From Selaginella moellendorffii (Eukaryota > Plantae > Lycopodiophyta): a stretch of 64,000 bases of DNA. The notes below the pieces were generated by a model. It was given only the letters and a program-made list of their open reading frames with translations, searched no databases and was not told where the DNA came from. Of the stretch, positions 1 to 64,000 are shown piece after piece; position 1 is the stretch's first letter; every line of letters begins with the position of its first letter. Both the position numbers and the translations under genes were made by a program. The stretch lies in the NCBI RefSeq assembly GCF_000143415.4, contig NW_003314301.1, positions 530,336-594,335 on the forward strand, written 5' to 3'.

Positions 1-684
1 GAGGGGATGGGCATCGTAGTCGACGAGGACGCCGACGGAGCGAGCGCAGAAATAATGAAGATGCTGATTTGTCTAACTCGGCAAGAATGATCTCGAGCAA
101 TTCCAATCCTCAAGGGCATCAATCGCCTACTGCACCGGCGTTGAATGAAGAAAGGGAAAAGAAAACAGGGACCTACTGTCCTCTCTCTGCTGGAGCAGTG
201 GGTGATTGATGCGCTTGAGGATCTCCATTGCTCGAGATTGTTCTTGTCGAGTTATACAAATTGGCATCTTCTTTATTTCTTCATATACATCCTCTTCTTC
301 TTAGATCCTTATTCTGTCGACCCCTTCTGGACGAAGAGTCGTGCCCTAATTGCTAAGGTGTATTCCACAAATATTCCAGGGATCATTGGTTGAGGAAAGC
401 TTAAAGGTATTTTACTCCTTTGTTTTGTTGATTAAATGTTATATTTATCACAAAATAGCATAAGTAATTATGTTGTAATATTAAAACAATTCAAGCTTAG
501 CAATAGTTTGAGAGAATCAAATATATATAAAAAATACCATTTTGTATTTATTATTTGCCTTGTGAAATTTTTATATTAGAATAAAAATAATGGAATAAAA
601 AAATAATACATTGAGATTGTCTATAAATAATAAGTCCTATCCAATAATTTATTAATTTAATTTAAAATTAAATTTAAAATTTTT

Positions 685-1560
685 ATGTTTGTGTACAAGT
701 TTATACTTTATTATTTATTTTTTAAAAATGTATTTTCAATCACCTATGAATGGGGAGATAATGGACCAGGGAAAAACTTAGAGGAGCAAGATATTAATAA
801 TATTATAAATGGATTTCATAGACTTATAAGAGATATTGATTATTATAGATATTATTCTACAACATATCAAGATTTAACTCTAATAGAAACTTCACGAGGA
901 ATTATTTGTGCTAGGATAAAACGATTTGAGCATCAATCGAATACTTGTGGAACAGGTAAGGTAACTAATACAGTGATTAAAGGAATAAACTTGATGCAAC
1001 GCTTAAACCCATTAGTTCAAAATAATCATGAAGCAATGGTTTTAAATCGTGCAAGCTCAGCTAAAATCACATCAATAAATTATCAAATACAATATTCTAT
1101 GGCAGTATGGTGGTCACAACAACCACCGCTATTTATATATAATATAAGAAGTCAAAATTCAAAAGACTGTGATATTGCAAGTAATACACTTGAAAGTGGT
1201 AGTCAACTTTTATACAAGGGAGATTTCTTAATATCTCCAAATGGAAATAATATTTTATTATTAGAATCTGAATGTAATTTAGTATTATATTCAGAAAGAA
1301 ATAAAATTTGGGATACTCCAATAAATATGAATTATAATAATTGTTATTTAAAAGTTCAAAATGATGGTAATCTTGTAATATATTCATATAAAAAAGAGGT
1401 TATATGGGCAAATAATTTTTATTGCCGTTATCAACCAAATTGCCTATTATTTACATATTATACTTTGCAAAATGATTGTAATTTTATTGCTTATAAAGTT
1501 GAATCACCAAATAATATTTGGTGGTCTTCAAAAACAGCAAATCACAAATTATGTAAGTAA
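685..1560 (+). CDS. Secreted protein: unknown N-terminal domain plus C-terminal bulb-type (B/GNA) lectin domain
   Basis: Intronless 291-aa ORF with a hydrophobic N-terminus. The C-terminal ~120 aa carry B-lectin repeats (ECNLVLY, QNDGNLVIY = QxDxNxVxY, QNDCNFIAY) and end in WSSKT. Extremely AT-rich. Confidence 0.75.
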   Translation: MFVYKFILYYLFFKNVFSITYEWGDNGPGKNLEEQDINNIINGFHRLIRDIDYYRYYSTTYQDLTLIETSRGIICARIKRFEHQSNTCGTGKVTNTVIKGINLMQRLNPLVQNNHEAMVLNRASSAKITSINYQIQYSMAVWWSQQPPLFIYNIRSQNSKDCDIASNTLESGSQLLYKGDFLISPNGNNILLLESECNLVLYSERNKIWDTPINMNYNNCYLKVQNDGNLVIYSYKKEVIWANNFYCRYQPNCLLFTYYTLQNDCNFIAYKVESPNNIWWSSKTANHKLCK

Positions 1561-3072
1561 AATTAAAGATATATATGTATGTATATATACATAGATATAA
1601 CTTAGACTGAATTTAAAGAATTTAGCTTATATAAAATATTCTAAGAATATCCGTTTCAAAGATATTTTTATAATATATTAATTGTTATTAATAGATTGGG
1701 ATGTTATTTCTCTTGAGTGGTACATTCATGAGCTTTGTAAAGGCTACACAAAGGAAACAGATTAGTAAACAAATCATGTGAATTAGATGGTGAAAAATAT
1801 GATCTAATGACCATTTTGCAAATCTATTATATTATGGATTTCTTAGAAATCATACTGCTAGAAATCTACTCTCGCAATATCTCACCGTATATGCATTCTT
1901 TGCTTTTTTGGATTTTGACACGTAAGAACCAGTATTCAAGTATTCAAAAATTTAGTACGAATATACTATGATAAAATCTGATTGAGTTATAAACGTTCGT
2001 GAAATGGCGCAAGCGTGAACCTCATGCCAATGCACGATCCAAGCAGTGAGTCTCAATCCTCGAAGAAATTCAACTCCGTTCGGTTTCTTGTGATTGATGA
2101 TAGCTTGCGCGGATGATCCCTCAAATTCTTCCACAAGTTACAATGTGAACCGTCGGCGGCCCTATTCACCATCTCCAATGCCGAGTTTACAATGCTGCTG
2201 GTCGTGGGCGCTACCAGTCGGGTAGCTCATCCAGAAGCTCCAGTTGCAAGGATACAAAGTTAAGGTAATGTCTCTTCTCCTCTCAGCATTTGCCTGTAAT
2301 GGGCAAATGTTTGAGGCATTCTATTTTAACTTAAACTTCTGTGAAAAGGCTTTAGTACGGAATGATGATTCCGAGACTTTAGACCACTCAACCCTTAACA
2401 CTCAACTGCATAAGACGCTATCATGTCTTGGAACCACGTAGTTGAAGTTCCAAGTTCATATAAAAAGAATGTCACTAGCCCAGTCGGTGCAAATCGTTGT
2501 GGGCGATTTGAGATGTTGAAAGCAGCGGTCGAAGGTCACAACAAGATTATCTGCTGGATCATATTTCCTGCTGATCCATACAAAGTTTACAACAAGGGCA
2601 AAATCTATCAACAGCATTCCAGGTTCGTGTAAAGTTGCTTTACCAGAAGTAACTCTTGTGTTCTTTTTTCTTTTTGTTTTTGTGCGTGCTGGGTGGAGCA
2701 GCAAGAGCAAGCTGGTTGTAGTGAAATTCAGCTGGGCAAAAGAGGTGGATTCCTGAGAGATGAGGGGTACTTTTTCTTGTGAGTGTGACCTTTTCGTCTG
2801 GCTTAAACCAAAACTAATCTATTGTTTATTCAAACCTTTATATGGAGTTTAGAAACTTTTTTCAAATGTAAAAGTCATGCATTTTTATTTTCTCGACTTC
2901 ATTTTTACATTATGGCTTCACTAGAATCTTTTTTTTTTTTCTCTCTCTTTAGGAGTGGGACGAATGTTTGTTCTTCATTTATCGTCCATTTTTGCTGATC
3001 GATCGGCATACAAGAGTTTGGTGGTTTGGTTTCTAAGATTGACTACAATGTTGTTGACACTGGTAATCGCAG

Positions 3073-3923
3073 GCGAGAGTTCTGGATCTAGTGCGGGACC
3101 GTCAGTTTCCGCGAGTGGCTCTGGTGTTGAAGCGGCAGCTTCAGTAGGATCTAGTAGTTCGTCAGCCAGCGAGCCGACGCTGGTAGCGTCATCATCAACT
3201 TCGCCAGCTTTAACGGGATCATCACCATCAACACCGGCTTCTGGAGAATCCACACTAGAATCATCGATGCCTGGATCGTCTACTCCAACGCCATCCGCTT
3301 CGACTAGATCAAGCACGCCAGGCCAAACTTCGAGCTCGTCCCCTCAGACTGGATCAAGCTCAGCTCTACCTGGCACTGGAACTGGATATGGCACGAGCTA
3401 CTTGGGTGGAGACGTCGGCTCACCTGCGAGTTCTTATGTCTTTGGCGCTCCCCAAGCTCTCAAACGCCACCAAATCCTTCTCCATCGCCATCGCCAGCAA
3501 ATGCAAATCCTTAGCAAATCCTCTCTCCTCCCCGTCGCAATCTTTAGCAACCAGGAGCTCTTTCGCTGGTTCATCCAGAGGAAGGAGCTGCTGCTGGAAA
3601 CAGGATCAACAACTGGACATCGGTGGGCGAGATGAGGCGGCACTACTTCCCAAACTGCCATAACGAGCCGCTGCCGCGCAGGACTTACAAGACCCCCGAC
3701 GGGTGGATTCGTCATCCCCGACGGCTCCAGGAAGTGGAACTCGATCGACGAGATGCGGCGGCACTACGAGGATTTCTCCATGCCGGCAAAGAGAACGTAC
3801 AAGTCAAAGGCTGGCTGCTTTGTTCTTCCCGACGGCTCTCGCAAGTGGAACTGAATCGACGAGATGAGGAGGCACTACTTCCCAGACGAGGACTTCTCCA
3901 AGCCTCCCAAGCCCTTTGGTTGA
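3073..3923 (+). pseudogene. Ser/Pro/Thr-rich region followed by three degenerate ~37-40 aa repeats (..PDGSRKWNxIDEMRRHY..)
   Basis: GAGATG(A/C)GG(C/A)GGCACTAC recurs at 3629, 3750 and 3861. The repeat frame is broken by a +1 insertion near 3707 and a TGA at 3852. Confidence 0.45.
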
Positions 3924-4429
3924 GTGACAAGTAAGCTTGCGGCTTTGATGATAGCGTGTCTTTGCGTCTGGCTTAAACCAAAACTAATCTGGGAGGCACT
4001 TTGCTCAATGCTCGAGAAGTGCATGGTCATGGAAGATTTCACGAAGGGAGTGATCCTCATCACTATCACTGCACAGACTCGAGTGACATACTGCCAGAAG
4101 CTTGGATTCTTGCTTCATTGTCAAAGGGCGGAATAACCTCTTATGGATCGATTGTGGAAGTTCCAAGTATCACAATGTTGATGTTTCACTTCTTCATTGA
4201 GAGATATCGACGAACATTTTCTTAACTTGTGATTGAATGTAAGAAAATATTGTTATTTTCTATATTGATCATTCTAAAATATATTAAATATAAAACAAAT
4301 TAAAATTTGAATTTTTTAGGGTTTCCTCCAAAATTCACGGCAATTCGATTATTCCGCTAAGGGTAATTTGGCATATTCTGTTAATTATGATTTAAAGTGG
4401 AAGAAAGAAACAAATGTAGGGTTTTTGGG

Positions 4430-5160
4430 ATGGAGCCAGCGAGCGAGAAAATGGAGGGAGGTACCGCCGCGGATCCCATTCCTCCCGTCTCGTCCAAGAA
4501 GACGCCTCTCGGTAAGACGCTCGCGCTGGATTTCGATCATCGCTCACTGATGATGGAGCGATTGAATGGTTGAATCCAGGCACTGGGCCGTGGTATCGCT
4601 ATCGGCATGTCGTCTACACGCTGCTGGCTTTGAATGCCGCGATGGTGTGTAAGTATCGATTTTCGATCCAGATAACGCTAGATCCTACACTCTTTTTCTT
4701 CTCTGCGATTCGCAGCGTATGCGGTGTTTAACCAAGACAAATTCTTTGCGAAGAAGGAGAAGCCTCCCGAGGGAGAAGGACAAGCCAGTGCCAAAGACGA
4801 GGCTTCTTCCGGGGAGAAGGAAAAGAAAGACCCAGTGTTCGTCCCCGCTACTCAATCCAAGGTATGGATGAAGTAATTCTTTGCTTGAGCTCAAAGTTTT
4901 CTTCTTTTTTCTTGCTTTAGATCGATCAACCAAAGGTAGTGCCTGCTCCGGAAGCTAAAGTGGAAGAGAAAAAGATGGAGGCTCCAGTGAAGAAGCCGGA
5001 AGCACCGCACGTATCTCACGACGAGCAAATCGAGCTTTACAAGTGGATGCTGGAAGAGAAGAGGAAGATCAAGCCATCCAGCTCCGCGGAGAAGGCTCGG
5101 ATCGATTTGGAGAAGGGACTTCTCAAGGATTACATCAGGGGCAAGGTACCATCGCTCTAA
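4430..5160 (+). CDS. Uncharacterised plant protein (At1g55160-like) with one hydrophobic segment
   Basis: Four GT-AG exons. The C-terminus EQIELYKWMLEEKRKIKPSSSAEKARIDLEKGLLKDYIRGK matches the remembered family motif. Confidence 0.7.
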
Positions 5161-5274
5161 GCTTCTCACAACTAAAAAGGAATTTTGATACTCTTCGAGT
5201 GAGCTGTGATTCAATTTTTTTGTAGTAAGCTTCACAAGTTTGTGAGACGTAATGAAAGATACTTCGTCTCTTTC

Positions 5275-7488
5275 TTAAGAAGTTCCAGTGTTCATGTGGT
5301 TTAAGCCGAGCTCCTCGTTTTGCTCCCAGGAGCGCTCGTATTCTCGAACTAAACGCATGAAAACGATCGTTTAGAAATCACCAATGACGAAAGAAAAGTT
5401 CACTCACCAGATATTTGATTGTCATCGCTTGAAGAATCCGTACATGGAGCGATGAATGAATTGCCAAGGGAATCATCCAAAACAAGCGTCCATGACTTTT
5501 TCAATTCCAGTAACTAGAGTCGTTAAAACACAGCACATAGTCAGCCAAAAAACCAACAAAAGTATACATGACTTACATCTTGCAATTTGGCATCAAATTC
5601 CATCCACTTTTGTCTTGTGACAATCTCCGCACTGTCTCCGATTTCAAATCCATGGACACTCTTGAGCTCTTGAAGATAATTCAATACGTCAGAAACACTG
5701 CTTGATCGGAGAGTGCTTACTTGCTTTCAGAGATTGTCTTGACTAGTCCTTCGACTGTCGTGACGAGACCGCCAAGTGTTCCGGGCATTAGTTCAAGTTC
5801 CACCTCCGGAATCTCTACTCCCGCTGTGTCTGACTAATCGGAAAAGATTAAAAAAAAAGAAGGTATATCACTACCATAAACATTGCAAGAACTTCTTACT
5901 TTGATCAAGTCTCTTGTCAAGTCTATTTGGTTTTCCACGGCGAGAGATATTTTCTTTCCTTTAGCTGATATGCTTCCACCAGGTTTCACCTAAGTGTAAG
6001 ATGATTTTCACAACAAAGAACCAAAAACAGAAGCTTACTTCGGAGTTTCTAAACCCGCAAGTATCGCAAGATGCTGCCATCACTATTACCTCCTTGAAAT
6101 ATGGTATATCTGGAACAAAGGATGAGTACTACAACGAAGGAAAGAGAAACAAAAAGAATACTTGTCATGTACATGCGTGTTTCACATCGTCCCGCACAAG
6201 CTCCACAAGTGGCTGGAAAAGTCATCACCTGTCAAAGAACCTCTGGTAAAATTCTCAGAAAAGAAAAAACAAAGTACACACCTCCTCAGGAGCCGTGTAC
6301 TTGAAAAGTGCAGCAGAAATCTGCTCGCTATTCCCCTGTGCTATAGCTTGTTGAGCAAGCTTAGCACCAACGGCCCCATGTAACTCCTCGACAACATCTT
6401 CTTCTTGCTTTCCGTCTTCGTTTTCGTGATCTACGGACAAAAACCCGAGCGACTTTTGCTGCTCATGCGTCCTGTCGTAGTGCTCGCGCAACAAAATTGG
6501 ATCCTCTTTAGGTGCATTCCTGTAGTAATGAAAACGAGGAAAAGCAAACTCAGGAAGTAAGCCAAGAAAGAAAAGACAACATACGGGTTTTCAATGAAGC
6601 TATTCCCAGATGGATCTTCCAGTGAAAATGTGAAAGCCTGTTCACCTCTAGCATACGCCCTTAACTTGAGGATAAACGCGTCTATAGAAGCCGCAGTATG
6701 AGGGTCCACTTTCTACAAGACGGAATGATACTTAACGTTTAGCGAAATAAGAGAAACAATCTTTACCCGACGCTCTTCTTGCAATCGTTCCAAATCATCT
6801 CCAGCTTTGAGGAGAACTCCTTCCACCTGTAAGTAGTAATTTTGCGTTTCGATCTTTGTCTTGAAAGTAACGTAAGGCATACTGTAGAAAGAACTCCTCG
6901 CTGGGCTTCCGGTGGCACTTCAAAATCCAACTCTGGGACCTGAGGAAAACAATAAAATAAATAAAAGAACAATCAAATAAGACATGGAATCATACCTTGA
7001 TTGTAGCCGAATCTGACTTCACTACTTGGCGATTCAAGGCCTAGAAAAAAATGTTTGAGTGGGATAACGAATCGGCTTTGTCTCACCTTTAAGTCATGCT
7101 GTGGAACACTTAATGTGAAACGGCAGCCTTGCGGTTGGAGTTGCCCAGCGAATTGTACTTCATTGTTCCTAGCAAAGAAAAAAATAAAACAAAACTTTGG
7201 AGCTACTGAAATCCGAAAGAGAGAACAAAGTTTCTAACCTCTCGTTGCAATGTGGACACTCAAACGCCATGAGAACGATCTAGATAAACCAAAATCATTC
7301 ACGGATTGCATAGTTACTATTCATACCTCTCGAAAATGGGGAATCGTCGTGAGAAGCAGCCGCGTCGTCCCCTGGAACATCAAAATCCCGCAAAATCAGT
7401 ACCAGCGCAAGTCGAAATCTCCAAAATTCGCTACATTCTCTCCGCAGGACATGCACAGGCTCTCCAGCTCGTGCGCGTCCTCCGCCAT
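5275..7488 (-). CDS. ZPR1: Zinc finger protein ZPR1
   Basis: Multi-exon. [47 protein letters not shown], a second C4 finger ([13 protein letters not shown]) and C-terminal [16 protein letters not shown]. Confidence 0.93.
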
Positions 7489-7495
7489 AGCTCAT

Positions 7496-7545
7496 AAACC
7501 CTAAAACTCTAACTCGCGATAAACCCTAAACACCAAGGCCCAACT
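7496..7545. promoter_or_regulatory. Two telo-boxes (AAACCCTAA) plus a site II-like GGCCCA in the ZPR1/SFR2 divergent promoter
   Basis: aaaccctaa at ~7496 and ~7521, ggccca at ~7537. This pairing is typical of plant translation and ribosome-biogenesis genes. Confidence 0.5.
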
Positions 7546-7878
7546 GAGCTAACCACAGCCATCCACGTGGCGTAACCTGGAGGTCGCATAAACTCACATT
7601 TATACTAGCGCTTGGCGTGGCTAGGAGAAAATGGGGATGCCTTGCGCCTGCCTCACGCCTTCTCCAGATTTTACAAGCTCGATCAGCTGGAAGCATCGTG
7701 GGCAGCTTTAAATCTCTCCTGCGAGGTATGTGGAAGGCTTGAATGGATGGATTGATCGATGAAACTTCTAGAACTTTCATCGCGGATGGATCGTTCTTGA
7801 AGAGCAAAAGGGGGAACGAAGCTTTTTCTCTTGGTCACTGAATCACGCTCCAATCCATTCCACTCCAGTCTCGATCGA

Positions 7879-10709
7879 ATGGCTCCGTGGGTTCTTCTCA
7901 TCAATGCCACCAAGATCGTTGGCGCCGCTGGAGTCCTCACCGTGGCTGCAAACACGATTGGCTATCTCCAGTTTCGCAGAAAAAAGCTAGCTCCGTTTGA
8001 GTGCCCAATCGATGAGAGCCAGGAGCTTCTCGCAAGCTTTCCAATCGACAAGCCTGGTAATTTTTCTCTTCGATTGTTTTTAGAAAGAAAAATCGGTACT
8101 TGACAAGAAAAAGAGTGTTTTTTTTTGTTCCAGCTGAAGATGGAGGATTTTTCTTCGCTCTAGCAACAGCCCCAGCTCACGTCGAGGACAACCTCAACGA
8201 TGCATGGCTTGAATTTGCAAGGGAGACTGTTCCCGACAAGCAAGAACAGGAGTTTATCCAAGAACGAGAGATGGACAGAGACGATGCGAGAAAAGATGAG
8301 AACACTTTCCGGCAAGCATCAGACGAGCTGTTGGCGTCAAAGTCCAAATCTGCGACGGCTGGAGAACTCACGGAGTGGGAAGTTGTCGATGAGAAGGAAA
8401 AAGCGGAAAGATCGAAATCTCCCAAGAGTGACCAGATTTCTGAGGAACAGGTGCTGGATTCGAGCTTGATAAGGAAAGAAAGTGCTACTCCTCCGGCTCT
8501 TCTTCGAGCCAAGAGCACCACTGAAGAGCCGCGTTTGCAATTCAATTATCCAAAGAAAGGGAGGAAGCTTGCCAGGGTGGCTATGGAGGCCATGATTCGA
8601 GGCATTGAAAGGTTCGCTGAGGACGAAGAGCCGGAGGATGCCAAGCTTAATGTAGCTGCCTGGCACAACGTTGTTCACCCGTAAGTTTCTATACTTTCTT
8701 TCTTTCTTTGCTCTATCTTGTTGCTGCTAGTTCTAGTTTTTTTCGTTTCTCTTCGTGATCATTCATGGTGACAGTTTGTTCTTTTTTCTTTTTTTGTGAT
8801 CAGTGAAGAACGGGTTCGATTTTGGAGCGATCCAGACACCGAGCTCCAACTCTCGCAAAAAACCAACGTCACTGTGTTTCGCATGGGAGTGGACTGGACG
8901 AGGATAGTTCCTCTGGAGCCAAAGGACATCTCGTTTGAGCAAGCAGTAAGTTCTCACGACAAAGAAAGATCGAAGAAACTAAAATCCGTGTTTTTCAGGT
9001 GAATTGGAGCGCGGTGAAGCGATACAAGCATATAATCGAGCGAGTTCGTGCTCACGGGATGCGAGTCATGCTCACGCTCTTTCACCACTCTCTTCCTCCC
9101 TGGGCTGCGAGCTATGGTGGCTGGAAGGAGGAACGAACTGTCAAGTATTTCCTGGATTTCACGAGGTAAAGATCACAAGGGATTCAAAGTTTCAGAGTTC
9201 TACTGAGAGTTCTTCATTGTTTTCCTAGATTGGTGGTCGAAGAATACGGAGAGATGGTGGATTTCTGGGTGACAATTAACGAGCCGCACGTCTTTGCGAT
9301 GCTGACTTACTGCGCTGGAGCGTGGCCGGGTGGTCATCCGGATCTGTTGGAGACCGCAACCGCGGTGATGCCGAGAGGAGTGTTTAATCGAGTCATGGAT
9401 TTGATGGCCGATGCTCACAACCAAGCTTACGATATCATCCACGAAATAAGGTGCTTGTTTTTCTCATTCTTTGTTCGCCAAGGTTTCTTCTTTTCTTCTT
9501 TTGAGCAGTCGAAGACGATCCCAGACGACTCAAGTTGGGATATCTCATCACGTATCTTTTGTTCGTCCGTACGGTCTTTTCGACGTCTCGGCAGCCGTCA
9601 TTAGCAACTGGAAGACACATTTTCCATACGTTGATGCTGTGTGTAAGAAACTGGATTATCTCGGCCTCAACTATTACGGTCAGGTGATATTCCATCTATT
9701 TTCTCAAACAGAAGTAAAAAAAAAACGTTTTTTTTTTCTTCAGGAGTTCATATCAGCACCAGGATTAAAGCTGGTTGAGAACGAAGAGTATAGCGAGTCA
9801 GCACGAGCGATATATCCGGATGGGCTCTATCGTGTGCTCTTGGCATTTCACGACCGATACAAGAGCTGTGGCTTCCCTTTTATCATCACTGAGAATGGAG
9901 TCTCGGATTGCACAGATTTGATTCGCAGGCCTTACATCATCGAGCATTTGCTGGCCATTCGTGCTGCCATGAACAAGGCAAGCTTCAAAGTTTCATCTTT
10001 TCTCTTTGCAAAAACTTTTGTGACATAACTTTAATCTACAGGGTGTACCAATCCGAGGCTATTGCTTCTGGACCGTCTCGGACAATTGGGAGTGGGCTGA
10101 TGGATATGGTCCGAAGTTTGGATTAGCTGCTGTGGATCGCCGAAACAATCTCGCGAGGTGTCCACGACCCTCGTATTATCTCTTTGCAGAGGTGAAGTTT
10201 TCTTTTCAACTTTTGTTCCTGAGTAAGTTTTCTTGGTTTTGTTCCAGCTCGCAAGAACTGGAAAGGTCACGAGAAAGCAAAGAGCTACCGCTTGGAAGGA
10301 GTTGCAAGACGCAGCTGCTAAAGGTACCAAAAGACCATTCTATCGGGCGGTGGATGCAAATGGTTTGATGTATGCTGGTAAGCGTTGTTCTTTTGTTCCC
10401 TCTCTTCTTCATGGTATAAACTTTGATGATGTTTGATCAGGGGGTCTTGACGTTCCAATCGAGAGACCATTTGTCCAAAGAGATTGGAGGTTTGGCCACT
10501 ATGAAGTGGATGGTTTGCAAGATCCACTCAACAGGGCGCTGAGAGCCGTGTTTCGAGTTCTCTTGTTTAGAAGAAGTAAGCCAGGAACGAAGGCTAGCTT
10601 GGATAGTGACCAAGTCGAACAAGTTGACACCATGAATCAACAAGAAGAAGAAGAAGAAGAAGAAGTTCGTGAGGAAGCTCCACAGGAAGAGGTCCCATTG
10701 ACTGTATAA
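7879..10709 (+). CDS. SFR2: SENSITIVE TO FREEZING 2-like galactolipid galactosyltransferase (GH1 family)
   Basis: FFFALATAPAHVEDNLNDAW, VFRMGVDWTRI, catalytic TINEP and ITENG, DNWEWADGYGPKFGL, DWRFGHYEVDGLQDPL. Multi-exon. Confidence 0.95.
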
Positions 10710-10869
10710 CAAGAAATTAAGAAATTAAATGGAAGGATACAATTAAAATTTATTGTTGCGAAAAAGAAAATTAAATTTATAGTTTTATCTTTGTAAAATT
10801 TAGGGTTTAAGAATGGACCGTCTTTGGTAATTTCTAAGGAGTCAAGGAAAAGCGTTGAACTGGAAGCGA

Positions 10870-12579
10870 TGAGAGGACCATATGTATGGATTTCGGCATA
10901 TCATCGGACCAGCCTACCAGCCTGCTTGCCACTGTGAGATACCTTTCTCAGGAAGGCCACTGCATGATTTTCCTTGATGCTCGAAGGCTCTGCAAGAATC
11001 CGGAAGCAACTGCAAGGATTCCCCGCCATGGCCAAGCCTTTCAACGATTTCTGAATGTGTGGCCTTTCTGATGCGTTCGAAAGTAAGAGTTACGATTGTA
11101 GTAGACGGTGGCAACGTAATTTCAACAAAGAGTGGTGCTGCTGCTTTGCTAGCTGGCATTGTGAATGTCTAAAATGTAGTCTTTTGTGCTTTGCTCTCCG
11201 GTGAATGGAACGAAGTGATCCGCAATCCCAAAACCCATTTCGTTGAGCTTATAACCGAGGGACTTGAGGGCGCAGAGCTCGTGCAATTCTGCAACGTATA
11301 CCGGATCGGAAGAGATACAGTGGACTGGCGTGTCACTGGTACAAATACAAAGCTACTGCTTGTGTACGCACAGGGTGGTGACAAGTTCCAAAAGGAAATT
11401 GCATCTCTCGAGGCTGAGATCACAAGTAGGAGCTGGTACAATAAACGAGAACTTTGGCAAGGGAACTTAACTAAAGCCAAAACAATATTCAGAGCCAGTG
11501 GGAGCGAACAGATATACTGAAACACTTGACGGGAAGCTGGACGGTGGAACGTCTCACTCCACTCTTGGATTCCAGGTGCTTCTACAGGGGCCCAGATGGT
11601 ACGCTTGACTGCATTACCGATGGCTTATGGAGCTTTGCCTATGTGAAGTTGGCAGAACTCATCGAGGAAGCTGAAGTTGACAAGCAGTGCGAGCTTGTTA
11701 GAATCTGGACAGGATCAATTAACGGGGACGACAACGCTAATTCGGATCGGCTGGAATGTGGAAGAAGCTGTGATTCTGGCAGTCAAGCTCTTTGACCTCC
11801 AGATTTCATACCGCATCAACGAGGCGTTCAGCGTGAAGAACCCCGAGGTGCAGAGTTTCGGTGGACCGATGTCGGTGGATGTTCTCAACGCGTGTCGAAA
11901 GCCTTCGCCATGCATGTACCTGCCGAAGCTATTTAGCCACATTGTTTTGGATTTCTACCTTGAGTTCCAGGACATGGTGGTCGCATGGCATGTTTCAGTG
12001 GCAGAGAATGCCGAAGAACGGCACTATCGTACTGTTGAGAATGCGGAAAACCCGTTTGCAGCTGCCGGGACGAAAAAACATATTCTGCTATGGGTGATTC
12101 CATGCGAGTACTCTTCTAAGGAGGTGACTTCGGCAGTGCACCAGGGCCTCACGCACTTCTACGTCAAAATGCCTTTCGCTTCTGTGAGTAGCAAACTGGA
12201 TGTTATTGATTCAACGCTAGCGCGCATCAGGAGAGATAAGCAACGAAAGGTAAGGTTTTAGTGGTGCCTGGATTGCGCAACTAATATGGTTTGGCTGCAG
12301 GACACGGATATATGCTGCAAATGCAAGCAAACTCAAACTCCGGGAGACGTGAACTGGGTGTGCTGCGAAGTTTGCCTACTCTGGTATCACCAGAGATGTG
12401 TCGGCTACGATCCGACGCCAATTGCGAAGAGTCTTGCCGGAGAGACTGAGGTGCTTGAACCGCCTGAGTTCGCATGCCATGAATGTGGGGAGTTCATAGG
12501 GGCCAAGTCCCGTCGTCGGGGAGGTAAAGATCTCTTGAGAGCAAGAGCTGATGCAAGCGAAAACGCAAATTCACTATAA
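10870..12579 (+). pseudogene. Fragmented ORF chain ending in a PHD finger; upstream part tentatively Crinkler-like NTPase + REase
   Basis: Same-strand ORFs broken by stops and frameshifts. After intron 12250-12300 comes a C4HC3 finger (CCKC..WVCCEVCLLWYHQRC..FACHEC). Upstream motifs only resemble CR-NTPase/REase. Confidence 0.5.
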
Positions 12580-12716
12580 GTCTCCAAGCAAGCTCGGGAG
12601 TTTGTATGTGGCAAAAATGCAAAGCAGGAAAACACGGATGGATTGGATCAAACCATGTAACGTGGATATGTCAAAAAAAAAGATGTCCCATATCTTGATC
12701 GTCAGTTGGCAGGAAA

Positions 12717-12867
12717 TCGACAGTAGTACATGGTGATTAATATCTGCAAAGCTAGATTTTATAACATTGGCTTGGCGGTGTTTGATTGGAGTTCGACGGT
12801 AGTACATGGTGATTAATACCTGCAAAGCTAAGCTTTATAACATTGGCTTGGCAGTGTTTGATTGGAG
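12717..12867. repeat. Two-copy 76-bp tandem repeat upstream of sucrose synthase
   Basis: tcgac(a/g)gtagtacatggtgattaata...gtgtttgattggag starts at 12717 and at 12793. Confidence 0.85.
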
Positions 12868-13324
12868 AAATCTTAGTGATGTGCTGGAAGTGGACACTTG
12901 TCATCCACGCAGCCATGTCGTACTAACCCATTGGAACTGTTGTTGTACGGAATGCATCGTTGGCTCGTTGTTTGAAGAACCAGAGCTGGGCATTTTTCCA
13001 CGCATTGGAGAGGGAGGGGGAGCGCGCTAGGGTTTGATCTTCCAGCTATTGCTCGCGATCGATCGGGGGTGGCGGCAGCAGCAGCCAGACGCCTTGCATT
13101 GTTGCGGTTTCGCTGTATAGGTTAGTGATTCGCAGCTTCGCCGATGCTTCTCTAATGGTTGTTTGTTTCAGCGATTGTTTTGCTCACGGCTTCTCATTGC
13201 ATTCGTGTGTGAGCTGGAGCGAGTGAGCGCTGCCCTCTTTTCTTCTTCTTCAAAGTATACCGCTTTCATTCTTTCTAGTGTAGTTTGTGTTTCCTTTCTT
13301 AGACTGGATTGCCTCTGATTAGAT

Positions 13325-16300
13325 ATGAGTCTGGGGAGTGCTAAGCGATCGATTACTCGGGTGACCAGTATGCGCGATCGAGTCCAGGATTCATTGCAAG
13401 AGCATCGGAATCCGCTGCTATCAGTGCTATCGAAGTAAGAGAACTCTTTCTTTTCTTTCTCTAGGCCAGATGACGAACAAAACTTTCTTCGTATTTCCTC
13501 GTGTTTTTTCCAGGTTTGTAGCGAATGGAAGTGGGCTTTTGCAACCTCACGAACTGAAAGATGGGCTTGCAAATGCTGTCAAGGACTCGCAGCTCCTTCT
13601 CCAGCTGCAAGATGGTATCTTTGGCCGCGTTTTGCATTACACTCAGGTCCAACCAATCTCTTCTCCCTTGAGCTTTGCTAAGATAAGTTCTTCGCGTGCA
13701 GGAAGCCATGGTTTTGCCTCCTTGGGTCACTCTGGCTGTGCGACCCAGGCCTGGTGTTTGGGAGTATGTTCGAATAAACGTCGACGAGCTGACTGTGGAG
13801 CAGCTCTCAGTTTCTGAATACCTTGCGTTTAAAGAGTGTCTGACAAATGGAGTGTAAGTATTTTTTTTCTTCTCTCGTTCTTTTTTTACTTGTATTTTTC
13901 TCAACTTCCACCAGGTGCAATGACAAGTTTGTCCTTGAACTAGACTTTGAACCTTTCAACGCTCATTTCCCAAAGCTAACACGTCCCAAGTCGATTGGCA
14001 ATGGTGTACAGTTTCTTAATCGGCATCTCTCGTCTCGTTTGTTTCGTGACCAGGAGAGCATGCAACCTCTGTTTAACTTCTTACAAGTGCACAAGTATCG
14101 TGGGGAGGTAAGTTTTTTTTGTTTTATATTTGTTTGTTTTTTTCCGCTGACACAGAATTCTTGTTTTAATCAGACTCTCATGCTAAACGATAGGATCGAA
14201 ACTCTGGACAGGCTTCGACCAGCACTTGTCAAGGCTGAAGAGCAGCTGACACGGCTCCCTGATGACGCACCATATGCTGAATTTGCTTTGAGGTATTAGA
14301 ACTTACACTAACTTTGAGGAGGCTTTTGGTCACTTAAACTCTCTTCTCTCAGGCTGCAGGAACTGGGACTAGAGAAAGGATGGGGAGGCAATGCCGGAGA
14401 GGTTCTTGAGATGATTCATCTCCTGCTAGAGACGCTTCAGGCCCCTGATCCTAACACGCTCGAAAAGTTTCTCGGGAAAGTGCCTATGGTTTTCAGCGTG
14501 GTGATTCTGTCACCGCATGGCTACTTTGGCCAAGCAAATGTCTTGGGAATGCCGGATACAGGTGGACAGGCAAGTTTACGTGAAATGCAAGCTGTTTGGT
14601 CATCTCTTTAGCATTTACCGTCTTTCTGCAGATTGTTTATATTCTGGATCAAGTTCGTGCTTTGGAGCAAGAAATGCTTAGTAGAATTAAGCACCAGGGT
14701 CTTGAGATCAAGCCTCAAATCATAGTGGTACGTGATCTACACTCTATTCTCATGATCTCTGACCTTGTTTGGTCAGGTGACTCGTTTGATTCCTGAAGCA
14801 AAAGGAACCACTTGCAATCAGAAGGTGGAGAAAATCAGTGGCACTGAATACTCTCGTATTTTGAGGATTCCTTTCAGGACGAAAGAAGGAATACTCAAAC
14901 AATGGGTATCACGTTTTGATGTCTGGCCTTATTTAGAAACATTTGCTGAGGTAACTCCACCGAAGTTTGTCTGTATGCTCACTGGCGTACTGTTTGTCCA
15001 GGATGTTGCACATGAGATATGCGCCGAACTTTCGGGTCCTCCGGATTTGATTATAGGCAACTACAGCGATGGAAATCTCGTGGCTTCGTTGCTTGCGTAC
15101 AAGCTTGGCATCACTCAGGTGACTTTACCTCTCGTCATCTAGTTTTCCTTCGTTCCTACATTTTAAATCTTCTGCTCTTTTCTCAGTGTAACATTGCGCA
15201 CGCATTAGAGAAAACAAAGTATCCCGACTCGGACATCTACTGGCGGAAGTTTGATGACAAATATCATTTCTCCTGTCAGTTCACAGCCGATCTCATTGCT
15301 ATGAACCATGCTGATTTCATCATTACGAGCACTTATCAGGAAATTGCTGGAAGGTGCAGCTTTTTTTTTCCTCCCTCTCTCCTGCGTTCTAAAAGCTTAT
15401 GCATGCAGTGATGACAGCGTGGGGCAGTACGAGAGTCATGCCGCGTTTACGCTACCAGGCCTGTATCGTGTGGTCGACGGAATTGATGTGTTCGACCCGA
15501 AATTTAACATTGTTTCGCCTGGAGCTGACATGACCATCTACTTTCCATTCACTGAAAAAGAACGGCGACTGACGTCGTTGCATGGGCAACTTGAGCAACT
15601 TGTTTATGGTACCGAACAGAACGACGTCCATGTGTAAGTGCTTGTTTTCGTTTTTTAGTCTTCGATCAACTTAACGATTGATCTGCAGGGGAACTATAAG
15701 CGATCGATCAAAGCCTCTCATTTTCTCCATGGCGCGCCTGGACCGAGTGAAAAACATCTCCGGCCTGGTGGAATGGTTTGCGAAGAACCCGCGACTGAGG
15801 AAACTCGTGAGCCTGGTGGTTGTTGCCGGAGACATCGATCCGGCGAAGTCGCGAGACCGGGAGGAAATCGACGAGATTCACAAGATGCACGGGCTCATGG
15901 AGGAGTACAACTTAAAGGGCGACTTCAGATGGATTTGCGCGCAGAAGAACCGAGTCCGCAACGGAGAGCTGTACCGTTTTATAGCGGATAGTCGCGGTGC
16001 TTTCGTCCAGGTATGAGAACAGTGCGTTGCTTCGCTTTCTTTCCTGATCGACTCATATCACCTTTGACTTGCGCAGCCTGCGATTTACGAAGCTTTTGGA
16101 CTGACAGTAGTGGAGGCAATGACTTGCGGTCTACCATGTTTCGCAACCTGCAAAGGAGGCCCCGCGGAAATCATTGTGAATGGCGTGTCCGGCTTTCACA
16201 TTGACCCGCACCATGGTGAAGCAGCCAGCAACATCATGGCCGATTTCTTCGAAAAATGTCTCGCAGACAAGGACTACTGGAACAACATCTCGGCGGCTGG

Positions 16301-16795
16301 CCTGGAGCGCATTTATGAACGGTACGCTGCGATTTACACATTCTCGCTTCATGTTTCTCGCTGTTCTCTCTCTGCAAGAAGCTAAGCTATGCTTCGTTTG
16401 GCTTTGCTTTTCGCAGGTATACCTGGAAGATCTACGCGGAGAGGCTCATGACACTGGCGGGAGTGTACGGCTTCTGGAAGTATGTGTCGAAACTGGAGAG
16501 ACGAGAGACTCGACGCTACCTGGAGATGTTCTACATCCTGAAGTTCCGTGAACTGGTACGCGTTTTTGACACTTCCCGTGTGATTGATTGATGTGAGAAA
16601 AGAGGCAAAAACTTACGTACGATGGCAACTTGCAGGCCAAGAGAGTACCACTTTCCAGCGACAAGGAAGATGTTGACGAGAAGATTTCGAAGAAAACTCA
16701 TGTCAAAGAAGGTCAGGCTTAAAAAGAAGAGAATGCTTTTCTTCATCGAGTGGAGTAGCCAGCAAATCTTCGCAAGCTTGCAAGCAAGGAAGTAA
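13325..16795 (+). CDS. SUS: Sucrose synthase
   Basis: [91 protein letters not shown] 5'-UTR intron lies at ~13100-13323. The 3' end is approximate. Confidence 0.96.
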
Positions 16796-17762
16796 AAAAA
16801 GCGAGAAGTAGAAGCGTACTACCACTGCTCGACTCTGGAAAGAGAGCCCAAGCAAATCAAAGGAGAGAGCCTCTTGTTGGACGACTCTCTTAAAGCTTTG
16901 TGATCGATTCGATCTGCTTCTCTTTCATACTTCACTTAAAATCGCTCCACTCGCGAAAAAAGAGTGTGATGAATAATATAAAATCTTCTTCGTCTTTCCT
17001 CCCCCACCTGTCTGTCCATGATGGAGAAAGCTCTGGCCCTTTTTAAACGAGACGAATATTCGTCTTGCAGGACACGTGTCGTTTTTGAGTGCCCTAAATC
17101 CTCGCCACTACAGACGAGCCAAGTGTCATTTCTAACAACCATTGGATAAGCTTGTATATTCCGACAAATGACAGCACATCGAGACCGTCGCCTCCAAATT
17201 GAATCCAACGGTGGCAGTGTAACTGATGTCATCTTCCAGGAGTTTCGCTAATTACGACGGTAAAAGACGAGCACGCGGGCGAGGGGTCGCAGTGAAAAAT
17301 GGTTTATTACCGCCTGGTGGATTCGCCCCTCCCCTGTACAGTATACGGAAGCAGGTGGGTGTAAATGTAAAGTGGTAAGAAAGAAAATCTTTGTTACCCG
17401 GCGTTACTCGAGAGACTTACGGGACTTCTTCCCTTCCCCTTTTCTTACCTTTGGTCTTTTGATCTTCGATAGAGCTATAGGCGGAGCTCTTGGCTATGGC
17501 GGTCGAGCTCCCGACGCGAGATCTTCCGCGATAATCCGCGATATTTCGTGCAATCTCTTGCTTCTCCTCCTCAATCTCGATCCAATGCTCTGTTCTTTGA
17601 TCGATCGGGGGCCGAGTCCGTGAAATTTCGGGTCGATCGGGCGATAGCAGCTGGGATCGCGTCAGGGTCGAGGTGCATGTGAGGATTTTCTAGCGCTGCC
17701 AAAGGATATAGAGTTAGGAAAGAGGAGATCGTCGCTTAGGGTTTTGGCGGCCTGATTGGAGA

Positions 17763-19338
17763 ATGATGTCCCGGGAGATGGAACGATGGCGCCTCTTCTT
17801 TGAGAACTCCGGGGAAGATCTCTGGAGTGTCATCGACTGGGCGCTCACCATTGCGGCCGTGAATTACCCCAAGGAGTTGCGAATGAGGAGGGATGGCTTT
17901 GCCGAAAAGCTGTTTGCGCCGTCAAACTACCCACTGGTGGCGACCAATTGTGGCGGTGGAGCTCCATTGCTACTGGCTGGAGGATCGGACAGGAAGGACA
18001 GCCTCGATCGTGATCACGATGACGATCAGGGCGAGGAAGAGGAGAATGCCGATGCCCGGAACCTCGCTCCAGCAGATGACGACGAAGAAGAGGCCGTGAG
18101 GCGTGAAGTTCTAAGCATTGGGCAGACGCTCGAGAGGGATCAAAACGAGGTATGCTTTTTCCTTGGAATTTATGTCCACTTGTTCCACTTGTATGATGTG
18201 ATTCTTCCATTCCAGCCAGCGGAGAAGCTTTTGAAGCCAATTGAGAGATTAGAACAGCTCCAGATCTCTGTCCAAGCCTTAAAGGTGGGTGCGAATTCAT
18301 CGGTCTTTCTAGAAATCCTTAAATCGGGTTTTTTTCTTTTTTTGTGGTTCATAGGTGACTGGAATTGGGATGATTGTCAATAAATTGCGTAAGCACCACA
18401 AGTCGAGCCGCGTCAAGGCCGGTTGCAAGAAACTTGTAAAGTAAGCCCGTGACCTCCACAGGGAGAAGAGCTTCATTGTTTCTTAGCTTCCTTCCTTTTT
18501 TTACACTTTTGTGGTAGGCTGTGGAAGGACGTCGTTGATGAATGGGCCAAGACTGCGGACGCGGCCGATGCAGACGAACTTGCTCTTCCCAACGAGGCAG
18601 TCAATGAAGTGGAAGTGATTGAAGAACGGCTACCACACAGAGTGGACCTGTTAAGCAGTTCCGTGTCGAGCGTTACTCAGCCACCCCCTTTACAAATGCT
18701 TGACAACGGAGGAGAGGATAGTATGTGTAAGTCTCCCAATCTCTCACGTTTTTTTCTTTCTTTCTCAAGCTAACTTTGAAGCTGCGAGTGGCTGCAGTTG
18801 GATGTTCGCCCTCTGATGACCGGGAGGACCACCACAAGTCTCATCGGATTAGTTATCCACCGTCGGAGCATAGTAAGATGCTAAATGGACCGTCATTCCA
18901 ACCCAGTGGCAAATGGATGGATGATGATAGAACAAGGACGGGAAGAGCCCCGGTTGCAGCCCCCAGTTCTGCAAGTGCAAGGAAACCACCGACAACAAAG
19001 CCGAGTGTAAGTCTCAAGAGGTTTCTTCAATTATTTCGCAGTCGGGAAAAGCTCACTCTTCAATTTCTGCAGAGACCATCTTTTCAAGAGAGCGGCTCCC
19101 TGACAGAGAAGCAAAAGCTAGAAACTACAAAGAGATTAATTCATGACCAGTATCAACAAGCTGCAAATGGTAGGATTTATTTCGGACGAGAGGTAGTGGA
19201 AAGCTGACAGCGATTATGTCTGCAGTAAAGAGGCAAAGAACTGTGCAAGTGATGGACATGCAAGATGTTCCTCAAGATCGGCCTGGTAACCATCTCAAAG
19301 CAGGTTCTGGAAACACCAGAAGGCCAGTCCAGCGCTAA
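17763..19338 (+). CDS. MED26: Mediator subunit 26-like (TFIIS N-terminal domain) protein
   Basis: N-terminal WRLFF..DLWSVIDWALTIAA..RRDGFAEKLF, TFIIS-N region ALKVTGIGMIVNKLRKH..WK, C-terminal KLETTKRLIHDQYQQAANVKRQRTVQVMD. Confidence 0.85.
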
Positions 19339-19947
19339 GTAGCCCAGCAGAAGAGTGTGAAGGTTGAGTTCACTATAGGAAACGGCGGAGAAGAGCCTTG
19401 TACAGACGAAAAGAAAAGCAAAAAAGAGGGAAGGATCGTCTCACTCGTTCGTCACTATACTGCACGACAAGGCCAAGCAAAGTGAAGGAGAGATTTATCC
19501 GGCGGTGCTAGGAGTGATATAACAGGTCGAGGACAGACACGCCACAGGGGGAGGAAACGAGGGTCTATAAAATTTATGGAGGAAATATTATCTCACTTGG
19601 GAAAGAAGAGAACAGACAGGACACAGGGGCAATACATAATTTTGTAGGCTAGCTTACATACAGGGATCCAGGGAAAAGGTTTCTTTAAAGGTACAGGCAG
19701 GAAAGAGAGAGCTTTAGTTAAGCTATGGTGAAAAGAAGAAAGAGCGAACAAATAATTTACAGTGACTCTTTTGGCTGGTTCTGAACAAGTAAGTTGATCC
19801 AGCACCAAATTTTGAAAGACAAGAAGAGTAAGTTGAGGCAGCGAAACACAATCACCGTAAGTAGTCATGCTTGGTGCTTTCCTAATCTCGTCCAGGAAAA
19901 AAGCTGTCAAGTTTTCAAAGCCAGGTGGTGGCCTGCGAAGAATCCGC

Positions 19948-20433
19948 TCACGCCGCGGCCGACTGCTTGATAAACTCGATGCATTCCGCGACAGCATCTT
20001 GCGAGTAAGACGAGGAGGAGGAGGAGTCGAGGCGAGCAAACGACAAGGCGGCTCCATCTCTCTCGTGCTCCTGCCGGAGGTTTGTACCGCTGTTGCTGTT
20101 TCTTGCCGCGCTCTTCTTTCTGATCGTGCTGCTTCTTTTGGAGACAGATGTGGCCGAGTTTGGCGCCGCCACCATGAGCTTGACTTTGCTCCACGCCCCC
20201 TTGAGCTTGTCGACAATGCCGGTGTGGATGACGCTTGCCTTGAACTTGGGGAGCGTCACCTTGCACTTGTCCTTCTTGATCCAGCTCGCCTTGGTGAAGC
20301 TGGACTTTCTTTCCTCGCGCTGGCTGAGGCTAAGGTGGTGGCCTGTTCTTCGCCGCGGCGCGAGGCAGATCTGCAGGAAATCCGGGCTGCGGAGATCGAT
20401 GATCCGGGATGATGGTCTGGTGCTGCTAGACAT
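19948..20433 (-). CDS. Small basic plant protein of the 'josephin-like' annotated family (no Josephin domain)
   Basis: Intronless ORF ending SSSSSYSQDAVAECIEFIKQS, a motif shared by this family. Confidence 0.6.
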   Translation of the reverse strand: MSSSTRPSSRIIDLRSPDFLQICLAPRRRTGHHLSLSQREERKSSFTKASWIKKDKCKVTLPKFKASVIHTGIVDKLKGAWSKVKLMVAAPNSATSVSKRSSTIRKKSAARNSNSGTNLRQEHERDGAALSFARLDSSSSSSYSQDAVAECIEFIKQSAAA

Positions 20434-20886
20434 TCTAGTCAAGATCGAGATCAAGATCAAGAGTTTTCTTTCTTTTTTTTTTTATGGTTCTTTAATCTCT
20501 TCTCCTGGTTTGCTTTCTTTTTTGGTGATAGGAGACCCCACAAGAAGAAGAAGGAAAGAAGAAAAACGAAGCAAGCAAGCGTGCTGTACTTGCTTCCACT
20601 GGAAAAGACGTGCTTTTGCTTGCTTGCCTGCCTGCTTGCTCGTGCTCGCCAAGAACCAGCACACGCGCCCTTCTTCTTCTTCAAACCGAATGACGGGCTG
20701 CCACGGCCGTCACCCTGAAGGGCAGGAAAGATCCCCCGAATCTTTAAACCTGGATATTCTTTGGATATTTCATCTGTGACGGTTACAATAGAAGAAAAAA
20801 TGGATTTTGTTCTTAAAAGTCTGTCCAGCGGGTGAAAATTCTTTCTGGGAGGACAAAAACGAATGCGCTGCTGCTTGCTTGCTTGG

Positions 20887-21080
20887 CTACATTCGTCGCG
20901 ACTTCATGGGAGGTTGATAATTCGGGTTTTGCATCGCGTCTCTCCTCCTTCCCTGGAGAAATAAAACCAGCAAGAAAGTTTATAACATACTGTTCTATCG
21001 AGGTCATGCTATATCCTGTATTAAGAACGTAAGAAAGAACGAAGTTTTTGTACCTGGTGTTGCTGGTGTTGATGGTGTTG

Positions 21081-21116
<36 letters not shown>

Positions 21117-23315
21117 GTGATGAGCAACCTGCTGGAGCTGCTGGCCTCTCTGGACGAACATATTCGCGGCGAGGCCGGCCATGGCTGGCTGAGCGCCCAC
21201 GTTGAAAGCTCCCATGCTCGCAGTTTGTAGCCTCTGCATTCCGACCAAGGGCATCTGCTGGTGGTGCATGGGACGAACCGCATTTGCAGTCGCACTAGCT
21301 GCAGCAGCTGATGCTGCTGACGCGGGGAGCGAGTTGGAGGTCGACATCTGAGAGCCACGAAATGTGGAAACCATCAGAAAGCTGCTGCCACCACCACACT
21401 GCAGAGGGGAAAAAAAGGCTTGTTTTCTTTTCCTGTTTCGTACCATCTGGGTGTTTTGAATGGAGCCACTGCCTTCGAAATCCGTGGAGCTATCCACGGG
21501 ACGCGCAGGGTACTGCACAACTTTCTCGCCGGGTTGGCCATAGACAAGTGCACTACCTTCCAAAATTGCGCATGGTTAGATGACCCCTCACGAAAGATAA
21601 AGCAAACAAATGGTTCTGATGAGAAAACGACGCACTTACTTTCGACCAGGGAGGGGATCGCTTCGGAAATATCTGTACAGAAAAAAAAAAAGGAAAACAC
21701 AAGCAGAGGTCAGGGTGCGTACATCCACGACGAACTACAGATCGTACTCGTGATCCAGCGCTTGTGCTGCAGTTATACGCTTTACTGGGTCATACCTGCA
21801 CGTCTCGAGAAGGTTAGACAGCAAGTAAGCTTGTATACAGAGAGTTTACTCGAGCATTCGTGATAGCAAGTCGAATGCTAGGCCCTTCGGTTGGAGATTG
21901 ACGACGGTGTGCAAACCAGGATTATCGCTGTAGGGACAGACCAGAAAAGGTGGCATAACGCGCAGGTGAAAGTAACGACACTTACTACTTTCGACTCTGG
22001 ATTAGCTGACGGTTAGCTAACCAATGCGGCAAATTGGAAAGCATCGGCCATCTTTCTGTTGTCGGATGACCTGCATAACGGACTCTCTCCATTAGAAACT
22101 TAAGCTCAAACAACACCAACCATCACCTAAGACTTTGAAAATTTTGTCAAGTTGGTCCAGCTGAAGTAAAGGAAAACACACAGTTGGTGAATCAAACAGG
22201 TGGCGGGTAGTACCTGAAACGGATTTGGGCCTGTTTTATCCTCTGCACCCTGGAAGAGAGGCTTCAAGGTCAAAAGCTCCGCAAAAATACATCCTACTGC
22301 CCACATATCTAGTGAGATATATGATTAAGGAACGCATACGGCGTGATATAACAAAACGATCTTAGAAAGGATACCGACAGCACAGGTGTAGTGTTTAGCT
22401 CCGAGAAGAAGCTCGGGTGCCCTGTACCATATCGTAACAACGACCTACAAAGTCAAAAAAAACTTCATGAAACAAAATGCAAAGAGGAGAAGTTAGTACT
22501 CACCCCATTGTCAGATAAAGGCTTCAATGGCGCCTGATAAATTCTTGCGAGTCCAAAATCACCAATTTTGACAAGTCCTTGCTCGTCACCGTCCCCCGAC
22601 ACTCCCATAACCTGACGATCCCAATGAATACTCAAGTCAAGCGAGCGGAACGAAATTATAGACTCACTAATATGTTTGATGGTTTGAGATCTCGATGAAT
22701 AATCCAGTTACTGCAAGCGCGTAAGTGAGCTTCGGATTTAGCTAGTAGAAAACTTCACGAACCTATGAAGGTAATTGATTCCATTCAAAATTTGCCACAG
22801 CAAAGACTTGACGGTGTAGGGATTGATCTGGAAAAGTAGCTTCTCACGGTGGTGCCGAATAATTTCCTGTCAAGAAGAAAGAAAAGAAAAACAGATGAAG
22901 AGAGGAAGAGTCAAGGAGTGCTCGAAAACTTACATAAAGATCGTGCTCGGCATACTCAAATGCCAAATACAAAGACATATCCGCGTGATTGATGTGCACA
23001 TCGACGAGTTTGACGACATTCTCGTGCATACATTCCCTTAGCAGCTGCGCAAAAAAAAAAAATCCAAACTTTAAGCGAGAATGCCGCCATTTCCCACAAT
23101 CCACTGACCATAATCTCCCTAATCGCGGTCGGGGAGACGCCATCGCCCTCCTTGGACTGCTTAAACTTCTTAATCGCGATCTTCACGCCTCGATTCGATA
23201 CGAGCTTACTCTTGGCCAGGTAGACAAGGCCGTAAGTGCCCTCCCCGATCTTCCCCAGGAGCTCATACTGCTGGAGCCACGCCGGCCGCGCGCGCTTGGC
23301 GATCCCATCCGCCAT
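20887..23315 (-). CDS. CDKE1: Cyclin-dependent kinase E;1 (CDK8/HEN3)
   Basis: GEGTYGLVY, the class-diagnostic [31 protein letters not shown]. PolyQ tail; last exon ends ..PPMKSRRM*. Confidence 0.95.
21082..21113 (-). repeat. (CAG)n tract encoding polyQ in the CDKE tail
   Basis: Run of tgc repeats on the + strand; translates as [15 protein letters not shown]. Confidence 0.9.
22309..22374 (-). other. U12-type (minor spliceosome) GT-AG intron in CDKE1
   Basis: Donor GTATCCTTT; branch site TTCCTTAAT about 14 nt before the 3' AG. Splicing restores CAV|DMWAVGC. Confidence 0.85.
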
Positions 23316-23469
23316 TCCCTCCCCCCTCCAAAAACCCTACCATTCAAGAGCCCTAGAAAACAGGGCCTACTATTAGGGCTTTTTTGAAACTTTAATTACT
23401 TTTTAATTTAATTTTTATTACAGATTTTTATTTGTAATTTTTAGCTTTAAATATTTAATTTTAATCTAA

Positions 23470-24534
23470 TTAATAAAAATATGTTTCTGATATATAACTA
23501 GCTTCCCGTTTCATCATGAGCATCTTATACATTTCAAGACATGTTCTTTCGTCAGGATCCAATAAGTTGCAAAATGCCTCAAACAAGAGCCATTCATCCT
23601 TCCAGTGAGTTATCAGCATCTGCTTGACGACTCTAGGGAACGGCTGGTACGAATTTCTGGTTGCTAGCTCAAACAGGGATATAACAGTATCTTTTTCGAC
23701 TGGCTCAGTGTATATACTCTCTAGATAAGCTTCGGCTAATTTTTTATCGTCCAATTTGATCAGGTTTCTCTTCATGGCATCCGCTACAAACGTCTTTCCC
23801 AATATCTTTTGAACCTTGTCAAGGTGGTGGATAAGGTGTGAAGTTGGGTTCACTGCCACCCTGCCTCTACAGCTTGTTTCAGGACAGAGACAATGCTCTC
23901 GGGGCCTATAGTACAATCCAATGCAGCCTGGTAAGCTTGTCCTTCATCACATATCTCAAGTGCCAAACTGAGAGCCTTATCATATCTCATTCCGGAGAAA
24001 ACATATTTGGCCTGTATTTTAACGCCCTTGGCTTTTGCCTCTAAACCCACGAAGCGCTTAAACTCCCAACACGAACTTCTTTCCAATACGTGTTCGTAAA
24101 CATGTCGCTTTGCAGTGGCATTCGAATGCTCCTCGACCATCTTGCGGAAGATCTCCTCGCTGGCTGTCCACAGCAGCATCTCGCGTTTGTAACCCAGAGC
24201 TTTCATTGTGTCCATGGAGTACAAAAACTTGGGAGGCTCACGGACAAAAGGATATGCAAGCGCTCTCCTGAAAGTCTCCTCTTCACATGTTTCGTCCAGA
24301 AATTCCAGAGCCGTGTATGCAAAACCTTCGTCAAGAAGCCTTCGGACCATCGTGTTAGGGTGCCTCTTCCCGCTGAGTTTGTGGAAAACTAAAGCTTTCA
24401 ACGGTGCTGCCTTGGCAAGAATATCATCAATCAGCTCGTTCGAGAAGAGTTCTTGACATTCCCTGTGAAGGATGCCAAGCCCACGGCACAATTGGCTGTC
24501 CAATTCCACGTTTCTTACCACCAACTTTCCATCA
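23470..24534 (-). pseudogene. Unidentified intronless ORF family, copy 1 (frameshifted)
   Basis: ~350 codons in two frames, with frameshifts just after the ATG and at ~23850. Homologous to the copies at 26.7-27.1 kb and 29.1-29.9 kb (LxFHxLSGKRxxNTMVRRLLDE). Confidence 0.6.
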
Positions 24535-25299
24535 TTCTAAACCTACCACCTTCTTTAGACTAATTTAAATTACCCCTCAATATATAATTTGGCCTTTGTA
24601 GTGGGAAGAATGGCCGACAACGTTGGACGACATGACTACTGCCTTGTTTAAGTGCAAGGCCTTCTCAATTGCACCATACTTCACTGGGGTCGAAGGTAAG
24701 GTCCATACTTATTTTGGCTCAGCTTGCAAGATAATTTCATCAGTTGGCCAGCTAATTGCTACTTAGTGGCTATGATGAATCACTCTTTTGCATTGAATGT
24801 TCATCTTCCAGTGGAGAGTCTAGCATCCCATCTTATTAAGAGTTGCAGTGTTGCAGAAGGAAGAGCAGTGTCAATATAAACTAAAAAAGTTACACTTTCA
24901 ACATCAATTATTGCACACTTGATAGACAAATCTATATTGCTCACCAAGATTAAGATCCTATTGGTGTATCAAAAAAGCCCAATTCCTCACAATAGCGAAT
25001 TCTTGAGATATCAAGCAGGAAGAGTTTGTAGAAGGTGAGAAATTTGCCACCCAAAAGGAGGTCCAATATATTCGCGCTCCTCCTCGCTTCTCCTTTTTTC
25101 TTGATCTTCAGGAAATCGTTGAGACGCTTTCTCAATGGAAACGATTTTAAAAAAAGAGAGAAAATTATATCTTCCTGACACTTCATCAAGTGTGTAATTA
25201 GCATCTTTTTCAAGATGAGTTTGGCTGGTTCAAACAGGGCTCTAATATTTTCCTCATTGAGAGGGGGTTTTCATTATATAATGACTTTTTATTCTATGT

Positions 25300-25745
25300 G
25301 TTTTTTACTAGAAATAACATATGGTTCTCTCAAGTATTATTCTGAAAATGGAATTAATCTGGTTTTCAACATACATAACATTGTAGTGTATTATATATGT
25401 AATATAAAACTAGAACACTATGGTTTTCAATGTAGATAACATGTGATTCTCTCAAGCATAATTTCAAAACCAGAACACAATCTGGTTTTCAATATAGATG
25501 TGTACTATCTGTACTGAAATACAATATGGTTTTTAATGTAAATAACCATATAAGTAATCATATGGTTTACACTATCTAATACACTATATGATGATTTCTT
25601 CAAACATTTTTATGAAATTGAAACTCAATACAGTTTTTGTTGTACATGACAATACGATTATCTCGAGCACTATTAAAAAACTGATACACAATCTAGTTTT
25701 CAATATAGATAACATATGACTCTCTAAAGTATAATCTAGTTTTAT
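25300..25745. repeat. Degenerate AT-rich tandem repeat, ~50-60 bp period (core (c/a)tggttttcaatatagataac)
   Basis: Core variants at ~25360, 25420, 25480, 25525 and 25692. Confidence 0.55.
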
Positions 25746-25873
25746 ATAAAAACAACACTTCGGATATTTTTAGTATGAGGCTCAAATCTTACCGAAGCCC
25801 CATTCTTTGGCCATGGCACTTCTTCTCTGCTCAGCCATGGCAACAGCATGGGGGGGAGGAGGGGGGGTCACAC

Positions 25874-25952
25874 GGTCATGGGACTTCTCTGTCATCAATG
25901 TCCACCGGGGGGAGGCATGGTCATGGGACTTCTCTGTTATCAATGTCCACCG
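25874..25952. repeat. Two-copy ~44-bp tandem duplication (ggtcatgggacttctctgt.atcaatgtccaccg)
   Basis: Direct repeat visible in the sequence, in a CCATGG-rich block. Confidence 0.75.
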
Positions 25953-26739
25953 ACCAGTCCAGTCTGTAGTTCCAGGCCGAGGACGTATCCTTGAATGTGT
26001 TCACCACGCAAACCTGGTGTCGAGCATTGGAGCGATAAGGATGGCAATCAAGGTGCCACACGCACACCACCGTCTCTACACAGGCTAGCGGCTAAAAGTC
26101 TCATGTATAAGCACGTGCAACACCCCTGCTCGGCCAGTGGGACTTCTTCTTGCTCAGCCATGGCACTGGCTAGTGCCATGAGACTTGCACTACAACTTCA
26201 CTTTTCTCTTGAGAACCTGCATCAATCCCGTAGCAATACTTTGGTGCCAGTGCCGCATTGGCAGCGCTATGACTATGCTGCCACATCCACACCATGGTGG
26301 CCCCATTCCCTTCATGAGCGTGTGGCACTGGCCAAGCAGGATCTAGCAAACAAGGCCGGGTCATTTTTTTTTTTCCTGTTTTTTTTTTTTTTGTTTCTTC
26401 AATATAGCCTAAAACATAACCTTTTTAAAGTATGGTGATCTTGAGCAAGTTCATCTCGTCAACGGCTAGAAAGTTGGTAGTGCCAGAGGGTACCATGGGG
26501 ATTTCAAACTAGCATATGAACCATGTAAAAAACCAATTGAGCTTGTAATTGTAATTAGAATGTCCAACAAAATCATAAAAGTGGCATATAATTTTTTTCC
26601 TATTTATGGCCACCACCAGGAGTATTTATTGTCCAATTTCTGCCTCTATAGCCTTTTTAGGACAGAGGCAATGCTATCTACTACAATGGCAGAAGCATGA
26701 CAAGTTTTTCTTATCTCCTTGATGCCAAAACAACAAAAC

Positions 26740-27095
26740 TCTCAACACAATCTTCTCTCCAATGAGTACTTGTAAACATGTATACTTGCAGTGACAGTAA
26801 TCATCTCGCGGAAGATCTTCTTGCTGGCTGTCCATGACAGCATCTTCTCAAACACCCAGCTCTTGTGTTTGTAACCCAAAGTTTTTATTGTTTCCATGGC
26901 ATACAAAAATCTAGGAGGCTCATATGGACAAAAGGATATGTTTTCACTCCAGGAATTCCAGAGCTGTGTGTGCCAAGGACAGACCATTGTGTTAGGGTGT
27001 CTCTTCCCAATGAGCTTGCAAAACCAACACTTGCAGTGCTGCCTTGCTAAGAATTATATCAATCAGCTCATCTGAATGGAGTTCTTGACATTCAT
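26740..27095 (-). pseudogene. Unidentified ORF family, copy 2 (fragment)
   Basis: EPPRFLYAMETIKTLGYK..LSWTASKKIFREM aligns with EPPKFLYSMDTMKALGYK..LWTASEEIFRKM of copy 1. Confidence 0.65.
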
Positions 27096-28289
27096 GTCAA
27101 GCGCTACAACATATCCCACTCCAACTGGGATACGCAAAAAGAGGCTGGTAAATAGCACACTTTTGCTTTACCAACTTACATTGGAAAACATGCTTCAAAC
27201 CTTGGATGGTGATAGGTTTCTCATACTTGGTACAGATTCTGTTGGAATGCAAAGCTCAAAGTAGGGTTAATGATTTATTTTCTCCTCATCAAACCATTGT
27301 CCACCAAAACATCAATTATAACTTTCTTAGATGGAAACAACAATTCACCTCAATCTTCCTTCAGAGATAAAAGGAAATGGTAATGAGCCATTCTAGTGTG
27401 AGATAGTTGTAAAAACACTTGCTCTTTTGCTCTTTCTGATCCTAGTCAAAATTGAGGAATCTCACGTGATGGAGAAAATAGATATAAACAATCATTAGGG
27501 GAGGTTGGCACTTCAGCTAGAGTGACTTGAATTTAAGCTGGAGTCAGAGTAACTAGTGTTTGAGGAACAATTGGTTTTGTGGGAGTTTGATTCATTGAAT
27601 GCAATCCTTTATAGAACTGCAAACAACTTTTGGTTTATAATTGTGTTTGAACATACATGAAAAAAAACTTCGAAAAAGTAGACTGGACTTAATTGTGAAT
27701 ACTAATAAATACATCAAGATAAAAAGCCAAGTTTTTATGTAATCTCAAGAACCAAGCTTTGATTTTGACAAATGCAAGGATCTAAATTATTTTAGAAAAG
27801 TAAAAACAAACTTGGTTAAAATTTGATATCCTTTGATTTGTCTATGGGTCAATTTAAAAGTGGGGTTGTGTCACAAATGTAATTATGGGTATCAAAAGTT
27901 ATTTGTTGATAGTATTTTAGATATTCTTCTTTTACTACCACAATGACAAAAAATTAATACTACTCCTTTATCAATCTCCATTTAAATTAGTTGAAAAATT
28001 GATCTTCCATGAAGAACATATGAATATAATTCCTATATGTTATTAATTAAACATACTTAAACTGGTTAGAAAATCAAGTGAGACATTTATTGAGTAATGG
28101 ATTCCTTTACACATGTAAATTCTACTTTGTGGTTATCATAATAATTAACTATAAGGTATAATGTGAAAACCACATATAAATTCCTATAATAATTAATTAT
28201 AGGGTATACCCATCTTGTGAAGGAATATCCCATGGAAAACACTAAAACACTAATTTTCACTGGAAAATATTATATCATCTAATTTCAAT

Positions 28290-28389
28290 NNNNNNNNNNN
28301 NNNNNNNNNNNNNNNNNNNNNNNNNNNNNNNNNNNNNNNNNNNNNNNNNNNNNNNNNNNNNNNNNNNNNNNNNNNNNNNNNNNNNNNNN
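28290..28389. other. Assembly gap (100 N)
   Basis: Run of N. Confidence 1.
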
Positions 28390-28694
28390 AATAAACACCC
28401 TTGGAATCATCTTCTAAGAATATATCCAGATCCACATGTCTGCAACATTTTCATTGTATCCATGGTGCCCTCCAAAATCCAAAAAGCCTTCAAGCCATCA
28501 TCTTCCTGCTGAGCTTCTGAAAAACCCACACTTCCAACGGCCTTCACAAGAGTTTTGGGTGAAGGCTGGCCCATATGGCTGTCCAATACATATACAAACT
28601 TTTGCTTCATTGACTTCGGTGATCCCTGCGGCAGAAGGATCACCAGTGACGCACAGCAATGTCATTCGTGAGACTGAGCGCCAAGAATGTGATC

Positions 28695-29019
28695 CGGATC
28701 CTCCACTGCAAACATCTCCACTCTCATATTCTGGGACAAGCCAAGTAGTGTTCCTCTTTGCGCACTGCTCTCATAGAAAGATGATCAAGAGATGGTATGA
28801 TGAAGCATACTTAACTTGATCGCACAATTTCCATGACTAGCAGTTCTTCCGTTTCGTTTCAGCTGAAAGTAGTGTGCATTTCTTTCGATCAATCTAAAAC
28901 TTGCAAAGACTTTACCTGGACCAGGTGGCTGAAGAAAACGTCTATTTTAAATTGCAAAAAGCTTGATCCATGCCTCGCTGGTTCCCTGACACAACAAAGC
29001 CACTGTAATCAACCAATTG
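28695..29019 (-). pseudogene. Deleted remnant of the GGP-like glutamine amidotransferase
   Basis: Blocks match 30263-30750, e.g. caaacatctccactctc, tcagctgaaagt, tttacctgg, acaacaaagccactgtaatc. Confidence 0.75.
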
Positions 29020-29089
29020 GATCAAGTTTAATTTTAATATAGATATATTATTTTCCAATTTAATGATTTCTATTTTTGGCTAAAATTTT

Positions 29090-29941
29090 AAGGACCACTA
29101 CATGTTTCCTTCTCGAATAAATTGCAAAATGCGGCAAACAAGAGCGATGCCTTCTCTGAGCTCGTCCGTCTGTGAGGAATGGCTGGCATGCACTTTTGGT
29201 TGCTAGCTCAAACAGGTCTCTAACATTTTCTTGTGGCTCGCTGTCACTAAAATTCGTTTTTAACTATTGCTAGTTCTTCATCGTCCAATTTGATGAGGCC
29301 AAGAACATCTCTCCCAATATTTCTCCAAGGTAGCGGATAAGGTGCGCAGTTGGATTCACCCATGCCTTTACACCCTTTCTCAGGACAGAGGCAATGTTAT
29401 TGGGGTAACTTACTACAAAGGCACAATCCAAAGCAGCCTGATAAGCTTATTTTGGATCATCACATATCTCGATTGACAAACTGAGAGCCTTGTAAGAACT
29501 TCCTTCTCGTAAACATATGGTTTTTCAGCAACGTCTGGATGCTCGTCGATTATATCGCGGAAGATCTTCTGTCCACGATAGCACCTTCTCAAACACCCCA
29601 ATCCCACGTTTATAGCCCAAAGTTTTCATCGTGTCCATGGTGTCCAAAATCGTATCACAGACAAAATGATCTTTACAGTCAAAAGAAAATGCAATCGCTC
29701 GCGTGAAAGTCTCCTCATCACACGTCTCATCCAAAGATTCCAGCGCCTTGAATGCCAAGCGTTCGTCAAGAAGCCTTCGGACCATTGTGTTATTGCGCCT
29801 CTTCCCGCTCAGATTGTGAAAAATCAACGCGTCAAGCGGCAAGTCCGAGAAGAGTTGTGGACATTCTTCGTGGCGGCCAAGCCCATGGCACAGATGCCTG
29901 TCCAATTCCAGCTTTTCTACCACCACCCACGCACTTTGCAT
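29090..29941 (-). pseudogene. Unidentified ORF family, copy 3 (frameshifted, with deletions)
   Basis: MQSAWVVVEKLELDRHLCHGLG..ALESLDETCDEETFTRAIAF is collinear with copy 1 through to FCNL. Confidence 0.65.
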
Positions 29942-30028
29942 CTTTCCAGCCCTAACTCGACTTACCACCTTTGTATATATAATATATCGCATCTTAACCA
30001 GGTTTTACCACCTTTGACTTATAACTTC

Positions 30029-30995
30029 TTAATCCTTCAGGAAATTCTTGCAAAGCTCACTAAGCTGCTGCCTATCCTCTTTAGCCGCTTCTAGCGAAGC
30101 CTTTGCTTCATTGGCTTCAGTGATCTGTGAGGCAAATAGGATCAAATCCAAGTAAAGAAAAGCAACTTACCGAGAGAGCCTGCGAGGCACGACGCGATTC
30201 GATTATGTCGAGCAGCACATCCTTGGTGAACTCCGGGTGGCCTTGAATGCCAAGAATGTGATCCTCCACCGCAAACATCTCCACTCTCGTGTTCTGGGAC
30301 GAGCCAAGCAGTGTTCCTCCCGGCGGCAGCTCAAGAACCTTGGATTCAAATAGATGATCGATCCAGGCAAGAGATGATAACGAATCACACTTACTTGATC
30401 GCGATGGCTTTGCAGGACTCGCAGTCTCTTCGGGATGTTCCTTCCATATCGCTTCAGCTGAAAGTGGTCGTTAGTGTACATTTCTTTCAAGCCAACTTCC
30501 CATCCCACGGGAGCTCTTCCAGTCACTCCTCCAAGCGCGCGGCTCAAAACCTTGAAAGAAACAACCAAAGCTCGCGACCGATCATAAACTTGCAAATGCT
30601 TTTACCTGGTGGCCGAAGCAAACGCCGAGAATTCTCTTTTTCTCTTCGTGTAGATCGCAAAGAACTCCACAGAGCTGCGTGATCCATGCCTCGTTCCCGT
30701 GCGCATCGTGCGCGCTCCCAGACACAACAAAGCCACTGTAATCAGCCAATTGTTCCTCGCTGGGGAAAATCCCATCCACAATGCGGAAAGTCTCCCATGT
30801 CTCACCAGGATGGCTCAAGAGCTTGACGAGCAGCGCTCCATAGCCGCCGTGCTTGCGCTCTGTGTAATCCGTGCCATAGCCAGCCACAAACACCGCGAAT
30901 TTCTTGCCAGGAGCTCCCGCGGTGGCCGCCGCCGCCGCCACCGCTCCAGGGTGGAAGCTAGACGCGGCGGGAGAGACGAGCAGCCCCAAAACCAT
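30029..30995 (-). CDS. Class I glutamine amidotransferase / gamma-glutamyl peptidase-like
   Basis: Four exons. Catalytic triad motifs GVCFGHQ and QGHPEF; also SGSAHDAHG and SHRDQV. Confidence 0.9.
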
Positions 30996-31085
30996 GCTAG
31001 GGCTCTTCTACAAAAATGCCAGGTCATCAAACTTTAAGCCACGTCATTCAGCTATTTTGCCACATATATATACATATTATATATG

Positions 31086-31518
31086 CTATTTTCCAACGCA
31101 GTTCCCACAGTTACCAGTTTTGAGGCAATCCGGATCATTTGCATAGCAGCCGTCACAAATACAGAAATCTAAATACAGCAGAATTTTATCTTTTAATACC
31201 TCGGTTCTAGCAAATACCCTACTGAATCAAAGTGGCCAGAGGTTATTTACAAGCCCAATTGGATCTTGGGAGTTCCCACAGTAACCAATTTCGAGGCAAT
31301 CTGGATCATTTGCATAGCAGCCGTCACAAATGCAGTATTTATTGAATATTTTGTCATTGGTGTTATTGCAGTTGTGTTGAGGATGAATTTTAAAGGATTC
31401 TGAAACACCACATAAGAAATCTAGAATTTTATCTTTTCTTACCTTGAGTTCCAGTTCCATTGCTGCTAATTAGCAAGCAAAACAGTAGAACACAAACTAG
31501 AGTCCATGCCTTTGCCAT
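31086..31518 (-). CDS. Secreted Cys-rich peptide with two alternative or duplicated mature-domain exons
   Basis: Exon 1 (31518-31443) encodes signal peptide MAKAWTLVCVLLFCLLISS. Exon 2a (31399-31227) has CICDGCYANDPDCLEIGYCG. Exon 2b (31168-31086) has FCICDGCYANDPDCLKTGNCGNCVGK*. Confidence 0.7.
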
Positions 31519-31988
31519 CTTTGCTTCTTCCTTTTCTTCTGAGCAAATTGTGAGAAAGTGGTGCCATTTCATTCATGTATGTGATTTCCTGGGTTGCATC
31601 TGTGGGCACACTGATTTGTGATACCTTTCGAAAGTTGCTGAGTGGTTCTCGAGTTTTCCAAAGATGCTCAGTTTTGGCATATTAAATTTTAAGAGAAATT
31701 GCCTGCTCTACTCAATGGTTTGACTTATCTATTTAATATGTATATGATTTAATTAGTAACTATACATTTATAATTTTATTTTAAATGTATACATACGGAT
31801 TTCGATACAAATAATCTAAAATGTTACGATTTAACTTTATAAACAGTAATTATGCTAAAACTTAAAACCAGCTACAACTCCTTGCGTTTTGAAATGGACA
31901 AAACGTATGTGCTTTGTGAACTCAGCCCTGGCGCTTGTCCTTAATTACAAACATAAATATAACTCTTCAGTCCTTTCACATAAAAGCC

Positions 31989-32249
31989 ATGGCCAAGGTA
32001 TCACTTGTAATTTGTGTTTTACTCGTTTGCTTGCTGGTAAGCAGCAGCGCATCTGATCAAGGTAAGGAATGGAACATCTACTCTATCATAATATTTCCTG
32101 TCTCCATATTTTTAATCTGTGAACTAGACATGGACTCTCGTGAGATTGATCCTCAACACCACGATCATTGTATTTGTGATGGCTGCTGGGCTGGAGAAAC
32201 CGCTTGCGAGGTCAAGGGCGTGTGTGGCGAATGCGTTGGAAAAAAATAA
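31989..32249 (+). CDS. Secreted Cys-rich peptide, divergently transcribed paralog
   Basis: Signal peptide MAKVSLVICVLLVCLLVSSSAS, phase-1 intron 32062-32127, then IDPQHHDHCICDGCWAGETACEVKGVCGECVGKK*. Confidence 0.8.
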   Translation: MAKVSLVICVLLVCLLVSSSASDQGKEWNIYSIIIFPVSIFLICELDMDSREIDPQHHDHCICDGCWAGETACEVKGVCGECVGKK

Positions 32250-32775
32250 TCAAGCTTTTTAAACTGCTAATGTTATAGCAAACCAAAAGTCAATGTAATA
32301 TCAAATCCATAGTTTCGATCTTTACCTGGAGAGAAACGCTCGAGAAGTCGCTAGACAAAACAGAAAGAAGATAAACCTCAGCGAGAACTTTGAAAAGACT
32401 TTCCTGGAGGAACCGACTCTGCCTCAAGTTGTAATTCTCGCCGCCTTCGTAGAAGCCAGTTGCGATGCATTTGTCTCCCGACAGACCAAGCGCACGCACG
32501 AGAGAGAGAGAGAGCCTGTAAGAAACTACGCCCCGCGAGCTGTAAGTAAGCTGGACCACATAAGCGATAGACATGAGAAGAATTTGATAAACTTACTTGT
32601 GTTGGCGCTCGACTAGACAAGTATGCCGACCTTCCACATAAAAAACCTTTGCACGAAGCAGCGTTGTCTCCTCACCGTGTTGAGTTGCCGCGCTATAAAT
32701 TGCTCGCTTCGAAAGGTACTGGATACTTCTCTTTCTTCTCTCTGCCTTGAAGTTGTGGAATCGAGAGCTTCAGCT

Positions 32776-33075
32776 ATGGCTAGAATTCCTGCTGGCTGCT
32801 TCTTCCTGATGGTAGTGCTGCTTCTCCAGATGCTCGCCGGTGCTCGATCGGCTTGTAACCAGGCTGAAATCTACGAGAAGTGTGTCCCCTGTGTCAAGTT
32901 TGGGTCCGTCATGGAGAAGCCCGACGTCAACTGTTGCAACGCCGCCAAAACGATGACTCCCGACTGCTTCTGCAGCATGCTGATTGCCACCAAAGGACGA
33001 CGAGCAAATTCGGTGATGAAGTCTTACGTTTCCAGCTGCAAGTTTCGCGTTGCTCCAGGCTTCAAATGCTACTAA
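32776..33075 (+). CDS. nsLTP / prolamin-superfamily 8-cysteine protein
   Basis: Signal peptide followed by C..C..CC..CxC..C..C (NCCN, DCFCS, SCKFRVAPGFKC), plus one extra Cys. Confidence 0.75.
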   Translation: MARIPAGCFFLMVVLLLQMLAGARSACNQAEIYEKCVPCVKFGSVMEKPDVNCCNAAKTMTPDCFCSMLIATKGRRANSVMKSYVSSCKFRVAPGFKCY

Positions 33076-33196
33076 GTAGAGGTCTTCCTTCCTTCTTGAT
33101 GTCTCTTTTTTTTTTCCATGTTCCTGTACATGTTGTCAGTGCTCTCTACTCTTGAACAAAGCAATAGAAAGTAAATATCTTACCTGAATGATCGAT

Positions 33197-36100
33197 CTAT
33201 CTCTCCATCATGTCGTCTGACGGCAGGCTGACTTTCTCGCTCTGTTGATCCGTCTTGTCGGTTAAGAGGAGAAGCTGCTTGGACTCCTCCTCCTCTCTGA
33301 GCAAGCTTTCTTGCAGGAGCTCGAGAAAAGCCACGACTTTACCCATGGAAGGACGTCTTGAAGGCCAATCGGAGGTGCAGTGAAGCGCCAGTTGCATCAT
33401 TTGCACTAGAACTGGTCCCGAAGAGGGGCTCAAAGACACGAGCTCGCTGTCGAAAGTTTCCATGCCTTTGCCTTGCTGGTTCATAGCTTTCACCCATGTA
33501 GTCACGCTTACAATCTCTCCCAGGTTCCCCAAGACGAGTGGCTTTCTTCCCGTGAGCAGCTCCAGGAGAACGATGCCAAAGCTATACACGTCTGTTTTCT
33601 CCGAGAGTCTGCACGTCGAAACCACCTCCGGGGCGATATATCCCAAAGTTCCGGCTATGCCTGTCGTGAGATGAGTGGCATTGTTCTCGACGAGCCTCGC
33701 CAGTCCAAAGTCGGCGATGTGAGGCTCCATGTCCGAGTCTAGTAAAATGTTGCTCGACTTCACGTCCCGGTGGATGATTCTAGGCGAGCAGCCTTCGTGC
33801 AAGTAGAGTAGGCCTCGAGCAGTCCCCACAGCAATTCTAAGACGAGCCATCCAGCTTAACAACGTTGATGGAGAGGCAGAGGCGACACCACCACCGTGGA
33901 GCACGTCGTGCAAACTTCCACATGGCATGTAGTCGTAAAACAGGAGTTTTTCCTGAGCGCTGCAGTAGAACCCCTTGAGCGACATCAGGTTCCTGTGCTT
34001 GATGAGACCAAGAGTGCTTATCTCCGCTTCAAAAGATGGATCATTCGCAACGTTCTCGTTTCGCAGCCGCTTCACTGCCAAGTGCGAGCCATCGGGTAAA
34101 ACTGCATCGTAGACGGCTCCAAAGCCGCCCTTTCCCAGCAAGTGGGAATCGTCAAAACCGCCTGTTGCAGCAACGATGTCGTCGTAGTCGCAAACAAAGT
34201 TGTTGACGAACACCACCATCTTGCCGGGAACATTTTCTGACGGATCATACGTGACTTGAACTGGACGCAAATGGAACCACTTGGCCAGCAAAACAACGAA
34301 GACCAGCACCGCCAACACTGCCACAGCCGGCCCGAGTACTGTAAGCCATTTCTTCCAGTTGTGAAAGTCTGCAAGCGTGTTAGCAGCCTCCCCTGTTGGA
34401 TCTGCTGCTGAACACCTCGGGAAAGGGAGCGGAGGACCGCAGAGCCCGGTGTTTCTAGTAAAAGAATCCGCCTGGAACCTCAAGAAACTTCCGAGTCTCG
34501 GTATCTCCCCAACAAGCCCGTTGCTCGAGAGGTTGAGGAGCATCAAACTAGAGCAGTTGCAAAGAGTTGGCGGAATTGTACCAGTGAAGTTGTTCTTGTC
34601 CAGCAGCAGCACCCTTAAGAACAATAGAGAGCCAAGACTCGAAGGTATGTTGTCGGACAGTCGGTTAGAGCTCAGGACAAGCTCGCGAAGGTCACGTATC
34701 GCACCGACTCTGGCAGGAATGCTACCGGAAAGCATGTTTCCTTCCAAGTTCAGCACCTGTAGTTGAGCTAGCGAGTCCAAAGTTGGAGGTATGACTCCCG
34801 TCAGCTTGTTGTGGGCCATGCTTGCGAATTGGAGAATAGGAAGTGTTGTCAACTCCGTCGGAATCGAGCCTTTGAGAGCGTTATCGTTGAGAGCCAGGGA
34901 TAGAAGGCTCTTGCAGAGCCCGATTTGCGGTGGAATCTTGCCTGTCAACCCGTTGAAGCTCATGTCTAACGTTTGAAGGTGCGTCAACAGGCCGAAACTT
35001 TCTGGTATGGTGCCTGTCAACCTGTTGTGTCCCAGCCGGATAGCAATTAAGCCCGAGCAGTTCCCCAAACTCGACGGTACTTTGCCTTCAAGTTGGTTGT
35101 TTTCCAAAACCAGAGAAGCCAGGAACGAAAGGCTACCGAGCTCCTCTGGAACAGTGCCCGTCAGGAGATTATCCGCAAGGTTGAGCACCGTCAAGAGCGA
35201 GCAGTTCCCAAGCTCGGGTGGAACAGGGCCAGAAAGATAATTTCCGCTCAAGTCCATGGCCGACTGGTCCGAAACAAAGTGGACGTGCTCTGGAAGGCTG
35301 GAGTAGAGAGGAAACTGCAGCAGACCGAGTTCTGGTGGGATTGCACCGCTTAAAGAATTGTTGTTGAGGAGAAGCTGCGACAGCCCGGTTAGAGAGCTCA
35401 GTTCTCGAGGAATTGTACTTGTGAGGTTGTTGTTTCCCAGGTTTAAAAACCGCAGCGACCGGAGCTGTCCAAGCTCCGGAGGAATACTTCCTTGAAGCTT
35501 GTTTTGCTGAAGAAAGAGTGCCTGCAAGTTTGGGAGGAAGCCGAGCTGCTTTGGAATGGAGCCCGTCAACTCGTTGAAATCGAGGTCCACCTGAGTGAGC
35601 ATTTTGAGGTGCTCGAGGTCCGCTGGAATGTGTCCACTCAAGCTGTTGTTAGGAAGGTACATGAGCCGTAGCGAAAAGAGGAGGCCAACCTCGTATGGAA
35701 TTGCTCCAGAAAGCCGATTGTATCCCAGTGACAGTACCTCCAAGCGAGAGAGAAGAGAAATATCTGGAGGGATCGGGCCGGACAGATTGTTGAACTGCAA
35801 GTCGAGATGAACCAACGACGTCATGTTCCCGAGCTCTGGAGGAATGCCGCCCGAGAGCTGGTTGGAGCTAAGTTCCAGAATCTCCAAGCTCTGTAAGTTT
35901 CCAATCTCTGGAGGGATCGGACCCTGGAGATTGTTGGAGAAGAGCCTGATAGCCGGAGGCCCGTTGAAGTACGCGTTGGTCGGATTCGAGGAGCAATACT
36001 TTTGAAGACAAGGCAGAAGGCCAATCTCGGGTGGTATCAATCCCGACAAATTGTTAGAGTCGAGGTAGAGCACGCGTAGCACCGGAAACGATCCAATCGC

Positions 36101-37004
36101 AGGAGGGATGGAACCCGAGAGACTGTTCTCCGACAGCACCAGAGCTTCCAAGTTGGTCAGGTTGGCGAGTGTTTCAGGGATGCTACCTGTGAGCTCGTTG
36201 GAGAAGAGTAGAAGAACTGCCAGCTTCTTGAGCCTGCCTAGCTCCGGTGGTATCGGTCCAGTGAGATAGTTGCTGTGGAGGTAGAGTGCCTCCAGGGCCG
36301 TTAAGTCGCAGAGCTCGGCTGGAATCTTTCCAACAAGCTGGTTTTGCTGGAGATAGAGCACTGTAAGCTGTGTCAAGTTCCCAATCTCTGGAGGAATAAC
36401 ACCAGTGAGGCTGTTGTTTGCAAGTGAGAGTGCCTAGAAGATGGCAAAGTCAGAACAAACTCCAAAGAATAGAGAGAACTTTTTTATTCTTCTTGAATGA
36501 AAACCATACCTTGAGCTTTTGAAGAGATCCAAGCTCCACTGGAATCGTTCCCCACAGGAGATTACTCGAGAGATCGAGCGATACCAAGTTTTGGAGAATG
36601 CTGAGCTCCACTGGGATTCTCCCCGAAAGCCTGTTCCCGGGAAGAGCTAGCTTCTCGAGCTTGGAGAGAGAGCCAATATCACCCACCAGGAAGCCACCAT
36701 CGAGAGAAGCCTTTGGCAGCACGATCGACACGACTTGGACGAGGCCAGTGGAGTTGTCCCGGTGGCATTTGATCCCCACCCAGCCCTGCGCGCCGCAGGG
36801 CGTCCCCTTGGATGGATCCCAGCTCACCAGATGCTCGGCCATGTCGTTCCAGGCGGATTTGAGCGCCAGTAGCGCCCACGTCTCCTCCTCCACCTCGAAG
36901 CTCTTGATCGGGTCGGCATTCTCGTCCACAATCTCGCTCCCTGCAGCGCATATCACGAATCCCAGGGTTAGAATCGCGATGAAAGGCGCCAGATCGCTAG
37001 TCAT
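33197..37004 (-). CDS. LRR receptor-like kinase (long LRR ectodomain, TM helix, RD kinase; LRR-X/EMS1-like tentative)
   Basis: Signal peptide, PC..WVGIKC cap, more than 25 LxxLxLxxNxLxGxIP repeats, GLCGPPL cap, [31 protein letters not shown]. One intron at 36434-36509. Confidence 0.93.
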
Positions 37005-37354
37005 TGCGAGCGCAAGATCAATCTATCGATCGATCACACCGCGAGAAATATTTTCACATTTCTCGCGATCTCGACGATGATTCCTAGCTCCCAGCCGGAT
37101 AAAACCAGCGATCGATCAAGAACGCGAAATATTTTCACACATTCCGCTGTCCTCGATCTATCTGCGATGATTTCTAGCTCCCAGCCGGGGGATCACTCAC
37201 CTCGTTATCAAGCGCGTCGCAGAATCCGGAGAATGGGAAGAGCGTGGCGCCAGCATTCCACGATCTTTTTCCTTGCTCTCCCAAGAACCCTAGTTCTTCC
37301 ATTCTAAACAGAGAACTTTATAGTTTTACATTGGTCTTTTCTCTGTCTTATTTT

Positions 37355-40300
37355 TTACACGTCGCCGAGATGGAGAACTTGGAATGGAGCTCTCTCCACC
37401 GGATTGGGAGAAGCAGCCTCAAAATTCTTGGCAGTGGCATCGAAGTTCTTGATCGCAGCGCTCAAAGCAATGCTTGGAACGTTTTCTTTGCCATCGAAAT
37501 CGATGCTCTCGCGTCTAAGTTACAAAGAAAAACTTTAGAAAGCTCTAAACCAAAGAAGCTACGTACCTCGGACTTTCATCACACACTTTGCTTGCTGATA
37601 GTGAGCTTCTCCTGCGAGGAAGATGAAAGAAATGTAAATCTTTGCAGGAAAGAAAGCTAGTGGTTTGATCGACTAAGTACCTCGAAGAACGCACGGAGCT
37701 GACCGGCGAGGCGTCGTCCTTGCCAATCTCCAGCAGCGCTTTTCCCTCCTGGAGAAGATTTTCGTGGAGCATGAGCATCTGCTGGACCAGGCATTTGCCG
37801 TTGAGCTGCGCCCTCTGAAGCTCGCACTGGATCTCTTTCAGCTTGCTGCTGGTGATGGACGCATCCTCGTGAGAGATCGACAAGTCCCACTCGAGTCTCT
37901 CGATCTCCTTCTCGAGCCTGCGTTTTTCTACCCGGTAGTCCTCGATGCTGCCCGCGTCCTTGTCGTGCTCGAGCTTTAGCTGACTTAAGCACGACTCCAA
38001 GTCCAAAAGCTCCTCCTCTTTCACTTTCACCTCGTTTTCCAGCTCCGCACACCTGTTTTTGAGTTGCACTCGTTCCCGTTCGGCTCTTTCGAGGTTGGCC
38101 TTGGCTTTGGACACCTCGATGAGTCCCAGCTGCTGTACTGCCCACTCCGATGCGTCCAGCCTCTCATCTTTGTCTTGAGCAAATGCCATGAGCTGCGCCA
38201 GCATGGACTCCAGTTCCTTGATCTTGGCATTCGCTCCTTCCATCTTTGAACTGATCTGATTCCCAAGATCAACTTTGAGCTGCAGGCCCGAAACCATCTC
38301 CTTGCTCGATGCAAGCTTGGACTCTGCGCTGGTCAAGTCGCTGAGAAGCTGTTGTCCTCTTGCTTCGCTCCTCTTCAACTCTTCGGCAACCTTCGAGACC
38401 TTCACTTGCAAGCTTTGGACCGTAAAGTCCAGGTGGCTGTTTTTCTCAGTGAGATGCTGGATCTCTTCTTTCGCACAAGCTAGCTGGCTCTCCCGGTTGC
38501 CAAGTTCCTTGACCACAAGGTCCATGTCTGCAGACTTCGCATGGAGCTGGTCAACACCTTCCTTCAGCTGAAACTCAGTGGCAGATAGCCTCCCTTTCAA
38601 GGCTTCCACCTGCTGAGCGCTTTCGGCCCGTAGAGAGACCAATTCCTCTTCCCGGGAAGCCAAAGTCACGCCGAGAAGATCGCGCTGAGCCTTGCAGCTA
38701 TCCAACTCCGCGACCGTCTTCATGAAAGAGCTCTCCATTATCTGAAGAGCCGTCTGCATGGCTTCGGCTGCCTCTCTCTGAACCTTTGCTTCCAGCTCCG
38801 TACGACTTAAGGTAGCACACTTGTCTTCGAATGACGATGAAAGTTTCCCGAGCTCGCTGATAAGATCCTCCTCCCTTATTCGCCAGCAATTCTTCCTGTC
38901 CTCCAGTTCAACCATAGCCTGCTTAAGCCCAGTGATTCGTTCCTCTGATTCTCTTTTCTCCCTGCAAGCGACTTCCAAAGCTTCCTCCGTCTCAGCCAAT
39001 TTTGTTTCGACCGTCGCAAGCTTTTCGTCCAGAGCTGACCATTCCGCTTGTCGCGCCTTCAGGGAAGCTTCTAAAGCCTCAATGCTCGTTCTTGAAGTTT
39101 CGGCTGCCGAGTCCAGTGTCACCTTAAGGTCACGGAGCTCGCGAAGTTCGTCACTGATGCAGCAGAGCTGAGACTCTTTCTCCTCAAGAACCTTGGACAT
39201 GAGCTCCATCTCTTGATCTCTCATGTTCAAACAGCTCCAAGCGTCTGTCAGTTGAGAATCGGATATCGAGAGCTTCTCCCGGAGAAGCTGAGCTTCCGAA
39301 GCTGCTGCTGTCCGTAATTCCTCCTGCTCCTGCTGGCTTGAGCTCAATGCTGATTCCAATGCATTGCGTTCATGCATGCAACGCTGCAACTTTCCAACCT
39401 CTTCCTGCAGAGATGACTCCAAGTCTTGGCATCTTGCTTTCAGCCTGTCTACCTCCATAACAACAGATTCCAAAGCAGCATTTCGATCTTCAAGAGAAGA
39501 GGACAGTGCAAACACTTCGTCCGTAAGAGCGCGTTCTTTCTTCTCCCAGTCGGATTTTCGGATCTCAAACTCAACCAGCGATTGCCTGAACCTTTGAGCC
39601 TCCTGCTGCAAGTTCTCGTTGTCCTCGAGTAGAACTGTAAGTTCTTCATCCTTTTTAGTCAGGCTGTTCTGCGATTGCGTAAGTTTCTCTGAAAGATCCA
39701 GCAGCTGTGCTGCAGATTCAGCCAAGCGAGAGTCCAGTGTCTTCTGTAGGCGCTGTGCTGTTGTGTTGAGCTTTTTGTTTTCTCGTCGTAATTGTTCGAC
39801 CTCTTCGGACATGGCCCCGAGCTTCTCGTCTTTGATGTTCGCTTCATTCGTCAAAGCCTCCAGTTCTTCGGTCTTCGTCTTCAACCGACTGGCTAATGTT
39901 TCTAAGCGCGACTCGACCGCTGAGAGCTGCAAAACCTTCTGTTGTCGCTCATTCTCATCCTGTAGTGCTTTCAACTCTCCTTCACAAAACTCGAGAGAAG
40001 TTTGAAGATCCTCACACTTCTTCCGGTAGCACTTGAGCTCCTCAACCTTTTCTGTCAAACAGGTTGCCAGCTCCTTACATCGTTCCTTTGCATCCCTTGC
40101 GTCCTTGGTGGCAGATTTCAAAGCGGCGCATTTTTCTTCGAGAGAAATAGCGAGCTCCTGAACCTGACGAGTAAAGCTTTCCTCCTGTTTGATCCATTCA
40201 GCTTTCCTTTGCTCAAACTTCTGCACGGTCTGTTTCAGCAGCTCATTCTGCTCGACCAAAGTCTTCCTGGTTTTCAGTAGCGACTGCAGCTCTTCCTCCT

Positions 40301-40985
40301 TCTCACCAAGCTTCCCATGCAAAACGCTCACATTTGCTTCCAAGCTCGTTACTTCGGCTTCTTTCACGCACAGGCGTTTGCTCTGACCAGCTACTGTCTC
40401 TTCGAGTCTCTCGATCGTCGACTGCATGCCACGAGCTTTTTCGCGAAGCTCGACAACATCTTCGTTGAAAGAAACGAGCTGTGTATCTTTGCTCTGGACG
40501 TCCTTCTTCAATGCCTCGAGCTCCACATCCTTTGCTCGAGTTCTCTGCTCGAGGGTCTGCTCCAATGCCCGACACAGCTCCCTGTGCTTCGCAGCATCGG
40601 CAACAGCATCACCCAAAGCACCAAACTTCTCCTCTAGCGCGAAAGATAGCCTCTGGATCTCTTTGAGCGAAGCCTCTTCCTTCTCTACCGACAAGCTTCT
40701 CTGCCTCTCGAGGTCCTTCACAGCGTCACATAGCCCATCAATCTGCTCGCGAAGGGACTTGTTCTTTGCAGCCAATGCCGTTGTCTCGTCCTCCTTCTCG
40801 CCCAATCTCCCCTCCAAGCCTAAGATTTCCACTTCTTTGCGACCCAACCCCGATTCCAGCCCCCGGATCCTCTCCTCGAGCCCACCCAAGGCCGATTCTA
40901 AAACCCTATTCCTCTGCCCGAGGCGGAGTACCTGATCGTTGAGAGCCGCGATCTCCCCGTCCTTGCTCTCGAGCAGAAGATCCAT
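37355..40985 (-). CDS. Long coiled-coil protein with a C-terminal KEN and D-box-like tail
   Basis: ~1100 aa heptad-rich exon. Two short 3' exons predicted from GT-AG sites end ..DGKENVP..ERAPFQVLHLGDV*. 5'-UTR intron at ~41010-41076. Confidence 0.7.
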
Positions 40986-41253
40986 TGCCCCCAAATTTGT
41001 CAGCTACACCTGCGACCAAAAGATTTCAAGCGCCGAGCTGAGCTCCAGATCTAAGCAATGCGCGAATCCATCGTACCTCTAGGCGTCGGCGCCGCATCCA
41101 CGCGCCACCGCTTCCTCTCGCCAAGCCCTAGCGACGAGATCTTCCCGCTTTAGCAGCCATTTCGAAAATGCTCTATCCCGAGGTTAAGGTTAAAAGAAAA
41201 GCTTTGTATTAACTTAGGTGTAATAAAACATTCAGTTTAAGAAAAACTCTTTT

Positions 41254-42935
41254 TTACTGTCGCTGCCTCTTTGGTATAAGGCGAACTGGTTCTTCAGTGA
41301 TCACGGCAGTATCCCTGCTCGCAAGATCAAATTCCTTCTCGGCTTTTATATCGACATTCCGGCCTCTCTTATTGCAGCTCTTGCCTTGGTCGTCGATCAT
41401 CGAGTTTTTCCTGGGAGAAAAACGTACAATCTCAACGATCTTTGAATCAAATTAAAGAACAAAGCGTACCTGAGAACTGGAAGCTCGAGAGAATTGAAAT
41501 TCTTCCCTGGAGACGAAGAGCAAAGTTTCTTGTCGTCGTGACCACGAACAAGGCTGCTCTGGAGCGAGAGCATCTTCTCCATAAGATCTTTGGTGTTCAT
41601 CTTCGTTCTCTGGAGCTCCAGATGGATCTGTTTGAGTTTGTCGTCGTGACGAGAGATCACGACGTGGTTGTTCTTGAGCTCGTCGAAACCGGCGATTCGT
41701 GATAATGCTGCGTCGTGATCTGCCTTCAAGCCATCGTACTTGGCTTGAGCTAGCTGCAAGTTTTCCTTCATCGTCTCGGCCTCGCCTTCGACCTTTCTCA
41801 ACTGCTTTCGCAGCAGTCTCGAGTATTTCTCCATGTCCGCCAGCTCGTCCTCCTTGAACTGAAGCTTCTTCTCTAGCTCGCAAATCTCCTGTTTGAGCTG
41901 GACGTGATCCTTCTCGGCTTGAGCTAGGCTGGCCTTAATCTTGGACACCTCGAACAATCCCAGCTGCTGCACGGTCCATTCGGAAGCATCCAGCTTCTCG
42001 TCCTTCTCTCGAGCGAAAGTGATGAGCTCACCCAGCATGGACTCGAGCTCCTTCATCTTCGCATTTGCTCCATCCAGCCTCTCAGCCACCTCGTTGCCAG
42101 GATCAATACTCGTCCTTAAATCCGAAACCACTTCCTTGTTGTACGCAAGGCTGGTCGCCGCGAGCATGCCCTTCAAGCGATGGCGTTCTTCTTGAGCCTC
42201 CCGGATCTCCTCCACAAGCTTCGACGTTTTCTCACGTAAATCCCCGGCCTCCTCCTTCAAACTGGAAAGCTCGGCGTCCTTTGCGAGGAGAACTTTCCTC
42301 AAGGACACATTTTCCACCAGTTTTTCTTGGAGCTCACTCGTAGCTCGATCCATTGTTTGCCTCAAGGACTGGAGCTGAGCGTCATAGGCCATTTGGGATG
42401 CTTCGCGAGCTTCTCTGCTACACCGCAGCTCCTCGATCTTTTCTCGCAGCGAGCTTTCCATCGCGCGCGACCTGTCTTTCTCGATCCTAGCCTCCACACA
42501 AGCGCTGTTCCACTCCACGCATTTGTCCTCAAGTTCCGAGGCCAGCCCCTGGATCTCATTCACGAAAACCTCCTCTTTTCTGCTCCATTCGGATTTCTTC
42601 TCCTCCCATTCTTTCTTGAGCTCCAGAATCACCCGATCTTTCCCCTCGCTCTCTCTTGCTAGCGCGGCCACTTCTTTCTGGTTGTCATCGATTCTTCCCT
42701 GTGACGCCCCCAACTTCTCCTCAAAGCTCAAGACCTGGGCTTCTTTGTAGGTGAGGCGCGTCTCCAAGGCGCGCACTCTCTGCTCCAGGGCCGCGTGCTT
42801 CTCCTGGAGCTTCCGAAATCCATCTTCCTCCTCGTCGGACTCCTCCGATTCTTTCGCTGCCGCTGGACTCTTGCTCGGATCGCCCAAGCCGAAGCGCTGG
42901 AAGCTCCTCTTCCAGATCTCGACGCTGAAATTCAT
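41254..42935 (-). CDS. Coiled-coil protein, shorter tandem paralog
   Basis: Shares GANAKxKELESML..FAxxKDExLDASEWxVQQLGLxEVSK with the neighbouring gene. Predicted last exon ends IPKRQRQ*. Confidence 0.7.
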
Positions 42936-43227
42936 CGCATTCTCGAGCTAGCCATCCTGCATTCCCGCGGATGGATCTGGGGCGCCTACCTGGAGATCGC
43001 CAAACCCTAGCGCCTCGACGATGTCGTGTGGGCGGGAGTGAGAAGACATGCTTCACACTTAAAGAATGATTCTTGTTCTCTCCACTTCTTGGTCTTCTTT
43101 AACGCGTCCCTGGCAGGAATCGAACCCCCGACAGTACCAAGCTAAAGATTTTTATTTTTAAATTTGGATGACGTGGCTGGTTTGCTGACGTCACTCATTC
43201 TTCCAGCTCAAGCTAGGGTTGGTGGCT

Positions 43228-43916
43228 ATGGCGCGGCGATTGCTCGTCGCGATGATCCAGCTGCTTATGATCGCTGCTGTGGCTAAGAAGGTTCGGATTC
43301 CCGATCATCTGGATGATGTCGTGGACGATGAGGAGGATGAGGAGTGGAAAATGTGGGGGAAGAAGGCCGTCTCCAAGCCCGTGTTTGATCCTCCGCCGGA
43401 CTTCACAGGTATGACGCCCGACCAGATCCAGGCGGAGATGATGAAGCGCCACATTGGTCCCGCAATGGGATTCGTCAAGCTCCGATTGGATGTTCCACGA
43501 TCAAAGGTAAGGATCGAATTTCCTTGCTTGTTCTTGTTAGTTTAGTCGGGATTTAAGTCGAGATTTTGTGAATGCTGATTAGGAGGAGCTGCCAGAGCTT
43601 GCGAAGAAATGGTCGCGGCTTCTTCGCACTGGAGGCATTGGTGCCAGAGTGACTGCCGTGGATTTAAACACCCTCATGTTTACACTAGATAGCGGAAAGG
43701 AAACCACGGAGGTATGGATTTTTCCAGTATTGATATCTTTTGTTGATCTCTTCTTTCTTTCAGCTCAAGGACTTTTTCCTAAGGCAGCCAGAAGCTTATG
43801 AAGTGAAAATTGGGCAGCAAGCTTTTAGGCGCCCCGGAGATCCTCCGCTGGAAGTTGTCATTGAAAAACGGAAGCTGGCAAAGGAGAGAAAGCAAGAGCC
43901 AAATGACGAACTCTGA
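43228..43916 (+). CDS. MESD-like ER chaperone (At2g46000-like)
   Basis: Signal peptide, IPDHLDDVVDDEEDEEWKMWG, GPAMGFVKLR, RRPGDPPLE and C-terminal NDEL. Three exons. Confidence 0.8.
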
Positions 43917-45001
43917 AACTTTTCTCAAAGGTATTTTGCTCTCGAATTTTACTTCGTGTGTTGAAGTTCTTGATTAACATAGTGGTTTCTGTTTTCGTTG
44001 CAGACGATGTACTCTCATTTTGGACGTGTGGAGTGAAACCCTGGTGGCAAACCATGGTACCTCAAAGGAGTAGCCGATGTTACACGTAATCGAGGGAGCA
44101 GCGGAGGCACACTGATATTATCAACGCTGAGGTACTAAGGGGGCGATGGCCAGAAAAAATCTAGCTTCTGGTCAGGCCTCACTGGAACTCGAGGAAGCGG
44201 CAAGACGCTATAGGCCCATTGCCATTTTGAAACTTCAGGGGAAGAGTTTTTAAGTAAGCTTGCACTTAAAATGTTGATAAAAGACAACACACCTATAACA
44301 AAAATGCACACTTGAGATTTTTTATTTTTAATAAACAGATATAAACATTGTGAATTAAGCTGATGGGACACAAAGGTTATAGTGATTGAATGGCAGCTCC
44401 TCATCATTCTTTTCCATTTGGTTTGAGCCATCTTCATGTTAAGCCATCACAGACTGATAATATTAACAAAAATTCAGGAAGTAGTGATCCTCTTGACTGT
44501 GTATTCCGCAATTCGGGAAAATGGAGGTGAGTAACCTGGTTTCTTCTTTCTTTTCCTTCTTTTATTGAGGGATTAAACCGGGTTGTGTACAACTGAAGCA
44601 ACGTTTCCACCATTTCTGGCAAGAGCTGCGCCAAACCCTGTGGCTCCATGTATGTCTGATGTGCAGGACCACTGCCGCGATCGCCACCGTCAGCGCGTAA
44701 ATTCATTGTGCTTGATGCGTAGACTAAACAGTTGCCCTGACTAAACAAGGATGGCCGTGAAGTCACTTCTAAGAATTCTGGTGCCACCCTTGTAATATGG
44801 TGACTTTGACTATATGACTTATTCATACCATTGTAAAAATTTAATTGTGAGTGGAAATTTGTGGACAATTCAAAGTCTTGTGATGAAAATAATATGGTCA
44901 ATTCAAGCATGCAAGAACTTCGATATATAAGTATAACGCGAGTTCTTGATCCAAACAACACGGTGAAGTCACCCAATTCAAAGCTTCTAGATTTCTAATT
45001 G

Positions 45002-46552
45002 ATGGAGTTGGCACTCTCTAGTTTCCTGCTTCCTTTTCTCTTACTAGTGCTCACCGGAGCTCTTAGCATTCTGGTCACTTTGTGGGATAAAAAGAAGAAT
45101 TTGCCCCCATCTCCAGGATGGGCACTTCCATTGATCGGCCACCTTCATCTCATTAGGAAGCAGCCACATCGATCTTTGCAAGCACTCTCCAAAAAGTATG
45201 GGCCAATTATGTTCTTGAAGCTTGGGATGGTCCCAAGCATCATTGTCTCCAGCCCAGAGATGGCGAAAGAAGCTCTCACGAACAATGGCTTGGCATTTGC
45301 TTCGAGGCCATATCTCTTGGTCTCCGAGATTATTGGGTATAATTTCCAAAACATTGGGATACACTACAGCGAGCACTCAAGGAGGCTGCGTAAGATGTGT
45401 GTGACTGAACTTATTGCTCCCCAGAAACTGGACTCCTCCTTGTGGGTGAGGCTCCAAGAACTCTCGAGAGCGTTTCGTATCTTACAACAGTCTTACGAGG
45501 AAAAGGTGGCTGTCGACATGAGGTATCTCTTCTCAACTTTCACATTCAACGCCTTCACAATGATTCTGATGAGCAAGAGATACTTTGGGGACACCACTGA
45601 TGATCATGATCAACACATGGAGCTTAAACATGTTATTAACGAAATCTTCAGCCTGACAATCAAGTTCCACATCACCGAATTTGTTCCATCGCACCTCAGG
45701 CGCTTTTTCGAATGGGTCGATCCGACCATCCCTCAGTTCAAGAGATTGCACGAGAAGCAAGACAAGTTCATGAAGAAGATCATCGAAGAACACAAAGAGT
45801 CAACTGATCGTCCCAAAGACTTCATGGACGCACTGCTCGAGAGTTTCGATGCAGAAGCCACTGTAAAAGCGTTTATAACAGTAAGTTCACTCCACATATA
45901 AACTCATTCCTTATACCATCGTGGTTGACAGGAGTTGTTGCTAGCATCTGATTCAACGGCCGTGGCTGCTGAATGGGTGATGGCACAACTTCTTCACAAT
46001 CCTCATGTTTTGGAGAAAGCTCAACTCGAGCTCAACCTTGTCGTGGGTCCAAATCGCCTGGTTCAAGAGTCTGATTTCTCAAAGCTCGAGTACTTTCAAG
46101 CAATCATCAAGGAAACCTTGAGGCTTTGTCCTCCAGGTCCGCTCCTCATTCCTCGCAGCTCGGACGTCGCTTGCACGATTGGTGGCTACTACGTTCCCAA
46201 AGGCTCAACACTTTTTGTCAATGCTTTCGCCATTGGACGCGATCCAAGTATCTGGGAACGCCCCACAGAGTTCATGCCCGAGAGATTCCTTGGGAGATCA
46301 GTGGATTTCAAGGGCCAGCACTTCGATCTCATACCATTTGGATCGGGGCGGAGGATGTGTCCTGGGATGCCACTCGCATTGAAAGCGCTTGAGCTGCTCT
46401 TGGCTAACTTTGTCCATGGATTTTATTGGAGCTTCCCTCCCGGAGAGATCCAAACTCTTGAGGATTGCTTCGAGACGACGCTGGTGCTCAAGTCTCCTCT
46501 AAAACTCCTGGCAGTTCCAAGACATTCAGCGTCTGTTTATGCTGAAATCTGA
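45002..46552 (+). CDS. Cytochrome P450, CYP71 clan (A-type)
   Basis: Membrane anchor, LPPSPG hinge, KETLR, FMPERF, heme motif FGSGRRMCPG. Single intron at 45881-45931. Confidence 0.93.
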
Positions 46553-47310
46553 AGTGATACTGTTAAATAACGTGGACATATGTTCTTGTGGACGGTTCTT
46601 AGGAATATTTTCTAAAATAAACGCTGTTTCTTAATAAATCGGCAGGACTCATCTAGTGTGCTGTTCGCCACTGTTACCATGGAAGGCCTTCAGCAGTAGC
46701 TTGCTTTCAAGGCTTCCAAAGGTATTCGGCAGTGCAAGTTTACTTGTTGCTCCTCAGGCCTTTCTAGCTCCATGCTCTGGAAAGAGATGAATAGCGATGC
46801 TGTTGACCACACCAATTAACTCCACAAACAAAATTCATACAATCTGGGCGATGGATTCATCTGAAATACCAAGCAAGCAAGCAGCCATTTGAAATTTCTA
46901 TGTAGTTCTCCCATTCTGCATTTTTCTTTACACACTGCCAAGGAAAAAAATGCCACTACGACATCAAGCCACCTTCACCAGCACGCCAACTGCCACCTTC
47001 TAGAATTTTCTTCTAGAGGATAAAGCTCTTGAATGACTTATTTGATTGAATCTTTTGGGGAGATCCAAAATCCTGACACTTGCTTCGAGCTGTTAAAGTC
47101 TTGTGGGAGCAGTGGCTTGGTGCCCCTCGGGTGACGCTATGACTGCCGACCTCTCAAACTTTTCAGCATGCATACGTAGGTAATAATTTGTTTTTAAAGC
47201 CTAAAAACCTTAGTTAATAGTGGTCCAAATTAAAATTAAAATTTTATTATGGTAGTAATAATATAGTACATTTATTTATCAGAAATTCTATTTATTCCAC
47301 TTTAATGAAA

Positions 47311-47450
47311 ATGGAGACCTAGCTTTAAATACATGACTTGAGAGAGTGCTTTCCCAACAAGATGAATCCCTTGAAGTTGTTATTATTCCTCCATAAGGCA
47401 GTGAACCCCATGATTAATTAGAAGAGTAGCAAGAGAAGCAATGTCAACTC
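47311..47450 (-). pseudogene. Inverted, internally deleted copy of the 5' end of the downstream P450
   Basis: The reverse complement gagttgacattgcttctcttgc..tgccttatggaggaataataacaactt..atgtatttaaagct matches blocks within 47927-48160. Confidence 0.75.
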
Positions 47451-47923
47451 AGTTTAGAATGCCATTACTTAACGTGGCGACACAAGGGGCTTTTGCAGAG
47501 TCTGCTCAGTTAGTGCTTGTGATTTCGACTGATCCAATAAGGGGCCATGTACCTTTCAATCCAGTGAAGTCTTTCTTGGTGACTCACCATCAAGCTGATA
47601 CCACCACCGCCACATGCTTTTACTTGGGATTTTTTCTGGAAACTTCTTCTGCAAACTCGGACTGACACATTCAACTTATTGAACTGCTGTTTGAATTATT
47701 CAGAGTATAGTGTCGAATTCATGTACACATGAAATAGTATTATGACAAGTATGCAAGCAGAAGACTTGGTGATTAAACTGTTAATCATCAACTTTGCAGT
47801 TCTCAAGAGTTTAGTGACAGCAAAGCAGAATCTTCAAATGAAAAGTCGACGATTCTGATTTGTGTCATGACAACACTACTTTTCCTATATATAAGTCTGC
47901 CCCTTCCCAAAAAAATCAAGCTA

Positions 47924-49479
47924 ATGGAGTCGACATTGCTTCTCTTGCTTCTCTGGCTTCTCTTCTTTCTGATAATGGGCTTCAGTGCCTTATGGAGGAA
48001 CAATAACAACTTGCCCCCATCTCCAGGATGGGCAATTCCACTTGTTGGCCACCTCTATCTCGTTGGGATGCAAGCACACAGATCTTTGCAAGCACTCTCG
48101 CAAAAGTGTGGACCAATAATGTATTTGAAGCTGGGATTAGTGCCAAGCATCATTGTCTCCAGTCCAGAGATGGCAAAAGAAGCGCTCAAGGACAATGGCT
48201 TGGCCTTTGCTTCGAGGCCATATCTTTTTATCAATGAGCTTGTAGGCTACAACTCTGTGGGAATTGGAATACGCTATGGCGAGCATACGAAGCTGCTGCG
48301 AAAGATTTGCACTGTGGAGTTCCTCACAACCCAGAGAATAGATTCTTTTTCTTGGGTGAGATCGGAAGAATTGTCCAGAGCCTTTGCGTTTTGCTAAAGT
48401 CGAGCGAGAGAAAAGCGGCAGTAAACTTGCGAGAGCTTTTGTCAACTTTCACATTCAACGCAGTGACAGAGATTTTGATGAGCAGGAGATTCTTTGGCGA
48501 TGCTTCCAAAGGAGACGCAGACTCCATAAAGTTCAGGAGATCTATACACCAGAGCTTAAGTCTGGCCATCAAGTTCCACATCACAGAGTTTGTTCCAGCC
48601 TACTTGAGAGGATTCCTTGAGTGGCTTGATCCCTCCATCCCTCACTTCAAGAAGTTGCATGAGATTCAAGATAGGTTCTTGCAAAAAGTACTTGAGGAAC
48701 ACAAGGAATCACGCCGGGGTACCAAAGATTTCATGGATATCATGCTAGAGAACTTCAAGGAGGAAGGGTCAGGAGGGGAAAACGTTGTCAAAGCTGTTAT
48801 AACAGTAAGTCTGGAGCATGGTCAAACTAAATTAACTTGTCTTTTGTTCAAATAACAGGATCTAATTCTGGCATCAGACTCAACTGGAGTAGCTACTGAA
48901 TGGGCGATGGCACAACTTCTTCACAACCCCTCTGTTATGGAGAAAGCCCAGATCGAGCTCAACCTTGTCGTGGGTCCAAACCGCCTAGTCGAAGAGTCCG
49001 ATTTCTCAAAGCTGGAGTATTTTCAAGCTATTATCAAGGAAACTATGAGACTTTGCCCTCCAGGTCCACTCCTCATCCCTCGCAGCTCGGATGAAGCTTG
49101 CAAGATTGGTGGCTATCACATCCCCAAAGGCTCTACGTTGTTTATCAATGCTTTTGCCATGGGACGCGACCCAAGAATCTGGGAACACCCCACGAAGTTT
49201 ATGCCCGAGAGATTCCTTGGAAGCTCGACGGACATCAAGGGCCAGCATTTCGAGCTCATACCGTTTGGATCAGGGCGGAGGATTTGCCCCGGGATGCCAC
49301 TGGAACTGAGGACTCTCCAGTTGATACTGTCAAATTTACTCCATGGTTTTGATTGGAGCTTTGTCCAGGGAAAGGTTTATACTCTGGAGGATACTTTTGA
49401 GACTGCGTTGCTGCTCAAGACTCCTTTGGAGGTAATGGCAACTCCAAGGCACTCCTTGGATGTATATAAAGTATTCTAA
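47924..49479 (+). pseudogene. P450 tandem paralog with a single 1-bp frameshift
   Basis: Collinear with 45002-46552. The frame changes at ~48385 (agagcctttgcgttttg versus agagcgtttcgtatctta). KETMR, PERF and FGSGRRICPG are intact. A sequencing error is possible. Confidence 0.75.
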
Positions 49480-49599
49480 ACTGTGATTTAGAAGAACATA
49501 ATGTATTTGCATATAGATTTGATATTTGTCATGGCTGTTCTTCTAAAGTCTTTGAAACCAGGTTACTCTGACGATCGCATAAGGGAGCAAAACTACTTT

Positions 49600-49890
49600 G
49601 CCAGTCTTTCAAATCTTGCACAGACTCAAGAAATCTCCAAGGCAAATTCACACTCGAATTCTAGAGCTTCCAGATCTCTACCTTTGCAACCTCCTCGTTC
49701 TCATGTATGGAAGGTGTGGCAGCATTGCAGATGCCCAGGCGGTGTTTGTGTCCATCGCTAATCCCAATGATTTCTCCTGGAACATCTTGTTTGGTGTATA
49801 TGCCCAGAATGGGCGTTTGCCGCAAGCCAAGAACGGCTAGATCGAGCCAAAGAGATGTTCGATGCAACGCCTTGAAAGGACACTTCCTCT
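49600..49890 (+). pseudogene. PPR gene fragment
   Basis: NLLVLMYGRCGSIADAQAVF..SWNILFGVYAQNG, truncated. Confidence 0.7.
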
Positions 49891-50274
49891 TGGAATGGAA
49901 TGATAATGAAAAATGTGTGAATCTCTTAGTAAATCAATTTAGAAATTCATATATTATGAAACTTTATAATCTCACATCCAGGATTCACATGGTTATAAAT
50001 TTAAAGTAGTTTTTTTTGTGAATTTTTAAGAATTCCTAAGTGTTTCATTTGAATTTCATCAATCATGAAATTCAATTTTTCTCCAATGCCTGAGCATATG
50101 CAGAAAGAACAAACGTCCATGAAACTACATTTTTATAATACATAGAAAGTAAAAATGGACTTCTCAAGCTGGCCAGAACATAATATTGATCATCACGTTC
50201 ATTAACAGAATGTCATTTCGGCATGCTTTTGAACAACTCTGCGTTTTAGAGGTTTTTCTTCTAAGCATATGTCA

Positions 50275-50530
50275 AGAGCTTGCCCATGTCACCAAATCCC
50301 TCTCCGGCATTGAATCAAACAAATGCTTCACACGATCAAGCTTGTGAAATCATTGTGTTGAAAGTGATCATGAATTTGGCATTCTCAAACAAGGTCCCGG
50401 CTTCTTCAAGATGCCCGTTCTGGGTATAAGCTGAAATAACACACGACCACGACACGACATCTTTGTGAGGCATGGTGTCAGAAATCTCTCTCGCAGCGTC
50501 GACCTGTCCAGCCTGACAAAATGCATGCAT
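50275..50530 (-). pseudogene. PPR gene fragment
   Basis: GQVDAAREISDTMPHKDVVSWSCVISAYTQNGHLEEA..LFDSMPERDLVTW, with frame breaks. Confidence 0.7.
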
Positions 50531-51316
50531 ATCATTGCCACATTGCAGACATAAAATGCCACATCAGCAAGAAATCTGGATCGTTAATTATATTGAAATT
50601 TAAACCATTTGTCGCTAGGATCTAGAGCCGTGGCTGTTGATTGCTACTTGCTCGTGGTTGCACTGCTGCATTGCTAGATGGAGCTGGATCTGTGTTGTTG
50701 GATGGAGTTGGATCGATGCTTGCTAGAGCTAGATTGCTGCACCGCTGCGTTGTTGGATGGAGCTGGATCGCTGTTTGCTCGGCTGTGGCTGCCTGGCTAG
50801 TGCAGGATCGCTGCTTGCTCGGCTCACGCTGCTCTTGTCTGGTCGATCCGCTGCTCGCTGAATGTGCTGCTCCTGGAGATCAGTGAGAACAAAAATAGCT
50901 TTAAAAAAAAGCAACCTCTTACTAAATCGAAAAGCTGTTGCACCAACAAGAACTCCCGCAGTATTGGAGAGTACTCCCTGTTACAAGCTCAGTATCAGTT
51001 CCGGCGAGAAGTAGGACATGCCAGACTAGTTAATTACCGCATAGCAAGGGCCAATATTTTGATGGTTGGAATCCAAAACGTGCGAAAGACCAGATATCAA
51101 ACCAAACTTCCACTTAAAGGTAGATATGGAGAGGATATTACCTGGGAAACCATCATACACAGAGAAGGTGAACGGACATGGCTAAGCTGCGTAAGCCCGG
51201 CCAAGAAAACCAATGGATTGCATCAGTAAAACAATGCTGCAAATGCTTGACCAACAACGAAGGGCTAAAATTGAGCACATATATACATACCTTCCTCCTG
51301 CTCCTGGGGCCATGGA

Positions 51317-52975
51317 AATTCAGTTCAACCTGGAAGAAGTGTCAAGAACGAGAGAGTAAAACATGAGAAAGGATGAAAGAAAGTTTGTGCTGGTTTCTGC
51401 GACAAGTCAAGAGGGCTTACGTCGGTTTGTTTAGCTTCGTCATAGTGTACTTCTTGACCAGCAATATGATCTCTGGAGTTGAAATCGTCTTACGTTATTC
51501 TCACGTAGGGTGTTATGATCGGGAAGCACCGAGTCCTCACTCCTGTGGATCCGACAAGTCAGACGCCAAAGAGAAAAATAAAACAGAGAGAGATCGAGAG
51601 AAAGATGGCCTGCAAAGCCAGAGAAGTTTCTAAGGGAAAACGAAAGGACTTAACTGGTTGGCCACGGGCTTGAGAGCAAACCACACTCCATTGTCTGCTG
51701 TGACAACCTGGAAGCGAGGAGGAAGAGTAGCTTTGTAAAGTTCTCCGAGAGCAGAAATGCACGAAACTAAGAAACCGAAGGACTACTGTGCAATCAAGCA
51801 ACTTCTAGGATCAAAACTTAGCATTGCATGAAAGTGATACAAGAAATTTCGTCCTCTTCGCTCGAGCTTGTTATTTCTCACTTAACTTTCATGTAATTAA
51901 ATAGAGCCGGGGCAATCTCTTCCTCTGAAAGTGTGATATCTTCCACAGGCGAGCTATATGCCTGAAAAACAAAACTGACAATGAGAAGTAATGCAAAGTA
52001 TGAGCGAACTCACGGTTTTCTGCCAGAATGTAAACCAGATCACTCCCAACGAACCAAACGTGAAGAAAACCGGGGGCCAGTTATACTCGTGAATCAAGGC
52101 ACAGTGACCACCATATCACTCCGAGGCTCTGGCAATTCGGTTCAAACTGGAGGAAGTGTCAAGAACGAGAGAGTGAAAAATGAGAAAGGATGGAAGAAAG
52201 TTTGCGCTGGTTTCTGCGACAAGTCAAGAGGAGCAAGGGGGCTTACGTCGGTTTCATTGCCGAGGTTTAGCTTCGTCGCAATGTACTTCGATACAGGAAG
52301 TTCCGTCTCTGCGTGTTTAGAGAAGTCAGTGGAGTTGATAAAAACACAAGTCGTTTAAGTTATTCTCACGTAGGGTGTTATGATCACGGGAAGTCCTCGC
52401 TCCTCTGGATCCGACAAGTCAGACGCCAAAGAGAAAAATAAAACAGAGAGAGATCGAGAGAAAGATGACCTGCGAAGCCAGAGAAGTTTCTAAGGGAAAA
52501 CGAAAGGACTTAACTGGTTGGCCTGTGACGTCCTGGAAGCGAGGAGGAAGAGTAGCCTTGTAAAGTTCTCCGCCATTGTTGGCGCTGGTTCCACCGCGAC
52601 GTCGAGGGACGCCTTTCGTCGGCCGGGAGAGCTTGGAGAAGCGTCCGGTGGTTGCCTGCCTTTTGATATCTCGGCCCGCTTAGGAGGATGGCTGGTTTTG
52701 CTGCCTGGACAATCCTCCGGCGTGGTCCATGTCTGCCAGCTCGACCAAGTATGCAAGCGGAGAGTGATAGCCTGCTGCCACGGACTTGCCTTTGTCTTCG
52801 CGAGTTGGTTTCTTCGCGTGGTTACCTGGAGGAAAATCAAAGAAAAACGAAAGATCAAGTCAGAGTTTGCAAGATCATTATAAATGTTATGCCAGGAGAC
52901 AAAGAGAAATGACCAACATTATGATCCAAACTTATCCATAGTGCAATCAAGCAATTTCTAGGATTAAAACTTAGC
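51317..52975. repeat. Local segmental duplication (51317-51825 versus 52134-52975, with indels)
   Basis: Shared blocks such as tggatccgacaagtcagacgccaaagag..taagggaaaacgaaaggacttaactggttggcc and gtgcaatcaagcaa..cttagca. Confidence 0.85.
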
Positions 52976-53031
52976 ACAGCATCTTCCTAAACAAAAAATA
53001 ATGAAAGAGCTGCTTTATAGAATGTATCATA

Positions 53032-53415
53032 CCTCTGGCGAAATACCGAGGTACAAGACCAGGTCTGCAGCAAGAAGTCGGGAGCCTGTCCAGGTGCTCT
53101 TCGTTAAACGCTAAAGCTTAGGCAGGGGTTTTCACCTTGCACCACTCAAGATCCAGTCCTTTCGCAGCAGAGAAAGCCACTCCTGAGTACGAAAATCGAT
53201 CTACTACCAACGTTGTCCCAGCCATCAATTTCTTTTCCATCTGCAGCCTGTGAGAAAACAAGATGAGCTGTTCCCAAGATATAGTCAAGAAATACTTTCA
53301 AGTCCCAGCGGTTTGCTGAAAACAAAATATGCACAGCACGATCATCAAGGTCAGCTCCCCTTCCCAAGAAAAGCAGACACCGCAACCTTGATGTTCTTGC
53401 AGGCCACAGCTTCAT
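53032..53415 (-). pseudogene. Thymidylate (dTMP) kinase remnant
   Basis: Exons read [48 protein letters not shown] and LLAADLVLYLGISPE. No P-loop exon found; frame defects present. Confidence 0.75.
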
Positions 53416-54067
53416 GTGATGCCAGTGTCAGATATTCTGGTTCGAAATCTCTTCGTCATTTATTTGTATCCGTATCTTGAATCGATGTTGCGAGCTCAAA
53501 CAAGCGACTTGCCTTCAAAAAACTGCACGACCCATTCGGTTCAAGCTGCAAAGAACAAAGAAAGATCCTCAGGCACAAGACCAACCAAAACAAAAAGCTT
53601 TCTTCCTTTTCATACTGCAAGAGGGTAAATATGCAATGCTGAATAAAAAAGTGAGGTATAATTTTATTAATTCGTTATTTAGAAAATATAAAGAATCCAA
53701 ATATAAAAACTAATTACATATATTTTCTTATTTGATATAATAAAAATAATAATTAAAATCAATTATAAAATATTTAAACATTAAAGATGGTTGTAATTAT
53801 AATAAAGGTAAGATATATTACCACATTTTACTTTACTTAAAAATATTAACATAACACAATACCACTAATTTAAAATAGTGTATTAGATTACAAATTTAAA
53901 GAAATACAATTAAAAAAATTTATAGTGTGAGTGGTCGGGATATAGGAATAGGTATCTTAATTGGGGTTAGGCCCCTACTTATATACAAAAATGGATGGAC
54001 TAGATTCAGTCCCAAATGGACGGTCTATATGCTATAATACTATAATTAATGTATTGCCTAGCTAGGG

Positions 54068-54263
<196 letters not shown>

Positions 54264-54679
54264 GTGTAACTTCAAGAGATTTTGCTAATAAATAATAAAT
54301 TATCACCAGACTCTGACGCTTCTATAAAACCACTTACAAAGTTGTTAATAATTATAATTGAAATAAAATCCAAAGCCATGGTATAAGCATTAATCGACTA
54401 TAGAACCTTGATGAACTAGTTGCAATTCCATATACAACTCCCAAATGCTCAAACTAACCACACAATTATAATTTTGAACTGGAGAGGTCAGACTCACTCC
54501 ATTCATCCTTCATATTCTCCTTATCCCCTCCTCGAAGAAAAAAAAGTTTTGAAGCACTTGCTCCATTCAGATTTGCTGTGTTTATCCTCACTTTGCCATC
54601 TATGTCTAGCCTCACTCCACTATTGCATTCGTTCGGCCTCACTATGTCCTGGCTGAATGTTTTATTCGGGCTCGCTATA

Positions 54680-54806
54680 CTCGTCCTCACTCCACAATTC
54701 ATGTAATTTGTTCTCACTCCACTACCGTATTTACTCGTCCTCACTCCACAATTCATGTCATTTGTCCTCACTCCACTACTGTATTTGCTCGTCCTCACTC
54801 CATCAT
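54680..54806. repeat. 27-bp-subunit tandem repeat (gtcctcactccac core)
   Basis: Five copies of the core, alternating in a 54-bp higher-order pattern. Confidence 0.8.
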
Positions 54807-56295
54807 TAGGGCCGGACTCCCGTCTGTCTCCTCTACCCCCTCCTCTTGAAGTGTCGGGGCAAAAAGGAGAAAATGAGAAAAATTTAGGAAAAACAATTGT
54901 GGAAAAAAAAAAAGTGGATAAAGAAGCATCAGAAAAAGAATTTACAACAACTGGCAATACAAAAATGGGGAAATCAGAAGAACATGTGCTTAAAGTTTGG
55001 AAAATAAAAGACTTTCTATCATAAAATACTTCGGCCACTACAATATAAACAAAAAATTCACATTGCTTAACTTCCTCAACACACAATTCAACACTTGAGA
55101 TGGGAAAATTAATAATAACATCCACACTTTCAAGGGAATATATAAATTCCTCAACAACAACAATAAAGCAAAGGCTCTTAATGACACTCACAAGTGGGGA
55201 CATGCATTCAACTTGAAACTCTACTCAAAATGGTTTAAGCCCTTGGAATAGGGGAATACTCAACACTAAAACTGATCAAAGACTTTACCAATGAAACAAA
55301 AGCAAGATTTTCAACTTTATGGACACACTCAACATCCAGATTAGTATGAGAAGGATAGAAAACACTCAACTCAACACTGGACTGAGAATGAGAATCATGA
55401 GAGTCACAAATGATTGACGTGCAAGAAGAAGAAAACACTATAGATGAGGAAGAAATACTAGAAACATGAGAAGGTGGCTCAGGCCGAGAAATAAAAAAAC
55501 GGTTGGGAAAGAGCAAAAGGGAAAAAAGAAAGGATTAAATGGTAGATTGAAATATTGATACCTACCCCACAAAATCTCCACTTCATTTCCAAAGCTATCT
55601 CCATAATAATCAAGCTCATCATCACACTCTGGAACCCAATTGAGCTTGTATACATCTTCCCATAAACTTGATCTTCAAACATTCTCCAAAAATTGGATTG
55701 TATCATCTATAGCGTGCCAATCAATATCATGATCACATTCCATATCAATAAGAAATGGTAGAACACCAAGAATAGGACAACCTGTGTAATCACGTCTCAC
55801 AAAAGTTGGAGACAGCAACACACCAAAGATGGGCACAACACCAATATGATCACATGCAACAACACCAAAAGTTCGATCCAACAGAGTAGTATTAGCAGCC
55901 TCAAGTGAGATACTTTTTGATCAATGACAGCGTGGCATGGTAGAAGAAAAGAAAATGAAGATCAGAAAAAAGAGTAGATCTAAGCACAACGATAGCTAGA
56001 ATTTTAAATCTTGCGAAAAATTAATACAAATCTAGATCTAAAAGAGAATGAAGAAATAAGAATAAAAAAGCACGATCCCGACACTAGAGCAAAGCATTGT
56101 CAAAAAGCTTTACCCTTAAAGGAATATTGCAATGCCCCTCATCTCCACCAATATGAGTGCTCAGGATATAGGAATAGGTATCTTAATTGGGGTTTAGGCC
56201 CCTCTTATATATAAGAATGGATGGACCAAATTCAGTCCCAAATGGATAGTTTATATGCTATAGTATTATAATTAATGTATTACCTAACTAGGGTA

Positions 56296-56297
<2 letters not shown>

Positions 56298-56372
<75 letters not shown>
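56298..56372. repeat. Compound (CA)n(TA)n microsatellite
   Basis: Seen directly in the sequence. Confidence 1.
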
Positions 56373-56375
<3 letters not shown>

Positions 56376-56926
56376 TTATAATAACATTCATCTTTATATA
56401 CATTATTATTTCAAATTTTTGTTATATGGCATATATAATTATATATATTATTTGCCTTGTGAAAGCATGTTAGTTAAAAGTTCTTTGCATGCTTGTTTAC
56501 TATTAAAATAAGCTTGCCATACTTGTGCTTATCTCAAATTATACTTGAGTGGAAGATCTATTGAATAACAATAATTAAAATTTCAAACTTAAAAGTATTT
56601 TATAAAAAATAAATAAATAAACATTTTAAAATATTCTATTATAATATTTATAAAAAGAAAAAAACTAACTTTTAACACTACACTAAATTTATAAATTATA
56701 AAATGTTTATAATTATTATCTCCTAACAAAATAATCTTTATTATTTTAATTTGATTATAAGTTGTGAATTTATAGTTATTCTTTACTTTTATATTTTCCT
56801 TTTATTTTGTAAATGGCAAAATTTAATGTAAAATAAAGTTTTCTTATTTACAAAGATTAAACACAATTAATTTTAAATCATGTTAAAAACTGTAGCCTAA
56901 CAAATAAAACTTTAGGTTTAGTGGTG

Positions 56927-57451
56927 ATGGACGAGGCTTCTGCGAGTGTGGGAATCAGTCCGGTAGGGAATGTGGGCTTGGATCCAGCTTACCTTTGTCT
57001 TGTCCTCTCACAGGATCTAATTCACGAGATTTTCAAGAGCGTTTGGGAGAAGGCCAGCCAGGGTTTGCTCTTCCTCTCTCTCTCTCTCTTGTCTGAGCTC
57101 CACAACAGATGTTGCCAAGGCGGATGAATCCAACGCAGGCGCAACCTCGAAAAGAACCAAGTCTACCACTGGTGAGCAAAGCAGAGCTTTCTAAACATCA
57201 TAGAGAAATGCGGCCAGTTTCGTTTCCGTTTTGCAGCAAATGCGAATGCTCTCAAGCTCTCCTGTGAGCTGCTCAAGCTCTTCGTCACAGGTCGGGTTTA
57301 CTCTATTTCGTTTCAAAGAGCCAAAACTTCTGGGCTGATTGATGCAGAGGCAGTCGGACGAGCGGGGATCATCGCGGAGGCCGAGGGAAAGGATCGCATC
57401 GAAGCAACACATTTCGAAAGAATGCTACCGCAGTTTTTGCTGGACTTCTAG
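56927..57451 (+). CDS. MHF2: CENP-X / MHF2 histone-fold protein
   Basis: Not in the ORF track. Spliced exons give DLIHEIFKSVW..ANANALKLSCELLKLFVTEAVGRAGIIAEAEGKDRIEATHFERMLPQFLLDF*. Confidence 0.9.
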
Positions 57452-57495
57452 CTAGAGGCGAAGATGGTGCTCGCGGGAAGAACTCTAGCAGCGGT

Positions 57496-59793
57496 ATGAG
57501 AAGGCTGGCCAGAGGACTCGCTACAGACTGTGCAAGCAACCAGCTAAACTTGAGAGAGTACCTCGATTCGAAGCTATGCTCCTCCGACGTCTTCACTCTG
57601 GCTCGTCTCATCCGCGAATGTGGTTCTCTGGGAAACCTGCTAGATGCACAAAAGATTCACAGTCACGTCGTAGAGTCTGGCTTTCAGGAAAACTTTTACC
57701 TGCGTGAACGTCTCGTCCACATGTACCTCAAGTGTGGCAGCGTAGAGAACGCCGAGGACGTCTTCTTGGACAGGAACAGGATGGCTCACTTCCGAGACGT
57801 CACGACGTGGACGGCAATGTTGTCCGCGTACTCTCGTCAATCCAGCAGCAGCACCAAGGTGCTCGAGTTCTACTGCCAGATGCTCCAGCACGGTGTCAAG
57901 CCCGACAGTTTCACTTTCACAGCCGTGTTGAAAGCCTGCGTTTCTGTGAAGAGAGCGTTGAGTGGCGGCAAGGCGATCCACTTCCAGATCTTAGAGAGCG
58001 GGCTAGAGGACGACGAGATCATCGGAACTTCGGTCGTGAGCATGTATGGGAAGTGCAGCAGCCTGGCTGATGCTCGAGCCTGGTTTGATGGAGTTTGTGT
58101 CCGACGTCCGCATGGAGTGGTGTTGTGGAACGCCATGATCTCGGCTTACGTCCAGAACGGCTGCTGTGGACAGTCCTTGGAGCTCTTCACGCTGATGCTC
58201 TTGGAAGGCGTCGCCCCAAACAGTGTCACGTATGTCACAGTTCTCAATGCTTGCAGCTCTACGTTGACGCTGGGTATTGGCAAGGCGGTTCACATCTGTG
58301 TTTGCGATCTCGGCCTCGAGTCGGACGTCATCCTTGGAACCGCGCTGCTCAACATGTATGGCAAGAGCGGGAAGCTGGACGAAGCCCGGAAGATCTTTGA
58401 AAGGATCGAAGCTCCGGACTTGGTGTCGTGGAACTCGATGATATCGGCTCTTGTCCGGGACAGCCAAGGAGACGGTGCTCGGACGTTGTTCAAGCAGCTA
58501 CTTCTGGAAGGCCTCAGTCCAAATGAGATCACTCTCATCTCTACTATCAATGCCTGTGCTTGTCCGGAAGATTTGACAGAAGGAAAGCTGATCCACGCTT
58601 GCAGCTGTGAAAGTGGCCGGGCGTCGGTACTCTTCGTGAGGAATGCTCTCGTAGACATGTATGGAAAATGCGGCTGTCTAGAGAAAGCTCGCGAGCTGTT
58701 TGAATCTGAAACAGTGGAGAGGAACTTAGTCAGTTGGAGCGTCATGGTGGCGGCTTACGCAGAAAACGGTCACGGTCACGAGGCCCTGCAGCTCTTCAGG
58801 ATGATGATTCTGGAGGGTGAAAGCCTCGACTCGGTCGTCTTTGTCAACGTCCTCAATGCTTGTTCTTCGGCAGGAAACGCTGCTGCGGGAGAAGCTCTTC
58901 ATGGGAACTTAGTTGAGGCTGGATTCGAGTCGGACGTAGTAGCGGCAACGGCACTCGCAAACATGTATATCAAGTGTGGACGTTTGGAAGACGGGCGACG
59001 TGTTTTCGACAGAATGGAGGCCCGGAACGTTGTTAGCTGGAACACCATGATCTCGGGCTATGCTCAGAACGGTCGTCCCAAAGAAGCCTTGGAACTCTTT
59101 CACCAAATGGATCCCGGAGTTGCTGACAAACGGACGTATGTAGCAGCACTGGATGCTTGCGCCTGCTCAGTGGCTGCAACCGAAGGGAAACTTATACACC
59201 AGCAAATACTTCAGCAGAAGATGAGCGTCGACGTAATCCTGGGAACGGCCATTGTCAACATGTATGGAAAATGTGGTTGCTTGAGCGAAGCCCGGGAGTT
59301 TTTTGACAGTATACCTCTTCCCGACGTCGTCACTTGCAATGCCATGATAGCTGGTTATGCTCAACACGGCCACCTCAGAAAAGCTCTTGGTCTGTTCGCC
59401 AAAATGAAGCAGGAGGGAGTGAGACCCGACGGTGCCACCTTTGTTAGTGTTCTGTGTGCTTGTAGCCATGCTGGTAACTTGAAAAAAGGATCCGAGTTCT
59501 TCATATCAATGCTGGTCGATTACGAGTTTAAGATTTCTGCTGAGCACTGTGGTTGCATGCTGGATCTGCTGAGCCGGTCAGGAATGCTGCGTGAAGCAGA
59601 GGAGCTCCTAAAAAAGTATCCGACTTCAGCCAGAGACACCGAGTGGATAACGTTGCTGGCCGCGTCTAAGACTCAGAGTGATGCAACCGTGGCTCAAAAC
59701 GCAGCAGAGGGCCTTATGAACTGCCGCCCCGAGAGCTCTTTCCCATACGTCGTGCTTTCCACTGCTTTGAGCACTGATGAGGAGGCTGCCTGA
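57496..59793 (+). CDS. PLS-class pentatricopeptide repeat protein, E subgroup (no DYW domain)
   Basis: Intronless 765 aa with repeated MYGKCG/VSWNxMI motifs. Ends LCACSHAG..HCGCMLDLLSRSG..W..LL..PYVVLS, with no HxE/CxxC deaminase. Confidence 0.92.
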   Translation: MRRLARGLATDCASNQLNLREYLDSKLCSSDVFTLARLIRECGSLGNLLDAQKIHSHVVESGFQENFYLRERLVHMYLKCGSVENAEDVFLDRNRMAHFRDVTTWTAMLSAYSRQSSSSTKVLEFYCQMLQHGVKPDSFTFTAVLKACVSVKRALSGGKAIHFQILESGLEDDEIIGTSVVSMYGKCSSLADARAWFDGVCVRRPHGVVLWNAMISAYVQNGCCGQSLELFTLMLLEGVAPNSVTYVTVLNACSSTLTLGIGKAVHICVCDLGLESDVILGTALLNMYGKSGKLDEARKIFERIEAPDLVSWNSMISALVRDSQGDGARTLFKQLLLEGLSPNEITLISTINACACPEDLTEGKLIHACSCESGRASVLFVRNALVDMYGKCGCLEKARELFESETVERNLVSWSVMVAAYAENGHGHEALQLFRMMILEGESLDSVVFVNVLNACSSAGNAAAGEALHGNLVEAGFESDVVAATALANMYIKCGRLEDGRRVFDRMEARNVVSWNTMISGYAQNGRPKEALELFHQMDPGVADKRTYVAALDACACSVAATEGKLIHQQILQQKMSVDVILGTAIVNMYGKCGCLSEAREFFDSIPLPDVVTCNAMIAGYAQHGHLRKALGLFAKMKQEGVRPDGATFVSVLCACSHAGNLKKGSEFFISMLVDYEFKISAEHCGCMLDLLSRSGMLREAEELLKKYPTSARDTEWITLLAASKTQSDATVAQNAAEGLMNCRPESSFPYVVLSTALSTDEEAA

Positions 59794-59989
59794 GAATTAG
59801 AGCTATAGCGTGTAAAATTCAACAGACCTGAATCGAGTTTCAACCAAAAATTGCCTGCAGAAAAAAAAAGTTTGTGATGAAGCAATGTGAAATAGTAAGC
59901 CTACCTGTCCACAGCCGAGAAAGATGGTACCCATTGAGGCGCATGCTGAAAGTTTTCACACACACGTTTCTCTCATCAGCTCGTGAACT

Positions 59990-61166
59990 TGGTCAAAAGA
60001 TAGCAGAGACATAAAACACGCAATGCCTTCGCTCTCATGGTAGTTTCCTCTTCCGCAGGCAGGTAATGCATGGCAGCCTCGAACAATGGCTGTAGGAAGA
60101 AATCCGAGGCACTAGTACAAAAACACACCAGAAGTCAGCTCTCATATAACGGTGAAATAAAAGAAACCCAGAGAAGCGCCAGACTTTTCTTGTGGATGAA
60201 AACCTCGAAAGCAAAACGAAGAACGCTTTCTTCGCGCTGCTGCGTCGTCTCTTCGATCAAGAACGTCAAAGCGGACAAGCACACCTCCACTGCAGCCTTG
60301 TCATAAGATATGAGAGCTACAAGCTCCTCCTCGGCCTCTTTGTAGCAACTGAGCCCAATCAATGCCTACGATGATCCAAGGAGCCTTTGAGAACCGAAAC
60401 GCACTTCAGAACTCCCTCGAAGTTCCCATTCTGGAGCGGCCCAGCGGCAATGTACCTGAGAATTCTGAGCTCCAGGCTTGTCACAGTTTGCTCCTCGCCC
60501 TTGCTCTTGCACGATCCCTTGAGCGCCTCGGAGCAAATCTCATACGCTTACTCCATGTACTTGACGGACTCAGCCTTTGATTCCGAGCCCTGGAGCGCCA
60601 GGAGTGATTTCCCGTAGAGAAGATATATGTCCACCAGCTCTTGATACCTCTCCAGGGAGTCTTGGAGAAAACCACGGGCCCTCCCTAGGACGCTGGAAGC
60701 AAGCGCCTGTTCTTTCTTGACCGCCCAAGGCACAGATCAAACATGACCTGCTGCTCTTCCCTGGTGCCGATCGATGAGAGACGATCTCGGTGGCTCGCTC
60801 GAAGCAGCCGGCCACCGATTTGTAGTTCCGGATCTTGTGAGAGGTCGTGCCCGATGGAAGGAAGAATGTAACCATCTTGAGAGTGCTCGACCTGATGGAT
60901 CCAACGGCACCGGCCAAGAAGAGCATCTCAACGAAGCCGCACGTGGTATTCCCCCGAGGAATCCACCGCTGCGCGGCCTGGCGGCTGGTAGCTTAGCTTC
61001 CAGATTTGCAGCCACTGCCCTTCGCAGAGCTCGGATTTGAGACCGAGCACCCATTCTTGGAGCTCTTCGACAGTATCGACACCGATTCCTGGATAAGAAG
61101 CCTGATAGGCGCTCGATCCTCCGCAGCGGATTCACAGCATCGACTACGTACCTCCGAGATGAGCAT
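59990..61166 (-). pseudogene. ZIP4: ZIP4/SPO22 (TEX11) 5' portion with stops and frameshifts
   Basis: MLFLAG..GCFERATEIVS..YLLYGKSLL..LRILRYIAAGPLQNGNFEGVLKCVSVL..EAEEEL follows plant ZIP4 in order. In-frame stop at 60548 and several frameshifts. The 3' limit is approximate. Confidence 0.8.
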
Positions 61167-62952
61167 CGTGAGAACAAGCGATCGCCGCGCCTGCGAAGCC
61201 CTAGAATAATTTCCCGCCCAAATTTTCTGAAAATTAGGGTTAAAGATCCCTACAAGTTGGACATTGATTTAATCTTCTTTTTAGACTTTTGTGTGTCATG
61301 TAGCCAACGCGTAGCACAGTTTGAGCAAGATTTTCCGCTTGAGTCTTCTTCGAAGGGACATTGTGTGTCATGTAGCGTCCTCCAGTTTTAGAAGATTTTT
61401 CTGCGAAAGGTACGCTCGCTAGCTTAATTCTTGCTTGAGTCTTCGTTTTTAATGCTTCACTTAGAAAATTCCATCTTGCAAGAAGTTTAAGACTTGACCG
61501 TCTTCAATCACATGAACGCGCAAACGTGTTGCATGATTTCATACATGTATGGACTAGCGATTTCCGTAGAGGAGGTTATATGCTTGTGTTGCAATTCCTG
61601 TGCCATACGGTTTCTATTCCAGAGAACGTAGAGGACGTTATATGCTTGTGTTAAGCAAAATACAGAGCTTGTATCCATGGCCAGCCTCGATCCCACGGGT
61701 GTGCTGAGAGCGCTTGTTTCTGAAGCTGTCAAAGAAGTGATTGGGCTTGCCAAGTCTGCAATTCATTGCAAGGAGAAGTGCAGCGAGTTGGAAGATTCAT
61801 TGACCGAAGCATCCGGTCTGCTAGGTGAAATGAACAAATATTCTGCTGCTGAGGGCTCTCTGAGCTCCTCACAACTGGATATCTTGCTGAAAGCCCTCAA
61901 AGCCAAGGTTGAAGAGGCTAAACCTCTTGTTCTTGAATGCCAGTCTCTACAAAATCCCGTTCTAGACGGCCTAAAGAGGTTGGTTGTGCTTCTCTTGGGA
62001 TATTTCTGAATTGAGTTTGTGATTTTGTTTCAGGATAACGCTTGCTATCAAGATTGACCACTGCTCCAAGGTAATCCATGAGCACTTGGCTGCTGCTCCT
62101 CGAAATCTTGTTGTTGAGCTTTTGATGAAGAAGCAAAAAGAGGTGCCCTCTAATGTGGTTCCAAAGGAAGAACAGCATGTTGTTCCTTTGGATGACCACA
62201 TTTTCGGCATGGAAGAGACGCTGGAGCGGGTTGTATCAGACTTGCTGGGGTCCCCTGTAAGCAGCAAGTGGGTTGGAGTCCATGGAGCAGGAGGTGCTGG
62301 AAAAATACTCCTGGCCAAACGAGTATGTGACAACGATCAAGTAAAGGGGCTTTTTGATCCAGTTTTGTGGCTAACATTTGGTCAGTCGTTTCAGGTACGT
62401 TCCTTAAGCTTATAATGCAACATATTGAGCAGCTATGGTTGTATCTCCTCAGGTGGAAGCAAAGAAACACGAACTTGCCAAGAAAATCCGACTAGAAGGT
62501 GATCAGATCAGCTATGAAACACTGAAGAGGGGGCTTGATGGGAAGAGATGCTTGTTGGTGTTGGATGATGTATGGAAGTCCATCCATTTGGATTTATTTG
62601 ATGTGGTGCAAGAGAATGGAAGCAAGATCTTCATTACCACTCGACAACGTGATGTGCTTGACAGTATTGAGTAGAGGTGCAATCAAAACCGAGATGGGGC
62701 TTTTGGGAAAGGAAGACAGCATGAAGCTGTTCGCAGTCCACGCATTCCCAAACCAAAAACATGCTCAAGTCAGCAAGGTAGTAGTGGAGCAAGTTGTGGA
62801 AAAGTGTGGGGGGCTTCCACTGGTCTTGAAGGTAATTGGCAGAAGAATGGCAGGCACACAAGATTGGGACTATGTTCTGAGCAAACTCAAGGATCAACGA
62901 CTTATTGCTCTTGATGAGGAACAACAGGTACTGCAGCGACTCAAGCTGGGTT

Positions 62953-63818
62953 ACGATGCTTTGTTGCCTCTTGGCATCCAACAGCACTTTCTCTTCTTTG
63001 CAGCCTTTCCAGAAGACTGGCGAATTTGATTCTGGGATCTGTTCAGATGTTGGACAGGGGAAGGGCTGGTTTGTTGAGAGTGGCCCTGTGCCACGTGGCT
63101 AGTCCATGGAGAGACACGAGTCTTCACTGGTTCACCATGTTACACATATGTACATTTTCCATTCCATATATGCTATGATGGATCTTGAGCACCATCACAT
63201 GGTTTCACCTTTCGTTAGATGGTATCGGAGCAATGCCTAGGAGAGAGAAGAATTCAAAACCGTAGGATTAAAACTACACTTGCTACGGTGAATCGGAGCC
63301 TCCGTCTACGTAGACAGAAGTGTGCCCTAATCCAAGCGCTCCAGGCCTTGCAAGAGGCACTGGACAACTAAGAAACAAATCCGTCCAGTGCCAAAAATTT
63401 GTTTCTTAGTCGTCTAGTGCCTCTTGCAAAGCTTGGAGCACTTGGATTAGGGCACGCCTGTGTCTACGTAGATGGAGGCTCTGATTCACCCTAGCAAGTG
63501 TCGCCCTGATCTTACAGTTTCGAATTTTTCTTGCTCTCCCAAGCATTGCTCCGATACCATCTAAGGAAAGGTGATGGTGCTCAAGATCTGTCATAGCATA
63601 TATGGAATGGAAAATGTACATATGTGTGACATGGTGAACCGGTGAAGACTCGTGTCTCTCCACGTGGACTAGCCACGTGGCACAGGGCCACTCTCAACAA
63701 ACCAGCCCTTCCCCTGTCCAACATCTGAACAGATCCCAGAATCGAATTCGCCAGTCTTCTGGAAAGGCTGCAAAGAAGAGAAAGTGCTGCTGGATGCCAA
63801 GAGGCAACAAAGCATCGT
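62953..63818. repeat. Long inverted repeat: arms 62953-63380 and 63397-63818, 16-nt loop
   Basis: The arms are reverse complements. The outer ~270 bp are near-identical apart from small indels; the inner ~150 bp are more diverged. Confidence 0.95.
63072..63231 (+). mobile_element. 5' LTR (~148 bp) and primer-binding site (PBS) of an LTR retroelement inserted in the NLR; inverted copy at ~63549-63699
   Basis: Starts TGTTGAGA and is followed by TGGTATCGGAGC (iMet-tRNA PBS-like). TSD TGGTT at 63067-63071 and 63823-63827. The LTR 3' end TCGTTAGA recurs at 63815-63822. Confidence 0.7.
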
Positions 63819-64000
63819 TAGATGGTTGCCAACATAGCAGAGGCCACGAATGTTCTAGAAAGGCTCAAGAATCACGCACTTATCACTGAAGAACACTGCC
63901 CAGGGGAGAATAAGAGGTACAGGATTCACGATGCGTTGCTGGCTCTTGCTTTGCACATCCTGGAACAAGAAGGCCCAAAGTGTTATTTCAAGGCTGGGAA

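Follow-up and report, generated by a model that had tools for sequence, protein, structure and literature searches.

Probable lineage-restricted genes for small six-cysteine secreted peptides at a duplicated locus of Selaginella moellendorffii

Genes for defensin-like (DEFL) and nodule-specific cysteine-rich (NCR) peptides of plants have a short first exon encoding the signal peptide, an intron at the signal-peptide end and a second exon encoding the small mature peptide, in which conserved cysteines are separated by hypervariable loops. They are characterised by local duplication, birth-and-death evolution and poor annotation (PMC3924332). Plant and fungal metallothioneins combine CxC and CxxC motifs with a Gly/Lys C-terminus. 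Knottins and cyclotides, which form the inhibitor cystine knot, are secreted products with six cysteines in about 26 residues. Knottins normally have at least three residues in loop 1 and typically contain a CC pair or a late CxC. Cysteine-rich secreted peptides can also act as receptor-kinase ligands, as in SCR/SP11-SRK, EPF-ERECTA and LURE-PRK6/MIK, and at the Brassica S locus (SCR/SP11-SRK) the genes for ligand and receptor are physically linked. In lycophytes, small secreted peptides are to our knowledge almost unstudied.

A locus of S. moellendorffii, lying in a 64-kb stretch of DNA (the window), resembles each of these systems in part. The PPR protein encoded in the window matches S. moellendorffii entries exactly, which confirms the source of the DNA. 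Two divergently transcribed genes share a signal-peptide exon, a phase-1 intron, an I(D/H)PQH segment and a CICDGC...VGK domain, as the original prediction had described. Judged from the sequence, they are probably (probability about 0.6) lineage-restricted, or orphan, genes for small secreted cysteine-rich peptides. The features of the locus are as follows.

30582–30995, minus strand: first exon of a gene for a class-I glutamine amidotransferase-like (GATase-like, GGP-like) protein, with GVCFGHQ and GIQGHPEF motifs; PF00117 at E 0.0034, short of the family cut-off
31086–31168, minus strand: distal copy of the cysteine domain; all six Cys and the terminal CVGK plus stop intact
31180–31201, minus strand: relic comprising the end of exon 1 and the start of the intron (repeat D2, 91% identical to 31423–31444)
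31227–31399, minus strand: proximal copy of exon 2; IHPQH, CICDGC-x6-C-x5-C, then a new 14-residue tail and stop
31400–31442, minus strand: proximal intron, 43 nt, GTAAG..TTTCAG
31443–31518, minus strand: exon 1; 25-codon signal peptide and a CAAG/GTAAG phase-1 donor as in the plus gene
31519–31988: spacer between the two start codons, 470 bp, AT-rich (33% GC)
31989–32061, plus strand: exon 1; 24-codon signal peptide, then the first base of codon 25
32062–32127, plus strand: intron, 66 nt, GTAAGG..CTAG, phase 1
32128–32249, plus strand: exon 2; REIDPQHHDH segment, CICDGC-x6-C-x5-C-x2-C-VGKK, stop
32776–33075, plus strand: putative nsLTP-like gene, unannotated, single exon, 99 aa, CC and CFC motifs
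33197–37004, minus strand: LRR receptor kinase gene, complete, 1243 aa; exon 1 36510–37004, exon 2 33197–36433

Among the three domain copies, only the plus gene (31989–32249) has the full architecture. Its signal peptide consists of MAK, a 14-residue hydrophobic core and the small-residue c-region SSSAS, and its start codon has a purine at −3 and a G at +4. Signal peptides in both genes were judged by eye from the sequence. The plus intron is in frame and stop-free, leaving an unspliced 86-aa product also open (ORF 31935–32249). The exon 2 segment that precedes the cysteine domain is acidic and His-rich.

The minus gene does have the predicted signal-peptide exon, phase-1 intron and IHPQH, but its earlier description treats two tandemly repeated second exons as one and misses that the domain occurs three times at the locus. 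Because the minus intron is out of frame and carries stop codons, the signal peptide can be joined to the cysteine domain only by splicing. At 43 nt this intron is very short. The proximal copy carries an insert of 10 residues, among them one additional Cys, and ends in CGNSQDPIGLVNNLWPL followed by the stop; compared with the distal copy, it has a G>C substitution and has lost 5 bp, which together abolish VGK and the sixth Cys. The distal copy, which has neither a pro-segment nor its own signal exon, is preceded by a candidate acceptor in phase (tatttag/AT). The two copies are 92% identical over 65 nt (direct repeat D1), and the relic at 31180–31201 would be there because the tandem duplication carried the exon-1 end and intron start along. 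The minus gene may be a pseudogene.

The six-cysteine domain has the spacing C-x-C-x2-C-x6-C-x5-C-x2-C followed by VGK. The CICDGC pattern TGYATHTGYGAYGGNTGY has three exact matches in the 64-kb window, at 31146–31163 (minus), 31317–31334 (minus) and 32169–32186 (plus), whereas chance would give about 0.16 matches even with up to two mismatches allowed. W or Y comes after the third Cys of the domain copies. The net charge of the peptides is negative in every copy (−5, −4 and −2), and the cysteine domain of the plus gene alone has a charge of −1. A fold with three disulfides is assumed; the predicted structure has a pLDDT of 50 and is uninformative.

Compared with described families, the two genes share the exon layout of the DEFL/NCR genes as well as their conserved cysteines, hypervariable loops and local duplication. 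They show the features of two-exon plant CRP genes, namely a signal peptide, a small mature region, an even number of conserved cysteines and an intron between. Unlike DEFL/NCR products the peptides are anionic, do not have the cysteine-stabilised alpha-beta signature and give no Pfam match. The likeness to knottins and cyclotides lies in six cysteines within about 26 residues of a predicted secreted product; the differences are a loop 1 of one residue, a loop 2 of two and no sequence match. The likeness to metallothioneins lies in the CxC and CxxC motifs and the Gly/Lys C-terminus, whereas a predicted cleavable signal peptide, a domain that includes aromatic and aliphatic residues, and a Cys count of only six set the present peptides apart. 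The original prediction could not match the spacing to defensins, thionins, heveins, snakins, EPF, RALF or cyclotides, and it indeed fits none of the first six and probably not the cyclotides. Plant defensins (DEFL, CS-alpha-beta), which have eight or six Cys with the CxxxC of the helix paired to the CxC of the last strand, were rejected because the pattern is without the CxxxC...CxC signature and there is no Gamma-thionin Pfam match. Six cysteines without a CC pair do not fit thionins, hevein-like peptides, snakin/GASA, EPF/EPFL or RALF, again with no Pfam match. Metallothioneins, cytosolic proteins that lack a signal peptide and have very Cys-rich CxC/CxxC clusters but few or no aromatic residues, were rejected on the signal-peptide exon of both genes, the W/Y after the third Cys and the absence of a Pfam match. 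For knottins and cyclotides, the loops of 1, 2, 6, 5 and 2 residues are outside the usual ranges and no match to the Cyclotide Pfam family was obtained.

Searches for relatives returned nothing. Pfam gave no family at E≤1 for any of the three domain copies, PDB sequences gave no match, and word searches gave no homologue. Neither the JGI metagenomes nor a profile search against 1.84 billion representatives yielded a relative. The spliced and unspliced products are both absent from protein collections, and the peptide genes are absent from the public (RefSeq) annotation of S. moellendorffii. The earlier proposal of a new disulfide-rich secreted family withstands these searches. The very small size of the family, with two genes and three domain copies at a single site, counts against the reading as orphan peptide genes, as does the absence of both products from protein collections. 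Among the nearest Atlas look-alikes assigned to a family are zinc-ribbon and LIM types, all of which score below 0.9 and are leads only.

These look-alikes bear on another reading, in which CxCxxC, CxxC and the His-rich segment (PQHHDH-CIC) of a secreted peptide coordinate Zn or Cu, replacing disulfides or alongside them. The literature uses CxCxxC almost only for metal sites, e.g., in metallothioneins and polyomavirus small t, and the plus peptide has three His adjoining the first Cys. The His run is not conserved, however, the minus copies having two and none. The signal peptide would direct the product to the secretory pathway, an oxidising environment in which conserved cysteines, if even in number, normally form disulfides, and no sequence match to metallothionein or zinc-finger families was found. 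Metal binding of this kind is very unlikely.

Comparison of the plus and minus genes shows where sequence has been retained. Both have a GT..AG phase-1 intron with the donor at the identical codon. The signal exons share 73% identity over 67 nt (inverted repeat I1), the I-(D/H)-P-Q-H block is identical at 16 of 18 nt, the CICDGC block at 17–18 of 19 and the terminal CVGK block at 18 of 21. Alignment is confined to these coding blocks: introns and 3′ flanks score no better than shuffled controls. The halves of the 470-bp spacer, presumed to be a bidirectional promoter, are no longer significantly alike (score 21 vs 14.7±2.3 for shuffled sequence, shuffle maximum 22). dS is about 0.75–1.3 and dN/dS about 0.4–0.55, these selection statistics being drawn from 21–25 codons, and differences at the three codon positions number 6, 7 and 13. 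Fifteen of 25 residues are identical, and all six Cys are among these (p=0.028). Since the coding parts can still be aligned while introns, flanks and promoter halves cannot, long-term constraint is indicated, and the pattern of conservation argues for real genes.

It is also conceivable that the locus is decaying or was never functional, a duplicated pseudogene or proto-gene that is unexpressed and whose open reading frames are leftovers. The absence of the genes from the RefSeq annotation and all protein collections points this way, as do the clear lesions in the minus locus and the AT-richness of the region (33–44% GC vs about 52–57% in its neighbours). Annotation, however, routinely misses small two-exon peptide genes (PMC3924332). 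While the non-coding parts diverged to randomness at dS of about 0.75–1.3, both genes retained a start codon, the signal peptide, the same splice donor, every Cys codon and a stop in the corresponding position, which would be improbable unless selection had acted for most of their history. We consider this reading unlikely.

If the two genes are orphan genes for secreted peptides, an old inverted duplication may have given rise to the head-to-head arrangement. On the minus side, the exon 1 end, the intron and exon 2 would later have been copied in tandem. Complementary decay would have followed, the proximal copy losing the last Cys and VGK and the distal copy the pro-segment and signal exon. 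The precursor would enter the ER and the signal peptide would be cleaved after the small-residue stretch. We infer that the domain of about 26 residues then folds with three disulfides, giving a mature peptide with an acidic, His-containing N-terminal extension that would be active in the apoplast. Given the anionic character of the peptides, we favour a role in binding (as signal, inhibitor, or metal or ligand binder) over membrane-disrupting antimicrobial action.

The peptides had also been proposed as antimicrobials. A classical cationic peptide of the defensin type would likewise be a small, secreted, cysteine-rich product of a fast-evolving duplicated gene with variable loops between the cysteines. 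The negative net charge of all copies weakens the proposal, and the CS-alpha-beta, knottin, thionin, hevein and snakin patterns are all missing, with no Pfam match. Such an activity is very unlikely.

If expressed, the genes would add to the plant secreted-peptide repertoire a scaffold whose cysteine spacing is undescribed and whose negative charge is unusual. They would further illustrate how many small secreted-peptide genes escape the S. moellendorffii reference annotation. The locus records exon-level birth and decay in about 450 bp, with an inverted gene duplication, then a tandem exon duplication and complementary lesions. On present evidence it offers no new mechanism and no support for a ligand-receptor supergene.

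The gene at 32776–33075 probably encodes a divergent nsLTP-like secreted protein. It gave no Pfam match at E≤1 and a homologue search found none. In the Atlas, 27 of the 30 nearest clusters are LTP_2/Tryp_alpha_amyl at 0.90, with 199–203 shared features. Nine of the best 10 Foldseek matches are nsLTP or DIR1 (E 0.6–5), and VIA Z is 4.1–4.9 over 69–72 residues. The gene may thus be LTP-like, as the original prediction had it; the mature part has nine Cys rather than eight, made up of the eight-Cys motif and one extra. In the nsLTP/bifunctional inhibitor-LTP-seed storage superfamily, this motif (C..C..CC..CxC..C..C) occurs in helical secreted proteins of roughly 70–90 residues.

The LRR receptor kinase had been reported as a 3′ end; the region holds the whole gene, interrupted by a 76-nt intron (36434–36509). 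Pfam LRRNT_2, LRR_1/LRR_8 and Pkinase match at E 4e-43 to 5e-65. The protein has a signal peptide, LRRNT, LRR ectodomain, transmembrane helix and RD-type Ser/Thr kinase, and its closest solved relatives are GSO1, MIK2, FLS2 and PEPR1. Its stop at 33197 lies 948 bp from that of the plus gene, confirming the proximity noted earlier.

This proximity had suggested a linked module, in which the adjacent 1243-aa kinase would recognise the six-Cys peptides as its ligands and the genes would be maintained together, as in SCR/SP11-SRK. The receptor gene is intact and encodes a long ectodomain and a kinase of the RD type, and cysteine-rich peptides can be LRR-RK ligands (EPF with ERECTA/TMM, LURE with PRK6/MIK). 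If true, a linked cysteine-rich ligand and receptor-kinase pair, S-locus-like, would have arisen in a lycophyte independently of seed plants. Nothing beyond adjacency speaks for it. Between them lies the unrelated LTP-like gene, and the genes do not share one orientation. Unrelated genes of many kinds are packed closely together in the window (B-lectin, P450, PPR, coiled-coil, GATase, LTP-like and RLK), and a kinase within 1 kb is therefore nothing unusual. The receptor is of another class than SRK, which has an S-domain, and the closest solved ectodomains are known mainly for binding linear peptides, although for MIK2 a connection with the cysteine-rich LURE1 has been made as well. Profile and metagenome searches gave no homologues in which the linkage could recur. 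The module is extremely improbable.

The LTP-like, LRR-RLK and GATase-like genes are best explained as ordinary neighbours in a gene-dense genome. The ATG of the GATase-like gene (30995) is 90 bp from the distal peptide stop, exactly as predicted. The distal exon has no room for a 3′ UTR ahead of the promoter of this next gene, whose TATA-like stretch abuts the distal peptide stop codon.

The CICDGC motif of the predicted secreted six-cysteine peptides (coding sequence TGYATHTGYGAYGGNTGY) is matched exactly at three sites in the 64-kb window, 32169-32186 on the plus strand and 31317-31334 and 31146-31163 on the minus strand, against a chance expectation of about 0.16 CICDGC-coding sites with up to two mismatches permitted. 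The plus-strand match belongs to a peptide gene (the plus gene, 31989-32249) whose sequence reads as a clean two-exon model:

31989-32061, plus strand, exon 1, reading MAKVSLVICVLLVCLLVSSSASDQ and one base
32062-32127, plus strand, phase-1 intron of 66 nt, GTAAGG...CTAG
32128-32249, plus strand, exon 2, reading (D)MDSREIDPQHHDH-CICDGC-WAGETA-C-EVKGV-C-GE-C-VGKK and a stop

The plus gene intron is in frame and open, and the unspliced ORF is 86 aa long. Exon 2 agrees exactly with the cysteine spacing reported earlier, C-x-C-x2-C-x6-C-x5-C-x2-C. The original prediction had assigned one architecture (signal-peptide exon, phase-1 intron, I-x-P-Q-H pro-segment and cysteine domain) to two divergently transcribed genes. 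It is present in full in the plus gene, and only there, as the divergent partner (the minus gene) holds two tandem second exons. This partner starts at 31518, and 470 bp separate it from the plus gene:

31518-31443, minus strand, exon 1, 73% identical to plus gene exon 1 over 67 nt
31442-31400, minus strand, intron of 43 nt, out of frame and with stop codons inside
31399-31227, minus strand, proximal copy of the second exon, with the IHPQH block and CICDGC-YANDPD-C-LEIGY-C-GN, then SQDPIGLVNNLWPL and a stop
31168-31086, minus strand, distal copy of the second exon, reading (D)FCICDGCYANDPDCLKTGNCGNCVGK and a stop, with all six cysteines kept and the ancestral C-terminus

Both first exons end in a phase-1 donor (CAAG/GTAAG) at the same codon. 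Because the minus intron is out of frame and contains stops, the signal peptide can join the cysteine domain by splicing only, a requirement that supports the intron model for both peptide genes.

The tandem arrangement had been overlooked. Compared with the plus gene, the proximal copy carries a ten-residue insert with one extra cysteine; compared with the distal copy, it has lost the sixth cysteine and the VGK end through a G>C substitution and the deletion of 5 bp. The distal copy lacks a pro-segment and a separate signal exon. Immediately upstream of it, the stretch 31180-31201 matches 31423-31444 at 91% identity and is left over from the end of exon 1 and the start of the intron; the duplicated unit therefore consisted of the exon-1 end, the intron and exon 2. 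A subsequent deletion joined the intron to the cysteine domain in the distal copy, and this fusion left a candidate acceptor (tatttag/AT) in phase with the minus exon-1 donor. Exon 1 of the minus gene could splice to either copy. Joined to the proximal copy it would encode an 83-aa precursor with a non-canonical six-cysteine set; joined to the distal copy, a precursor of 53 aa in which the signal peptide is followed directly by the canonical domain. A three-exon, two-domain minus gene was rejected, since a reading of the proximal exon finds no in-phase donor of plausible consensus, and its good GTAAAT donor is phase 0 and would frameshift the distal exon.

The left neighbour of the peptide genes is a class-I glutamine amidotransferase-like (GGP-like) gene. 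Pfam gives a weak match to its first exon (E 0.0034, below the family cut-off), but GVCFGHQ and GIQGHPEF can be recognised in its sequence. Its ATG at 30995 lies 90 bp from the distal stop, the distance originally noted, and the distal stop codon adjoins its TATA-like stretch. The distal copy thus has no private 3′ UTR, which counts somewhat against the distal-exon model. At 31040-31085, just upstream of the ATG, a TATA-like AT run precedes an ACGTGGC (G-box/ABRE-like) element; since this stretch directly abuts the distal peptide stop, the transcription units of the two genes would overlap.

In the comparison of the plus and minus genes the coding blocks alone are still alignable. These are the signal exon, the I-x-P-Q-H block (16/18 nt, the highest conservation within the gene), CICDGC (17-18/19 nt) and the C-x2-C-VGK end (18/21 nt). 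Introns and 3′ flanks align with scores no higher than those of shuffled controls, and the two promoter halves score 21 versus 14.7 ± 2.3 for shuffled sequence (shuffle maximum 22), which is not significant. The substitution statistics come from very few codons and each is weak when taken singly: in the cysteine domain dS is about 0.75 between plus and distal and about 1.3 between plus and proximal, with dN/dS of about 0.4-0.55; the signal exon has dS 0.53 and dN 0.30; differences at codon positions 1, 2 and 3 number 6, 7 and 13; and 15 of 25 residues are identical, including all six cysteines (p = 0.028). Neutral sequence has been randomised while the start codon, signal peptide, donor, every cysteine codon and the stop position were kept, indicating long-term purifying selection. 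Such retention in two lineages is what a real two-exon gene under purifying selection would be expected to show, and it carries more weight than any single statistic. The tandem copies, with dS of about 0.19 and 65 nt aligned at 92% identity, are younger than the plus/minus pair, and their lesions are recent.

The statement that these peptides match no known family has held. Pfam, whose models include defensin, thionin, cyclotide, hevein, GASA, EPF, RALF and metallothionein, assigned no family to the three domain copies at E <= 1, and a PDB sequence search with the domain profile returned no chain at E <= 10. Loop lengths of 1, 2, 6, 5 and 2 lie outside the ranges usual for knottins/cyclotides and do not fit the CS-alpha-beta defensin signature. 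The word-index protein search gave no candidate for the 40-aa exon-2 product and nothing that scored for the 86-aa unspliced ORF, a query that would catch spliced products too; none of five ORF versions was present in the protein collection by exact look-up. A profile of the three domain copies had no match at E<=0.001 among 1.84 billion representatives, which, for a profile of 40 positions, rules out close relatives, not distant kin. None of 130 pattern matches in a JGI metagenome scan was confirmed, and Rfam had no matches in the whole window. Atlas scores for the domain were all below 0.9, with uninformative zinc-ribbon and LIM-like look-alikes only. The AlphaFold2 model of the cysteine domain reached pLDDT 50 and was left out of any fold search, because low-confidence models match meaninglessly. 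No described family with this spacing was found in the literature, where CxCxxC occurs almost exclusively in metal-binding contexts.

The product would be a secreted domain of about 26 residues with three disulfides and an acidic N-terminal extension, and it may act in the apoplast by binding a partner such as a receptor, enzyme or metal. Processing or recognition may involve the conserved I-x-P-Q-H block; cleavage at it is pure conjecture. An antimicrobial role had also been suggested. All copies are anionic, the net charge being −5 in the plus exon-2 product, −4 in the proximal copy and −2 in the distal one, which argues against a classical cationic membrane-active peptide.

The peptide genes and the neighbouring LTP-like gene are absent from the public S. 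moellendorffii annotation as contained in the protein collections searched. That this annotation was among the proteins searched follows from the exact entry for a 765-aa PPR protein, encoded by a single exon at 57496-59793 (plus strand) and present in NCBI and UniRef as an S. moellendorffii protein. Its cluster consists of S. moellendorffii RefSeq proteins; a second 765-aa member of the same 90% cluster, on another scaffold, is probably the other haplotype. Standard annotation is known to miss small two-exon peptide genes (PMC3924332).

The LTP-like gene lies between the plus gene and a receptor kinase gene:

32776-33075, plus strand, unannotated single-exon gene for a predicted 99-aa secreted protein

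It had been described as LTP-like with eight cysteines. The nsLTP eight-cysteine motif is present, with one extra cysteine making nine in the mature part (C-x9-C-x2-C-x13-CC-x10-CFC-x21-C-x9-C). The protein is undetected by Pfam, has no word-level homologue and is absent from the protein collections. In the Atlas, 27 of its 30 nearest clusters are LTP_2/Tryp_alpha_amyl (score 0.90, about 200 shared features). With a single-sequence AlphaFold model (pLDDT 70), nine of the ten best Foldseek matches are nsLTPs or DIR1, at weak E-values of 0.6-5, and the VIA-align Z-scores are 4.1-4.9, with 69-72 residues aligned at about 3 A. The product is probably a divergent nsLTP-like protein. A TATAAAT box precedes the ATG by about 80 bp.

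The adjacent LRR receptor kinase gene is complete and encodes 1243 aa:

36510-37004, minus strand, exon 1
36434-36509, minus strand, intron of 76 nt
33197-36433, minus strand, exon 2

The receptor has an LRRNT, more than 20 LRRs, a transmembrane segment and an RD-type kinase, and its ectodomain contains two irregular non-LRR insertions. The closest solved structures are GSO1/SGN3 (best), MIK2, FLS2 and PEPR1, receptors known mainly for extended linear-peptide ligands, with MIK2 also tied to the cysteine-rich LURE1. The proposal that the peptides and this kinase form a linked ligand-receptor pair draws on their physical proximity and nothing beyond it, in a window packed with unrelated genes (B-lectin, P450, PPR, a large coiled-coil ORF, the amidotransferase, the LTP-like gene and the kinase itself). 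Given also the ligands typical of the related receptors and the intervening LTP-like gene, such a pairing is highly improbable.

The mixed gene content is illustrated by a B-lectin domain ORF at 685-1557 (plus strand), which may belong to an S-domain receptor kinase, and by a cytochrome P450 exon at 44999-45898 (plus strand). A 1149-aa open frame at 37545-40994 (minus strand), which ends about 540 bp from the receptor kinase start, is strongly rich in E, K, L and Q and therefore looks like a coiled-coil protein. Stop-free stretches with 7-8 cysteines per 35 residues at 7052-7156, 11085-11189 and 12262-12366 (all plus strand) may be pieces of other cysteine-rich genes, or chance.
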